Assembly: GCA_012862495.1 (NCBI GenBank)
Contig: BLSG01000370.1
Location: forward strand, 34,893-98,892
Length of the DNA: 64,000 nt
Reading direction: 5' to 3'
Origin: Thraustochytrium aureum
Taxonomy: Eukaryota
Shown one piece after another: positions 1 to 64,000 of this stretch. Below the pieces are notes generated by a model. That model was not told where the DNA came from. It worked only from the letters and a program-made list of their open reading frames with translations, and did no database searches. Numbering within the stretch: the stretch's first letter is position 1; each line of letters opens with the position of its first letter. Position numbers and translations under genes: made by a program.

Positions 1-346
1 GGAATCTCAGATTCTCGTGTGGTGCGTGCGCGCGGGAGCGGCAGAGCCCTATTGCGTCCAGGAGGCGCGCGCCGCGGGGCTGTGCGAGTGCTGCTGTTGC
101 TGGGTGGGGCGGCGGAGGATTTTGCGGTGGCGGCGAAAAAGCGGCGGGGGCGAAAAAGCGGCGGGAGGAAGGCTTGAGCAACCCGGCGGTCGCCAGACAG
201 TCCTCGGCAGTTCGTTCCTCGGGCCGAGCCAGCGAACTAGCGCGCCAAGGGCTGGGCACGTTGCGAGGTATCGAGGCCGGACGGGTTGGTGGCCGTGCGG
301 TGCAGGCACAGGTCGGCAGGAGCACGAGAGTTGGCCGTGCGGCGGG

Positions 347-2524
347 ATGGCCGCTGGCAGCCACGTGGCCACGCGAAAGCGCCCCGCGCTGGCAGTGTAT
401 AATGGCGAGTACGAGGCCATCGCCACAGTGCTAGAGGATGACGCGCTCCTTCCCGACAAGGACATCGTAGACGGACTGATGCGCCTGAGCCGCGACAAAC
501 AGCTGGAGTGCCTGCGGTGTAGCAAAGAGACCGTCAGTGAGCTGGTGCAGCAATACAGCCAGGACATCAGCTGCTCCGGCTGCGTGAGGACGCTGAAGGC
601 GAGCCTCGCATTCCCTGTCACAAGTCAAGGCCTCATGGCGGCGTTCTTCAAAGAGGACGGCGCCGGAAACATCGAACTGGATGACTCGATCCAAGTCGCC
701 CCAGAAGTCGAACTTGGGCGCCTCTTCGCCGCCTTCAACGCTGGCAACTACTTTGCCGCAAGGGCCAGGCGCGCCGTCAACGCTGTTCGCTCCACACAGC
801 CCACCCGCGTATCGACGAGGACTGGCTCCACGTCTGGGAGGACATGCACGTCACTCTCCAACAGCAGGTCGCCTATCTCGACGTGGACGAGCTCTCAGAC
901 GCCCTTACCACCCACCTGAAAAACCTCTACTTTTGCCGCGACTGCCGCGGCAACGTACTACGCGCGCTGGACCTGCTCGTCGGTTACGTCGAGCCCGAGG
1001 ACCTCCCCATAGACGAGGAGTTTTGCGAAGAGTACTTTCACCCCTTCTCCTTGTCCACGGAGGTGGACACCCAAGATGACGAAGCGGGCGAGGGTGGCGA
1101 ACCAAAAGCCGGCCAGCGCGAGCGGGACGGAGATGGGGACAGCCTTGGGCGCCTCGACGACGTGGACGATGACTTTCCAGCAAACCTCGACGATTACCTC
1201 GTCGTGGCGCCAAACTCGGTGGACAGGCAAGCGAAAATATACCGCCCGTCCCGCACGACGGGTGCATACGACTCTGACAACTCCGACGGGTGCGCCTCGG
1301 ACGAACATGCGGCATCGAGCGACGCGGGAGGGCTCCACGGAGCCGACTGCGCATGTGAGGACGACCTCATGGGCGCCGAGCCCACAGACCACTTGCACTC
1401 GCACTCGCACAGCAACCATCACGGCAACACCTGCGAGCAAGAAAACCGCGCGCTTGCGCTCACGGGGGGTACCAGAACCGGCCCAGCCGGCATGCAAGTT
1501 GGCCCGCTCAACGGGACAGACCTGGCTTGCTTGTACGAGGAAGGCTCCTGCGACGACTCGGACTCGGACTCGGGCTCCGAGTTTGACTATTGCCCTGCAG
1601 CCACGCACGTCTCGTGCCTCCTCGAAGAGGTTCCAGAGCTCGTGCGAAAGGCGATCGAGGCCGATGAGCGGGACGAGGCCTCGCGCGCGAACGGGCAGAA
1701 CAGCGACCGGCATGCGCCCACGCTTAAGGACGGCCAAAAAGAGCTCCTGCACTGCATCGGCAAGCTCCTGCTCTCGCGGATCAAAGAGCTTTGGATCGTG
1801 CAGCTCGTCCGCGCGCAGACCGACGAGCTCTTGGTGTGGCTCATACTTAGCGCCATGAGGACCAACGTGCAACAAGCGGTGCTCACGGACCGCGGCAACG
1901 ACGCGCTGCTGCTCCTACTCGAGGAGGAGGACCGCGAGAAACAAGCTGCCGACAAGAAGCGCACCAAGAAAAAGGGCAAGAAAAAGGCAAAGAAACCAAA
2001 GGCCCGCGAGGACAACGACAACGAACCGCCTGCGCCCCCCGCTGAAATACCCACCGCAAACAACAACAAAACAGGAAAGCGGACAGCTAGTCCACACGCC
2101 TCTCCTGCCGGAGAGCCCGCGGACAAGTGCAAGGATGACGTCCCCTCCCCGAGTTCCCAAGGCCAAGGCCCCGGGTGGTCGGAGGACTCGGAGGCGCGAC
2201 TCATGGCGCAGTTGTCAAGCCAGCTCCCAGAAGGCGAGCGCAGTCTCGGGGCTGTAAACGCTGCGCTGCAGGCCACAGCTCGCGCTGAGGCATCGGAGGC
2301 AAGTCTCGACTTTGGGCAGATGGCCGCCAGTCTGCGTGGCTTCGACACCGCGGGTATGCAAGAGGATTTTATGGACGGAGACGATGATGACGCGCTTACG
2401 GAAGAAGAAATTCGCGAGGCCCAAAAGGAGCTCGAGGCAATGATGGCCAAGTCGAGCCGCGAGCAACTTCGAGCCAATCTTCGAGAAAAAGTTCGATAAC
2501 CTGTGCCTCAAGACCAACAATTAA
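347..2524 (+). CDS. GGNBP2: Gametogenetin-binding protein 2 (ZNF403)-like protein; frameshifts near 760 and 2486-2490
   Basis: Motifs CSGCVRTL, RCSLH..WLHVWEDM (after frame change), LYFCRDCRGNVLRAL, RHAPTLKDGQKELLHCIG..LLSRIKELW and a Lys-rich KKRTKKK tract occur in GGNBP2 order. Removing one A from the run at 2486-2490 gives the ending LREKFDNLCLKTNN* (TAA 2522-2524). Confidence 0.8.
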
Positions 2525-2674
2525 CGTTTTACAGGTCTCCCTATCTCTTGGCGCTGAGAGTTGGCCAGGCCAACGCCAGCTAGCTTGTCGCCTCCGCATC
2601 GCCTTCGGCGGCCAGGGAGGCAGCCTCGCTCGGTTGGCACGGCTCGCCGTTCCACACGACGAGTGACTGGGCCC

Positions 2675-4644
2675 TCATTGACCAACCGAGTTCTGAAAGA
2701 TTGTGGTCGCCCCAACCAAGGTCCAATCTCGCTTCGCCATCGCTCTCCGAGGTGTTGTAGAACACGCTGCCGAAGAGGCTGGCTTTGCAGCAGGACGACA
2801 CTCCTGACACAACGACCTGGCTTGCAGATCTGACGACTGCGCCGCGTTCGCGAAACCCGCCACCCTCGTGCGCGGAGAACGCGCCAATGCCAATTGAGCC
2901 TTCCACGGCTTCGCGCCAGGACGGCTGCCCAGTAGCGTGACCGCACATGCTTCAGGGTCTGCGGGCCGTCTCGGCTCGTGCTCCTCGGCGGCGCCTACTT
3001 TGAACCGGGCGAGGACTCCGCGATGGTCTGATGCCCAGAGCGGCGCCCTCGGGTGCTCCATTCCAACCACGGGGGGCTTCTCTGGAGGTTGTTGTTGTTC
3101 GACCCGGACCGGTTGCGCGGCAGCTTGCCCAACCAGACGCACCTCGACAGGCCGCACGGCCCGCGGGCCGGCAGTGGCCGCTCGCAGAGCCACAACGTCA
3201 ATTCGCTTTTTCGGGTTGTCGCTCGGGAACGTGAACGCACTCTGCTGATCCGCCTTGCGCCTGGACCGTGGCCATGGCTCGTCGTGCAGCTGCAGCCAGA
3301 CGTCCCTGAACGAACTGCCACCCATGGCTCCGTTGAACGCACGAAAGGCGAACGAGTCTGGTTCCGCATTGAGGTCGCTCATGACCAGCTGCGCGACGGG
3401 GCGTTCGGCGCCATGGTCGCGCTCCGCGTCCGCAAATGCGAGGATCTCGCGCACGGACCGCCGCTGGCTCGCCTCGTTCAGCGAGAGGTGCGCGGTGAAA
3501 ACGTCTACGAATCCAACGCCAGGGACATCTACTCGAGCGAAGAGGCACACCCGCTGGTGAAAGTCGAGAGAGCTGCCAGCTTCACGACTCAGGAGCTTAT
3601 AGCGCGATTCGACGATTGGGAAGCGCGACAGGATTGCCACGCCCTCGGCGCCGTTCATCGAGCCGGCCCTTCCAACGAACGCCATCGCGGGCTGGAATAC
3701 AAAGTACAGGTATCCGGACGGCCGGAGGATGTCGAGGAGGTGCTGGATCTGGCTCGGGCCCACGCCCGGGCCCAGAGTTGGGTCGAACCTCACCTCCTGA
3801 AGCGCGATTACCGTTGCCTGGGTTTCCGCTATAAGCTTCCCCAGCATCTCCACCCGCTGCAGGTATCGTTCGTCCCGGGCCTTCTGGCTCCAGAGCGCTC
3901 CACGATGCGGCATTGTGTTCCACACGTTGTAGCACAAAGCGGAAAACGACCTGCTTGCCCCTGGCTCAGGTTGGCCTCGCAGTTCAATCCCGTCGTGCGC
4001 AGCCGGCGCCGCAGGGCCGGGCTTTCCACGGCCTTTTGTATACTGGTAAAGGAAGCCGGACTTGAAACGCGGGTCCACGCGCACGGCGAGCCTGGCCCGG
4101 CCCCGCTGCGGTGACGAGACCTCAAGGTACCACAAGGTTCCTTGGCTTGGTGCGAGGAACGCTCCGATCTCATTCGCAGGTACCAGTTCGAGGCGGCTCA
4201 CTGATTCAAGCAAAACATTCTCGGCGTCTTGCCCGAGGCACTCTGCTCCTGCGGCGCCCTCCTGCGCACTCGCGCCTTCTCCATTGGATGCACATTGCAT
4301 TGGCGGGAGGAGGCTTTCCACGAGGTCGAGGAGCGCGCGTTCGCCGGCATGCGCTCGCCCCGTCACGTTGTACAAAAACGCAACACGCGAGACCCCTCCA
4401 AAAGCGAAAAGCCTGTCTTCTGCACGAGTTGGCTCCGCAAAGTTATCGAGCACAATCGGAGCCGTCCACCGCGGCGTGGACCGCTGCGCCAAGTCCTTCC
4501 TGCACAGCTCATGTTCAGCAATCAGCCCGCAAAACCCGCCGGTGCGCATCGGATGAGCATCCACCGCAGCGTCCAGCCCCGCCGGCCACCACTCCCACGC
4601 AGGGCCCACGCCGTCCCGCGGGCACTGACCCGCCATTTCCGCGC
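2675..4644 (-). CDS. Endonuclease/exonuclease/phosphatase (EEP) family protein; 5' part lost in N gap
   Basis: EEP motifs in order: CYNVWN, IALQEV, GVAILSRFPI, TAHLS, MSDLNAEP, TFP..KRIDVV, ASDHRGV. Confidence 0.82.
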
Positions 4645-5628
4645 NNNNNNNNNNNNNNNNNNNNNNNNNNNNNNNNNNNNNNNNNNNNNNNNNNNNNNNN
4701 NNNNNNNNNNNNNNNNNNNNNNNNNNNNNNNNNNNNNNNNNNNNNNNNNNNNNNNNNNNNNNNNNNNNNNNNNNNNNNNNNNNNNNNNNNNNNNNNNNNN
4801 NNNNNNNNNNNNNNNNNNNNNNNNNNNNNNNNNNNNNNNNNNNNNNNNNNNNNNNNNNNNNNNNNNNNNNNNNNNNNNNNNNNNNNNNNNTCCTCCATCC
4901 TGCTGCTCGACCAACAGCCGGTTCCTCGTGTTCGCTGTAAAGATCCGTTAGGTCCGTTACGATTCGCGGCGCTTCTCCTTCCTGAGCGGGGAGGATGATG
5001 TGCTGCGCGCCCTCTCCCGCTCCGAGCGGCCGTGCGGCGCAGGACTGGACGCTCGTGAAGGCCACTCTGCTGGACGATTGGCCGGCTGACCCACTGGCTG
5101 GCCGGATGGTCGGGCTTTGGCTTTGGTTTTTGAACGGCGGAGGGAGTGGGCCGACATCGACGGGGCGGTCTCGCCACGAGCTTGAAGTGGGCGCCCTCTT
5201 GGCAAGGCGAGGAATGCAGTGCGGCTGCGAGTTTTCTGGCATGTGGATGTGAGGCGGTCATGTTTGGTTTTGGGCAGAATGATTCACGAGGAACGCGAAA
5301 CGCAGGCGCCAGACGGACTCTGCTGGGGAGCACGGTCGATTCCCCGGAGGGCTTTCGATTTGTGGATCTTCAATCAGAATCAGAAAGGTGCACCAGAGAG
5401 GCCTTCCGCGCCGTGGACAGTTGCGTCAGCGCTACGGCGAGCGACGGCCGAGTGGACGGCGCCAGGCGATCCGCATTGTCGATTCGTAGCGCGCGCCGTG
5501 GATCCGTCGCGTGGCGCAAAGCTAAGGCTGCAGCGCGTCCCGCGGGCTGTGGGAAGCCGGCGCAGCATAGCGAAGTACAGCGTAGCGGAGCGTGTCGTAC
5601 AGGCTCTGGGGCCGCGGTCTCGCCAGGC

Positions 5629-7388
5629 ATGGATGATCAAGGAGCACCGCGCGAGGCCAGACAGTCAAGCGGAGCGAGCGCCGCGCAACTGCAGCAGAGC
5701 CAGTCAACCCCATGCATAAGCGCGGGAGCCGCAGCAGACGAGGGAGGCGGCCTCCACTTTCCCCCGCGCTATGACGTGTTCGGGCAACAACTACCTGTGG
5801 GCAAAGGTGCCGGTCTTGGTCCAAGACATATCCTCGCTGGCACCGCCACGGGATCGAGTGCACCCCCACATTGGGAGCGCGACCCGAAACACTCGACGAA
5901 AAGCGAACTTTTTGAAATGAGGCGCAACGCAAACCTCCAAGAGCTCCAGCGAGTCCAGTCAGAGATCCGCATCAGGACGAGGGAAGAGCTCACTGGCAGC
6001 AAGCAAGCGCGAGAAGTGCTGGCAGGCAAATATTACGCGGCAGACCGCCCGGACGTCAAGGCCCGCTCGAAACTGCTGCAAAGCCGGCGGCAGCAAAACT
6101 TGCTGGACCTTCAGGCGCTGGGAAATGGGTGGGTCCCGCGGGAAGTGAAGGCTGTGGAGCGCTTTGCCGCATTGGGGGCCGCCCGACCTGGCTCGCCAAG
6201 CCAAGTCTACGTCGTCCCAAGCGCGATTTGCAGCGCTGGATCCGCGAGCAACAACAACTTGGAGGCTCCAGCCCACGCCGATTTCGCCGACTTGCTGGCG
6301 CGCCCCGGCCACAAACAACGGCGACGTGCAGCACCATGCGGGCAAAGAGCACTGCAATTGGACCGAAACTAGAAGTTATTCGAGACCGGCCAGCTGCACC
6401 GAGCCTGACATGGGTAGAGACCACGCGAACGGCAAGCGCAATGCGGCTGGAGCGTCGTCGCCTTGCGCACGAGATCTGCGAGTCTGCTGCTCGAAAGCAC
6501 GAGCTAAATCCTGTCAAGCGGCCGCCGAGATCGCAACGCCCGCGCGAGCTCGGACCGCTCTCCCACATGGAGACAGAGCAAAACGACTTTGGCAAAGATT
6601 CCAAGCTGCAGTTCGGCTGCCGTTCGCGGGCAGAGCTGCTGGACAGTCGACGGGAGGAGCAGCGCCAGGGTCTGGAGCAGGTCAAGCAAGCAACGGATGC
6701 GCGAGGCCAGGAGCTTGCTCGGCAGATTAGTGAGCCCATCCTGAGCAGCTCGGAACCGTGGTGGCACCAGTCTCGCACTCCAGAGCAGCGGGCGGAGGTA
6801 GCCACCAAGCTCGCTCGGCTTCAAGTAAAGTTCGACGCTCGCGTGTACAGCGTGGCGGACGACCCGACGGGCTCTGGTGCATTTCTAGGCGATTCGTTGA
6901 AGCTGAAGCGTTCGAAATCCTCTGTCGCGCCAAAAATCAACCAGCTCCAGCGCCACAACCTGCGCAAGCATAGCGTTCAGCGGCATGTCACACCGAGCCA
7001 CTTTACAACGGCAGCGATTGAGTTTCGTAACTTGGACGTTAAGCCCGCGCTGGACGACAGGGGCAAGAAGCTCGAGTTCGAGCCGGGGGAGACAGCGCCA
7101 GTGTACAGCAGCTTCACCCCGGACGGGATCTTCTTGGACCGGGAGGAACGCTCGCGTGTGCGGTTCCAGATGATGGAGCGCGAAAGACTTCGCCGAATCA
7201 GCAGCTCGCTGCCGCTGAGAACGTTTCTTGTCTTCAAGGACGCGAAGCGGCTTTGTGACGCGCCAAGCGGCGAAACGATCAATGAGGGCCGAGTCGATGC
7301 AGTTGCTAGTCTCGTGGGGATCCGCAGCCAAGAGAGCTTGTCTGCGGCAGTGCGGACAGGTGGTTTTCAAAACATTCTGAAGGGGTGA
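5629..7388 (+). CDS. Hypothetical protein with recurring [TS]x[SA]ELL..RR motif; probable frameshift near 6175
   Basis: ATG at 5629. Overlapping long ORFs 5146-6372 and 6129-7388 share a repeated motif, and a G run at 6174-6178 could join them. Confidence 0.45.
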
Positions 7389-7792
7389 CAGCTTGCGGTG
7401 CGGAAAGTAGTTGATGCGATGCGATGTATGTGACGGAACGCAAGTTTGTTTTCAGTTTCCATCTGGGCTGGCGCCGCAACGAAGAAGCGCCAACGAATGG
7501 GGCAGCCGTGGTGCAAGTGACCGTGCCCGAAGGAGCAAAGATGTGGGTGGATGCACTTTCAGCAATCGCATCCACCCCGTCGGCACTGCCCAACACCAAG
7601 GGCGTGGAGCCAAACTGAACCTCGTCTGTTGACTGTCCATGGTGGTTTTTAAACGCCGCGCACGCACGAGCGGACGGACAGTTTTCCCTGGATTTGCACC
7701 ATGTTTTAAAGAAGTCCTTGTCTTCATGAACAGTATAGTAGAGTTAGTATTGGTACTTCGATAGGAGATTCATCCATCAACGAGCTCGAAGG

Positions 7793-10700
7793 CTATTCAT
7801 TCGTTGCGTTTCGCCGAGGGCTGCCAACAGTCTTTGCAATGGCGTCAGTGACAGCGTCGCTGGCAACTTCCCCGGCAACTGCCCCGACATCTTCGCTTGG
7901 AACATGACGCTGCGCCGGGTCCGCACTTGCAGGGGTTTGGCCCTCAGTCTCAGCTTGGTCAGTCTCCTCAGCCTCGTCGACTGGACTTGAGTCGCTGAGC
8001 GCTTGGACGTCCGCCAGATTCTCAGCGGGCTCACGCGCCACCATCGCAGGTACGACTTCCGACGAATCTCCGGCGACGGCAGTCGAATCGACGCTGGCGC
8101 CTGGAAACCGTCCCGCTCGATCTTCTCATTTATCTTTCTCGTGATTTCTTCAAGCTTGCGGCGCTGAATGAATCCGCGCATTGAAGACTGGACAAGCATG
8201 ATCCCGTTCACTTGAGCCGCGTTGTACAATATGCAATCTTTGCTCGTGCCCATGCGCTGAAGCATTTTGCTCTGGTGGTTGTTCTTTTGGTCCTTGATCC
8301 TGAGAATCATCTCGTGCTCGTCCGGGAGTTCAATCGTGGGCATTGCCGCGGCAGTCATCTCTGTCAGCACATCGTTGAACGCAACTGAGCCCCGAATCGA
8401 AGGCACATCGATTTGGCGTATGAGCTGGTTGGCAAGCTTGCGCTTGGAGCGACCCTTCGCGACCGATTCGGGCGTATCCTTCACGCCCAGCGGAAACGGA
8501 ACATTCTGGATCAGCTTGGGAAGCACTTGCTCGGCGATAAACATGGTCCCCTTCGGATCAAGCTTGCTCCAGGCCTCCTTGAAGGCGTCGATGTGCTCCG
8601 GCGTTACTGCGTTCAGACACATCGCCGAATTGTCGGCAAACTGGTCGAGGACGATGGCCGTAATCATACTGAGCATGACGTAGGCCGAAAACAAAAAGTA
8701 GCTCGTAAAGTACAGAGGAGCAACCACAAGGTAGCCGCAGTTGTCGTCGGGGTCGCAGTACGGCTCCTGAATCATGCAGTCGTGCATGATCCCGTTGAAG
8801 CTCTCCCCTGTAGAGACGCGAAATAGTAGCGCCATCGACGACCAGAACGTCTTGAAGTTGGCGTCGTCGTTCAGGAGCTCGCCGGGCTTGATGCTTGAAA
8901 AGAGGTTCATTCCCAGGATGCTGTAAATCAGCATCAGAAGGCAAAATATGCCCCCGACGTTTAGAATCGAGGGAATCGAGTACACCAGCGTCTGGAAGAT
9001 TGCGAGAAGACCGGGCGATGTGCGCACCAAACGAAAGATCCGCCCCACGCGGAACACGCGAAGGAGCGACGCCATGGGCCCGAGCCCCCCAATGTACCCA
9101 AGCCAACCAAAGATCACCAGGGTGAAGTCGAAGATGTTCCAGCCAGCGCTAAAGTATGCCTTTAGGCCCAGCCCGAACTGCTTGACGCCGGCTTCCCCTG
9201 TGAAGAGCGCGAGGAAGACGATGTTCATCACTTTGCTGACTTGCCGGATGTCTGCGTCGGTCTCGGCGCCGCCCAGCATCATCATGAATGTGTTGAGCAC
9301 AATCACACCCATGATGAAGACTTCGAACCGTTCCGAGGTAACGAGCTTGAACGCGGCGCGGCGAAACGGGTCTTGCGGCGGGTCCACGGGCCGGATCGGC
9401 TTTTCGTTGATCGTGCTCTTCATCATATCCACCCAAGCCTTTTGCTCTGGTGTCAGCAGGCCGCCGTCCTGCGTGTCTTTCATCTGATTGAAGCTGTCGA
9501 TGATGACACCAACAAACACGTTGATCATCAGGAATGCACAAACCAAAGTGACTAGAATGTACCACCATGCCACGCTGGTGTTTTCGCGGTGGGGCCACTC
9601 GAGCATCGGCAGATCCGGGCCATTGATATCCAGTGTCGAGTACATGATATCGGGCCACATCTCCCCAGTGACGACTTCGAACACGACAAGGAGCGACTGT
9701 CCCACATTGTCAAAGTTGTACGGTGCGGCCTCCCGCGTTCGGCCCCCACATGCGCGGGAAGCCCACTCTGCCATCCGGACCAACCACTCCAAAGCCCGAA
9801 CCCTCCAGGCAGGTTTGGCAGCCGCCGGTCCCGTTGGTGAGACAAGCCTCCACGAGATTGTCCGTGGGAAGGACCCAGCAAGTGTCGAGGCTTGGAAACC
9901 AGACCAGCGGCTGGTGTCCGTCTGGTACCTTGTTGCCGTGGTAACCGACGCAATCTACCATCGTCGGGCCCTCCACGCCGGGGTCGTTGCACGAGTTTAG
10001 TCCACCACTAAAGTTCTGCACACCAATGATGGCGAAAATCAGCATGAACAGAATGGAGACGATCGTCACGTTGGCGATCGCGGGAATCGCAGCGATAATC
10101 GCGTTGACGACAAGACGCATCCCAGGGCTCCTGCTGATCACGCGGAGTGGGCGCAACGCACGCAGGGACCGCAGGGATTTGAGTGCCTTGATCGCGCCTC
10201 CGTCCAGGAATATGCTCAGGATCGAAACGATTACGATGATAAAGTCGAGGACGTTCCACCCGTTCCGCAGGTACGAGTCCGAGTGTCCCACAAAGCCAAG
10301 CGCAATGCATTTCAGAATCAGCTCGATGATGAAGAGGGTGTTGAAGACGAGGTCCGCGGTGTACAGAAAGCTCCACAGCCACGCGCATTCGGAGCCAGAA
10401 GGCTTGCACTTGCCCTCAACCCACGGTTCCTCGATGGCAAGGAGAACGGTGCTGAGTCCGATGAGGAGCAGGATGAAGTTGTCGAACTTGGTGCTGTTGA
10501 TCAGCTTGAAGGCGGCTTGCCGCAGTGGCATCTCTGGCGCGAGTATGAAGAAGGCTTTGGCCTCCGGGTTCATCTTGAGTTTGTTGGGGTTTTTGATGAC
10601 GACCCTTTCTTCGTCGTCACCTTGCTCGCCAGCATCAGCCGCCGAGCCGGCGCCAAGGTGCCTCGCGCTGTTCAGGCTCGCGCCGTTTTCTTGCCGCGGC

Positions 10701-13351
10701 GACGCTTGGGAGACCACAGTCGGGGCCTCGGTGGCGGTTTTTGCAAAGCCCTCGTCTGAGGGCATCGGCGCAACCGCGGAGGCGCTTAATCGCGGCGGCT
10801 TTGGGCCGCCGAGCGCTTTGTCTTCGCCGTCAGCGTCTTTAGCATCTCTGACAGCAGCGGCGGCGGCTTCTTCTGCAGCCTCTTCTTCGTCAGCGGTTTC
10901 AAATCGCGAGAGGAGGATGGCCAGAAACAAGTTGAGAACCATGTAGTTGCCCACAAGGTTGAGGCTGACAAAGTAGACCCAGGAGATCTCGCCGTTGACT
11001 CTCTTGCCGATGTACATGACCTCGTTCCAGTTTTCACCAGTGAGGATTTGAAACACGGTGACAAACCCCCACCAGAAAGAATCGAAGTTGGGCCGCGGCG
11101 TGTCCGCACGACATGCCTCATAGTCAGTGTCGTCCTCACAGAAATACGACGCCCTCCAGTGCCCGCCAAAAAGCTGCATTCCCAGCAGCGTGAAGATGGA
11201 CATGATAATCACCAGCAGGATTGCTGCGTTGGTGACGTCGAGGATCGACATGAGAATTGTGCTCAGCAATTTGCGCAGGTTCTTCCACGATCGAGCGAGC
11301 TTGAAGACGCGCATCAATCGAAAGGTGCGCAGTGCCCCAAGCCCGCTTCCACCACTTTCATTCGAGTCAAAAATGAGCTCAACCAGGCTGACGGTCACGA
11401 TCATAAAGTCAAAGATGTTGAACGGGTCGCGCACGTACTGCCGGGGTCCCAGCCCTACAACCTTGAGCACCAACTCCGACGTGAACGCCACCGTAAAGAT
11501 AACGTTGGTTACGGCGAGGAAGGCCACCATTCCATCCGACATACCGTGCGACTCCATGGCGAGCGTGACGGTGTTGAGCACAATCAAAAGCGTGACGAGG
11601 TTGATGAAGGTGGAGCCTTGGACCAAATTAAATATTGCGCGAACGGGAGCCGGGCCCCACGGTTTCAACTCCAAGACTGCTGCTCGAGCCTCGGCTTCCT
11701 TCCTTGCAGCCTCCTCATGGGCTTCTGCGTTGGCAACCCGCGCCGCCTCCGTCCCGGGTTCGTGCGTATCGAGCTCATCCTCGAGCATATCCTCGACCGC
11801 CTTTCGCACGCGCTCCATCTCATCCTCTGCCGCCTGGTCGTAGGCGTCATTGATGACCGCAAGGGTGAGCTCGAGCATGAAAAACGAGCAGATCCAAACC
11901 ATGACAAAGAAGTAGGAAAAAACCACCAACGAGTGCCCAAACGTGGCTTGGATACCATACATGGTGTCGACCCAGCCTTCGAGCGTAATGCTCGTAAAGA
12001 TGGTGAGCCACGCGTAGCCAATGTTGTCAAAGTTGGCGTACCCGTCGCCAAGCTGATTCACCCCGGTGTCCAGACAGAACGACACAACCTTCAGAGAGGG
12101 GCTCGACACGTTGTAGAACTGTGTAAAATTCTCTGAGGCCAGGTTGACCTCCGTCAGGTTGAACTCGAAGCCTCGCCAAGGGATACTCTCTCTGTCGATA
12201 TCTGATTCGAGCGCTGCGCTGTACTGCTCCAAGAGCTCTCTGGGGAGCCAGACACTCCTCGATTCGAGCGGCGCGTCGGGCGAGGCAGAAGGATCAAACA
12301 AAGGATTCAGGATGATCGAGGGCCCGCGCATCGCGCACGACGCTCCGCTGAGCTCGAGGCAGTCCTCTGTCGTACGCGTCCAGGGATTCCATGAATTTTT
12401 ATCCTCCGCGAACTTTTGGTTGCAGGGCAGCGCGCACGGCATCTCGTCCGAGTCGAGAATGGTCATCATCGACATTGCCGCAACGGCGCTGTTCGTGGCA
12501 TCATGCTCGGCGTGCTCGTAGTTGCCGTTCCCGGTGGGGTCGACGTAGTGACAGCGACCGCGAAGCGTGCCCGAAAAGAGCTGCAAACCCACGATTCCAA
12601 ACACCGTGAACAAGAACAAACAGAGCATCAGCACGTGCACCATGCTCTTGATACACGCAATCATTGCGCTAACGATTGGGCGCATTCCTGGGATTGAGGA
12701 GAGGGTGCGGAGCGGGCGAAGCACGCGAAAAGTCCTGAGCACTGAGAGATTTGCCACGCCCGGGACGAAGGAGAGCCAGCTGAAGCCAACCACTACAAAA
12801 TCGAGAATGTTCCACCCGTTGCGGAGGTAGGTGCCCTTCCCGAAGACCAGCCCATGCGCGATGATCTTTATTGACATCTCGATGCTGAACATGACGTTGA
12901 AGAACATCTCTGCGCTGTCCTGGGTATCGCGCAGCACCAGGGACGCGCATCTGTTGTACGGGTCGTCTTCCAGGGAGCTTTTGTCGATGCAACACCGCGG
13001 CGCGTCGTTCGCGGACAAGAGCACATTGTCCATGTCGCAGAACTGCGAGTTGTCCCTCACGTCAACTTTAACCCATTTTTCGTCCGCGAGCTGCGAGTCC
13101 GTGCAGCAGGTTGCGAACGGTTCGGTCAGAGCGAGAAAAACGCAGTTCGCGATGATCAGGGTCAGCACAGTGTAGGTAAACACTGGCGATTCCGTGACGC
13201 GAAAGCACAGAATGCGTATGACGCTGTTCTTAGAGAATAAGCCCAGCGAGTTCTCCACGAGGTCCTGTCTTCGCTTTTTGGTCGACTTGACAACTACAGC
13301 GGGTGATGACGACCCATACGCACTGTCCAGCTGAACGCTCCCACCCGGCAT
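7793..13351 (-). CDS. Four-domain voltage-gated cation channel alpha subunit (Cav/Nav superfamily, EEEE filter); frameshifts near 9740 and 8050
   Basis: Four S4 helices (LRTFRVLRPLRTL, LRTFRLMRVFKLAR, LRSLRALRPLRVISR, LRVFRVGRIFRLVR). Pore loops TLEGW, TGENW, TGEMW, TGESF. C-terminal EF-hand-like FKEAWSKLDPKGT and IQ-like VQSSMRGFIQRRKL. Confidence 0.95.
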
Positions 13352-13606
13352 CTCTCGAATGCCAATGGGCCGGCCTCGTGGCGCTACTCCACGACCGCCG
13401 GGGCCGTGACGGCGCCACGCGGCTTCCGCGATGTCCCTCCAAAGCGACGCCTATGCGCAGGCAGGCGCGCAATCCGTCGCGCGGGCAGACACGCGAGAGC
13501 TGGGGCTCACGGGACGCAGCAGCTAGCGCTAGCGCGACGCGGCCGTCAGCAGCTCTGCGCCAGGCCGGCAAGACTCGCTCGCACCGCCTCGCAAGCGCAG
13601 CAACGT

Positions 13607-13642
13607 GATTGCTTGCTTGCTTGCTTGCTTGATTGATTGATT
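13607..13642. repeat. Compound (GCTT)n(GATT)n microsatellite
   Basis: gattgcttgcttgcttgcttgcttgattgattgatt. Confidence 0.9.
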
Positions 13643-14410
13643 GGTCGATCAGGAGGCAGGCTCACCTCTCCTCATTTGGCCGTCCGAGAGCATTTGCTCG
13701 TTCAACGGTAACAGGCATCTCACTCCAAAGCTTGCGCTGGAAGACCCGTTTTTCCGCTCGCTGGGAGGGTCGAACGCGCAGGCCACCAGCGCAGGGCGCG
13801 GCTGAGCCGTGCGGCAGCGGAGCGTCGAGGGGCCTAGGAGTGACGAGTGCGCAACGCTGGGCATGTCGGTGGGTCTGTCCTGCACTCTGACTCGGTTGCT
13901 TGCCTTGCCTTTTCACATTGGCCTACAGGACGCGTGGACGGACGCAGTCGAGGACTGGCCGGCCGGTGAAGCCGCTGGTGGGTCCGTTGGACCTGTGTTA
14001 ACTGCGTGTGGCGCTAGCTTGTCTTCTGCTCTTCCGCATCGGCCTGCTCCGTCCGACCAATTTGCGTTGCCGCTGTCGGAGGACAGGATGCAAGCTGTCA
14101 TCGACTCATCGAGCTCATCAGCGAAACCCGCAGCTGGTCCAAAGCGGGAGATTTGCCCGTTGGCAGTACAGCGGAGACCGGCCGACCTCAAAATTACTTT
14201 CTTGTCTTGGTAGATGGGATAGGAGGGGTGGGTGGGCTGTTCGCAACTTCGAGTTCGCGACCGCGAATCCGCGTAGCTCTGCTCTGCTCTTTCGCTGCTG
14301 GGCGGCTGAAGATCGCTCAGTTCGCGGCGTCTCGCCTCCAGGACCAGCTCGATGCCAACCCCACTGCAGACGACTAACTCGCAAGTCTTAGCTCGCAACT
14401 ACTAGAGTAG

Positions 14411-17400
14411 CTAGCTAGAGGTAGCGCAGCGGAGCGCAGCGCGCATCGCATTGAGGTGGTAGTGCAAAAGCACAAAGCTGGAGTGCTTGGCCCGCCGCAG
14501 CTCGTCGAACTGGAAGTGGTTGTGTTTGCACATGTCCAAAAACGCGAGTCGCGTGTCAAATATGCCCTGTGGAAGCTGCGGGTCCGGGTCCTGCGTGTCC
14601 GACACGAGAGTCGTGCCGCCAAGCGCCGTGACGCGACGCGCCCTTCGAGACGCCGAGGTCTGAGGCCGGTTCAAAGTTAGAACAAGAAAGTTGTCCGACA
14701 TGGGCTTGATGGTTGCGGCGAGGCGGCGCATGAGCCAGTCGTTGCGCTGCTGAGGCGTTGCAAAACCCGCCGTGAGATCGCATCGTCGAGGTCCGCGGTG
14801 GGCTGGAGCTTCCACGTTGGGGCGTTGACCNNNNNNNNNNNNNNNNNNNNNNNNNNNNNNNNNNNNNNNNNNNNNNNNNNNNNNNNNNNNNNNNNNNNNN
14901 NNNNNNNNNNNNNNNNNNNNNNNNNNNNNNNNNNNNNNNNNNNNNNNNNNNNNNNNNNNNNNNNNNNNNNNNNNNNNNNNNNNNNNNNNNNNNNNNNNNN
15001 NNNNNNNNNNNNNNNNNNNNNNNNNNNNNNNNNNNNNNNNNNNNNNNNNNNNNNNNNNNNNNNNNNNNNNNNNNNNNNNNNNNNNNNNNNNNNNNNNNNN
15101 NNNNNNNNNNNNNNNNNNNNNNNNNNNNNNNNNNNNNNNNNNNNNNNNNNNNNNNNNNNNNNNNNNNNNNNNNNNNNNNNNNNNNNNNNNNNNNNNNNNN
15201 NNNNNNNNNNNNNNNNNNGCTTTCTTGGGCGCCGCGGCGGAGCTCGTTCTCGCCGACCTAGTGTTGACCAGGGGGCGAAAAGTGGGAGAGGTGCGCGTCA
15301 TAGAGGTTTGTTTCCTCCAACACGACACCGTCCCGTTTGCAAGCCTCGACGATGCTCCCGTACCACTTTCGCAAGCGCTCGGCGCCGGGGTTGCGCTGCC
15401 ATTTCGGGTGGCAGTACATGATATAGGCGTCGCCGCGCTGGGGCGGGCACGCCCAGATATAGGCGTGCTCGAAACCCCGCGGTGGACCCACGTCAGGTAC
15501 CCGACCATGACCTCGTGGTAGACGCGAGTACGCAGCGGCGCAGGGCCTAGATACGCAACCGAGTCCAGGTACGAGATGTAGACCTTGTTGTGGTTGGGCT
15601 GGGGGCAGTCCTCGCCGTACTCTTGCACGTACAGCACAAACAGCATCACATCGACGCCATCGATGCGCTGAAACAACAAGAGCGTCTTCGTGCGGCAGGG
15701 AAACTCGCTATGGAGCACGTCGCCAGAGTAGACAGGTTGGCACGCCCGCCGCTGCGCCTCGACCCAACGCATGATTCGCGGCTCATACTTTGTGACGCAG
15801 TCCCTGCTTGAGACGACACGCAGCGTGAGCGCTGAGGCGGTGTCTGGGCTGCCCATCTCGACGGCAGCAGCGCGCACCCGACTCTCAACGTACTTGCCAA
15901 GGGCAGTGTGCGGGAGCGCACTCGCCCACAGCTCGTTAGTGGGGTCGACCACACCGGCCGCCTCGCCCGACTCGGGCGGCGCCGCGCAGCCAGCAGCGAG
16001 TCCAGACTTCACGTCCGCCGCTTGGCCCGGGTTCCCCACGCCCCCCGCCGACGCCGACCCCAACGCCGACGCCCCCCCTGTCTCAGGGCCTTGCGTTGGA
16101 GACGCCGTGGCGGGCGGCGCAGACCTGCGGCCTCGTGCCGAGCCAAGCTGTGCGCTGGCCATGACGTTGCCGTACTTGAGGCTCACGGGCACTCCGCCTT
16201 CCTCGGCCACGCAGAGCGCGCACACGAACCGGTCCTCGCTCTTGACTATCGCCGGGTGGTACAATGTGCATATTTGGTGCAGCTTTCGATCGCAGCGCGT
16301 GCACGGCACCCATGGCTCGAGGTACACGTCGTTATGCACACAGCGTTCGAGGTCGGCTTTGCGCACGAGCTGGCCCAAGATGCCGAGAAAGCGCTCGGGC
16401 AGCGCTGAATAGCACTTACTGCACCAGTGCTGGCCGCGGTCGCCGCCAAGCCTATAATAGGTGGCATTGCGGTGGATCCGCGCCTTGCACGGAACGCTGC
16501 AGCGAAGCACGGGCTCCTGGAACTCGAGGCACTTGCGGCCACAAAGCGGGCACGCGCTCCCACCGCACGACTCGCAAGAATGCGCTTCGAGGGCGCGGAG
16601 CTCGTCTGCGAACTCGAGCTCAAACTTGGCAAAGTCTGCATTGAACGCCTTGAGGAGGAGCTTGGCGGCGGCGTGCACAAAGGTTTTGGGCGGGTTGAAG
16701 GCCATCGCGTTGCTAAACACGAGCCTGACCTGCTCGGCGAACTCGTAAGGCGTACCGTATTGGTTTGCCTCAAGGTTGGCCTTGATGGTCCCGAGGTCCA
16801 TCGGGTGCTTGATCACTGACAAGTAGGTCGGGATCCCGAGGGCGACGGGATCGACGGGAAAGTTGAACAGTCCTTTGTTCTTCCGGTGCTCGTGCAGCTT
16901 ACGTAGCATAAGCGTGACTTGCGTCCTAAACAACTCCCTTCCCGAGCCGACCTCCTCGATGTGTCGGGCAAGTTCGGCGCGGCCAATTAGGCAAGCTCCG
17001 ACCCTCAAAAGGTGTGCAGCCTTGCGCCGTTTCGTCGCTCCCGTCTCCGGACGAGCCGGCCCTAACCGCTTCCCGTTCGGCAAGCTGACTTGCTCTCCCC
17101 CGTCGAGGGGCTCGTCGTCCCCCGGCGGGCCCTGTCCCGTGGCGAGGCGGGCCCCTCGGCACTCCAGCCCAGTCGCGCCACGAGCGCAGCACCTCGTCTC
17201 GTTGCGCCTCGAGGCGAGCCTCCAGTTCGCACTCGCCAGCGAACCCAGCAGCCGCAAGCTCGGCCTCGCGAGACACCACCACCATGGTGCCAGCTTTTGC
17301 TTCGAGGTCAAGATCCAGCGCCTCGCCGGCCGCCCGATCTCCTGCCATATTCGCATGGGCGCCGGCTTGCGCAGCAGGGCCTACTGCCCCATCCGCGCCA

Positions 17401-17489
17401 GCGGCCGCCGCCTCCAAGGCGGCACCATCACGACCGCCACCGCCATCACCACGACGAGCGCCGAGCGCCTCGTCTTCACCGCAGCCGTC
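14411..17489 (-). CDS. CBP/p300-type (KAT11) histone acetyltransferase with bromodomain and PHD/RING; gapped and frameshifted
   Basis: Bromodomain FNFPVDP..YLSVIKHPMDLGTI..NAMAFN; Cys-rich WVPCTRCDRKLHQIC; HAT motifs LFQRIDGVDV..YVQEYG, YISYLDSV, YIWACPP.RGDAYIMYCHP (frame change near 15480); terminal QFDELRRAKHSS. Confidence 0.92.
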
Positions 17490-17963
17490 NNNNNNNNNNN
17501 NNNNNNNNNNNNNNNNNNNNNNNNNNNNNNNNNNNNNNNNNNNNNNNNNNNNNNNNNNNNNNNNNNNNNNNNNNNNNNNNNNNNNNNNNNNNNNNNNNNN
17601 NNNNNNNNNNNNNNNNNNNNNNNNNNNNNNNNNNNNNNNNNNNNNNNNNNNNNNNNNNNNNNNNNNNNNNNNNNNNNNNNNNNNNNNNNNNNNNNNNNNN
17701 NNNNNNNNNNNNNNNNNNNNNNNNNNNNNNNNNNNNNNNNNNNNNNNNNNNNNNNNNNNNNNNNNNNNNNNNNNNNNNNNNNNNNNNNNNNNNNNNNNNN
17801 NNNNNNNNNNNNNNNNNNNNNNNNNNNNNNNNNNNNNNNNNNNNNNNNNNNNNNNNNNNNNNNNNNNNNNNNNNNNNNNNNNNNNNNNNNNNNNNNNNNN
17901 NNNNNNNNNNNNNNNNNNNNNNNNNNNNNNNNNNNNNNNNNNNNNNNNNNNNNNNNNNNNNNN

Positions 17964-19635
17964 GGGGCTCGTCGGTGCTCTCCGGGTACCTGATCGCGAT
18001 CCCACCGCACAAAAACTTGCTGGTCGGGCTCGCGGAGGGCCTTCAGGGCACGGTGCAGGTCATGGTCGCCATCCCGAGCGGCAACTTGGCCGACCGGCAC
18101 GGGCGCCAGTACATGCTCCGCATCTCGGCTGGGTGCGGCATGCTGGCGATCGCGTCGTTTGCCGTCGCGTTGTCTGTCGGGGCGGTGTGGGACGCGAGCG
18201 GAGCGCACAGCAGCGGCCTCCTGGAGTATCTCCTTCTGTGCCTTTCTTTGGGGCTGTACGGCGTGTTTGACGGAACGAGCTCGGGCCCTTTGGACGCCCT
18301 GTTCCACGACAGCGTGCGGACTAGCGAGCGCCCCGTCGTGACGACCGTCAAGTTCGTCACTTTGGTAGGGTTTCGCGCGGCAGGCCCTTGCATCTCTGCG
18401 GTCCTGTTTCTTCTGATTGGCGACCACTGGACGCGCCCAGAGCTGCGAACGGTCTTCGCTGTAGGCGTGGCGCTTTCGCTGCTTCCGATTTTTACGCTCT
18501 TGTGGTTTCGGGATGCAGACGCTCTCGGCCACGAAAGCGAGGCCGTGACGGCGAGCCCCGAGCACGCATTCGACTCCACCGACGTGGCATTCTCGGAGCT
18601 CGCGGCAGAGCCGCTGGCTGCGGACAGCCCCCCCGCGGGGCGGCTGGTGCTGGATGGCGACGAGCGTGACGAGCAGGCTCAGGCTTTGCTGGCGCTGGAG
18701 GAGCCTTTGCTTAGTCCCCCTGCGGACCGCGAGCCTGAGGGGGCGGAGCAAGACTGCGACGAGGAGCTCGAGTCACGAAGGAGCGGCGCAAAGTATTGGA
18801 TTCCGCGCCTCGTTCTCGCGTCGGACGTTAGCTTTGGCATCGCCAGCGGGGTAGGTGGATTACAGGAGAGGGGGCTCGCTTGTGACGGTGCTTGCGCTTT
18901 GGCTGACTGAAGGTGCGCTGACTGGGCTTTGCGCCTGCGGCAGGTCACGATCAAGTTTTTCCCTCTGTTCTTCAAGGACAAGGCTGCCATGTCGCCCGCG
19001 GAGGTCAACTGGATCTTCGTCGCGTCCCCGTAAGTCCACCATCTGCTGTCGCTTGTGGGAATGCGTGCCCTTTCCGTTGCTTGCTGGCTCTAGCGCTGAG
19101 CGCCGCCAAGCCGACCGCGTTCGGCCCTGACCATTGCGCGCGCTAACCACGAGCCATTTGACTTTTGGGGTTGAGCAGCATTTTCGTAGCAACGTTTTCA
19201 ATCCTGGCGACCAGGGCAACGCGGATCGTAGGACGCGTTGTCGTTCCAGTGTTTTGCAGCAGCTCGGGCATCGTGCTCTTGCTCGTGATGTGGTACCTGG
19301 GCCAGATCGAGGACGAGCGGTATTGGCGCACCCCGAGCGTGATCGTGCCGATCTTCATTGTGCGCACTGCCCTGATGAACTGCTGCGTCCCGATCCGCAA
19401 GTCTGTTTTGATAGACTTTGTGGACAAGAAAGAGCGCGGTTGGTGGAACGGAATGGACTCGATCACGCGGTTTTCCTGGTCTGGATCGGCCGTCCTCGGA
19501 GGCATCCTCTGCGACAAGTACGGCTACGGCGCTTCGTTTTTGCTCACGGCGTTCCTGCAGTCGTGCGCAATCGGGCTCTTTGGTGTGCTCTTCGTCTACC
19601 GCCGCCGCATCGACGCGATCCACCGGGCGCCATGA
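17964..19635 (+). CDS. Major facilitator superfamily transporter; 5' end in gap; two introns
   Basis: MFS motif GNLADRHGRQ and many hydrophobic helices. Splicing 18851-18943 and 19030-19178 gives continuous IASG|VTIKFFPLFF...VASP|IFVATF. Confidence 0.85.
18851..18943 (+). other. Spliceosomal intron (93 nt)
   Basis: GTAGGT donor, GCTGAC branch-like motifs, CAG acceptor; removal restores frame. Confidence 0.8.
19030..19178 (+). other. Spliceosomal intron (149 nt)
   Basis: GTAAGT donor, GCTAAC at 19142, CAG acceptor; phase-2 join CC|C is in frame. Confidence 0.82.
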
Positions 19636-20111
19636 ATAACCAGGCCAATCAATTCAAGTCAATCAATCAACAATCAATCGTTGACTCCAAAGACATCATC
19701 GATCAATCTCAGCTGTAGGTGCTCGAGTACCGGTAGAAGAGCACAAAAACAAACCACCGCAGAGCCTGAGGTTGAAATAACGCGCGATCACGTGGAATGC
19801 ATCCATCCATCCGCCTGATCGACCGGCCGGCCTGCCAACGGCCGCACCGCAAGCTCGAGCCTCGAGACCAACGAGCACGTCACATCCGCGAGCTTGTGGC
19901 CGAGCTTGTGAGTTCACGTCTGCAAGCTCGTCGCCGAGCTGTTGAGCTCGCGCCGCGGGTTTTGCCCTCGATGCACGCCTGGGGAGGTCCTGGGAGCCCA
20001 CGAACACGGAGCGTTGGGCACTCCAGCGAGCGCGAGTCGCGGCACGGGTCGCCGCAGTTGCGCGGGAGGCAGGCGGGTCCGGGAGGCGCAGCGCGCCAAC
20101 AGGCGGCGAGA

Positions 20112-21833
20112 ATGGTCGGCTTTGCATCGGTGCGCACCCTCGTGGGTTCGCTGGTGGAGGTCTTTGGCGCCGACCTTTTCAACGTCTCGGGCTCGCCATC
20201 CAAAAGGTGGCTGTGATGAAGATCATCGAGAGCAACCGGCTGCGCTCCGCGCTCGAGGAGAGCGGCGACGAGTTTGATGGCGTGGACGTGACGCCATTGC
20301 TGGAGGAGACGAGGAGCGAGGTGATGACGGTTGCCAGCGAGCGGAGCTTGCTGGACGGAAACGTGCTCAACGACACGCAGGTCCCCGATCTGTGCGACCT
20401 GCTGAAGAGCTGGGGCTGGCTGCTGGGCCTGCTGGTATTCATAGTTGGAAACTTGTTGGAGCTCGTGGCCCTGTCGTTCGCGAGCCAGACGGACATCGCG
20501 CTGCTGACAAACTTTGCCCTGATCTGGAACGCGCTTGTGTCGGTGCTAATTTTCAAGGAGGAGTTTAACCTTCGCCCGGTGCGGTTGGAGCTTTCCTACC
20601 AGCTGTTCAAGCGATGGGACCTCTTTCACTGCGTAGTGCTCTTAATTGGAAGCATGGTCGCGGTCGCCTGCACGCCCGAGGTGCCAGAGGACAATCTCGA
20701 CTCGAAGGAGCTCCTCCACCGCTGGGCCGCGCCGCCCTACGCGTATTGGGGGCTATTTATGCTTGCCGCCATGTTTGGCACAAGTCTGTTCTTGGTTCGC
20801 AACTGGCGCAACCTCAAGACAGGCAACCTGAACGCGGCGCTCATCGCCGGCCTCTGCGGGTTTATGAGCGCGTTTGCGGTCACCCTGAGCAAGGTGGCAA
20901 CGACGCTGATTTCCAACACGATCAAGGGCGACAACCAGTTCAACAACCCGGAGGCCGTCTTCTTGGTGACGCTTTGGGGCGTGATTCTCGTCTCGCAGCT
21001 GTTGCTGCTCAATGTTGCGCTGGGCGCGTTTGAGCAGGGCGTTGTAGTTCCGTGCGTTCCACTCTTCGCGGCTTGCTTGCTTGTTTGCTTGATGGCGTGC
21101 GCCGCTCTCCTCGTTGCGGCTTGGCTTGTCGCTTCGCGTGCTGTAGCTCGGTGTTCTCTGACCGTTCCCGTCGTCTTGTACTCGTTCTCCTTGCTTGCTC
21201 GGGCACAGAATTTACGAGATTGTGGGGACTCTGGCAGCGATTGTGTCGGGCATCCTCTTTTATCGAACGTTTGAAGACTTCACCAATCTCGAGTGGGTAG
21301 GCTTTGGGGTGGGCGTGTTGCTCATGTCCTGGGGCGTCTGGCTCGTGGCGCACCGCGAGGTGCACTCCCAGCAGGAGCTCAGTAATAATCTGTACTCCAA
21401 CTTGAGCGCGGTGGACGAGCTCCTGCGCGTCACGAGCTTTTCGCGCCAGACCAGCGACGAGGGCGCCCCGACGTTCTTCGCGTCCCGGAGCGCCGCCTTG
21501 GACGAGTTTGACATGTCGCAGCAGCAGCACCTCCACCACACTCCACTGGATGCTTCTTTGCGGCGGCTCTACGCCGCGTCGGAGGAGAAGGCCGGGCTTG
21601 GCTTCCGGGAAGACGGCGCGCTAGCCTGGGAGGCGGAGACGAGGGCCATTTCGAGTGGGGCGAGGACTGCCGGGATCGGCTCGGACCAGCCAAGGGGCTC
21701 TGCTGCGACAACGCCCTTGGACGCAGCTACTGCTAGCGACGACGTGTATGAATACAGGCAATGGAACCTGGCTCCTCCTTCTAGGGGCGCCACGGGGGTG
21801 GGGCGGAGCAAGCCCAAGAACGGGGCTTCTTAG
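20112..21833 (+). CDS. NIPA-family (DMT) Mg2+ transporter-like protein; frameshift near 20170-20190; intron 21052-21208
   Basis: GLAIQK (alternate frame), WLLGLLVFIVGNLLELVALSFA, LLNVALGAFEQGVVVP|IYEI after removing a GTGCGT...CAG intron. Confidence 0.8.
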
Positions 21834-22151
21834 AGATGTTACTTGCCCGTTTCGGCGAGCCCAAGAAGGCACACCCTGAACAGAAACGGATGTACCGCGT
21901 GCGCGCATGGACGCTCACGAGCAAGCGGCGAGCAGGTCTTGGCCGCCTGCATCTCTGCGCATGCAATGGTGAAGCGCCGAATTTCGCCAATCATCGAAAC
22001 GCGCCCCAGCACTGGGCTGGCGCAGGCGCGCTCTACACTCGCGTTAAGGCCAAGAAAACCCAGGGCTCTCCTGCGAGAGAACCGCCATGCAACAACATGA
22101 AGCGAGTACATTCAATAATGCATTTGGTAGTGCTTGGGTACAGTTCCTACT

Positions 22152-23800
22152 CTAGGGTTTTACGGTCTTCGCGGCGTCGCTGTGGTACAGGCTGTACAGA
22201 AGAGGCGCAGACTGGCGCGCCTTTTCGTGAACCTGTTCCATAGTCATGTCTCCGTAAGGTTTCGCTGCAGCCTTAAGAAGGATCGGCCGGCGAGTGCTAT
22301 GATCGAGTTCTGCGGCGCAGATCTTGAACGCCTGCTCCTCAGCCTTTGGGAAACCGAACTTGTCGTGGAAGGTATTGCGGAGGTTGCCAACGCCCCAGAA
22401 AACGCCCCCGTCGGTCGCTCGCGCGCTCAGAAAGTACTTGAAGCTGTAGCGCATGACGTCGACTATGCTCCACTTTGGAGACTGCAAGTTTTCAGTGGGA
22501 ATGCAAATACCAAGCTCTGAGAGGCGGGCTCCGAGCTTGACGCGGTCGCTGCAGACCTCTTCAAAAGTGATGACGTGGAGCTTGGCATTGTCCCGCATCG
22601 CGTACAGCTTGTTGAGGGCGTCGAGCTTTGACTCGGGTCGGCCACATGTGAGGCCGTACGAGTTCTGGCCGTCTCCGCCAGCCTGGCACCTCGCGAGCTC
22701 AGCATCGCTAGGGTAGTTTCCGTTGAGCGCTTTGCTTATGTGCGTGGCCATGTGAAGGAGAGAGTCCACCGGGTCCCGCACGAAGAGGATGCTCACGTCC
22801 GGGTTGAAGCCCGCCTGAACGTGGTCCATGAAAGCGCGCGGATCCTGGGCCCTCGAACCGCGAATGCTAATCTTGATGACGATCGTGTCCACTTTGGGAA
22901 AGCTGAGCAAGGCCCTCTCATAAAAGGCGGTGCTTGTTGGGACGGTCTGACGCACGCCGAGGTCGAGGATCGAGGTGGTCCCATCCCGCTGAGCAAGCAA
23001 GTAGGAGAGCAGAGTGCAGCCCGAGGCCTGCACGCAGGCGATGAAGACGCGCATGGGCCTCTTGGTGAGCTGGTCGCCCATCAGTTTGGCGCGCGCTGGG
23101 CAAGTGGAGTTAAAGTCCTCCTCGACGAAAGTGGCGTCAGCCAGCTCCTGAGCCTTCTCCTCAGCCTGCTCTTCGAGAAGAGTTTTCCTCAGCCGTCTTC
23201 TCTTGCCCTCCGTACTCGTCTACATTTTGCTCTGCGGCGTCCACCTGCGGTTCTGCCGTCTTGTTTGCGGCTTGCCCAATGAAGAGGTCTTTGGGGAGCA
23301 GCTTGCCACTCCAGCACGCAGGGTCCTTGACAGCTTTGTCCTCGTTTAGGGTGTGGTGAAGCAAGCAGACGCTTGAGCCGAGCTCGTCCTCGTTGCAAGG
23401 GCCGTCGTACTCGTCGTCGCTGTCGTACGCTTCATTGCAGATGCGCGAGCGAACGAGGGTCCAGCCCACACACTGCATTTTGGCGTCAGTGTCGCGCAGC
23501 TGCAAGTTGAGGCCGGTGCATGACGAGAAGCAGGTAAGCGGGTCCCCTGGCCGGTTGTTCACGTGGCGGATTGTGTTCTCAAAGTAGCAAATGCCCTGGC
23601 GTTGTTGGAAGGAGTGAGCGCCACGTCGTTGCAGTTGCCACGCTGCCCCCTCCACGTCGTACTCGGCGTACGGGTCCAGCGTGGGCGGGGACGTTCGCTG
23701 CGGGGCACTCGGCATCGTCACGGACGGCGCGCCGGCAACAGGACGAAGCGATGTTGGCGAGGCGGTGGGTTGCGCTGCTGCAGAGCCCAGGATCAGGGCG
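22152..23800 (-). CDS. Sulfotransferase-fold protein with Cys-rich N-terminal region; frameshift near 23185; start uncertain (adjacent gap)
   Basis: IACVQASGCTLLSYLL resembles the 5'-PSB loop, LFVRDPVD the 3'-PB, plus ITFEEV. A one-base shift in an A run links ORF 23161-23721 to 22152-23081 via TLLEEQAEEKAQELADATF. Confidence 0.55.
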
Positions 23801-24725
23801 NNNNNNNNNNNNNNNNNNNNNNNNNNNNNNNNNNNNNNNNNNNNNNNNNNNNNNNNNNNNNNNNNNNNNNNNNNNNNNNNNNNNNNNNNNNNNNNNNNNN
23901 NNNNNNNNNNNNNNNNNNNNNNNNNNNNNNNNNNNNNNNNNNNNNNNNNNNNNNNNNNNNNNNNNNNNNNNNNNNNNNNNNNNNNNNNNNNNNNNNNNNN
24001 NNNNNNNNNNNNNNNNNNNNNNNNNNNNNNNNNNNNNNNNNNNNNNNNNNNNNNNNNNNNNNNNNNNNNNNNNNNNNNNNNNNNNNNNNNNNNNNNNNNN
24101 NNNNNNNNNNNNNNNNNNNNNNNNNNNNNNNNNNNNNNNNNNNNNNNNNNNNNNNNNNNNNNNNNNNNNNNNNNNNNNNNNNNNNNNNNNNNNNNNNNNN
24201 NNNNNNNNNNNNNNNNNNNNNNNNNNNNNNNNNNNNNNNNNNNNNNNNNNNNNNNNNNNNNNNNNNNNNNNNNNNNNNNNNNNNNNNNNNNNNNNNNNNN
24301 NNNNNNNNNNNNNNNNNNNNNNNNNNNNNNNNNNNNNNNNNNNNNNNNNNNNNNNNNNNNNNNNNNNNNNNNNNNNNNNNNNNNNNNNNNNNNNNNNNNN
24401 NNNNNNNNNNNNNNNNNNNNNNNNNNNNNNNNNNNNNNNNNNNNNNNNNNNNNNNNNNNNNNNNNNNNNNNNNNNNNNNNNNNNNNNNNNNNNNNNNNNN
24501 NNNNNNNNNNNNNNNNNNNNNNNNNNNNNNNNNNNNNNNNNNNNNNNNNNNNNNNNNNNNNNNNNNNNNNNNNNNNNNNNNNNNNNNNNNNNNNNNNNNN
24601 NNNNNNNNNNNNNNNNNNNNNNNNNNNNNNNNNNNNNNNNNNNNNNNNNNNNNNNNNNNNNNNNNNNNNNNNNNNNNNNNNNNNNNNNNNNNNNNNNNNN
24701 NNNNNNNNNNNNNNNNNNNNNNNNN

Positions 24726-25473
24726 CGAGGCTCGCCCGAAAGCCGGACGACTCTCCTCTCCGTCTGGCTTTTCAAGGCCGATCGCGCCCACCCCAAGAGC
24801 AGGCCAACCGGTTGACGTCCACGCGCGTGCGTCGGCGGTGACGGACTGTGGCAAGTGCCTCCGAGGGCGCGATGGAGAGTGGCCTGTCCGGGCACCGATC
24901 GCGGGCGACCCGCCAGCAGGCGCCTATGCTGGTGCCAGCCCGTTCGCCGCCTTCACGCCGGGGAAAATGCTGATGGTGGTCCTGGCTGCAGGTTTGGTCG
25001 CAACGGCGGTGGTCGTGGCCTCAGGAGTCACCTCGGGCGCAGAGCCCGTGATCGCAGAGCCGCAGGCGGTGTTGGAGGCGGACGGCCCCACGCTCTCGCC
25101 CACGTTCTCGCCGACGCTGTTTGACGACAGTGATGGCAGCACGCGCGCGCCGAGCAGCATTTCAGAGTTGGTGCCGACGCCGGGGCCGACGCTTTCGCCG
25201 TCGCCATGGCCCACGACGCCGTGGCCGACAGGGCCATCCCTCTGGCCCTCTGAATCGCCTTCGCGAACGCCCACCAAGGAGCCCACCAAGGAGCCCACCA
25301 AGGAGCCCACCAAGAAGCCCACCAAGAAGCCCACCAAATGGCCCACCAAGGCCCCTACCAACAAGCCCTCGAAGGCGCCCTCGAAGGCCCCCTCGAAGGC
25401 GCCCACTACGAAAGCACCCACAACCAGATCTCCGACGCCAGTGCAAAACTGCTGGCCAAAGCGCAACTGCTGA
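24726..25473 (+). CDS. Membrane-anchored or secreted Pro/Thr-rich (PTxx repeat) mucin-like protein
   Basis: Hydrophobic MLMVVLAAGLVATAVVVASGV followed by PTKEPTKEPTKEPTKKPTKK/PSKAPSKA repeats. Confidence 0.6.
25270..25420 (+). repeat. 12-bp coding tandem repeat (cccaccaaggag and variants)
   Basis: Directly visible tandem units encoding PTKE/PTKK/PSKA. Confidence 0.9.
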
Positions 25474-25648
25474 CGGTCCAGACTATGACTATTTTTTTTG
25501 TAATCGCTGTTCGTGTCGCGTGTGCGCCCCGTTTCCCGCCGCTGCTGCGTTGTTGCTCGACCAACCAAGCGCCTTGCAAATACCACTTGGCACGGGCTCG
25601 GCCCTGAGACTGGTCAACGCCAAGACGCAAAGAAAGGCGCGCAAGGCT

Positions 25649-26526
25649 TCAGACAGCCATCGAGCGCGTAAACGCAGGCCACGCCTGGCGAAACGCTTCT
25701 GCTGCCGCGCGCGAGTCGGCGACCCGTGCGTGCGCACGCAGCGCCATCAGGAGTGTAAACATGGCCTCGTTGAGGTCGCCAAATACAGGGGGTCCTCGAG
25801 GTGCGTGTCTGACTGCAGCGATTCGGTGATTTTGTGCAACTCGCGGCAAAACGAGTCGTACCTATCGCCCGCATCTCGCCGCGCGGCCGCGCCAGGACCA
25901 CGGCGCTGCCGCCCAAGGGGTCTCTGGCTGGACTTTAGCGACTTGCGATCGTCGAACAGGCGGTCGACCAGAGCTAGGGCGTCCTGGAACGGGGCCGCGT
26001 CTGCCGTCTCGCGAGCGATGCGATCGACGGTGCGAGCGGCTCGCTCACCTGCCCTGCGCTGGCGCCACCGCCGGGGCCGGCCCTCCCGGCCCCTTCCTGC
26101 AGCTCGACCGCGCGCGCGGCGGCGCAAGCTGCCGCGCGGCTCCGACCGCGTCTTGAGGGTCAGCTGGCAGTCTAGCAGGCGGGCCCTCATCGCAGCTAGC
26201 TCCTCGAACCGGCGCCTCAGCTCGGCCGACTCGGTCTGCTCGCGCGGCCCGAGCAGCTGCCGCAGCAGGCTCATCCGCATCCCAAGCGAGCTCCTGCACC
26301 TTCTCCGAGGCGGCGGCTGGGCCACCTGCGACGCCTCCTTCGTACTCCTTTCCAGCACGCTCGCGCTGCGCGGCCGTTTCCCCGCTGACGGCACGAGCTG
26401 CTCTTCGTCCCGGAGCCCCCTTCCGCGCCCTTCGCGGTGCCAAGCACGGCGCTGAGCCACCGCATGCCGCCGACTCCGCGAGAATCGCGCGTCCCCGCGA
26501 CTTGCGCTCGACGCCCTTCGCTCCAA
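25649..26526 (-). CDS. Hypothetical helical protein, frameshifted
   Basis: Protein-like segments FQDALALVDRLFDD, DSFCRELHKITESLQ, DLNEAMFTLLMAL across two frames; no family recognised. Confidence 0.3.
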
Positions 26527-26570
26527 CGAAGCGCAGAGACCTGCGCGCGACGGGCAAACCTACTCGACCT

Positions 26571-26665
26571 ATCAATCAATCAATCTATCTATTTGTCTGT
26601 CTGTCTGTCTGGCCGGCTGGCTGGCTGGCTGGCTGGCTGGCTGGATGCAGGTGTGGATGGATGGG
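26571..26665. repeat. Compound tetranucleotide microsatellite (ATCA/TCTA/TCTG/GGCT/GGAT)
   Basis: atcaatcaatcaatctatct...ctgtctgtct...ggctggctggctggctggctgg. Confidence 0.9.
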
Positions 26666-27703
26666 TGTCTGCTCCGTCGTCTGGCATGGGACAAAACCCC
26701 AAAAAACCCAAAACCAGAACACCAACGGAGCAGGTGGGGCAACGCAGCAAAAGTTAACCCCCTCCGGTGGCCCCAGAGCGTTAACGAACTGGTTTTCGGA
26801 GCGCGCGCTTTAAGAATCGAGCGGGTTGCCCGTGCCTGCAGGAGCGCGGCCGCGTGGCGGCAACGCGCTGCGGCGAGCGAGAGAGCGACGTGGTGGGAGC
26901 GCTCCGTCCGCAAGGATCTCGCTGCTCGACCGCATCACGCCGTTGCTCGAGAGGATCCCACCCAGCCGAAGCAACTCGAGCGGCGGCGACGCGCCGTTGG
27001 CAGACCGGGGTGTGCGCTGGCGGCTCGGCTCGCAGATCGACGGCTGGCTGGCAGGCTGGCAGGCTAGCTCGCTGGCAGGCTAGCAGGCTGGCTGGCTGGC
27101 TGGAGATCCTTGCTTCAGGGAAGCATCAGGATGCGTGCGTTCCGAGCCGCGAGCTGTTCCGCAGACGGGCAACGCAGTCCGTGCGGTCCCACCTCCGCAC
27201 CACGCGCAGCGGCCCGATCAAGAGCTCGCCTGACTGTCCCAAGTTGACCGCCATGATGTCGACCCGCAGCTCGCGCAGCGCCCCGCCCCTGGGCCAGAGC
27301 CGCCGGCCAACGGGCGCGGGCGGGCGGGCGGGACTCTACTAGTACTCCTTCTTGATCAAAAGTCCTGTGCGTGGCGCTTGGCGGTCCAGCGACCTAACCT
27401 AGGCCCTGACCGAATCCTGGGAGGCGCCGAAGCAGCAGCAGCAGAGCAGCAGAGCAGCAGAGGAGCAGAGCAGGCACGGGGGCGCGCGCGAGGGGGCGGG
27501 GCGAGCGGGCAGCTTGCAGAGGCATGGGGCGGCGTCTGGCTGGCGTCTNNNNNNNNNNNNNNNNNNNNNNNNNNNNNNNNNNNNNNNNNNNNNNNNNNNN
27601 NNNNNNNNNNNNNNNNNNNNNNNNNNNNNNNNNNNNNNNNNNNNNNNNNNNNNNNNNNNNNNNNNNNNNNNNNNNNNNNNNNNNNNNNNNNNNNNNNNNN
27701 NNN

Positions 27704-28460
27704 AGCGGAGCAGTGGACTGTCCGGGAGCAGGTCCTCCTGGCCGCCCTGGACTTGCACGAGCTCGGCGTGGCCGAGAGCATGCTCAAGGAGCTGGAAGGG
27801 CAGTTCCCCGCCTCGCAGCGCGTCGCGAGACTGCGCGGGCTGTACCTGGAGGCATGCGGCAAGTCCAAGGAAGCCGCCGAGGTGTACGAAGCGACGATCA
27901 AGGAAAACGCGACGAACACGGTGGCGCGCAAGCGCAAAGTGTGCCTGCTCAAGTCCGCTGGCAAGCTTAGCGAGGCGATCAAGCTGCTCGTAGAGTACCT
28001 GGAGAGGTTCCAGGCGGACTCGGAGGCCTGGAAGGAGCTGGCCGCCCTCTACGTGGAGTCGGGCAACCTCAAGAACGCGAGCTTCTGCCTCGAAGAGGTC
28101 ATCCTCAGCAACCCGCACAGCTATTTGAGCTATCTGGCGTACGCCGAGTCGCTCTACACGTTGGGCGGCGAGATCGGCAACCTCCTCGAGGCGCGCAAGT
28201 ACTTTTGCCAGAGCCTCGTCAAGAAAAAGGCACCGGCCAACGGCCGCGCGCTCTGGGGCCTCGCCGTAACCACGAAGGCCGTGCAATCGTACGCGTCCCA
28301 AGCGAAGGACTCCAAGTCGTCCAAGGCCGCATTGCAGAGCGACGAGGAGGACCTGAACCGCCAGCTGTCGGCCAAAGCCGCCGAGGAGCTCTCCAAGGCC
28401 CCGATGGCTCCAGGGATGGAGGTGCTTGTGGCCGCTGCGCTAAAGCGCCTCGCTGTCTGA
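27704..28460 (+). CDS. EMC2: ER membrane protein complex subunit 2 (TPR); 5' end in gap
   Basis: WTVREQVLLAALD..QFPASQRVARLRG..LEA..NTVARKRK..EYLERFQADSEAWKELA..FCLEEVILSNP..ARKYFCQSL..RALWGL. Confidence 0.92.
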
Positions 28461-28825
28461 GCAGGTTTGCTCTTCAGAGAGCTTCCGCGGGTCACGGTGG
28501 TGGGTGTATCTTTCTTGAATCGGGCGTGGGTGCGGGTAGGGAAGGCGCCAAGTTCTCAACGTGACTGTCAGCGCCAACCTTGGGGCTACAGGGGCTGTCG
28601 GTGTCCCAGCGTTCGAAGGTGGTCCCGTGTCGACGAACGACGCGTCATGACTTAATCTGTCCTTTTCTTCTTCTTCTTCTTCTTCTTCGTTTCTCAACTC
28701 ACTGGAGAGCGAAAGCTCTCTCGTCGCTTTGCCGCGCTGTGTGGGGCGCTCCTCGAGTCCCATGTCGCGTCGCTTTCCTCGGTGCGGAGCCGCCCCAGTT
28801 CGTTGCTCCGACGCAGTCCCCACTC

Positions 28826-28883
28826 CCGCTCGTCGTCACCGCCGCTCGTCGTCACCGCCGCTCGTCGTCACCGCCGCTCGTCA
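28826..28883. repeat. 16-bp minisatellite (ccgctcgtcgtcaccg) x~3.5
   Basis: Direct tandem copies without spacers, just downstream of the frataxin stop. Confidence 0.9.
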
Positions 28884-28916
28884 ACAGCCTTTCATAGCAG
28901 CCTTTGGGGCACTGGC

Positions 28917-29391
28917 TCATTGATCCTCCAGGAGATTGTCGAGCGCCAAGGCGACCCCTGTCGTTTGTCTAAACTCCTTCTCCAGGAGAGGCACAAGTGC
29001 GGCCCCGTCACGAGTCCCGACCCAGCTCCGAGTCGACGCGTTGAAGTAGAACCGCTTTGGGCCGCTGATGGGTGACGACCACCAAAGCTCCAGGTTTGGC
29101 TCCTGCTTGTTGATCACCCACGTTTTCTGCGCTCCCAGCTTTAGCGTGAGCACGCCAGCTTCGAGATCGACCTCGTAGTCGTCCTCGTCCATCGAGTCGT
29201 CAAACGTGATTTTCTGCATCGCATTGTCAAGGTCCGCGACCAGTCTGTGGAGTAACGAGTCGGTCGCCGACTGAAACTCTGCAAGCCCCATCGTGCTGCG
29301 ATTTACCGGGCTGCACAGCCCGCGCCAGCTCGCGGCGCCTGCAGCATACGCTATGTTGCCATCGTTGCGCACCGCAGCCGCGCAGGCAGCT
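28917..29391 (-). CDS. FXN: Frataxin; presequence probably in gap
   Basis: GVLTLKLGAQKTWVINKQEPNLELWWSSPISGPKRF is the frataxin/CyaY signature. Confidence 0.95.
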
Positions 29392-31432
29392 NNNNNNNNN
29401 NNNNNNNNNNNNNNNNNNNNNNNNNNNNNNNNNNNNNNNNNNNNNNNNNNNNNNNNNNNNNNNNNNNNNNNNNNNNNNNNNNNNNNNNNNNNNNNNNNNN
29501 NNNNNNNNNNNNNNNNNNNNNNNNNNNNNNNNNNNNNNNNNNNNNNNNNNNNNNNNNNNNNNNNNNNNNNNNNNNNNNNNNNNNNNNNNNNNNNNNNNNN
29601 NNNNNNNNNNNNNNNNNNNNNNNNNNNNNNNNNNNNNNNNNNNNNNNNNNNNNNNNNNNNNNNNNNNNNNNNNNNNNNNNNNNNNNNNNNNNNNNNNNNN
29701 NNNNNNNNNNNNNNNNNNNNNNNNNNNNNNNNNNNNNNNNNNNNNNNNNNNNNNNNNNNNNNNNNNNNNNNNNNNNNNNNNNNNNNNNNNNNNNNNNNNN
29801 NNNNNNCGACAGCATCTCGCGAGGCTCTGCAGCTCAAGCGCCGCAATCCCACCCCGCTACGCAGCGCCAAGAGGGTCGGAGTGCTCGAGGGCAGCTTTGG
29901 CTGCGCTTTGCCGCGGCCCACCAAGCCCAGAGACGCACTGTGGGCAGCGAGTGACCTGTCGCTTTGCTCCATGGATCGAGAACAAGTGTCCGCTGTTAAG
30001 GAGCACCTTCCACACTGGTTACATTTGCAAGTTTACAAGGTACATGCTCTTTAGAAAGTCTCTGCGCGAAGAAGCTCTTCTGCTGCGCCGATGGCAGCGA
30101 TGCGAGGCGCGACACGATCAAGAGCATCGGCTTCGTATGCGACTTGGGCGCGCGGACTATTGCCAGTGCGGGCGCGCGTGGTTTCGTCAAGAGGGCGCCA
30201 CGCTTTGCTGCTCACTCGGCTTGACGCATTTGTCATGCGCGGCTAACAAGGCGAGCTGCCCGCGAGCTGCCTGCGAGCTGCCTGGGAACTGCACGCGAGC
30301 TGCACGCGAGCTGCACGCGAGCGCGCCGCGCTTGGCTGTGCACTCAATGGCGAACATCCCTGTGTCGGACGAATTTTTTTTCTCGCATCGTTTTGGCAAC
30401 GCGCGAAATGAACGCCTGAAGGGCTACGAAGGCCAATGCCCTGACCAGCGTCGTCCAGGGGAAGTCGATATCGCGCGCGCGGTCCTGCAACTTGAGCGCG
30501 CCCTCCAATGCGCTTGGTTCGCGCGCCCCGCGACTGGCGCCAAATTGATGTTGTTGGAGGTCGGCCGAGGATTTCGTAACGTCCGAGCCGCGTCGAGTGC
30601 GCTTCCTCTACTTACTCGATTATGTTACCTCGTTGGCAAAGGGCCTGGCTTGCCATCGCTGCGGGGCGCGGCGCTATGGCTACATGATTGAGTGGCCGAG
30701 CAGCTGCCGGGATTGAGTGACCCAGAACGGAAGTTGATTCCTGCCGAGAGCAGCATTTTCCAACCAGGCTGGAGAGTAGCGCAGCGCTCGCCTCGCGGTG
30801 ATTTGCCGCCAATGGATTATTGCTGTGCGGCCTGTTGCTTTGCATCCCTTTCGCCCAGCAACTCATTTGCAAGCACTTGCGTCGAGCATGATGTGCACCA
30901 ACGGAAAGTGAGAGGTCACAGAGCAAGCAGGGGACCTGCAATGGGTCAATTCGGGCAGAGTAGCACAAGTTCTCTTGGACCTCACGCGCCGGGCAGCGGT
31001 TTTCGCCATCTTGAAGGAGACGCTCAATTGGGGCCCAAGCTCAACAGCCGGCCACTTGATTTGCCGCCGAGACCTGGCCATGGCGCGGCAGGTGTCTTGC
31101 CTGCCACAAGCTGCGAGGTCGTTCAATCGGCGAGGCACGGCCTTTGCGGCAGAGAAAACACCCCTTGGGACGATATCGCCGAGCAGCATGATGCCAAGCA
31201 GCATGGCACCAAGCAGCATGGCACCAAGGCAGGGACACGAAGGCAGACAATGCAGTTCCTAAACGCTGTCGAACGCGAAAAAGCGCATGCCCAGCAGGAA
31301 GTAGCTCGAGCGTAGAGACGGGAACGCAAGCAGCCTTAACAGCAGCAAAAGGTCCAGAGACGACCCAGCACAGGCAGCGAGTGCATCAACGTTGCTGCGG
31401 GTGCGGCAAGGGCAAAGGCAAAGGCAAGAACC

Positions 31433-33634
31433 ATGTCGCGCGTCCGCGAATTGATGAAGCAATTCTCGGGCGGCGGCGCGCCCAGCTCGGCCTCGGACGA
31501 GAACGAGACGCAGAGCCGCATCCGGCGCTCGCCGTCCACCGTAAGTGTGGGCTCGATGCAGTCCGGCACAAGCGTCACGAGCGAGACGTCGTGCNNNNNN
31601 NNNNNNNNNNNNNNNNNNNNNNNNNNNNNNNNNNNNNNNNNNNNNNNNNNNNNNNNNNNNNNNNNNNNNNNNNNNNNNNNNNNNNNNNNNNNNNNNNNNN
31701 NNNNNNNNNNNNNNNNNNNNNNNNNNNNNNNNNNNNNNNNNNNNNNNNNNNNNNNNNNNNNNNNNNNNNNNNNNNNNNNNNNNNNNNNNNNNNNNNNNNN
31801 NNNNNNNNNNNNNNNNNNNNNGCGCGCCAACAAAAGGGAGAACGAGCTAAAGGCCAAGACAAACGCGTCCTTGTTGGCGGCCAATTGCCGCGGCGCTGGC
31901 ACGGTCAACCTCATGGAGAGTGCGACGCTGATCGCTCGCGAGAGCAAGCAAATCGAGCACAAGGCCAAAGCGGACGCCGCCGAGCGCGCCTCTGGGTTTC
32001 GCGGCGTGGGCGATCGTTTCCAAGAGGAACTTCGCTCGCGCGAGGCGGTCCAACGCGAGCAGGACCGCAAAGCTCGCGAAGAGATGGAGCAGTCGCGGCG
32101 CAACGTCAAGGGATCGGGGCAGGTCTGCCTCATGGACCAGGCCACGGTTTTGGAGCGCGAGCGCAAGGCCCAGGACGCCAAAGCTCGCGAAGAGCTGGAG
32201 CGCCTCAAGCGCGACTACAAGGGCACCTTTACATTCTTGGACGCGGCTCGCTTCGTGGTCAAGCAGGCGCGCGAGAAGGACCGCCTTGCGCGCGAAGACG
32301 CGCAGCGTCGCGCTGCCGCGTACAAAGCCGTGGGCTCCTCGCGGCTCGACCAGGAGGTGTCAGACCTTGACCGCCAGAGCAAGCAGGCCGACCGCAACGC
32401 AGTGGCCGAGGTCCAGCAGCTCAACGCGAAATACCGAGGAGCCGGGGGCAATGGCCTGCTCGAGCAAGCCGCACAGCTCGACCGCCAGCGCAAAGAGCGG
32501 GACCGCAAGGCGGAGGAGGAGATCAGGCAGCTCAAGCAAATGTACCGTGGGTCTGGCAGCCCGAACCTGCTCGACCAGGCCGCCGAGCTTGAGCGCAAGC
32601 GCAAGGCCGAGGACGTGCGGGCTCGCGCCGAGATCGAGCTGCTCAAGGCGCAGAGCAAGACGCCGCTAGGTTTGATGGACAAGCCTGCCATGGACGAGCG
32701 CCGTCTGCGCGAAGAGGACAAGCAAGCCGTGCGCGCCGCCAGGGACGCCCAAGCCAGGTTTCGCGGGGTCTCGGTTTCGATCGCAGACTCTGCCAGCCTC
32801 GCGAGTCGCGACCTGGACGGTTTCTCCAACGTAGACTCCGCTTCGCAGGCTCCCGGCCATGAGGTGCAAGGCAGCGACGAGGACAATGGCTTTTGCACGG
32901 AGCTCGTCGAGGAGGACGACGAAGTCTGCGCCCCGGCGCCAGCGCCAGAAGCCGACCACGGCGAGCCCGACGAGCCCAGCGGGTCCGGCGAGCACGGCGA
33001 GCTGGAGGAGGCGCTTCAAGCCCGCCAAGATTCGCCGGAGACGGAGCATGTGGCACAACGCGAGGCCGAGGACGAGGAGGCCAAGGACGCCGCCGAGAAC
33101 GCCACTCTGGCAGTCGAGGGGCTGGAGCAAGGCGATGCTGTAGGCGAAGGCTCGGCGGACCACCAAGCAGTGGACGAGTTCCAGGAGAGCAGCAGCGAGT
33201 CTGCTGTCGAGGGCACCGGCGCCGCTTTCGAGCTCGAGGAGACTGTCGACGAGGCCGCCTTTCTCGCCGAGGAAGTCGTGGACGAGGAGTCCTACGATGG
33301 GGCCGAAGGATACGTCGAGCACGAGGAGTCCTACGATGGGGCCGAAGGATACGTCGAGCACGAGGAGCAAGTCGGGTCCGCCTTGGCAGCAGAGTCGGAA
33401 TCGGATTGCGCGGTCTTCGACCAGGCGAACGTTGCCGTTGAGGAAGAAGAGGAGGAGGCGAAGGACGAGGAGGAGTGCGTTGCCGACGAAGACGAAGGCG
33501 ACGCGGCCGAGGAAGAGACTGGCGACGCCGCGGCTTTGAGCGTCGCGGCCTCCCCAAGCAAGGTCTCGCCCGAGCTTGTCGCGCCGCCGCAGCTCCAGGA
33601 CACGCTGTCCGTGGCCAGCACCACCGTCGCCTGA
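31433..33634 (+). CDS. Coiled-coil protein with ~35-37-aa [YF][RK]G repeats and acidic C-terminal tail
   Basis: Long ORF across a gap, repeats such as DRKAEEEIRQLKQMYRGSGSPNLLDQAAELER; AATAAA about 60 nt after the stop. Confidence 0.65.
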   Translation: MSRVRELMKQFSGGGAPSSASDENETQSRIRRSPSTVSVGSMQSGTSVTSETSCXXXXXXXXXXXXXXXXXXXXXXXXXXXXXXXXXXXXXXXXXXXXXXXXXXXXXXXXXXXXXXXXXXXXXXXXXXXXRANKRENELKAKTNASLLAANCRGAGTVNLMESATLIARESKQIEHKAKADAAERASGFRGVGDRFQEELRSREAVQREQDRKAREEMEQSRRNVKGSGQVCLMDQATVLERERKAQDAKAREELERLKRDYKGTFTFLDAARFVVKQAREKDRLAREDAQRRAAAYKAVGSSRLDQEVSDLDRQSKQADRNAVAEVQQLNAKYRGAGGNGLLEQAAQLDRQRKERDRKAEEEIRQLKQMYRGSGSPNLLDQAAELERKRKAEDVRARAEIELLKAQSKTPLGLMDKPAMDERRLREEDKQAVRAARDAQARFRGVSVSIADSASLASRDLDGFSNVDSASQAPGHEVQGSDEDNGFCTELVEEDDEVCAPAPAPEADHGEPDEPSGSGEHGELEEALQARQDSPETEHVAQREAEDEEAKDAAENATLAVEGLEQGDAVGEGSADHQAVDEFQESSSESAVEGTGAAFELEETVDEAAFLAEEVVDEESYDGAEGYVEHEESYDGAEGYVEHEEQVGSALAAESESDCAVFDQANVAVEEEEEEAKDEEECVADEDEGDAAEEETGDAAALSVAASPSKVSPELVAPPQLQDTLSVASTTVA
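33282..33367 (+). repeat. Exact 39-bp in-frame tandem duplication (EESYDGAEGYVEH x2)
   Basis: acgaggagtcctacgatggggccgaaggatacgtcgagc occurs twice, followed by a partial copy. Confidence 0.95.
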
Positions 33635-34097
33635 CGAACAAACCAGCCGCGGCAAGCGCTCGTTCGCTCAGGAGCCAACCAGTCGATCTCAATCAATAAA
33701 CGCATCTGTAATGAGTCTTCTTCGAGTTCGCTCGGCCTTGCAACGGCGCCGTCACACCGCCTCGCCGNNNNNNNNNNNNNNNNNNNNNNNNNNNNNNNNN
33801 NNNNNNNNNNNNNNNNNNNNNNNNNNNNNNNNNNNNNNNNNNNNNNNNNNNNNNNNNNNNNNNNNNNNNNNNNNNNNNNNNNNNNNNNNNNNNNNNNNNN
33901 NNNNNNNNNNNNNNNNNNNNNNNNNNNNNNNNNNNNNNNNNNNNNNNNNNNNNNNNNNNNNNNNNNNNNNNNNNNNNNNNNNNNNNNNNNNNNNNNNNNN
34001 NNNNNNNNNNNNNNNNNNNNNNNNNNNNNNNNNNNNNNNNNNNNNNNNNNNNNNNNNNNNNNNNNNNNGGCAGAGCGGGCCTGGCTGGCGCGCCTCT

Positions 34098-34455
34098 ATG
34101 GGCCGGCAACGCACGCGAGTGCCGGCTGAGCTCGTGCAGCGCCTGGAGGAGTACCACCTTGGGTGCGGTACTCGGCCCATGAGCTGCGCAAGTGCTTGGG
34201 CCGCGTGGACGATGCGCAGCGCAAGGCCGGCGAGCGCAACTCTGCGACGCACCGCGAGACGTGGGTGGAGGTTCGCAACGCGGCCGCGCGGGAGTGCAAG
34301 CATATCAAGGACGAGCTCGTGCGGTGCCGGGGGCTATTCTCTGCAAGCGCGAGTTTGATGCGCTCAAACGCGCGGAGATTTACAAAACGACGGCGAGCTC
34401 GCACGTGGCTGAGACGGAGAGCGCCTTTTTGCGCTGCCTTGCGCAGCTGTCCTGA
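34098..34455 (+). CDS. Possible small hypothetical protein fragment (frameshifted)
   Basis: Helical protein-like text ELVQRLEEYHL / YSAHELRKCLGRVDD..ECKHIKDELVRC; no family recognised. Confidence 0.25.
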
Positions 34456-35765
34456 TCGTGAGGAGCCACGGAGGCGATCTGCTCCTTGGTTTTGTTTGGA
34501 AGACCCCGAGCCACGAGGATGCTCCAGGGCTGCTCGGCAACCCTGTGGTTTTGTGTCCGAGTTGCGGTCTCGAGGCCACCCCGCGCGGCAAGAGACCCCC
34601 TCCCCCCGCCCCTTGGCCTCAGCCCACTTGCCCCACCTCGCGCTGTCGATCTCGGCCGCGGCTACAGCTCGGCGCTCCAACAAGGCGAGCGAGCAATTCG
34701 AAACGCCGCGCATTTTGCGCGCGCGACCAGTGCTCGCGGACCCAACCCCCCACCAGGGCACAAACAGTGAATTGGGACGCAAACGACAGCCACCTGCGGG
34801 CGGCAGGTCACTAGGACACTTGCCCCTTGTTGGTGTTGACCGGACCGACCTCGAGCCGAGCGACTCCAGTAAGTAATTCGAGAGAATCAGCGAGGCGCCC
34901 TGCCTGACGCGCCTTGGATTCGCTCGAGATGCTCAAATGAATCATCTCATCCGTTTGTTTTGCGCTTGTGCTCGGACAACGCGNNNNNNNNNNNNNNNNN
35001 NNNNNNNNNNNNNNNNNNNNNNNNNNNNNNNNNNNNNNNNNNNNNNNNNNNNNNNNNNNNNNNNNNNNNNNNNNNNNNNNNNNNNNNNNNNNNNNNNNNN
35101 NNNNNNNNNNNNNNNNNNNNNNNNNNNNNNNNNNNNNNNNNNNNNNNNNNNNNNNNNNNNNNNNNNNNNNNNNNNNNNNNNNNNNNNNNNNNNNNNNNNN
35201 NNNNNNNNNNNNNNNNNNNNNNNNNNNNNNNNNNNNNNNNNNNNNNNNNNNNNNNNNNNNNNNNNNNNNNNNNNNNNNNNNNNNNNNNNNNNNNNNNNNN
35301 NNNNNNNNNNNNNNNNNNNNNNNNNNNNNNNNNNNNNNNNNNNNNNNNNNNNNNNNNNNNNNNNNNNNNNNNNNNNNNNNNNNNNNNNNNNNNNNNNNNN
35401 NNNNNNNNNNNNNNNNNNNNNNNNNNNNNNNNNNNNNNNNNNNNNNNNNNNNNNNNNNNNNNNNNNNNNNNNNNNNNNNNNNNNNNNNNNNNNNNNNNNN
35501 NNNNNNNNNNNNNNNNNNNNNNNNNNNNNNNNNNNNNNNNNNNNNNNNNNNNNNNNNNNNNNNNNNNNNNNNNNNNNNNNNNNNNNNNNNNNNNNNNNNN
35601 NNNNNNNNNNNNNNNNNNNNNNNNNNNNNNNNNNNNNNNNNNNNNNNNNNNNNNNNNNNNNNNNNNNNNNNNNNNNNNNNNNNNNNNNNNNNNNNNNNNN
35701 NNNNNNNNNNNNNNNNNNNNNNNNNNNNNNNNNNNNNNNNNNNNNNNNNNNNNNNNNNNNNNNNN

Positions 35766-36519
35766 GTAGCGTCGGGCGCGGGCCGCAGGATAGCCACCGC
35801 CGCGGCAGCTTCCGCGGCGATGAGCGCGTCGAGGAGGCAGACAACCAAGACGGCGCCAGCCAGTCGAGCACAGCGTCTTCGGACAGCTCGTCCCGAAACC
35901 GTCGGGCCACGTCGGCCCACCAAACCTCCCCCGAGTCTCTCCCAACGCCCGCGCGTAAATCGCGCGGTCTCGCAGCGTCGTTCCGCGTGCCGCGGCGCCC
36001 CCGCCAAGCATCGCCGCCAAGCATCGCCGCCAAGAGCAAGCCCGCGCAGGCTTCGACCCCCAACGAAGAGAGCCACAAAGAGGCGCGCTTTGCGACGCAC
36101 GATGAGGAGGCCCAAGTTCCTCACGACACGGGCGACGCTGACGCCGCAGGGGACGGCTCCGCGCAGCAACAGCACCAGCGCTCGTGGAAAGTGAGTAGGC
36201 CGGCAATGCTCTACTCGCGTTGTATGGGCGGCCGGCGCCGGTCTCGCGAGGTCAAGCCGCTGCCTTCTCCGCGCGTTGACGCAGAGGCAGGCCAGAGCGG
36301 CATCGGCACCGACCCTCGTATTCTGCGTTTCCTGGTCGAGATGCACCCCAAGGCCACGCACGACAGCGCGGCGGCCGACCGGCTTTGCAGCCGTACATGC
36401 GCGCTCCGAAGGACAAGCAGCTCGTCGTGCTGCTTGCAGCCATCACGAACGCGCGCGACCAGGGCCGCACGGAGCTGTTGCACGACCTGCTCGGCAAGGG
36501 AATCATCACCTCGGCGTGA
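35766..36519 (+). CDS. 3' part of hypothetical protein following gap
   Basis: Disordered Ser/Arg-rich segment, then DPRILRFLVEM and (other frame) QLVVLLAAITNARDQGRTELLHDLLGKGIITSA*. Confidence 0.3.
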
Positions 36520-37108
36520 GCAGGCTCTAGCGCCTTGCGTATTCCTGAATTGTTATTAGCGTGCCATCGCTTGAGCTCGATAGCTTGCGTGCCTGGAGAG
36601 GAGGCTGTCGCTTCGACGCCTCGTAAAACTCTATGGCTCGCGGGCTTTTCTGGGCCCGGCCAGCACAACTGAATTGAACCAACTTGCTTGTTGCTTTACT
36701 CTGGAGATCTAGCTAGCTAGACCACCTCTAAAGCACGACGCCTCCGGGCACGGCGCTCCGACCGTTATCTCATCAGCGAGCGGACGAATGCTGGCGCGAC
36801 CAGCTATGTACGTTTCCCGTCCGCTCCCGTCATTTCACGCGCCGCCAAAGCGTCGCCGCCGGTGCTTGGATGTGGGCAACTATGGTCCAGCTCGGTTCGG
36901 CAGCGCCGTTGCTGCTGCCGGGGGAGCTCGCCGCACATCCGCACACGAAGCGCGCGCCTTTGGCGTGCTCGGTTGGAGCCTCGCCGTCTCCTGGCATCCG
37001 GCCAGCGTTGCTTGCCGTCAGCCGCGTTGCGGGCATTCCTCGGCCCTGCTCCGTTTATCCCCAAAGGCCTTCCTCTGCGTTGGAGGCACGGGTCAGGGGG
37101 CGCTCTTA

Positions 37109-39775
37109 TCACTTGCGCCTCGATCCGTGCGAGTGGCCGTGGCCGCCGCCGCCGCCGTGCGAGTGGCCGTGACCCTCGTGCGAGTCGGCAGCGGCCTGAA
37201 CCGCCGCAGGATTTATCCCAGCACGCAGCATGTTGTTGTTGCGCTCGACCTGCTCCGAGTGGCCCTCGAAGAAATAGCTGTAGTAGGCGCGTACGTCCAC
37301 CGCGACCTGGTCCTGGAGTCCGAAAACTCCATCACGTTGGTCAGCGTGCCGCGGTCGAACGGGTTTTGCTTGTTGGCGAGGTACTGGTACCGATAGCGGT
37401 TGATCACTTCGTTGGTGGTGATGTTGCGCTTGATGAAGAGCATGTGCTGCCCGACCATGAGCATCGAGTAGAGCGCGATGGGGAAGTAGAGCCAAGCAAA
37501 CATCTCCCACCACAAGAGCTGCCAAAAGTTGCTCCAAAACCCCTGCGCCTTGTTGTACGAGAGCGTGTACAAGATGACCAGGTAGATCCAGACCCACATG
37601 CAGATCATCGCGTTAAACATGGCGAAGAAAAACTCGCGGTAGTTGTTGGCCCCCACCGCGACGCCCATAAAGGGGCAAAAGTGGTCGAAGCGCGCGACGC
37701 AAACGTCCGTGAACCGATCGTGCTTGGACCTGAGCGGCTTGACGATTTCGCACGACGTGCAGACCGGAACCAAGAGGCCGTTGTCCAAAACCTCGTGGTA
37801 CAGCTCGCGGTACTTGCGCGCGTCGGCCACGTTCGGGTTGACTCCCGACACGGTCTCGTCGTCGTCCGGGCCGCCGATCATGATGCGCGTCTCGCCTTTT
37901 GCGTCGGCGCTGCCGCCGCCCTTGCCGCCACCGAGGGGGAAACCCGAGTTGCGGAAAACGTACACCCCCGGGTCCTTGACCTGCAGCATGATCCACGCGG
38001 CCCACTCGCCCCAGTAAAACACCCAGAACAGCAGAGTCAGCAAGGTGTGAAAGTTTGTCGCGGGGAACACGACCGTGTAGTACTGCCAAAACCCGATCGG
38101 CGCGAGGACCGGCCAGGCAAACCAGGTCGGGTGCGGCGTGCGCCGGTTGAAGGGGCTCACGTCCGCCTTCTTGGCCGCGCAGGCCTCCAGATAGTCGGCC
38201 ACCTTTTTGTACGCGCGAAACTGGAACGAATCCTTGCCGTACCGCGTTTGCTTTTCGCGCGCCAAGTCGGCCGCGGTGCCGCCTGTCCGGTCCTTTTTGC
38301 CCAGGTGCGGAAGCGAGCCGTGCTTGACTAGCACTGCGGCCATCGAGTTGAGCCCTTGGAGCGCGGCCCAATGGATTGGGAGGCACTGCTCAAAGTCCTC
38401 TGCCGCGACGTCCGCGCCGTGCTCGATCAGCCACTGCGCGCTGAGGTCTTCGCCCTTGTATGCGGCCCAGTGCAGCGGGGTGCGCCCGTTGTTGTCGCGC
38501 ACGTCAATGTTGAGCCCGCGTCGCAGCAAGCAGGCAAGGACGATTGTGCGCCCAAACTGCGCGGCGTGGTGCATCGCCGAGTACCCGCGCGCGTCGGAGG
38601 CCATGCGGTCGCACCCGGAATCGACCAACAGGTGCACGGCGCGCAAGTTGCCATTCAGGGCGGCCCAGTGCAGCGCGACTTCGCCGCGCGGGTTGCGCTG
38701 GTCCAGGTCGACGCGCTTGCGCACNNNNNNNNNNNNNNNNNNNNNNNNNNNNNNNNNNNNNNNNNNNNNNNNNNNNNNNNNNNNNNNNNNNNNNNNNNNN
38801 NNNNNNNNNNNNNNNNNNNNNNNNNNNNNNNNNNNNNNNNNNNNNNNNNNNNNNNNNNNNNNNNNNNNNNNNNNNNNNNNNNNNNNNNNNNNNNNNNNNN
38901 NNNNNNNNNNNNNNNNNNNNNNNNNNNNNNNNNNNNNNNNNNNNNNNNNNNNNNNNNNNNNNNNNNNNNNNNNNNNNNNNNNNNNNNNNNNNNNNNNNNN
39001 NNNNNNNNNNNNNNNNNNNNNNNNNNNNNNNNNNNNNNNNNNNNNNNNNNNNNNNNNNNNNNNNNNNNNNNNNNNNNNNNNNNNNNNNNNNNNNNNNNNN
39101 NNNNNNNNNNNNNNCCGACGCGTTTGGCGACAGCTTGTGGGCCTCGAGGACCTTGTCCAGCAGGTCGGGCTGCCCGGAGCGGATGGCGAACGAATCTCGC
39201 GGTCCCTCACCGCCTCGGGGGACTCGACAGGGCCGCCGCCGCCACCACCAGGCCCGCGCGCGGCGGACAGCTCGAGCTCGTCCGGGACCTCATCGTTCAT
39301 GCGCGCCAGCATCGCCTGCTTCATCAGCTCTTGCTTTTTCTGGAATGCGGCGCGCTCTTCAGGGGTCATTTTCGCGAGCTTTGCAGCGACGTACGCCTGC
39401 ATCTGATTTGCGCGTGCTCGTTCGTCGCTCGAGAGATTCTCGCCTACAAATGCGCCCGGGGTTGCCAGAGCCTTGAGCTCTGTTTCGCCCGCGCTTTCGC
39501 GGCCGCCGCGGCGTGCGGCCGCACCGTCATCCGAGCCTCCTGGGGCAGGGGCTGGCGTGCGCTGAGCGGCCGACGACCCGAAGAAACTCTTGACCATCCT
39601 GCGCCGCGGCCACCGCGCCCGTTAGCGGCCCGGCGACCACGCCCAGCCCACAGACGCCGCCACAGAGCCACTAGCACTAGCAAGCAAACCTCACGTACGA
39701 TATCGGGTCCGGGTTGCCCGACTCCTGCTGGTCGTCGATGCTCACCTTGTCATACTTGATATCCGAGTGCGCCAT
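37109..39775 (-). CDS. Ankyrin-repeat DHHC-family S-acyltransferase (Akr1/ZDHHC17/TIP1 type) with DHFC motif; intron 39599-39698; frameshifts near 39190 and 37320
   Basis: Ankyrin repeats (ALHWAALNG, TPLHWAAYKG, PIHWAALQG); CTSCEIVKPLRSKH..CVARFDHFCPF; TTNE; NPFDRG. First exon MAHSDIK..PIS joins MVKS in frame via a GTACGT..GCTAAC..CAG intron. Confidence 0.92.
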
Positions 39776-39879
39776 CTCCGCCGCGCAGCCCGCCAAATCA
39801 ATGAGTCCGACCACCCCTTGGGCACCGCAACGTCGGCAGCTGCCGCGCCTTTGTTTGCCACGGCGCCTCGAGCTGCGCC

Positions 39880-39995
39880 CGCACGAGCACGAACACGAGC
39901 ACGAACGCACGAACACGAGCACGACCGCACGACCGCACGCACGACCGCACGCACGACCGCACGCACGCACGCCCCACACGCACGCACGCACGCAC
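39880..39995. repeat. Degenerate (GCAC)/(GCACGA) low-complexity repeat
   Basis: gcacgagcacgaacacgagc...cgcacgcacgcacgcac upstream of the acyltransferase. Confidence 0.8.
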
Positions 39996-41055
39996 CGCAG
40001 CCCCGGCAGCCCCTCGCACCGCTCGATCAGTCGATAGGGGTCTGCTGCTCGTCGTTGGTATGCACGCAAGCGCATGTGCATACCTCCTTGAAGCTGGCTC
40101 TGCGATCGAACGAACGCATTCTTCGCTAGCCAGCCAGCCAAGCTGAGCCAGCCGAGCTGAGCCAGCCGAGCTTGCGCCAGCAAGGACGAGGGCAAGTGGA
40201 GAGCGCCCAGGCAGGCCCCGGAGGAGCCGCGGTCGCAGCCGAAGACGTGGCGGATGGCCCGATGTTTGGCTCGAGGCGCCCGCGACGGAGCTGCTGATGA
40301 TCGATTGTACGCGCGTTCTTGAAAGTCGTTGCGCGCAAGCGCTTGGCGAAAGCGACAAAGACAACCTGACGGCGCCTGCGAGCGCCGGGGAGGGCTGTCT
40401 TGCCGGACAGCGGCGCGCACGTTTGGTTGCTTGCCTTTCTAGCTAGTGCCAGCGTCGATTTTCTGCTCTGCTGGCGACCTCTTGTTGATTGATCGAGATC
40501 AAACTCGAAAGCAATGACGATGATGGTTCTTGCCTCCGCGGGCTCGGTGGACGCGCAGCGCGCCCTGCGAGGGCCGCTACGAGGCCCGCGGGGAGGCTTG
40601 CTTTTGCCTGGCGGCGCTGGCGGCGCTGGCGGCATCGAAGAACCATTTGGCCCGGGTTTGTTCTCGACTCGCAGGCCGCTGCCGCCCTCAGGCCAAGCGG
40701 CGGTCTGTGCTGCTTCCGCCACGCCGTCGTTGGTGCCGACTGCCGCGGCCTTCGCGGGCTCGCCAGGGCCATGTAGCCCGGAAACGCCCTGGCCGCGCGG
40801 CCTTCGCGACTTGTCCGTCAAGCAAGGCGAGCAACGAGCTAGTCGCTCGCTGGCTCGGCGCACGTGTGCGCACGTGCCTGCCCTGGGCAGGCAGGGCAGA
40901 GCCTGAACGCGGCGCGCACAGCTGGTCTACGCTCCCGCTCGCGGAGTGCGGCGTGTACCCAGCTTGGTTTTGCGCGCCACGCTGCTCTAGCGGGCTTTCG
41001 GCGCGCACGGAGCTTGGCTGGCGGCGGACGGGGTGCTGCTCTGCGCGGGAACGGG

Positions 41056-43399
41056 ATGGAGATCAAGGTGCGCGAGGTGGGCGCGGCCAACGCCCTCGTG
41101 GAGTGGACGCCGTGGACGTTTGACATCGAGCACAAGTTTCTGTGCTCGAGCTGCACGTTTGAGAATGGCAAGGCGAGCCTGCACTGCGAGATTTGCGGCA
41201 CAGTTCGCGAGCCCGAGTTTGGCCACGGGGATGTCCTGCAGTATCAAGTAAAGTATTTTCGCACGGGACGCTCGCTGGAACCGTGGAAGTACAGCCCCGT
41301 GGTGACAGAGTGCCACGTGAGCCTGAGCAAGCTAGAGCCGGACACGACGTACGAGATCAAGCTCAAGTACCGCGTCCTCAGCGCGCAGTCGCCCAAAGGA
41401 AAGGGCAAGCTTCGGCGCAGGCGCGACAAAACCCCCTCAGAGTGGACCACGTCCCCGGGGGACGCTGACCTTCTCCACGATCTCGAGCGACCACGACGCG
41501 CGCCTCTTGGTCGAGGACCGCATAGACAAGTTTATGCGCGGCGTGCTGGAGCCCTTCGCAGAGGACCCTGCCAAGCCCGACACCGTGATCGACAAGGCGA
41601 CGCGCGTGGGGGAAAGCGTGCTGAGCGCCGCCGGCATGGTAGGCGTGGGGGGCAAGTATGCCATGCTAGCGCGGCAAGTGTACAAAATGCAAAAGTCCGG
41701 CCTCGCGGCGGTGGTGCTGCGCGAAGACATCCAGAAAATGGTGATCGCGCTCACCTCGTACGTGGGCAGCGTGGCGCGCGAGTTTGGCCTCTCGAGCATG
41801 GACATCACGCTCGGGTCGTACTATATGATTTGGGAAGCAAAGCGCGAGCAGCTCTTGTACCCCGACATGGACAAGGCAGACCACGCCGGGAGCAGCGCGA
41901 GCGGCGTGCTGCAGAGCAACGCGGACCTGAGCTTGTTCGATGGAATGGCGCGCTATTTCGGGTTTTGCGAGATTTCATACCGCCCCACCGCGGCGCAGAT
42001 GCAGTGGGTGCTGCACCAGTACCCGTCGCGGCAGAGCGAGTTCCGGCTCTTGGCGTGCCGTTGCCGCTCGGACAAGTTTCGGCCCGCGTTCGCGCTCATG
42101 GCCTCCAGGAAGGAAAACCAGGTCGTGCTGGCCATCCGCGGCACCAAGGAGGCCGACGACCTGATCACCGACTTTGACTGCGAGTACGAGGAGTCCGCCT
42201 TCTCCTTCCACACGGAGGCGCCCGTGAAATACAAGGTGCACACNNNNNNNNNNNNNNNNNNNNNNNNNNNNNNNNNNNNNNNNNNNNNNNNNNNNNNNNN
42301 NNNNNNNNNNNNNNNNNNNNNNNNNNNNNNNNNNNNNNNNNNNNNNNNNNNNNNNNNNNNNNNNNNNNNNNNNNNNNNNNNNNNNNNNNNNNNNNNNNNN
42401 NNNNNNNNNNNNNNNNNNNNNNNNNNNNNNNNNNNNNNNNNNNNNNNNNNNNNATGCGTTGACGAGCGCCTGGCTGAGGCTTGCAAGGGCGAGGACGATC
42501 GGTTCCGCAACCCCAGCATGGAGCGCATCCCCGGGCTCGGACGCCGCGTGCGCGTGCACAACCTCGTGTTCCGCGACGACCTCGTTGCGCGGCTGAGCCT
42601 GTTCAACGCGCGGCTCTTTGCGGCCGACATCAAGCGGCTCAAGCCGACCTGGAAGCCGCTCCTCGAGGAGGACAAGGGGGCGTACAAGAAAAAGGCAAAG
42701 TCGCTCTGGGCCCCAGCGCAGCGCGCGCACCAGCAGGGCTCCAAGCGCTCGGTGGCGACCGGGGCGCAAGCGGAGCCCTCGCCAAAGGGCGAGCAGTCCA
42801 AGAGCATTATGCGGCGCTTTTCCCGCCCGCGCCGAGCCCCAGACGCGGAGGAGGCCATGTTTGACGAAGAGGACATGGAGCTGGACTGCGAGCTCGATGC
42901 CAAGACGCTTGCAGCTCGGCTGCAAGACCCGCCAGAGCGCATGGTGATCGCGGGCCTCGTGCTGCACGTGTACACCTGGCGCGGCACGCAGCACGTCTCT
43001 CTGATCGACTACCGGTACCCGGGCTTGCGGCGCATCGAGCCCTCCGAGACCCTTATCACGGACCACAAGCTCGCGCGCACGCACGACGCCTTCCGGAACG
43101 TGCGGGCGGCGCGCCGCATCGGCGAGGCGCTGAGCCCGCCGCCCTGGCAGAGCGTGGAGGACCACCACGCGCAGGGGCTCTACGTCAACTGCGGCGTGTG
43201 CGACTACTTTGTGGGCTGGCACCTCACGGGCGAATCCGAGGCTGTCGAGATCCGCGCCACGCACCACTGCTACTCGTGCGGCAAGATTGTCTGCGCGCGC
43301 TGCAGCACGTCGCGGACGGCCTTGCCGCACCTCGGCCTCGTCACCGAGGTGCGCGTCTGCGACTCGTGCTACGCGCGCTTGGCGTCGCCGGTCGCGTGA
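41056..43399 (+). CDS. FN3 + RanBP2-type zinc finger + class 3 lipase + FYVE-like domain protein; frameshift near 41450-41500; GxSxG motif presumably in gap
   Basis: CSSCTFEN..CEICGT; YQVKY..LEPDTTYEIKL..SEW; VLAIRGT..DLITD, KVH, DDLVARL, DH; CGVC..HHCYSCGKIVCARCS..VRVCDSCY. Confidence 0.82.
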
Positions 43400-44274
43400 C
43401 CTGCGACAAGCACGCAGGCAGGGCCCCGCCAGAGGCCTGCCGCGAGAGGACCAGCGCAGCTCTCTCTCGAGCGCTCTAGCTAGCTAGAGAGCGAGAGCTC
43501 CCCCATTGAACAACAACATTGTTGCTCTGTGCCTCGTCGGCCGCGAGACGGCCGCGTCCGCCCGCTCCCTGCCTGCCTGCCTGCCTTGCCNNNNNNNNNN
43601 NNNNNNNNNNNNNNNNNNNNNNNNNNNNNNNNNNNNNNNNNNNNNNNNNNNNNNNNNNNNNNNNNNNNNNNNNNNNNNNNNNNNNNNNNNNNNNNNNNNN
43701 NNNNNNNNNNNNNNNNNNNNNNNNNNNNNNNNNNNNNNNNNNNNNNNNNNNNNNNNNNNNNNNNNNNNNNNNNNNNNNNNNNNNNNNNNNNNNNNNNNNN
43801 NNNNNNNNNNNNNNNNNNNNNNNNNNNNNNNNNNNNNNNNNNNNNNNNNNNNNNNNNNNNNNNNNNNNNNNNNNNNNNNNNNNNNNNNNNNNNNNNNNNN
43901 NNNNNNNNNNNNNNNNNNNNNNNNNNNNNNNNNNNNNNNNNNNNNNNNNNNNNNNNNNNNNNNNNNNNNNNNNNNNNNNNNNNNNNNNNNNNNNNNNNNN
44001 NNNNNNNNNNNNNNNNNNNNNNNNNNNNNNNNNNNNNNNNNNNNNNNNNNNNNNNNNNNNNNNNNNNNNNNNNNNNNNNNNNNNNNNNNNNNNNNNNNNN
44101 NNNNNNNNNNNNNNNNNNNNNNNNNNNNNNNNNNNNNNNNNNNNNNNNNNNNNNNNNNNNNNNNNNNNNNNNNNNNNNNNNNNNNNNNNNNNNNNNNNNN
44201 NNNNNNNNNNNNNNNNNNNNNNNNNNNNNNNNNNNNNNNNNNNNNNNNNNNNNNNNNNNNNNNNGGGCTGCCGT

Positions 44275-46320
44275 CTAGGCGCTCGCCTCCTGCTGCGCCT
44301 CTGGCGTCCAGGCAGGCGAAGGCGCGTTGCTCGACGTGTCCCCCGAGGGCGAACCGAGCGCGCCAGCCTCGCCCGGCATGCCGTCGCGCGACCTGCGGGC
44401 AATATCGCGCTTCTTGAAGTACTTTTGCGCGTGGGTCCGCACCTGCACCACGGTGCGCGTCCTGACCACATTGGCTATGGCGGTCCAGTGGCGCGTGCCG
44501 TGCTTTTTCAGCCCGTCGAGAAAGCGCTCGTGCTCGGCGGCCGACCAGCGGCCCGTGTTTTCCGTGCCCGGAACTGCTCCGCTAATCGGACGGCCGTTCG
44601 GGTAGGAGCGCGGCAGGCTCGCGCCTTGGGCGTCCTGGTGGGCTGCAGAAAGGCTGTGGAGCAGCGCTGCGTCCAGCGGCAGGCCGGCCGCCGCAGCAGC
44701 GGCTTCGCTGGCCCCGCCCGCAGCGCCCAGGAGGAGCTGCTGCACGTTTTGGCTCACGAGGCTAGACAGCAGGTGTTGCTGAAGCGCCTCTGTCGCGCTC
44801 GAGGTGCCCTGGGGCTGGGCCGGCGCGAACACGCCGGCGTGCTGGTTGAGCTGGCTCTGCTGCTTGCTGACGAGCCCAAGCGACGCTAACACGCTGTTGT
44901 TGTGGAGCCCCAGCAGGCTGCTCCCCTGCTTGATCGTCTGCGGTTTGTGCCCGAGCGCCGAAAACGGCGCAGCCGCCGCCGCCGCCGCGACGCCGAGGGA
45001 GGAGGAGGAGGCGCTGGAGCTGGAGGGCCCGAGTTTGGGCGACCGCGGCGGGGACACTTGTGGCGAGTTGCAGGACGAGGGCGGCGCAGACGAAGCGGCG
45101 CTCCCGAAAAGCCCGCTCTTGATCAAGTGGCTGGGCAGAATGTGCGCGAGCGGGTTTCCGCCGAGGCCCTGGCTCGCGCCCGCCCCGCGGAGATGCGCGT
45201 TGATCCTGGCGGACTCGAGGTTTAGCATTTCTGCGAGCTGCTTGTTCTTCTCGAGCTGGGCCACCAGGTCGCGCTGCTGCTGCTGGAACTGTTGCAGAAG
45301 CTGAAACTGTTGGAGGAGCTGGTCCGGGGTGACCCCCGTCGCGGCGAGATCGGCGAGGCCCTGCTGGCGCCGGTGCTGCTGGTCCTGGTCGCGGTCCGCT
45401 GTTCGTGCCTGCTGCTGCGCGCGCTCGTTCTGCGCCTGGCGGAGCTGGGCCAGTTGCTGCAGCAGTTGCGAGGTGGGGGCGGAGGCAGGGTGCCCCGCGG
45501 CCTTTGCGTTGCTTTCTGCGCCGGCCCTGGCGCTCGCAGTGGCCTCGCTCTGCTTGGACCGCGCCAAGAGGCGGTCCGACTTGCGCTGGATCGAGTAGAA
45601 GCGGTTCTTCACCGAGAGGTCCGTCCTTCCAGGCAGGAACCGCCGGGCGATAAGCGCCCACTGGTTGCCGATCTCGGCGTGCGCGCGGAAGAGCTGCTCG
45701 TCCTCCTCTGCGGTCCAGTCCGTCTTGCGGACTTGGGGGCACAGGTGGTTGTGCCAGCGGTCGCGGCACTGCTTGCCCGATCGCCGAGGCAGGGCCGCCG
45801 CCACCTTGCTCCAAGCGCGCTCGCCGAGCTGCTCCACCGCAGCGGTGAGCTGGCTGTCCTCCTCCTCGCTCCAGCCGTGTTTGCTATTCTTGACGGACGA
45901 CCCGCTAACCGAGGCGTCGTCGCCGAGCTCCTCGTCCGACTGCTCGCTCTGCGCGGCGCCGGGGCCGTCTTGCGGGCCGCTCGCGTCCTGTGCCGTGTAC
46001 TGCGGCGTTGATGGGGCTGTCGAGGACGAGGATGACATGCTCGACCCAGGCGCAGCGTCAGCCGCCGTCTTGGGGCTCGCGCCGAGGCCCAGCAGCGCCT
46101 CGGCGGTCTGCTTGGCCCTCGGCGTCGACCCTGCCCCTGCAAAGGCCTTCCGTGCCGCCTGCTCCTCGTGCACCCGACCGAGCGGCACGACCTCGTCGGC
46201 CTCCCGCCTCACGCCGGCCTCCACCTGCCTCTTGCTGGGCCCCTCGAGGCCCTTCTCCTCGCGCTGCCTTTTCACGCCGATCATCTTGCGCGGCTCGCCG
46301 GCCTCCATCCGCGCGTGCAT
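44275..46320 (-). CDS. Myb transcription factor: R2R3 repeats, Gln-rich linker, C-terminal SHAQKYF-class Myb
   Basis: WSEEED..W..RSGKQCRDRWHNHL, WTAEED..GNQWALIA..GRTDLSVKNRFY and GRWSAAEHERFLDGL..RTVVQVRTHAQKYF, all in one frame. Confidence 0.92.
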   Translation of the reverse strand: MHARMEAGEPRKMIGVKRQREEKGLEGPSKRQVEAGVRREADEVVPLGRVHEEQAARKAFAGAGSTPRAKQTAEALLGLGASPKTAADAAPGSSMSSSSSTAPSTPQYTAQDASGPQDGPGAAQSEQSDEELGDDASVSGSSVKNSKHGWSEEEDSQLTAAVEQLGERAWSKVAAALPRRSGKQCRDRWHNHLCPQVRKTDWTAEEDEQLFRAHAEIGNQWALIARRFLPGRTDLSVKNRFYSIQRKSDRLLARSKQSEATASARAGAESNAKAAGHPASAPTSQLLQQLAQLRQAQNERAQQQARTADRDQDQQHRRQQGLADLAATGVTPDQLLQQFQLLQQFQQQQRDLVAQLEKNKQLAEMLNLESARINAHLRGAGASQGLGGNPLAHILPSHLIKSGLFGSAASSAPPSSCNSPQVSPPRSPKLGPSSSSASSSSLGVAAAAAAAPFSALGHKPQTIKQGSSLLGLHNNSVLASLGLVSKQQSQLNQHAGVFAPAQPQGTSSATEALQQHLLSSLVSQNVQQLLLGAAGGASEAAAAAAGLPLDAALLHSLSAAHQDAQGASLPRSYPNGRPISGAVPGTENTGRWSAAEHERFLDGLKKHGTRHWTAIANVVRTRTVVQVRTHAQKYFKKRDIARRSRDGMPGEAGALGSPSGDTSSNAPSPAWTPEAQQEASA

Positions 46321-46700
46321 CCACCNNNNNNNNNNNNNNNNNNNNNNNNNNNNNNNNNNNNNNNNNNNNNNNNNNNNNNNNNNNNNNNNNNNNNNNNNNN
46401 NNNNNNNNNNNNNNNNNNNNNNNNNNNNNNNNNNNNNNNNNNNNNNNNNNNNNNNNNNNNNNNNNNNNNNNNNNNNNNNNNNNNNNNNNNNNNNNNNNNN
46501 NNNNNNNNNNNNNNNNCGCACGTACGTCCAAGCAAGGGCCCAAGACTCCAAGCCCAAGCCCAAACAACCAACCCCGCCGAAGCGAACCCACCTCCACCGC
46601 GTCCGCTCGTCGCTCAACAAAACGCGTCGACCCGCTGCACAAGAACGCTCAACCGCGCAGCGCGCCCGACTGCTCCCAGAGACCAAACCAAACCAATCGA

Positions 46701-46731
<31 letters not shown>

Positions 46732-46805
46732 CCTGGCGGCCTCTGCCTCCTTCGCCCGCTGCCCTGCTCTTCGCTCCCTGCCTGCCTGCCTGCCTGCCTG
46801 CCTGC
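46701..46805. repeat. Two (CCTG)n microsatellite tracts
   Basis: cctgcctgcctgcctgcctgcctgcctg at ~46701 and ~46777. Confidence 0.9.
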
Positions 46806-49721
46806 TTGCGTCAGGACTCACTGACACTGCCTTCGCCTGCGCGTTACTGCTCTGCTCGCGCGCCAGCCACGAGCTCCTTCCTCCCTTCCTCCTCCTCCTC
46901 CTCCTTTTCCTTCCTTCTTTCCTTCCTTCCTCTCTTCCTGAGGCTCTCTCTGCTGGCTGCTGGCTCCTCTCGTCGCTGTGAGAGGCCGCGCGGAACCCCC
47001 CTCACAGCGCATCGCCCTCACACCGCGCGCTGCACTCACATGCGGCGGCAGGGAGGCGGCAGGGAGGGTGCCGGCGGCCTCTGTGCGGGGTGTGAGGGGC
47101 GTCGCAGCGCCTCACATGGGGCTGTGAGGGGCCTGCGGGATTCGGGAGGCGGTTGTGAGGGGAGGCGGAGGCAGGGGGGAGGCAGGGAGGGAACGTACAT
47201 GCATACTCACTCTGCTGTGGATACGGCTTTGCGCTGTGCGTGGGTGCGCGTCACGATCGCAGTCGGCAACGGCGGTGACGCAAGCATTGCCTGGGACGCG
47301 CGCGGGTGGCGTCATGCAGCATCCAAGCAACGCGGTCGTTCTGTTTTCAATGGTCAAGATGCGCGTGCTTGCATCCAACCCGCGTCTGGTGCGGGTACAC
47401 AGAGGACGGACGAGCAGACCAGCACAGGCACGCAGGCAGGCAGGCGGTTGATTGGTCGAGTGGTCGAGGGCACGATCGATCGCAGCACCAGCCAGCAGCA
47501 CCAGCGGCGCCAGCAGCACCAGCAGCAACAGCAACCAGCGGCAGCGGCGGTGGCGGCGGTGGCGGCGGCGGCGGCGGTGGCGGTGGGGCCGGCCTTGGCA
47601 ACGTCGGCTCACTCAGCGGAAGGCTCGTCGTCGCCAGTGATGAACTGGAAGGGAGATGAGACAGCCTCGACAGACTGCGAGCGGCTCGGCCGCCAACTGA
47701 CAGACACGCACGACTCGGTTCGGAGTCGTCCGTTCCGAAGGAAGGAATCTAGGCCTACTGCCAAACGCCTCTCGTGTGGGCCGCTGGAAATCTTGCGCGC
47801 ATCCGCAAGGCCCACAGCCGCCGAGAGCCCAGCAGCAGCGCCTTGGCAGGCAGGTACTGACCTACGCGGCTGGGCATGGGACCCCGACCTAGGTACGTCG
47901 CGGCGGTGGACTCGGCCCGGCGCCCGTCGTCCGCCTGTCTGTCGGTCTGTCCGCCATCATGGGCCAACAGGCAGGCAGGCAGGCAGGCGCCTCTCTGCCC
48001 CTCACCGCGCAAGCACAAATCGCAAAACGCAACGCTCGTCCGCGGTTCCTTTGTTCCCGCTGCCCGCGGCGACACAGGATTCGGCAGCTCCGGGATCCTG
48101 CGCTGGCTGGCGAGGCTCGCGCGAATCCAATGCCCATCGGCCGGCCGGCGCGGCCCCATGAGATGATGGTGTTTCTGCGCCAACGCGCTGCCTGCTCCAC
48201 TCGCGGAAACCACCCACTGGCACGCGGGAGCCCACCCGCCCACGCACGCACGGCCTTGACGCGCTTGTGCTGGCAAACGACGCGGCCTGGGAGAATCTCG
48301 CGCTCGACAGAGCCGCCTCACGTGGTGCGTTTGTTTTTCAAGGGCCTGGTTTCACCTCCTTTCTTTTGGCTACTTTTCGTTCAGGTTTGTTTTGGACTTT
48401 GGTTTCGTCGATTCGTTTGGGGCCGAGCAAGTACTTGAACGCAATGGACGAAAAAAACGAAATTTTGAGTACAGCAAAAATCAAGGTTGAGGTTGGTTTT
48501 TTTTCTTGTTGGCGCCGTAATCCATTGCTGCAGTTCTTTCGGCGATGACGCGCGACGGCTCAACAGCGTCGCACGCGGCAGCCGTAGCGTGGACGCGCTG
48601 CCGCAAAACGGCCTCGTCACGCAGGCCCGCACTCGCCGCGCCCCCGCCGTCATTCAGGGTACCTAGCTGACGCGGGCGCCGCCAGGTGATGCCCGCACGC
48701 GAGGCTGCAATCCCCACCGCGCGCCGTGGACATAGCCGCCTCGGGTGAAATGCCATGGATCCTCCCGCGAACGCCATGCTCGGAGAGTCGGCGAGAGCAG
48801 GCTGCTGCGGGCCGCGGCCCTTCCTACCGGTACGTAGGTACGCCCTCGCTCGCTTGCCTGCTCGACGCAGGGCGCTGCCAGTCCGCAGCCGCTCCCGCCG
48901 CGACCTCGATGAAACCCACGCCCTCGCCGTCACCGAGCAAGTACAGAAAGTAACAAAGTAGCTGCTGGAGATCAGGCCTCCGGTCCCTCGCGCAGAGCAG
49001 CGTCCGGCCGTTCGCGGCATCGCGCGCGCGCGCGAGCTNNNNNNNNNNNNNNNNNNNNNNNNNNNNNNNNNNNNNNNNNNNNNNNNNNNNNNNNNNNNNN
49101 NNNNNNNNNNNNNNNNNNNNNNNNNNNNNNNNNNNNNNNNNNNNNNNNNNNNNNNNNNNNNNNNNNNNNNNNNNNNNNNNNNNNNNNNNNNNNNNNNNNN
49201 NNNNNNNNNNNNNNNNNNNNNNNNNNNNNNNNNNNNNNNNNNNNNNNNNNNNNNNNNNNNNNNNNNNNNNNNNNNNNNNNNNNNNNNNNNNNNNNNNNNN
49301 NNNNNNNNNNNNNNNNNNNNNNNNNNNNNNNNNNNNNNNNNNNNNNNNNNNNNNNNNNNNNNNNNNNNNNNNNNNNNNNNNNNNNNNNNNNNNNNNNNNN
49401 NNNNNNNNNNNNNNNNNNNNNNNNNNNNNNNNNNNNNNNNNNNNNNNNNNNNNNNNNNNNNNNNNNNNNNNNNNNNNNNNNNNNNNNNNNNNNNNNNNNN
49501 NNNNNNNNNNNNNNNNNNNNNNNNNNNNNNNNNNNNNNNNNNNNNNNNNNNNNNNNNNNNNNNNNNNNNNNNNNNNNNNNNNNNNNNNNNNNNNNNNNNN
49601 NNNNNNNNNNNNNNNNNNNNNNNNNNNNNNNNNNNNNNNNNNNNNNNNNNNNNNNNNNNNNNNNNNNNNNNNNNNNNNNNNNNNNNNNNNNNNNNNNNNN
49701 NNNNNNNNNNNNNNNNNNNNN

Positions 49722-52700
49722 GGACATTCTCAAGTGCGCTGGCAATAGCCTCCGCGAGTTTGTCAGCGAAGATGGCGTCCTCCTGGCTCACAGCGTCAAC
49801 GCTGAACGTGATCCCACCTGGGCGAACGTTATCGTGGTCCAACCAATCGCTCGTGCCATTGCAGTTGAAAAGAACAATGGGGTCCTCCTGGTCAATACTG
49901 CAAACCCAGTCTGACAAGTGACGGTGGAACGATGACGATCCTTCTTCCCCGACCTGCAGAAAATTGGGGTCGAAGCCTTTTGGATGGGGTGCGGCTGTGC
50001 GCAAGCAGCGGATCACCTCCTCTGTTGCCCAAACAATGCTCGTGCCCTTCATATACTCTGCAAAAGTGGTTGCGAAGAAATCCAGATGATCATGAGCTTT
50101 GCAAATCTCTGCAGCGCCCTTCTCGCGAGCTCGGGTCGTGATACTACCACGTGTCGACACTACAAGAACAGGATTCTCCCCAAAGCGCGAAATTGAAACA
50201 CGAGGCGGGGGAAGCGCAGAGCGAATCTCTTCAAGGACCTCGACGTTGAGTGTTGGATGCCCGAGAGTTGAGAGTGTGTCGTTCAACCGGCAAGACGCCA
50301 CGTCTTCGCTAGCATAGGCAGGGTGTGATTCACAGACAGCGCAAATAGCTTGGTCTGCTGCACGAAGTGGGCTTCCTTCAAGCCCAGCACCGAGGATGAG
50401 GCTCTCGACTAAGACCTGGAGGTCCTCGTTCACAGCCTGTTTGATGTGGTCAATTGTCTGGTCTTCCACCGAAAGCGTTGAGAGAAGTACGTCGAGTTGG
50501 TCATGGCGGTACGCAACCGACGTTTCGAGCAGACTGCTATGGTGTTTCTCGACGAAAAGGTCAAGGCCGCCGAAGCCACGAGACGCATCACTGCGGCGGA
50601 TGGCCACACTCCCTTTCACCTCAGGCAAGTAATGGACCGAAGCGTACACAATGCACCCGAGACGAGCTAACTCAGCTGCCTCGACTTGTCGCCCACACCT
50701 CGCAAAGTGCGCCACAGTCTTCTTGATAACCCGCCCGACCCTGTCATGCATTATGCCGTATGCCCCGACACAGATGTAAAACGAACGCACGAGAAGGTAG
50801 TCAAGTTCATGCAAGTTGTCCGGATCGCACATTGCAGCCCGAACTTTGTACACGTTTTCCAACGCCAGCGCAATCGCAGGATCCGACGGCGGCAGGAGAG
50901 CCTCGCGGATACGCAAGCTTTCCTCCGCGTTGAAAGCCGCCTCGTGTTTCGCCCCCATAGCGTCGTGGGTGACAGCCAAACCACCGAAAGACTTCGCCGT
51001 GACGAGGTGTAAGGTGCCGTATAGTTTGACGCGGATATCATGAGATTCTTGGCGCATTCGCAGTGACTCACGAAAAAGCCTGTCTGCTTCATCTAAATCG
51101 CGGTTTTTCTTGGCGGCTCGACCCTGTTGAAGGCGGCCAGCGGCCTCCGAAGCGAGGACCAGAGCAAGGAAGGAGAGTTCACCGACAGTCGGGTCAGGCT
51201 TGGACTCGACAATCTCGCGTGTCATTCGCAGGGCTAAGCCTCCATTTTCAGCCGAACCCGCGCCGCGGTCCTTTGACCTGTACATGATGTTACCCATGAG
51301 GTAAATAGCGCGTGCGAGAGGCAACCCGCTACCGTCACGACTACGACGTTCAAGAACAAGTGTCTGTACCTCCTTCGCCGCGTCGAACCAGGACAGGCCA
51401 AGGAAGAGACTTGCGAGTCGTTCAACAGCCTCTGTGCGCCTTCCATCCTCGTCCGCTCCGATGGACTGGATGTAGCTTGACGTGAGTGTTCGGCGCGCTT
51501 CCGTGAAGCTCGAACTGCAGGCAATGAAGTCCTTACACATCCGAAGCGTCTCGCCATGAGTGCCTTCCGAGAGCTGCATCTGTGCCTCTGCGACCTCCAG
51601 GGTAGCGTGCGATTCGACAAACTCATCAAGACGACGGAGTTTGAGCAATTGGAAGGGGAGCTCGAACACCCTTCGGAAGTTGTATCGCGCTGTTTCCAGA
51701 GACCCTGCCTCCCGAACAAGGGGCTGCGGGTCCACATAGCGATCACAGACCGTTCCTTTGTGCTCTTTGCCGCCGACGAACTTGCCGGCAAAGTAGTCGA
51801 CGAGGTTTTCACGAAACGAGTTGCTCACAGCTGTGCTCGGCAAGTAGCGCCGTGCGCAAAACCCCCGAACGACAGCGCTCGACCAACTAATCAGCGAAGC
51901 TGTGGTGTCGACAAGCATCGGGGACTCCTTGAGAAAAGGCTCCAAAAACACCGAGAACTTGGTCGAGAACCACAACTGGGCACCGACGGACCGGACGGTC
52001 CCAGTATTGGTAGACGGAATCGAGAACCTCGTTGTCGAGGCTCAAGAGGTCAAGCAGTTCCGTTTGTGAGAGGCCATCCCTTGACACCGTGATCAAGCTG
52101 CACACTGCTGCAACGACAGGCCTCCCGTAGTTGCGCTCTGCCTCGTCGAAAACAACGTCTAGTATTGACGAGGAAAAGGTGGAAGCGTCAACGATGCTGC
52201 TTGACGACCACGAGGACGCTATGCTTGCAGCGGCTCGCGACAAAATTCCGGTTGGCGCTGACCCAGAGTAGTTGCGCACATTTGTACCGACGATCTCCTC
52301 CAGGGTCTTCAAATGCTCACAAGAGAGGACGCGACCATGCTGCTCAAGGTGTGTCTTGAGCATAGCGCTCACTTGCGCCATCTCATTCTGCACCGTGTCG
52401 ACGTTAAAAATTGTAACGGCTTGAGCGTCACTGAGACCACTGTCATGAGTGTACGCGAAGCGGCAGCCGGTGCGTGCGTCCGAGGATGGGAAAAACACGT
52501 TGGCAGAGTGCTCGACAGTCTCGAGACCATCAAGAACGATGACCAAGACGCCGTCCTCGTCTGAACGAGCTGCAGCCTGAGTTAGAGCTGCGAGATAGCT
52601 CAGTCTGGCAGCGTCAAAGGACTGCTCGTCGATGTGCGCCGTTGCCGCATCCTCGTCCTCGTGAGGGAGATCAGACCCATGAGCCTTGGAGAGCTGATTC

Positions 52701-53365
52701 GTTATAGATTTGAGGAGCGTTGTTGCGCTCCCAGAATACGCTGCCACGTCGCGGTAAACAAATCGCCAAGTCTTTTGTGACCGCGCGCAAACTGTCACCA
52801 ATTCGGCGAGGAACGTGCTCCTACCGACACCAGGCGAGCCCTCGACACAGACGATTTTCGAGCTTGCATCTGTGAGCTCGCTCAGTGCCGCTTTGCACAG
52901 CTCAGCGTAGCCTTGCGACTTGGCGACGCTGCGAGTCAACTCATTGAAGTGAGTGAGGTGATTGCACGCCTCTCTGAACCCACGATCTGTGACCGTTGGG
53001 GCAACGAGCGACGATGAAAACAACGATGCAGCAATGATGCTCGAAAGCTTGTCCAAGATGTCCTGAACTGCGTCGAGCTTGATATCGCTTCCCGTGCTGA
53101 GTTGGCGATAGTCTGCGTTGACTGTGTCAACGAGACTCTCGCCGATAGCAGCTGCTGTTTTGTTGAACAGCGCCTTGACTTGTGCATGTTGGTTGTCAAA
53201 AAATTTGCGTCCGCCTTTTCGAGGTTGGCGAGTTGCCGGCGAACGCAGAACACGCTGAGACGCTCCGCATGATGCGCGCTAGCTTCGGTTTTTTCGAGGG
53301 CAAGCCTCGAGATGACTTCGTTGGCAGTAACAGATCTTGCCCACTCATTCGCGAACGCAGCAAAG
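49722..53365 (-). CDS. NWD1/NWD2-type NACHT (STAND) NTPase + TPR repeats + C-terminal degenerate FGase-like domain; both ends in gaps; frameshifts near 53200 and 51975
   Basis: SVTANEV, Walker A GSPGVGRST, Walker B LVIVLDGLE, NWD-like SRDGLSQTELLDLLSLDNEVLDSVYQYWDRPVRR and DRYVDPQPL..YNFRRVFELP. TPR-type ESLRIREALLPPSDPAIALALEN. The C-terminus aligns by eye to the 55852-57285 protein. Confidence 0.8.
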
Positions 53366-54140
53366 NNNNNNNNNNNNNNNNNNNNNNNNNNNNNNNNNNN
53401 NNNNNNNNNNNNNNNNNNNNNNNNNNNNNNNNNNNNNNNNNNNNNNNNNNNNNNNNNNNNNNNNNNNNNNNNNNNNNNNNNNNNNNNNNNNNNNNNNNNN
53501 NNNNNNNNNNNNNNNNNNNNNNNNNNNNNNNNNNNNNNNNNNNNNNNNNNNNNNNNNNNNNNNNNNNNNNNNNNNNNNNNNNNNNNNNNNNNNNNNNNNN
53601 NNNNNNNNNNNNNNNNNNNNNNNNNNNNNNNNNNNNNNNNNNNNNNNNNNNNNNNNNNNNNNNNNNNNNNNNNNNNNNNNNNNNNNNNNNNNNNNNNNNN
53701 NNNNNNNNNNNNNNNNNNNNNNNNNNNNNNNNNNNNNNNNNNNNNNNNNNNNNNNNNNNNNNNNNNNNNNNNNNNNNNNNNNNNNNNNNNNNNNNNNNNN
53801 NNNNNNNNNNNNNNNNNNNNNNNNNNNNNNNNNNNNNNNNNNNNNNNNNNNNNNNNNNNNNNNNNNNNNNNNNNNNNNNNNNNNNNNNNNNNNNNNNNNG
53901 TTTGCAAGTGGGCTTACCTTCTCACTACGAATACGGGAGGCGCGACCTCAAAACGGAAAAGTGAAGGAAAAGGCACTGCCGCCAAACCTTCGAGTAGGTC
54001 AGGCAAGCCCCATCATGATGGAGGCGGCTAGCTGGAGAGGACCCAGGCCAGCCCATGAGGGCCCGAAGCCAAATGCGAATCGAAAGTTGAGTAGTGTAGG
54101 GTATCCAGATGTCGGAGAACTCGAACGTGATCATCCAACA

Positions 54141-54327
54141 CCGTCACGGGCCGTGATGGTAGGGCTGGAAGAGTACTCGATCGAGTACCTACTGCAACTC
54201 CAGTTGCTCTCAGTGCCCACTCGGCGACCACTGCCAGTCGACTCATAAACGCGCTTGGTTTTCGCCAAGAAGAGTGTCCACTTGCTACTAGAGCTAGAGA
54301 GTAGGAAGTACCGGTAGGGTACTTCCT
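54141..54327. promoter_or_regulatory. Cluster of inverted repeats between divergently oriented genes
   Basis: Imperfect IR 54141-54159; perfect 16-bp palindrome GTACTCGATCGAGTAC 54173-54188; AGGAAGTACC-N5-GGTACTTCCT 54303-54327. Regulatory role is inferred only. Confidence 0.35.
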
Positions 54328-54638
54328 GAGCGTACTCTGCTCGGCTCACGTGATGATAATGAGACGAGCCTTGCAACCAACCATTTTCCTTGCATCGTGT
54401 GCACCCGATTCACGTCTCGTCTCGGCAAAACGTTCCCGCAAAGAAGATGCTCCGAAAGATTGTGGGCGACTGACGAGCCGATGGTCGTATCATCGTAGCA
54501 GGACTCGAACGAGTGCTGGTGTTGGCGAAACAGGGGACCAGTGCCTGAGTAGGTCCACGTCGGGGCCATTGGCTACAAGGCAGCGCGCGATAGGCTCACG
54601 GCAACATCAAGCGGCCAAGCAACTCTGGTGCTTTCGAG

Positions 54639-55544
54639 ATGGCGGAAATGCCAAAGAAAGTGGGAGAGCCAAGGGGCCGTCTGCTCGTACGCATCCTGCG
54701 GGAAGTTGCCGCGGCCAAAGACCTTGAGTTTGAGACGCTCTCAAGCGGGTGGATCTGTGTGCTTAGCGGAAAGGATGGCCGTCGAGTCGCAGTCTGTGGT
54801 TGTGCTTTCCCGCTCAACAGTCAATCTGCTGCAAACTTCGCTCTGGATAAGGCCTCCGCAAGCGCTATGTTCGCAAGCTTAGGCGTGTCTCACATACCCC
54901 ACGTTGTCGTCTTCGGCCCTGGGGTTTCTTACTCGATGGCAACCTCTACCCGAACGAACGGGACCATGGCCTCCCTCTTCGATCTTTTGGATACTTGGGC
55001 ATCTAGCGGTGGCCTCGTTCTCAAGCCAAAGGCAGGGACAGGAGGCACTGATGTGCTCCGTGCGCAAACTCGACTTGAAGTTGAGAAGTGCTGGCTACAC
55101 CTCTTGAAAGGTGGGGCGCGAGACTTCGTCGTTTCGCCATTCTTCCCGCTCCTAACCGAATGGCGTCTCATGATCCTTGACGACATCCTCTACGTCTGTT
55201 ATGCGAAAGTTCGAGCGGATGCAAGCGTCGAATGGCGCCACAATGTCTCGCTAGGTTCTGCTACGAGAGTCGAGACAGATGAAGCCTTCGTCCAAGGCTC
55301 CCTTTGGCCGCTAGCATCCAAGGCGATGGCGGCCCTCGGCTTGCGTTTTGCATCCGTCGACATTGTTCAACTCGACTTGACAAAGAGCTCAGATTTGCAT
55401 CGTCAGCACGCAGATTCAAATGGATTGATGGTTATGGAGGTCAACAGCGCGGTCTTTGCGGATGGTTTCATTAAACAGCACCCTGAACAACTTGAGCAAG
55501 TGCGGCGAATGTTCGACGCTGCCGTGACGAAGTGCTTTGATTGA
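54639..55544 (+). CDS. RimK-like ATP-grasp amide ligase (bacterial-type), intronless, 301 aa
   Basis: ATP-grasp motifs ALDK, VLKPKAGTGGTDV, VSPF..EWRL, WRHNVSLG, FASVDI, VMEVNS; uninterrupted ORF. Confidence 0.88.
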   Translation: MAEMPKKVGEPRGRLLVRILREVAAAKDLEFETLSSGWICVLSGKDGRRVAVCGCAFPLNSQSAANFALDKASASAMFASLGVSHIPHVVVFGPGVSYSMATSTRTNGTMASLFDLLDTWASSGGLVLKPKAGTGGTDVLRAQTRLEVEKCWLHLLKGGARDFVVSPFFPLLTEWRLMILDDILYVCYAKVRADASVEWRHNVSLGSATRVETDEAFVQGSLWPLASKAMAALGLRFASVDIVQLDLTKSSDLHRQHADSNGLMVMEVNSAVFADGFIKQHPEQLEQVRRMFDAAVTKCFD

Positions 55545-55851
55545 TTGAGAAAGAGTAGAAAAGCTGAGTGATTATAGTCCATGGTGTTACTGGGTTATAA
55601 CTGCGGAAAAGTGTAGTAATTCGGCCGCCCCTTAGCCAGCCAGTGACGTGACATTTCTGCGCGCGACAGAGGCCGCGTGCTGAAAAGCCCCCAGACCAGT
55701 CCCATAGGAACCGGGCCGACTAAGAAAAGTCTGAAGATGGCGAAGTGCCAGACGAACAATGGCTTTGAATGATTGTCTTTTTGGTGTGGCGAGATGAAGC
55801 AGTATAATTGAAGATTGTAGGTGTACCGCGTCAGCTTCGATTTCAGCTGCT

Positions 55852-57285
55852 TCAGGTCTTCAGACCCAGCAGATACAGCTCACGGAAGACTTTGAATGCG
55901 TGAGCAAACCGTAGTCCAAGACCTGTGTCGAGAACTAGTGCGACACGGAAATCCCGACTCATCTCACATTGAACCGCAAAGACTTGCCCGTCCAATAAAT
56001 CGACAACCTGACGCGTCACGGTCCGATAATCGTTGCCTCCCCGTCCAGCATACTTCGGGTTGGTGTCGACAGCCCAAGGCTCGCCGATCGCGTCTTGGAC
56101 TAGCTCCACCAACTTGGACTTCCACAGTTGATAGTCAGCCTCTGAAAAGCCAAGATGGTCGCGCGTTGAACCCTCAAAGAAACGATCCATCGCCCCAAAC
56201 CCGAGTGTTACCGCCCCATGTTTCCCGTCGACTTTCCAGTTCTGCCTTCCGTGACAGTCAACATGGAAGACGATACTTGACTGAATTCCATCAGACTTCC
56301 ATTTCGACAGGACCTGACGAAGCTTGTTGTGAAAACCACAGTCTGCTTCCGTTCCCAAAACAAGATAGTTAGGGTCCAGCGCTTTTGGGTGGGGCATTTT
56401 CGTCCTCATACCTCTCACGATCTCCGAGAACGACCATCCAAGCAAACTCCCTTGCAGTTCCGATGCCACACGCCAAGCGCCAAACTGCGTGTACGTTTCT
56501 GGCCGGTGTAGCTCGTCGCCTTTGCGAACAAGAAAAGTGCCATGCGGGCTCGTTATGAGCACCTTCTCTTTGTCAAGGCGTTCAAGAACAGCTTCTGGTC
56601 CAGGAATCGACACAGACAGGAGGTCGGCCAAGTCGTTGGCCAGCCCAAGCTCTGAGGCCAGCCTTGAGGCCGATCCGCTCTTTACCTGCGCAACGACTCG
56701 CTTAGCGCTCCGGCCGAGTTCACTTGTGTCGAGAGGGCGCCCGGCCTCACCAGGAGCGCTCTGAAGTTGCAGAGCTAGTTGGGACCAATCACCGTTGCAG
56801 TGTTTGGCTACTCGTTCTGCGTCCGCCTCGCCAACGCCAAGACTTTTGGCCCAGTCTTTGATTGCGTCGTCATTCCTTGCAGCAGAAAGAGCTTCCTCCC
56901 ACATTTCTTGAAGCTCCTTGCTCTGCGTTTCCACCTGAACATCGTTCTCCACAGGTCCAGCAATTTCCAGCGCTATTACAACCAGCTCGATCGCCCTCAT
57001 CAAGTCCTCACTTCGCTCCACCCGCGCAAGGTCTCCGATTGCCTTTACAGCGGCAAGTCCAAAGGGTTCCTCCGCGCGTATGCGCGCAATCTCCCGCTCC
57101 AAAGCAAGGACCCTGTACTTCTGGACCCAGCGCAGGGCGCGGTCAGGCAGCGCCCCAATGAGTGTGGCAAGTGTCTGCCCCATCCTTCCAGCTCCGTCAA
57201 GCGCCTGTCGAGCGAGTGCAGCCCCGGGTCGCGCGATGCCTAGCCACAACTGCTTGTCAAATCCAAGCGAAGGGTGCCTGGCCAC
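55852..57285 (-). CDS. N-formylglutamate amidohydrolase-like (FGase / poly-gamma-glutamate hydrolase clan) Zn hydrolase with helical N-terminal extension; start uncertain (first ATG at 57183)
   Basis: LITSPHG, PETYT, LDPN, GFH, HVDCHG, VTLGFG, NPKYAG, TVT, AVQCEMSRDFR, in the order typical of this fold. Confidence 0.75.
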   Translation of the reverse strand: MARHPSLGFDKQLWLGIARPGAALARQALDGAGRMGQTLATLIGALPDRALRWVQKYRVLALEREIARIRAEEPFGLAAVKAIGDLARVERSEDLMRAIELVVIALEIAGPVENDVQVETQSKELQEMWEEALSAARNDDAIKDWAKSLGVGEADAERVAKHCNGDWSQLALQLQSAPGEAGRPLDTSELGRSAKRVVAQVKSGSASRLASELGLANDLADLLSVSIPGPEAVLERLDKEKVLITSPHGTFLVRKGDELHRPETYTQFGAWRVASELQGSLLGWSFSEIVRGMRTKMPHPKALDPNYLVLGTEADCGFHNKLRQVLSKWKSDGIQSSIVFHVDCHGRQNWKVDGKHGAVTLGFGAMDRFFEGSTRDHLGFSEADYQLWKSKLVELVQDAIGEPWAVDTNPKYAGRGGNDYRTVTRQVVDLLDGQVFAVQCEMSRDFRVALVLDTGLGLRFAHAFKVFRELYLLGLKT

Positions 57286-58028
57286 TGACCGTGCGTTGTG
57301 GGTCTGCTGCTGTTCTGCGTGACGTCTTCATGCTGGCCCTTCTCTGCACGACTCGGAGTCTGGCGTCTATCATCGACTTCGGAAGTCTCACACGTGCTTG
57401 ACCTCCTGGAGAAGTGTGCACGGCGTCAATCATCATCGAAAGCCTGCTTGGCGCGGAAGAGTTGCGCGGGGCGTTGCGCAGAAAAGGTGCGCAACGCGAA
57501 AGACGACGACAGGCTCTCACGAGTTTGGCTGTCCTGGTGGCTGCCGAGTGATCGTTTCCTTCGATTGACATGTGTCACGAGTTGTGTGCCAACCAGCCAG
57601 AGAAGGTCTGTAGGGGGTACCGTAGAACTTTGACGAGCGTGTCACACGACCACCCCCCGTGACGAGCGCGGCGTCGCACGAGTCACGAGAATCCCCCATG
57701 TGACCTGTACGAGCGCGTCTTGCCCGAGCGCGCGCGTCACAGAGGGGCGAGCGAGCGCCTCAACGGATCGTTTTCGGTCGAGCACATGTGGGCAAAGGCG
57801 ACGAACAGACTGGACTTGGCGCGCGGCCTGAAGGGTGCGGCGTTGGTCCCGCGACGCGCGCGCCTCAGGACCGAGGGCTTCCCGAATTGACGGGCTCGGG
57901 CTCTCCCTGGAATTGCTCGCGCGCCGTCTCGGCGCGGCGGTGTGCGTCTCTTGTTGGTGTCCCCGAGTTGGCGCACGTTAGTTGGCGAACAAACCCGTGG
58001 GCGGAAGGAAAGGCGACAAAGGCACGGC

Positions 58029-59452
58029 ATGGGCTGCAGGCCTTGGCAGTGCGCGGACGAGGCGCCGGCGAGCGCATCGTCGACGTCGGTGCTGCAGCGC
58101 ATCGCCAAACGGGCGATTTCAAAGGCGATCAGCGACGCCGTCTCGGCCGTGTCCAGGCGGTTTGCTGAGAAAGTTCGGCACCAGGACAGCCAGAGCGGGG
58201 CGAGCCGAGGCCGCGCGCCGCCGGCCGGGGCGGCGCTGCCGGCCCCAATCCCTTGCTTGGTGATCGCAGTCTCGGCCCCCCGCGCCTCATCGGCTCCAGC
58301 TCTCCCAATCGCTCAAATTGGCACAGCGCCCTCGGCAGAGCCTGGCGCAAGCGATGCGAAGCGCTGGAAGAACCGGCTGTACAACCGGCGCACGCTGCCG
58401 ACGATTCCTTACGTGCTGGAGAACCGCGCGGCGTGGCTCGGCCCAACCAAAGAGTCCAACTGGGTTCTGCCGGGGCGCCTCATCGCCGGTGCGTACCCGC
58501 TGGCCTGGACGGCCAAGCGCGGCCGAGTGACGATTCACAAGAAGGACCTGTTCAGCCTCCTTGAGGTCGGCGTCACCACCTTTGTCTGTCTGCAGGACGA
58601 GTACAATTGTGTGAGCAACGAGGAGTTCGAGCGCCAGCACCCGGTCATTCTCGAGACTAGCTCGAAAAAGGTCGTCGCTGCGGGCGCGGTCGGGCCTGCT
58701 GGTGCAGTTGCCACAGAACCAGGCGGGCATGGCGGGGCGACTGGATGCACAGCAAAGAAGGGGGTCATTTCCCGTACATCTTCGACGCCGCGCGGGCCAT
58801 CCAGGCCGCGCATGGGTCGTGGAAAAATCGGTTGCACTTTATGCACCTGCCCATCGTAGACCTCAACTGCACCGAAGACGAGCCCGTGCTGGAACTAGCG
58901 CTGGATCTGGCCAGGAGACTTGCGGCGGCGACGGGGCCGCACAAGGACGCAGTAATCTACCTGCATTGCTGGGGAGGACACGGGCGCACGGGGACGCTCG
59001 TCGCCGTGATCCTGGGAATCCTGTACGCCCTGTCGCCCGCGGAGGCGCTAGAGCGCACCCAGCTCTACCACGACATCCGTCGCTGCAAGCTGCAGGTCGC
59101 ATCGCCGCAAACGAGCGCCAGCGCGCTCAGGTCCGCCGCATCCTCAGCTCCGCGAAGGCCCACGCGGCCATGGCCGAGTTTGGCGCCAAGTCTTTTCCGG
59201 CCCCCAGCCCGTCTTGCTTTGACCGCGACATAGAGTTCCACGCGCGTGTTGCTGAGACCAGCGAGCGCCAAGCTGCCGCGCCGTTGCGCGCCGCACCGCG
59301 CCTCGAGGAAAAGTGCGCCGATGCGGAGGTGGTCTTCGGCGCTGTGGCGCCTGCTCCGGATTTCCACGTCGAGAGCAAGCTTGAGATGGCCGGGGACTCG
59401 CCGTGCTCAATGCTTTCCCACCCTGACGTGGAGTGCAAGGTCGACGACTTTA
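58029..59452 (+). CDS. CX5R protein tyrosine/dual-specificity phosphatase; frameshifts near 58740 and 59120; 3' end in gap
   Basis: SNWVLPGRLIAGAYP, GVTTFVCLQ, HLPIVD, YLHCWGGHGRTG, SPQT. Confidence 0.88.
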
Positions 59453-60287
59453 NNNNNNNNNNNNNNNNNNNNNNNNNNNNNNNNNNNNNNNNNNNNNNNN
59501 NNNNNNNNNNNNNNNNNNNNNNNNNNNNNNNNNNNNNNNNNNNNNNNNNNNNNNNNNNNNNNNNNNNNNNNNNNNNNNNNNNNNNNNNNNNNNNNNNNNN
59601 NNNNNNNNNNNNNNNNNNNNNNNNNNNNNNNNNNNNNNNNNNNNNNNNNNNNNNNNNNNNNNNNNNNNNNNNNNNNNNNNNNNNNNNNNNNNNNNNNNNN
59701 NNNNNNNNNNNNNNNNNNNNNNNNNNNNNNNNNNNNNNNNNNNNNNNNNNNNNNNNNNNNNNNNNNNNNNNNNNNNNNNNNNNNNNNNNNNNNNNNNNNN
59801 NNNNNNNNNNNNNNNNNNNNNNNNNNNNNNNNNNNNNNNNNNNNNNNNNNNNNNNNNNNNNNNNNNNNNNNNNNNNNNNNNNNNNNNNNNNNNNNNNNNN
59901 NNNNNNNNNNNNNNNNNNNNNNNNNNNNNNNNNNNNNNNNNNNNNNNNNNNNNNNNNNNNNNNNNNNNNNNNNNNNNNNNNNNNNNNNNNNNNNNNNNNN
60001 NNNNNNNNNNNNNNNNNNNNNNNNNNNNNNNNNNNNNNNNNNNNNNNNNNNNNNNNNNNNNNNNNNNNNNNNNNNNNNNNNNNNNNNNNNNNNNNNNNNN
60101 NNNNNNNNNNNNNNNNNNNNNNNNNNNNNNNNNNNNNNNNNNNNNNNNNNNNNNNNNNNNNNNNNNNNNNNNNNNNNNNNNNNNNNNNNNNNNNNNNNNN
60201 NNNNNNNNNNNNNNNNNNNNNNNNNNNNNNNNNNNNNNNNNNNNNNNNNNNNNNNNNNNNNNNNNNNNNNNNNNNNNNNNNNNNNNT

Positions 60288-63025
60288 CGCTCCACTTCGG
60301 CGAGCTGCTCCATGCCGGCCCTGATCTGGCTCCGGAGCCGCTCGGCCTCCGTGCTGTGGGCTTGCTGCTCGCGGGCAAGCACCTCGGCTAGTTCGTCCGA
60401 GTGGCGAGCGCGCAGGTCTTCAACGGCTTGCTCGTGAGCCCTCTCGCGCTCGCGCAGGTCGTCCTCCAGCCTCCGAAGCCGCTCGTTCATCTTGTGATGA
60501 TCCTCGCGCGCGCGCACCTCGAGCGCCGCGATGGCTTCTGCGTGGTGCTTGGCCTTGCGCGCCGATTCTTCGCGGGCCGCCTCCGCGCTTCTGGAGATCT
60601 GGGCCTCGAATTCGGCTTTGACCGCGGCCAGCTCGGCGTGAAAGGCGGCCTCCTTGTCGCGCAAGAGCTGCTGCTTTTCGTCCAGCGTGGCCTCTGTGTG
60701 CTTGAGGTTTGTGATTAGCTTTGCCTTGTCCGACTCTAGCGATTGCCGCGCGCGGCTCTCGTGCTCCACGCTCGACTTGAGCCTCTCGCACGACTTTTCA
60801 AGCGACATGACGTGCTCGTCGAGCCCGCCCTTCTCTTGGCTGATGAGGTCGAGACGGTGCTGCAGCACCGTCTCTTTTCCTTGAAATGCTCGAGCTCGCC
60901 GCGCAGCCGCGTCGCCTCTTCTTGGATCGCGCAGAGCTTTTCGACCTTTTGCTTTTCGACCTCGAGCAGCTCTGTCATCGAGCTAACTTTGGCGCTCATT
61001 GTGGCCAGGTTTGCTGAGAGCCCTGCCTTTTCCGTCTCCATGCCCTTGATGCTGGTCTCGAGCTGCGTGGTCTTCGCTTGCTCGGCTTGGACCTGGCGCG
61101 CCAGCTCGGCGTACTCGGCCTTGTGCTGGGCGGCCTCCTTCTCTAGCTTGGTCTTGAGCTCCACGGACGCTTGCTCGGTGGCCGCAATCTTGCGCGCTGC
61201 CTCCTCCTGCTTGGCGGCCATCTCCTGCTTGAGGACTTGGAGTTTTTGCTGGGCCTCTTGGCGGGCTCGCTGCTCGAGGACGTGCTTTTTGCGTCAGCTG
61301 CTGAAGCGTCTGCTTTGTCTGCGTGATCTCCAGCTCGGCCTGCGAGACCTGAGACTTTAGCTTCTCGGCGACCTTCTTGGCGAGGTCGAGTTCCTGCGCG
61401 TGCTTTTGCTCGGTCTCGGTCAAGGTCGCCTTGAGCGTGTCGATTTGCGAGATCTGCCGCTTGTTGAGCTTGATCGCGTCGAATAGGGTGCGCTCCTTGT
61501 CTTCGAGCACGCTGCTCATTTCGGTCACCTTGGCCTGGAGCGACGCGGCCTGCCTTTCCTGCTCCTCGGCGCGCGCTTTGGCGGCGCTCAGGGCCTGCTC
61601 GCTCTCCTTGAACGTCTTCATCATTTCCTCGTCCACGTAGACGGACCCATCCGAGTCGTCCATGTCGGCTGCTAGCCGCGCCGCGTCAATCTCGACGACC
61701 GTCTCGTTTACTTTGGCGTCCACCTCGACGCACATGGCGCGCGAGGCGAACTCGAGCGTGGAGAGCGTCTCGCTCGTGCTCGTCTCTGCGGGCGAGACGC
61801 AGACCAGCAGCGCCGTTTTGCAGTTGCCGCCGACAGAGCCCTCCAAGATGCGGGTCAGCTTCGAGTCGCGAAAGGGAACGTGCTTGCGCTTGTCTGCGAG
61901 CGCCTGGATCACGTTGCCAAGCGCCAAGAGGCTGCCGTTGATGTTGGTGGCCTCCTTAAAGTTCGAGCCGGTCACGCCGCTACGCTTGACGCGCTCGCTT
62001 CCCGCCAAGTCGACCACGCTGAGCTGCCCACACGTGGCCTGGATCTTGCGCAGCTGCCCCTCGCCTTCGCCGCCCTGCGCTCGCGCACGCCTCGTCACGC
62101 GGACCTGGAACACCGCGTGCGAGCGACTCGAGGACTTGTTCATTTTGGTCTCGGCGTAAAAGAGCCCGGAGCGGGCGCGCTTAAACGTCTCCAGCATCGA
62201 TGCTGGCGACTTGCAGTCTACCCAGCACAGCTCGGGGATGCCGCCGCCCTTTTGAACGTTCAGGTTTTGGCCCTCGCCCTTCTTGTAGCCGGGGTGGAGG
62301 AGGTCGTCCACCTGCTCGTTGTACACTTGGAAACCGGCGGCTTGTACCGTGTACACGTTGCTCTTGTCCATGGCGGCGCGCGCATACAGCGTGGCTACGA
62401 GGCGCGGAAGGATGCCGACTTCCTCCATGTCGCTCACCTCCGTGTTGAGCAGCGAGTAGGTCTTGCCGGACCCGGTCTGCCCGTACGCAAAGATGCAGCC
62501 GTTGAATCCCTTCATCACCTCGACGAGGACGGGCAGGCCCACGCGCTGAAACACCTCCTTCTGACTAGCGCTCTCCGGGAAGGCGCCGTCTAGCTTGTAC
62601 GCCTTTTCCTTGCGGTCCATGTGCACCTCTTTGGTCTCGTTCAGGCAGCTCATCACGTCGGGGCCTGTGCTCACCGCGACCCGCTCATTCTCGGTGNNNN
62701 NNNNNNNNNNNNNNNNNNNNNNNNNNNNNNNNNNNNNNNNNNNNNNNNNNNNNNNNNNNNNNNNNNNNNNNNNNNNNNNNNNNNNNNNNNNNNNNNNNNN
62801 NNNNNNNNNNNNNNNNNNNNNNNNNNNNNNNNNNNNNNNNNNNNNNNNNNNNNNNNNNNNNNNNNNNNNNNNNNNNNNNNNNNNNTCGGTGTCCATCTCT
62901 ACGGCAGGTAGGTCGCCCGACTCGCGATCCAAGAACGGTCTCGACCGAGCAAACACCAGCACGCGCCCCGCGGCTGCCGTGGCAGGGGCCGCCTTGCCCC
63001 CGACGCTCCCCTTCCTGCTCGCCAT
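60288..63025 (-). CDS. Kinesin with N-terminal motor and long coiled coil; frameshifts near 61290 and 60875; 3' end in gap
   Basis: FAYGQTGSGKT, MNKSSSRSH, VDLAGSER, HVPFRDSKLTRIL, ETLSTLEFASRA. Confidence 0.95.
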
Positions 63026-64000
63026 CTTCCCAGTCTCAGCGCGCCCCGAGCAAGCCAACAGAGGGCGGCGTGTAAGTCCGCGACCCGCTTCCACCCAAGC
63101 CCGTCAGCCGAGCGCGCGTCAGAGGCCGCCGAGCCGCAAGCCTCGACTGCCGCCGCCAACCTCGCCAGCGGGGTCGGTNACCCAGGCAGGTCCACGAGCA
63201 TAAAGCGCCGTCGGCCACGCACACGAGCGAGCGTCAAGAGCACACAGCCCGTCGCGCCCCAATCCAACACAAGCCTGCGTGCAGGTCGCAGCGCGCTGGA
63301 GCTCTAGAGCAGCGCTCCTCGATGGCGGGCGGTAGCGAGCGAGGCTGCCGTGCCCGATCGAAACGAATGACCACTGCCCCCGATTGGAGTCTACCGAGCG
63401 AATCCCGCGGCGCGCTCGAGCCAAATCCGCGGCGCAGCAGCTCGATGCGAGCGGCGCGCAGTTTAGCCGATATCGTCGCGGAGGCAGCCGCGTCTTGGAC
63501 AACCACGCAGGTGTCCGTTGGAAATGGATACGTTGGAGCCGTTCGGCGTTGGCTGTTGCGGACTCGAGATCGGACGCGGCGCGGTTGTCGTGGACTTGGC
63601 CTGCTCGTTGTCTTCGTTGCCGCGGTTTCATTTCACTTCAACGGCCTTTGGTTTAGTTTGGTGCTGTTTCTGGTGCTGCTGTGGCTTGGCGCGCCGCAGT
63701 CGCGCGCAGCGGAGGCCGCGCAGTAGTCGCGCGCAGTCGATCCAAGCTGGACGATTTTTGCACGGGAAGCCCGCAACGCAAGTGCGCAGGCCAAGTCGAA
63801 GCCGCGCTGTCTGTCGAGGCGAGCGCGGCTCTCGGTGGCAGCTGCTCCTAGCAGGGCCAATAATAAAATAGCCCGTGGGCGACCGCAAACGCGTTGAGGC
63901 GCGCGGGCCGCAGCGTGAGCGTTTGACAGGATGGAGTCGAAACGCGAGGGAAAGGAGGACGAGTTTCGCAGCCTCGGCAACTCGAGGAGCAACTTGACAG

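Follow-up and report, generated by a model that had tools for sequence, protein, structure and literature searches.

A locus of Thraustochytrium aureum in which a STAND protein carries a dead copy of a nearby hydrolase: a possible glutamyl switch

RESULTS

The STAND protein ends in a dead paralogue of a nearby hydrolase

The last ~350 residues of a STAND protein encoded in the window (the whole analysed stretch of DNA, 64,000 nucleotides) are a paralogue of a nearby hydrolase, and the gene for a RimK-like ATP-grasp ligase lies between the STAND and hydrolase genes. We tentatively favor the reading, plausible but still somewhat doubtful, that the three genes form a glutamyl write/erase/read switch acting on an NLR-like protein, i.e., an NWD/TEP1-type STAND with a dead hydrolase tail. 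The visible part of the STAND gene (49722-53364, minus strand, in three frames) is head-to-head with the ligase gene (54639-55544, plus strand, 301 aa in a single open frame), which is tail-to-tail with the gene for the zinc hydrolase of the FGase/poly-gamma-glutamate (PGA)-hydrolase fold (55852-57183, minus strand, 443 aa); these coordinates agree with the order and strands of the original prediction. Its claim that the STAND C terminus is a paralogue of the hydrolase was borne out far beyond chance by BLASTP (25% over 252 aa, E 7e-20) and by profile-profile comparison (probability 99.9, E 2e-31).

The GC content of the block is 0.52-0.57 per kb against 0.62-0.70 in the flanks, and its GC3 is 0.58-0.62 against 0.73-0.87 in 10 other open reading frames of the window chosen by us. 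The block is thus lower in GC, as proposed, but low overall GC is not unique to it, because a second stretch at 7-13 kb also has values of 0.55-0.59. In the assembly, the join between the STAND and ligase genes spans a scaffold gap of 534 N and has no other link, and one contig carries the ligase and hydrolase genes together with GC-rich host genes. Contamination or recent transfer was rejected on account of these host genes and of the diverged eukaryote-type orthologues found for all three genes.

The STAND tail (49722..50562, minus strand) consists of a helical connector and the pseudo-hydrolase domain, which starts at about 50211 and is cut by a scaffold gap (49039..49721). On the minus strand, this gap probably holds the last ~80 STAND codons including the position of the catalytic Glu; orthologous STANDs run on for 75-90 residues beyond the visible end, and the run X1 contig extends 270 letters past 49723. 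In the window tail, H214 is replaced by Arg (at 50151), E229 by His (50094), D309 by Asn (49866), and H311 by Asn (49860), and the D-P-N motif is kept (49971). Three orthologous STANDs carry the tail as well. The zinc-binding Glu (E229) and the Asp of the DxH motif (D309) are lost in all four tails and the catalytic Glu (E407) in the three with visible ends, whereas the histidines are kept in two of four; the proposed loss of the metal-binding histidines therefore holds for the window but not for the family. W250, D-P-N, and G312 are kept in all four tails, R413 in two of three (it is Cys in P0054), and a new H-x-D motif lies beside the old Glu site in every tail. In a tree, the four tails group together as one clade (SH-aLRT 97), with three free hydrolases as its sister group (98); judged by sequence, the dead tail is old and derives from one old duplication.

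The main rival to the switch is an integrated decoy or guard, which we consider unlikely. The tail would be bait for a hydrolase-targeting protein of a virus or parasite, or for a protein mark laid by an invader, with the ligase as a bystander or metabolic partner. According to an excerpt of PMC5485727, integrated decoys sit C-terminally after repeats, as here. The tail of the window lineage changes faster than the hydrolase (end branch 1.3 versus 0.65), and pocket residues vary among the tails. Giant viruses appear to carry the hydrolase fold, because, among viral proteins, one from Megaviridae matches it best (E 1e-11, TM 0.81 of target), and the linkage in Hondaea described below covers only hydrolase and STAND. 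However, the H-x-D motif in 4/4 tails and the retained D-P-N point to a selected pocket more than to a freely drifting surface, and a decoy leaves both the ligase between the genes and the pairing in Nocardia (see below) unexplained. A complex prediction for the Hondaea hydrolase with the Hondaea STAND tail scored 0.00 and was uninformative either way.

The free hydrolase retains the residues predicted for zinc binding and catalysis

The hydrolase comprises TPR-like helices (residues 1-100), a connector, and a catalytic domain with H214, E229, H311, E407, and R413. Its AlphaFold model (pLDDT 90) matched 2odf (Z 15.1; rmsd 4.0, 204 aligned), the FGase 2q7s (13.0), PghP (3a9l; Z 12.8; rmsd 3.9, 184 aligned), and 5onj (12.4), and the model of an orthologous tail gave Z scores of 15.4, 12.8, 13.4, and 13.1 for the same structures. 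With Z scores of 12-15 for both, the proposed FGase-like fold is supported by structure. The Pfam profile FGase (PF05013, cut-off 28.9 bits) did not match the window hydrolase, and P0044 and the Nocardia protein reached 23 bits. The non-STAND relatives keep the motif residues almost throughout (H 95/95, E 95/96, D 98/98, H 98/98, E 95/96, R 96/96). By order and motif in PghL, H214, E229, and H311 are predicted to be zinc ligands and E407 to be catalytic. In PghL, an excerpt of PMC6506827 assigns catalysis to Glu165 and anchoring of the glutamate carboxylate to Arg171; the same Glu+6 Arg spacing is present in 95 of 99 family members, whose pair is presumably equivalent.

That PghP and PghL are among the closest solved folds, and that the Glu+6 Arg is kept, would also suit a sensor of foreign glutamyl polymer, in which PGA or a comparable product of microbes is bound by the tail and cleared by the hydrolase, and what the ligase makes amplifies the response or is unrelated. 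We regard this as improbable: identity to PghP/PghL is only 16-18%, the FGase-like 2odf scores higher, and the hydrolase has no sequence match in the PDB.

The hydrolase family is widespread in eukaryotes (109 matches, including Amoebidium and a dinoflagellate), and some members (P0067, P0128/P0147, P0165) are fusions with gamma-glutamyl cyclotransferase. A word search for relatives returned none among 3,322 candidates, but it missed even the Hondaea hydrolase, which is 46% identical to that of the window. No plasmid match of the hydrolase and no meaningful PADLOC match were obtained, and viral contigs yielded no relative of P0076 or of the ligase.

The STAND gene has a probable DUF4062-NTPase-HTH_NWD1 layout

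Both ends of the STAND gene fall in assembly gaps, and two one-base indels in A runs (~53197 and ~51934) split it into three frames on the minus strand. The first visible frame (53198..53364) encodes the probable end of DUF4062 with an S-x-T-x-x-E motif (Glu codon at 53319), the second (51935..53197) a P-loop NTPase and an NWD1-like winged helix, and the third (50563..51933) a helical domain followed from about 51093 by kinesin-light-chain (KLC)-like TPR repeats. In the A run at 53197..53203, an additional A in run X1 brings the frames together, and in that at 51934..51937 runs X1 and X3 have one letter fewer; the run X3 contig stops within the 53197 run and covers only the 51934 indel. Since both frameshifts lie in A runs and are absent from run X1, an independent run that, like X2 and X3, may be of RNA, and since the orthologues are continuous, we rejected the idea that the gene is generally a pseudogene. 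The strain may nevertheless carry an inactive allele (14 other letters in 3.6 kb).

The second frame matched the orthologue P0037 (tblastn E 9e-43), and AAA_16 (38.5 bits), NPHP3_N (34.7 bits), and HTH_NWD1 (41.9 bits) each exceeded their Pfam cut-offs. TPR_10 scored 27.8 (cut-off 27.5) and TPR_12 29.8 (cut-off 30.1), and the model of an orthologous STAND gave fold matches to KLC TPR. For the proposed NACHT-TPR protein, the NACHT profile itself reached 18 bits against a cut-off of 26.7. Walker A starts at 52840 and Walker B lies near 52540. The canonical Lys of Walker A, present in P0037 and P0054, is Arg in the window, and no other letter occurs at this codon in runs X1 and X2. With this exchange and the loss of both histidines, the copy in the window has diverged furthest, and it may be rewired or weaker in function.

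The first ~165 STAND codons, with the start codon and most of the TIR-like DUF4062 domain, probably lie in the 534-N gap (53366..53899, minus strand), an assignment made because P0037 and P0054 begin with DUF4062; the window sequence picks up at about residue 165 of P0037. The N terminus of P0037 scored 25.4 against a DUF4062 cut-off of 24.7, and an orthologous N terminus matched the TIR-like domain of TEP1 (E 5e-7). The window shows just the last ~55 residues of the domain, a piece with no significant profile match and no sequence match in the PDB. At the motif level, S-x-T-x-x-E is common to the window, P0037 (E187), P0054, and all 12 bacterial DUF4062 sequences that were compared, so that the Glu is kept in all three STANDs. 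By counting along the P0037-TEP1 match, it falls within 2 residues of TEP1 E1008 and is likely the catalytic Glu of the TIR-like fold; the position of TEP1 R908 is Thr in P0037. In TEP1 and in bacterial defence, DUF4062 acts as an NADase; human NWD1, NWD2, and NPHP3, when purified, were inactive as NADases (bioRxiv 10.64898/2026.05.01.722283). The original prediction had missed this output domain. By homology, it is a TIR-like NADase domain with which the STAND orthologues start, and it lends weight to the immune reading.

The ligase is a distant relative of RimK

The ligase matched TIGR00768 (RimK family alpha-L-glutamate ligase) with E 1e-8, and its atlas match to RimK clusters was 0.97. Seven residues (K70, K128, E173, R175, D240, E266, N268) are invariant in 23/23 aligned sequences, and the conserved Lys pair and the ExR and ExN motifs known from the ATP-grasp superfamily all occur, with roles drawn in part from an excerpt of PMC4431377. 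The RimK-like ATP-grasp assignment is upheld by motifs and clusters, but the profile score of 34.8 bits is far below the family cut-off of 143. Identity as an R2K.3 ATP-grasp protein was rejected, since this requires ExGD in place of ExN and ExN was found in 23/23 sequences. The ligase had no sequence match in the PDB. PNKP or RlaP genes occur near ligase relatives in L009 and L011, where an RNA-repair role was considered; the contexts vary.

Hydrolase and STAND genes are linked in a second genome

In Hondaea fermentalgiana, the accessions of hydrolase and STAND (GBG34147.1 and GBG34148.1) are consecutive and belong to one 108,832-bp contig, so that no annotated gene lies between them. No Hondaea-named ligase appeared in the relative searches, but the word search also missed the Hondaea hydrolase, so a ligase may have escaped it as well. 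Ligase P0001 and hydrolase P0144 each have a longest contig of 2,895 bp, with room for both genes plus a spacer, which is circumstantial. In Nocardia niigatensis, a ligase relative is directly followed by an FGase-like gene that has all five residues and is the sole family match in the 8.2-Mb genome; a scan of 400 other Actinomycetota genomes turned up neither gene. Such a neighbor occurs at 1 of 30 ligase loci, and at 1 of the 16 that are flanked by 1.5 kb or more on each side (Nocardia). The 5-kb contig of the eukaryote-like ligase relative L016 has no FGase-like gene, the hydrolase profile found nothing in three of four ligase-bearing bacterial genomes, and none of 180 proteins examined combined both domains. 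Synteny hence speaks for hydrolase and STAND (Hondaea) and, as hints, for ligase and hydrolase (P0001/P0144, Nocardia), but 15 of 16 well-flanked ligase relatives have no FGase-like neighbor.

Linkage of hydrolase and STAND is expected from local duplication alone. An ancestral STAND-TPR-hydrolase fusion could have split by partial duplication into a free active enzyme and a STAND whose non-catalytic tail has a structural or regulatory housekeeping role, with the linkage a leftover and the ligase a chance neighbor. The free hydrolase indeed aligns with the last ~350-450 STAND residues including the TPR-like helices, TPR-connector-hydrolase proteins exist outside the clade (P0039, with all five residues; P0130 from Pterocystis, with the catalytic Glu lost), the family is widespread in eukaryotes, and not all human NWD-type proteins are NADases. 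Against this, adjacency persisted while orthologues dropped to 27-46% identity, the DUF4062 Glu is kept, and two hints tie the ligase to the hydrolase. We rank such a split behind the decoy and find it similarly hard to favor.

DISCUSSION

In the switch that we favor, the ligase would place glutamate-type residues on a small molecule or on a protein, a chemistry taken from family knowledge, and the hydrolase would remove this glutamyl mark and hold its level below a threshold. If the ligase were driven up, or the hydrolase blocked or lost, e.g., during infection, the mark would be bound by the dead tail, TPR autoinhibition would be released, and the NTPase would oligomerize, bringing together the DUF4062 domains at the N termini, for which NAD+ consumption or signaling is predicted. 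The fold, the conserved dead copy, the linkage in a second genome, and the pairing hints agree with the writer/eraser/reader interpretation, but most ligase relatives lack such a neighbor, and the role of the ligase is its weak link. A wider and clearly more speculative proposal, unlikely as it stands, is that thraustochytrid-like protists possess a gene-clustered immune circuit with an amino-acid (glutamyl) rather than a nucleotide messenger, in which an ATP-grasp enzyme writes, a zinc hydrolase erases, and an NLR-like reader derived from a dead eraser fires a TIR-like NADase; giant viruses might have this hydrolase fold as a means of erasing the mark. By title or abstract, no publication describing the module was found, with subscription journals thinly covered.

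Ligands that activate DUF4062-NACHT proteins have yet to be named, and the TEP1 preprint (bioRxiv 10.64898/2026.05.01.722283) refers to an unknown signal. Because the sensor domain of the locus STAND points to a likely ligand class and the neighboring enzymes may make and destroy the ligand, activation becomes testable in the test tube. The locus also shows the passage from enzyme to receptor domain by duplication within one locus and opens a way into the innate immunity of marine stramenopile protists.

Among known systems, the DUF4062-NACHT STANDs (human TEP1, NWD1, NWD2, NPHP3; bioRxiv 10.64898/2026.05.01.722283) share the NTPase, the NWD1-like winged helix, the repeats, and, as judged from the orthologues, the leading DUF4062; the locus STAND differs in its C-terminal pseudo-hydrolase, which is a copy from a linked gene, in being clustered with two enzymes, and, in the window, in the Walker A Lys-to-Arg exchange. 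Plant NLRs with integrated domains (PMC9528084) are likewise STAND receptors with an added domain that is related to a host protein and show tight head-to-head linkage, but the locus STAND is not an NB-ARC-LRR protein, its linked genes encode enzymes instead of a helper NLR, and the active paralogue of the integrated domain is a near neighbor. In the fungal NWD2/HET-S pairs, as an excerpt of PMC5485727 describes them, a STAND gene also adjoins a gene sharing a homologous segment; there it is an N-terminal amyloid motif of ~21 residues that passes the signal on, whereas here it is a C-terminal enzyme fold of ~350 residues on the sensor side. Pseudomonas RimABK, according to the abstract of PMC11957791, combines a RimK-type ATP-grasp writer with a protease that removes glutamates, but this eraser is a retropepsin-like aspartic protease, that abstract mentions no STAND reader, and the window ligase is far below the RimK family cut-off. 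Finally, FGase (2q7s, 2odf) and PghP/PghL (3a9l, 5onj; excerpt of PMC6506827) share with the window hydrolase the fold, the His-Glu-His zinc set, the distal catalytic Glu, and the Glu+6 Arg, from which it differs by an identity of 13-18%, the missing Pfam FGase match, an extra helical N-terminal half, and 15 residues between the first His and the Glu, compared with 5 in PghL.

Results

The STAND gene ends in a dead copy of the neighboring hydrolase

In the window, which is eukaryotic and gappy, the STAND gene (53364-49722, minus strand) lies head to head with the ligase gene (54639-55544, plus strand), with a 534-N gap between them, and the ligase gene lies tail to tail with the hydrolase gene (57183-55852, minus strand) at a distance of 307 bp; these coordinates agree with the arrangement first described. 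Hondaea fermentalgiana is the closest named organism for two of the genes, and we therefore regard the window as thraustochytrid-like. GC3 was 0.58 to 0.62 in the three genes versus 0.73 to 0.87 in 10 hand-picked other ORFs. As all three genes have old eukaryote-type orthologues, we interpret this as weak codon bias rather than recent import. A second lower-GC stretch (0.55 to 0.59) is present at 7000-13000, across a long gene which we take to be ion-channel-like. The common upstream region of the STAND and ligase genes contains a perfect inverted repeat (arms of 10 bp, loop of 5 nt; 54303-54327), which may have arisen by chance.

Modeled with AlphaFold (pLDDT 90), the hydrolase was nearest to 2odf, FGase 2q7s, PghP 3a9l, and YndL/PghL 5onj (Z 15.1 to 12.4; next 10.9). 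Since a gap cuts the window's own STAND tail, the tail fold was modeled on the orthologue P0038 (pLDDT 95), and the search returned the same four structures (Z 15.4 to 12.8), in agreement with the FGase-like fold originally predicted. The hydrolase has the FGase/PGA-hydrolase fold, yet is outside Pfam FGase. For PghL, His41, Glu46, and His102 are described as zinc ligands, Glu165 as catalytic, and Arg171 as the anchor of the substrate carboxylate (PMC6506827). The library search yielded 109 hydrolase relatives. Of 113 hydrolase-type domains gathered, 12 failed a length filter, and the non-STAND rows then numbered 99. In the filled columns (window hydrolase numbering), these rows keep H214 (95/95), E229 (95/96), D309 (98/98), H311 (98/98), E407 (95/96), and R413 (96/96).

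In the four tails, with that of the window protein given last, E229 is replaced by Q, Q, Q, and H and D309 by V, V, V, and N; E407 is replaced by S, S, and H in the three orthologous tails. The window tail had been described as lacking the metal-binding histidines, which it does. The copy is dead by the losses above, but across the four tails the histidines are lost only in some (H214: H, H, C, R; H311: H, H, H, N); R413 reads R, R, and C in the three orthologous tails. Because zinc and catalytic positions are substituted while W250, D-P-N, and G312 stay in all four tails, the tail is a conserved pseudo-enzyme with much of the pocket retained. Such a tail could serve as an integrated decoy, a reading that we regard as rather doubtful.

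In a quick tree of a 47-row subset, the four tails form one clade (SH-aLRT 97) that is sister to three free hydrolases (98 for all seven). The homology to the hydrolase spans the final 350 to 450 STAND residues including TPR-like helices. Two proteins built of TPR, connector, and hydrolase, P0039 and P0130 (the latter from Pterocystis), branch near this clade, outside the thraustochytrid clade; the free hydrolase may therefore have been cut off from a fusion that existed before it. P0130 lost the catalytic Glu through a change differing from those in the STAND tails, so that a dead copy may have arisen a second time.

The eukaryotic family of the window hydrolase is undescribed. Its fusion partners are gamma-glutamyl cyclotransferase, BPL_N, SET-MYND-TPR, zf-MYND, ubiquitin, or F5/8 (P0067, P0128/P0147, P0165, P0135, P0074, and P0073). 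The best viral fold match, a Megaviridae protein (BFVD A0A5J6VL35, TM 0.81 of target), would fit a conflict role and favors none of the readings. The top atlas look-alikes are unnamed phage clusters. The header taxon id of P0145, 87120, denotes a fungus, at odds with the relatives of P0145, and was probably mistyped in the source record.

Reading frame and domains of the STAND gene

The STAND gene is split over three frames in the window. Contigs of sequencing run X1 have an extra A behind 53197 and one letter fewer at 51934, both sites being within A runs, and by frame arithmetic these changes join the three frames; the letter at 51934 is likewise missing in run X3. The gene is thus broken in the window and unbroken in the independent run X1, runs X1 to X3 being from one study, whose RNA origin is only a guess. 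The orthologues P0037 (1,423 amino acids, Hondaea) and P0054 (1,510 amino acids) are full-length and uninterrupted and match the window protein at 27 to 33%; two assembly gaps fit ~165 N-terminal and ~80 C-terminal codons, and the complete gene is predicted to be a single frame of ~1,460 codons that includes an entire DUF4062. Two further genes, presumably tyrosine-phosphatase-like (57891-59452, from an HCxGGxGRT motif) and kinesin (60287-63103, from motifs), also seem frame-shifted, so that indel errors may be common in the assembly.

STAND proteins undergo ligand-gated oligomerization. Pfam detects AAA_16, NPHP3_N, HTH_NWD1, and TPR in the window protein and DUF4062 at the N terminus of P0037, which matches the solved TEP1 domain 11gz_A (E 5e-7). 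In a 2026 preprint, DUF4062 is described as a TIR-like NADase in bacterial defense and in TEP1 (E1008), and purified NWD1, NWD2, and NPHP3 as having no NADase activity (10.64898/2026.05.01.722283). An S-x-T-x-x-E motif is present in the window protein, P0037, P0054, and 12/12 bacterial DUF4062 sequences (25 loci gave 14, of which two aberrant ones were excluded), and TEP1 E1008 falls at most 2 residues from P0037 E187, as counted from two TEP1 arginines in the alignment. At the motif level, this Glu is likely the TIR-like catalytic Glu; a profile did not confirm the equivalence. Walker A (52814-52840) has Arg in the window protein versus Lys in both P0037 and P0054; the codon is read without variants in runs X1 and X2. 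The window-lineage copy is the longest branch in its clade.

Identity and linkage of the ligase

The ligase, predicted as RimK-like, proved to be an ATP-grasp enzyme, but is neither RimK proper nor a member of the comparison class R2K.3 (PMC4431377). It clades with three close relatives (95), a number similar to that for the hydrolase and for the STAND protein. The Hondaea hydrolase GBG34147.1 and STAND protein GBG34148.1 have consecutive accessions (EukProt P010673 and P010674) and list the same 108,832-bp contig size; no ligase named as Hondaea was among the matches of the ligase relative searches. The ligase relative P0001 (56% identical) and the hydrolase P0144 both have JGI and MMETSP sources and the same longest contig, 2,895 bp, with room for their coding lengths of together 2,487 nt, which suggests that they lie on one contig.

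More distant relatives of the ligase were examined at 30 loci, 16 of them flanked by 1.5 kb or more to either side, and a single locus had an FGase-like neighbor. On a rival reading, which we consider unlikely, the arrangement is left over from a duplication and the ligase is a bystander. The single locus, in Nocardia niigatensis (L005:7908-14779), is a low-GC island between insertion sequences with the ligase, an FGase-like gene that is the only family match in this genome, and a HEXXH gene (391 amino acids, no match in Pfam); opposite these genes lie one for a TPR protein and one for a CHAT protease, with an IS between the two. The island looks like a conflict module. A search of 400 other Actinomycetota genomes, including the unpublished G005, with 5 to 7 candidates scored per genome, detected neither the ligase nor the FGase-like gene; the pairing is suggestive, one case and not a pattern. 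At the loci L009 and L011, from Actinosynnema and Saccharothrix, the ligase relative has a PNKP-ligase gene close by, and at L009 also RlaP.

Discussion

Our best reading, held tentatively, is a circuit in which the ligase would write a glutamyl mark, the hydrolase would erase it, and the dead copy in the STAND protein would read it. We infer glutamyl chemistry from the RimK-like ligase, the fold neighbors, the E+6 Arg, and the gamma-glutamyl cyclotransferase fusions. Ligand-gated oligomerization is described as established STAND behavior (10.64898/2026.05.01.722283). That the tail instead senses a foreign polymer seems to us very improbable. The write/erase/read circuit, as proposed, is plausible and testable.

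A STAND protein with a dead FGase-fold tail is a real, conserved architecture and apparently undescribed so far, as full-text literature searches found no description of it or of such a three-gene cluster. It is a variant of NLR-like receptors carrying integrated domains. The window protein works like the DUF4062-NACHT group, of which its orthologues are members. As far as the cited sources describe them, the nearest concepts are the integrated domains of plant NLRs for the dead-enzyme tail (PMC9528084), fungal NWD2/HET-S pairs for a STAND gene beside a gene that shares a homologous segment with it (PMC5485727), and RimK/RimB for the ligase/hydrolase pair (PMC11957791).

Follow-up and report, generated by a model that had tools for sequence, protein, structure and literature searches.

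The window that we analysed is a stretch of 64,000 nucleotides of Thraustochytrium aureum contig BLSG01000370.1, a GC-rich, eukaryotic scaffold sequence in which there are 18 runs of N. It harbours a STAND-TPR gene and a standalone hydrolase gene on the minus strand, with an ATP-grasp ligase gene lying between them on the plus strand. Their features are as follows.

49722..53365, minus strand: visible part of the STAND-TPR gene, both ends of which enter N gaps (49039-49721 and 53366-53899).
52499..52900, minus strand: STAND NTPase (Pfam NPHP3_N and AAA_16 above cut-off).
51938..52162, minus strand: NWD1-like winged helix domain (Pfam HTH_NWD1, E 1.2e-10).
50728..51132, minus strand: TPR repeats of the kinesin-light-chain/NPHP3 type (TPR_10 above cut-off; TPR_12, E 7e-7).
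50212..50550, minus strand: small helical domain, duplicated with the hydrolase domain (homology to the standalone protein; weak when compared pairwise alone).
49723..50211, minus strand: putative pseudo-hydrolase domain, FGase/PghP-like by homology and truncated by the N gap.
52041-49723, minus strand: frame P0001, TPRs and then a 270-residue tail.
54639..55544, plus strand: gene of a RimK-like ATP-grasp ligase of 301 aa (NCBIfam rimK_fam, E 1.1e-8, below cut-off).
55852..57183, minus strand: standalone hydrolase, from which the copy derives (first ATG at 57183, frame open to 57327).
57327-55855, minus strand: frame P0002, the standalone hydrolase.

The NTPase and the winged helix are carried by a separate frame (53278-51890). 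The peptides quoted in the first-pass annotation are all in frame at their places in P0001 and P0002. The STAND-TPR gene shows two frameshifts in the window (51934 and 53197), both absent from the public contigs of run X1, and its tail is cut by the gap at 49721, a point that the first-pass annotation does not mention. The frameshift at 51934 is removed by the contigs of two of the four runs (X1 and X3), and that at 53197 by those of one (X1); an X3 contig ends at 53203, six letters beyond 53197, and the absence of the frameshift is not seen there. The same public runs correct two shifts in a nearby phosphatase-like gene, so that the window either carries indel errors or represents another strain. 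A 1285-nt X1 contig is unbroken from the end of the TPRs (50737) across the whole visible domain and enters the gap by 269 nt. The fusion to the TPRs, as originally proposed, is thus upheld by a contig without a joint, presumably derived from RNA, and by orthologous fusions. The X1-X3 contigs (RNA is our guess) cover coding stretches, with no cover in the bins 46800-47306 and 57447-58460, a pattern that is not proof of transcription. A pseudogene or an assembly chimera was ruled out by the X1 contigs devoid of frameshifts, by the contig spanning the TPR end and the domain, and by the full-length orthologues.

The surroundings of these genes can be described briefly. A Myb-domain-like gene (domain called by eye; 44275-46325, minus strand), covered by X2 contigs, adjoins the STAND gene. 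The phosphatase-like gene (57891-59230) has its HCWGGHGR motif divided between frames; in X3 contigs there is an additional base at each of 58767 and 59112, and its splits are therefore likely assembly errors. Farther away we recognized by eye a voltage-gated channel (7777-13450), a CBP/p300-like acetyltransferase (15218-17380), an ankyrin-DHHC protein (37213-38724) and a kinesin (60983-62695), several of them broken by frame changes, i.e., an ordinary housekeeping context. Two short stretches flanking the ligase gene (54020-54054 and 55637-55712) stand at 10-20 times the surrounding contig depth, with loose ends in X1-X3, and are likely dispersed repeats; no second copy of them was found within the 64-kb window, and Rfam gave one chance-level match only. 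The stretch 53954-54019 is skipped by X1 and X2 contigs. Just before the gap, positions 53910-53919 of the minus strand read as a splice donor (AG/GTAAG), and the STAND gene may thus have a 5' exon above 53917.

The STAND-TPR protein matches Pfam NPHP3_N and TPR_NPHP3 and shows weak matches to NPHP3. The best relatives of both this protein and the hydrolase come from Hondaea fermentalgiana and from an MMETSP transcriptome, which we take to be that of Aurantiochytrium limacinum. Besides the window, three orthologous fusions comprise the TPRs and the domain, namely P0007 (Hondaea fermentalgiana, 1423 aa), P0009 (1510 aa) and the fragment P0008. The two full-length orthologues start with a DUF4062/TeTIR domain (above cut-off in P0007, weak in P0009), a stretch that in the window would fall in the upper N gap (53366-53899), the flanking residues of which align. 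The conserved Glu of DUF4062, a TIR-like NADase domain, is replaced by Ala in P0007 and by Ile in P0009, and is present in all six outgroup STANDs; we took this column to be the catalytic one from conservation and recall, not from an alignment to TEP1. The available text of two preprints presents TeTIR domains as NADases depending on such a Glu, and NPHP3 as devoid of it (bioRxiv 10.64898/2026.09.21.753143; 10.64898/2026.09.04.749371). The cleavage of NAD+ by the STAND protein itself is therefore unlikely to be its output. Furthermore, the Walker A motif reads G-x4-G-R-S in the window, with an Arg in place of the Lys (52820-52822) that is kept in both orthologues and in the six outgroup STANDs; an X1 contig covers 52474-52943 and its one difference from the window falls outside this Arg. 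Together with the absent DUF4062 Glu, this Arg makes it unlikely that the STAND protein kills alone, and suggests either a sensor needing a partner or an adaptor. Searches of the 64-kb window by tblastn with P0007 and P0009 matched this locus only, revealing no second STAND, and none of the eight other STAND/TPR matches has an added hydrolase-fold domain.

The standalone hydrolase P0002 belongs to a family of protists and algae that has no name and is characterized by the motif TAPH-x-E...DPN...DxHG...QxE. With a profile built from the two window proteins, a search of 1.84 billion representatives retrieved 76 proteins (76 clusters at 50% identity). No Pfam match of P0002 passed any cut-off, FGase and Gamma_PGA_hydro included; weak matches, below cut-off, occur in four of 69 relatives. 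Searches of PDB sequences yielded no match and then two insignificant ones, NCBIfam matched neither the STAND tail nor the standalone protein, a word-index search with the hydrolase domain retrieved nothing among 1569 candidates, and two metagenome scans gave no loci. The AlphaFold2 model of the standalone protein, built from 72 sequences, reached a pLDDT of 86.9 (a single-sequence prediction, at only 34.6, was of no use) and displays a zinc-carboxypeptidase-like fold. Its best matches, with tied Z-scores, were the FGase-like Atu2144 (2odf, Z 14.2), the phage PghP (3a9l, Z 13.9), YndL/PghL (5onj, Z 13.3) and FGase (2q7s, Z 13.1), with rmsd of 3.2-4.0 over 176-201 aligned residues and 14-18% identity; M14 carboxypeptidases came behind. 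The activity of PghP requires His40, Glu45, His103 and Glu165, according to the available text of PMC6506827. By motif order and fold, not by residue-level superposition, these map to His262 (56542-56544), Glu277 (56497-56499), His359 (56251-56253) and Glu455 (55963-55965) of P0002, which are all intact and lie in family-invariant columns (of the 71 other family rows, 71 have the first His, 69 the first Glu, 66 the second His and 52 the last Glu, most other cells being gaps, 15 of them at the last Glu). Judged by its fold and family, the standalone protein would be a zinc amidohydrolase that attacks an amide or peptide bond of the glutamyl type, its substrate being suggested by fold neighbours at 14-18% identity and tied Z-scores. 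It shares the fold and the His-Glu-His plus distal Glu order with FGase (PF05013; 2q7s, 2odf) and PghP/PghL (PF05908; 3a9l, 5onj), but differs from them by its low identity and by scores below the Pfam cut-offs, and the STAND copy differs by lacking the catalytic residues. The available text of PMC4497714 notes only three PghP-like matches in eukaryotes and does not mention this family.

The homology of the STAND tail to the standalone hydrolase, which had been aligned by eye, is significant: 62 of 252 residues are identical in BLASTP (25% over 252 aa, E 7e-20) and hhalign gives 99.8% over 218 columns. For the catalytic-domain part, the Smith-Waterman score of 156 was reached by none of 1000 shuffles (maximum 54). 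The similarity said to extend upstream is of a more mixed standing. Taken by itself, the helical part has no pairwise significance (score 37, reached by 114 of 1000 shuffles), but it occupies the same aligned position in seven thraustochytrid proteins, and its HMM found one outside match, P0017 (E 1e-4).

Several predicted catalytic residues are replaced in the STAND copy. The window has Arg631 (50149-50151) for the first His, His650 (50092-50094) for the Glu, Asn726 (49864-49866) for the Asp and Asn728 (49858-49860) for the second His, and it keeps DPN (49963-49971). The two His replacements and the conserved DPN loop agree with the first-pass annotation, which had however paired the candidate Glu with an Asp; E277 of P0002 aligns with His650, the earlier reading being one residue off. 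The gap at 49721 cuts the domain about 40 residues short of the last (general-base) Glu and about 70 short of the end of the Hondaea orthologue, so that the C-terminal third of the window copy falls in N. At the four positions corresponding to His-Glu-His and the distal Glu, the copies read R/H/N followed by the gap in the window, H/Q/H/S in both P0007 and P0008, and C/Q/H/H in P0009. Hence, the first Glu is lost in all four copies and the last Glu in the three where it can be read. The Asp of DxH is Asn in the window and Val in the other three copies, where the substitutions E>Q, D>V and Q>D are identical. The loss of both His is peculiar to the window species (P0007 and P0008 keep both, P0009 one), while the losses at the Glu, Asp and Gln positions are common to the copies. 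As regards the 25 columns conserved at 85% or more in the 71 other family rows, the three standalone proteins keep 23, 21 and 21, whereas the STAND copies keep 7 of 19 (window), 13 of 25 (P0007), 14 of 25 (P0008) and 10 of 24 (P0009). The invariant residues R, W, DPN and G are kept in the STAND copy, with DPN, Trp and Gly present in all four. The STAND copies are thus very likely pseudo-enzymes, a view first based on the double His loss and now better founded on the catalytic residues missing from four fusions. With these predicted catalytic residues gone, the domain likely binds rather than cuts. P0017 (Pterocystis) comprises a TPR_12, the helical domain and the hydrolase domain; it keeps His-Glu-His and has His and Gly at the Gln and Glu positions, possibly an independent inactivation.

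The two genes are also neighbours in Hondaea, where the hydrolase (GBG34147.1) and the STAND protein (GBG34148.1) bear consecutive accessions, each on a 108,832-nt contig. A tree of 23 rows, chosen by us from 78 family rows, places the four STAND domains as sister to the three neighbouring hydrolases through one branch (100/98), and a quick tree of 75 rows agrees with this grouping; the profile, being built from the two window proteins, favours the finding of their nearest kin and does not set the branching. This arrangement points to an old local duplication. A recent duplication within the window species, which would unite the two window copies in a clade, was rejected (p-AU 0.00125). The closest relatives from outside (P0010, P0012/P0083 and P0017) group beside the clade of STAND domains and neighbouring hydrolases (94/88), and TPR-like N-termini occur outside it in P0017 by Pfam, and in P0010 and P0083 by eye only, the TPR model not finding them. 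Consequently, the TPR-hydrolase fusion may have come first.

The conservation of the domain is comparable to that of its host protein. Among P0007, P0008 and P0009 the domain is 39-45% identical, their NTPase 45% and the active hydrolases 40-49%; the window copy is 28-33% identical to the other three and its NTPase 29-30% to theirs. In the STAND gene, run X1 and the window show 14 listed differences, nine of them silent, in this one comparison. The window copy is the most decayed (branch of 1.62, versus 0.50-0.97 for the others) and, given its Walker A Arg as well, a working switch is doubtful in this species. These identities indicate that the STAND hydrolase copy is under selection, and the same substitutions in three copies point to a selected new state.

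The ligase gene is covered by X1-X3 contigs and its product is 56% identical to two relatives; the records of one of these and of one hydrolase orthologue both give a longest contig of 2895 nt, which may be a hint. The four ligase matches include no Hondaea ATP-grasp, and the three-gene cluster is known from the window alone. A viral scan with the ligase gave no loci and a plasmid search with P0004 gave no match. Turning to bacteria, in one of 26 ATP-grasp loci, that of Nocardia niigatensis, a RimK ATP-grasp gene is directly followed by a member of the hydrolase family; a search of 401 genomes of its phylum found this hydrolase in N. niigatensis itself only. The locus (L025:4911-10741) contains the ATP-grasp gene, the FGase-like hydrolase, a 391-aa ORF carrying the motif HEWGH, and a gene with a CHAT domain, all between transposase-like genes, and is possibly a mobile system for conflict or peptide tagging. 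On three related arthrobacter plasmids there are distant relatives of the hydrolase, in part degenerate (weak matches, E 6e-8 to 8e-4, second His missing), which lie directly before an R2K ATP-grasp gene on two plasmids; the third has a weak R2K match at a distance of two genes. These megaplasmid loci (L029:4923-6693, L031:3902-5714 and L030:4911-7247) perhaps represent another pair of pseudo-enzyme and ligase, and the available text of PMC4431377 proposes R2K enzymes as peptide ligases of conflict systems. Lastly, a gamma-glutamyl cyclotransferase is fused to two of the 69 scanned family members. The Nocardia pair, the R2K neighbours on plasmids and the cyclotransferase fusions together suggest a ligase and a hydrolase acting on one glutamyl bond.

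From these lines of evidence we propose, tentatively and with somewhat less than even confidence, that the C-terminal domain is an old duplicate of the neighbouring hydrolase turned into a non-cutting binding module, which reports the substrate of the hydrolase to the STAND switch. To judge from fold and family, the ATP-grasp enzyme would make a glutamyl-type amide or peptide bond and the standalone hydrolase would remove this product. The dead copy would hold the product in the manner of an E-to-Q substrate trap, and its binding might alter the conformation or the partners of the STAND protein, which is the weakest step. A binding role of the dead domain is likely; our best reading is that of a non-catalytic reader, the ligand of which would likely be a glutamyl peptide or a tag that the neighbouring enzymes produce and remove. 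The rarity of the ligase-hydrolase pairing in bacteria (one of 26 ATP-grasp loci) counts against this mechanism, as do the weakness of the plasmid matches, which lack the second His themselves, the lack of a Hondaea ATP-grasp among the four ligase matches, and the decay and Walker A Arg of the window copy.

A possible, though less than probable, alternative is that the dead copy serves as a regulatory or scaffold subunit, with the active hydrolase, the ligase or some other protein as its binding partner. The whole STAND protein would then be an adaptor like NPHP3, with no immune function, for instance in the glutamylation of flagella or of the cytoskeleton. Such a role would suit the NPHP3_N and TPR_NPHP3 domains with the weak NPHP3 matches, as well as the fold shared with CCP5 (Z 11.6). 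CCP5 is a tubulin deglutamylase, and NPHP3 has a ciliary role. The absence of paralogous fusions among the 76 family matches also speaks for a scaffold, as does the TIR-like Glu missing in both orthologues and present in the six outgroup STANDs, NPHP3 being likewise without it in the available text of bioRxiv 10.64898/2026.09.21.753143. Nevertheless, nothing links the cluster to flagella, and the retained R, W, DPN and G428 would include residues near the motif region, which would fit a retained pocket.

The analogy with plant integrated decoys, drawn at the outset, survives in its architecture and in the host-gene origin of the extra domain; no pathogen target, partner executor or diversifying selection was seen. 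A decoy as known from plants would mean that a protein of a parasite or virus, in attacking the hydrolase, hits the dead copy instead, and that the STAND protein is the sensor half of a sensor-executor pair. Sensor NLRs typically carry a dead effector domain and a weakened P-loop, to which the missing DUF4062 Glu of the orthologues and the Walker A Arg of the window would correspond, and the domain evolves faster than the active copy (1.6-2.2 versus 1.1-1.4 changes per column on the path from the duplication, summed by hand). DUF4062 STANDs act in bacterial defence, according to the available text of bioRxiv 10.64898/2026.09.04.749371. We nonetheless regard this decoy as unlikely, as no attacker is known, the strain differences are mostly silent, the window holds one STAND only, and the same domain is retained in four copies, not swapped. 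Slow decay appears quite improbable. An ancestral TPR-hydrolase fusion would have duplicated, the standalone protein keeping the chemistry and the STAND copy wasting under structural constraint only; this would account for the TPR_12 ahead of the domain in P0017, for the relatives branching beside the clade, for a marginal TPR-like repeat kept in one standalone protein (5.9 bits; best of 810 shuffles 4.5) and for losses that accumulate by lineage. It is opposed by the identical substitutions in three copies and by a domain as conserved as the NTPase across species differing at half of their residues. Finally, it is very improbable that the copy is an enzyme with altered chemistry, in which His-Gln-His (P0007 and P0008) or Cys/His (window species) binds the metal and another residue is the base. 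P0007 and P0008 do have both His and the intervening Gln, and the fold matches include structures of Csd4 with Gln46, presumably a zinc ligand, but Ser, Ser and His stand in place of the last Glu, two copies have Cys or Arg for the first His, and the replacements vary between species.

Whichever role it plays, the STAND-TPR protein can be placed among known systems. Like the TeTIR/NIR (DUF4062) STANDs TEP1, NWD1/2 and NPHP3, it combines a NACHT-like NTPase, an NWD1 winged helix and TPRs, with DUF4062 seen in its full-length orthologues (weakly in P0009), and these orthologues, like NPHP3, lack the presumed catalytic DUF4062 Glu; unlike the TeTIR/NIR STANDs, it has a hydrolase-fold domain added after the TPRs. 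For integrated decoys we follow the definition given for plant NLRs with integrated domains of the RRS1-WRKY type, and NLRP1B is an animal case (PMC8813719 and PMC13037943, respectively). The protein resembles both in that a STAND NTPase is followed by a repeat domain and by a C-terminal domain copied from a host protein and fused in frame. It departs from the plant proteins by its TPRs instead of LRRs, its NWD1/NPHP3-type NTPase, the close neighbourhood of the source gene, the old and conserved state of the pseudo-enzyme and the lack of a partner NLR in the 64-kb window; it is a candidate only. No description of this fusion or cluster was found in the literature, as covered by titles and the openings of abstracts.

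We also considered, as unlikely in its full form, a writer-eraser-reader unit of thraustochytrids, in which the bacterial-type ligase makes a glutamyl peptide or protein tag, the new PghP-fold hydrolase erases it and the STAND protein with the dead copy reads it, so that any parasite blocking the eraser or mimicking the tag would set off the receptor. If true, it would be an integrated pseudo-enzyme sensor of an origin separate from that in plants, next to which the genes of its ligand pathway are located. Most integrated sensor domains known so far come from plant NLRs, and what they target is seldom known. The window places the receptor gene next to a candidate ligase and the source gene, and the orthologues show the steps by which the enzyme copy was switched off. 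Should the reader model prove false, a clean, conserved pseudo-enzyme fusion, absent from the searches that we ran, would still stand; should it prove true, it would offer a protist STAND protein a ligand that can be tested directly, and would assign a function to a hydrolase family that so far has no name.
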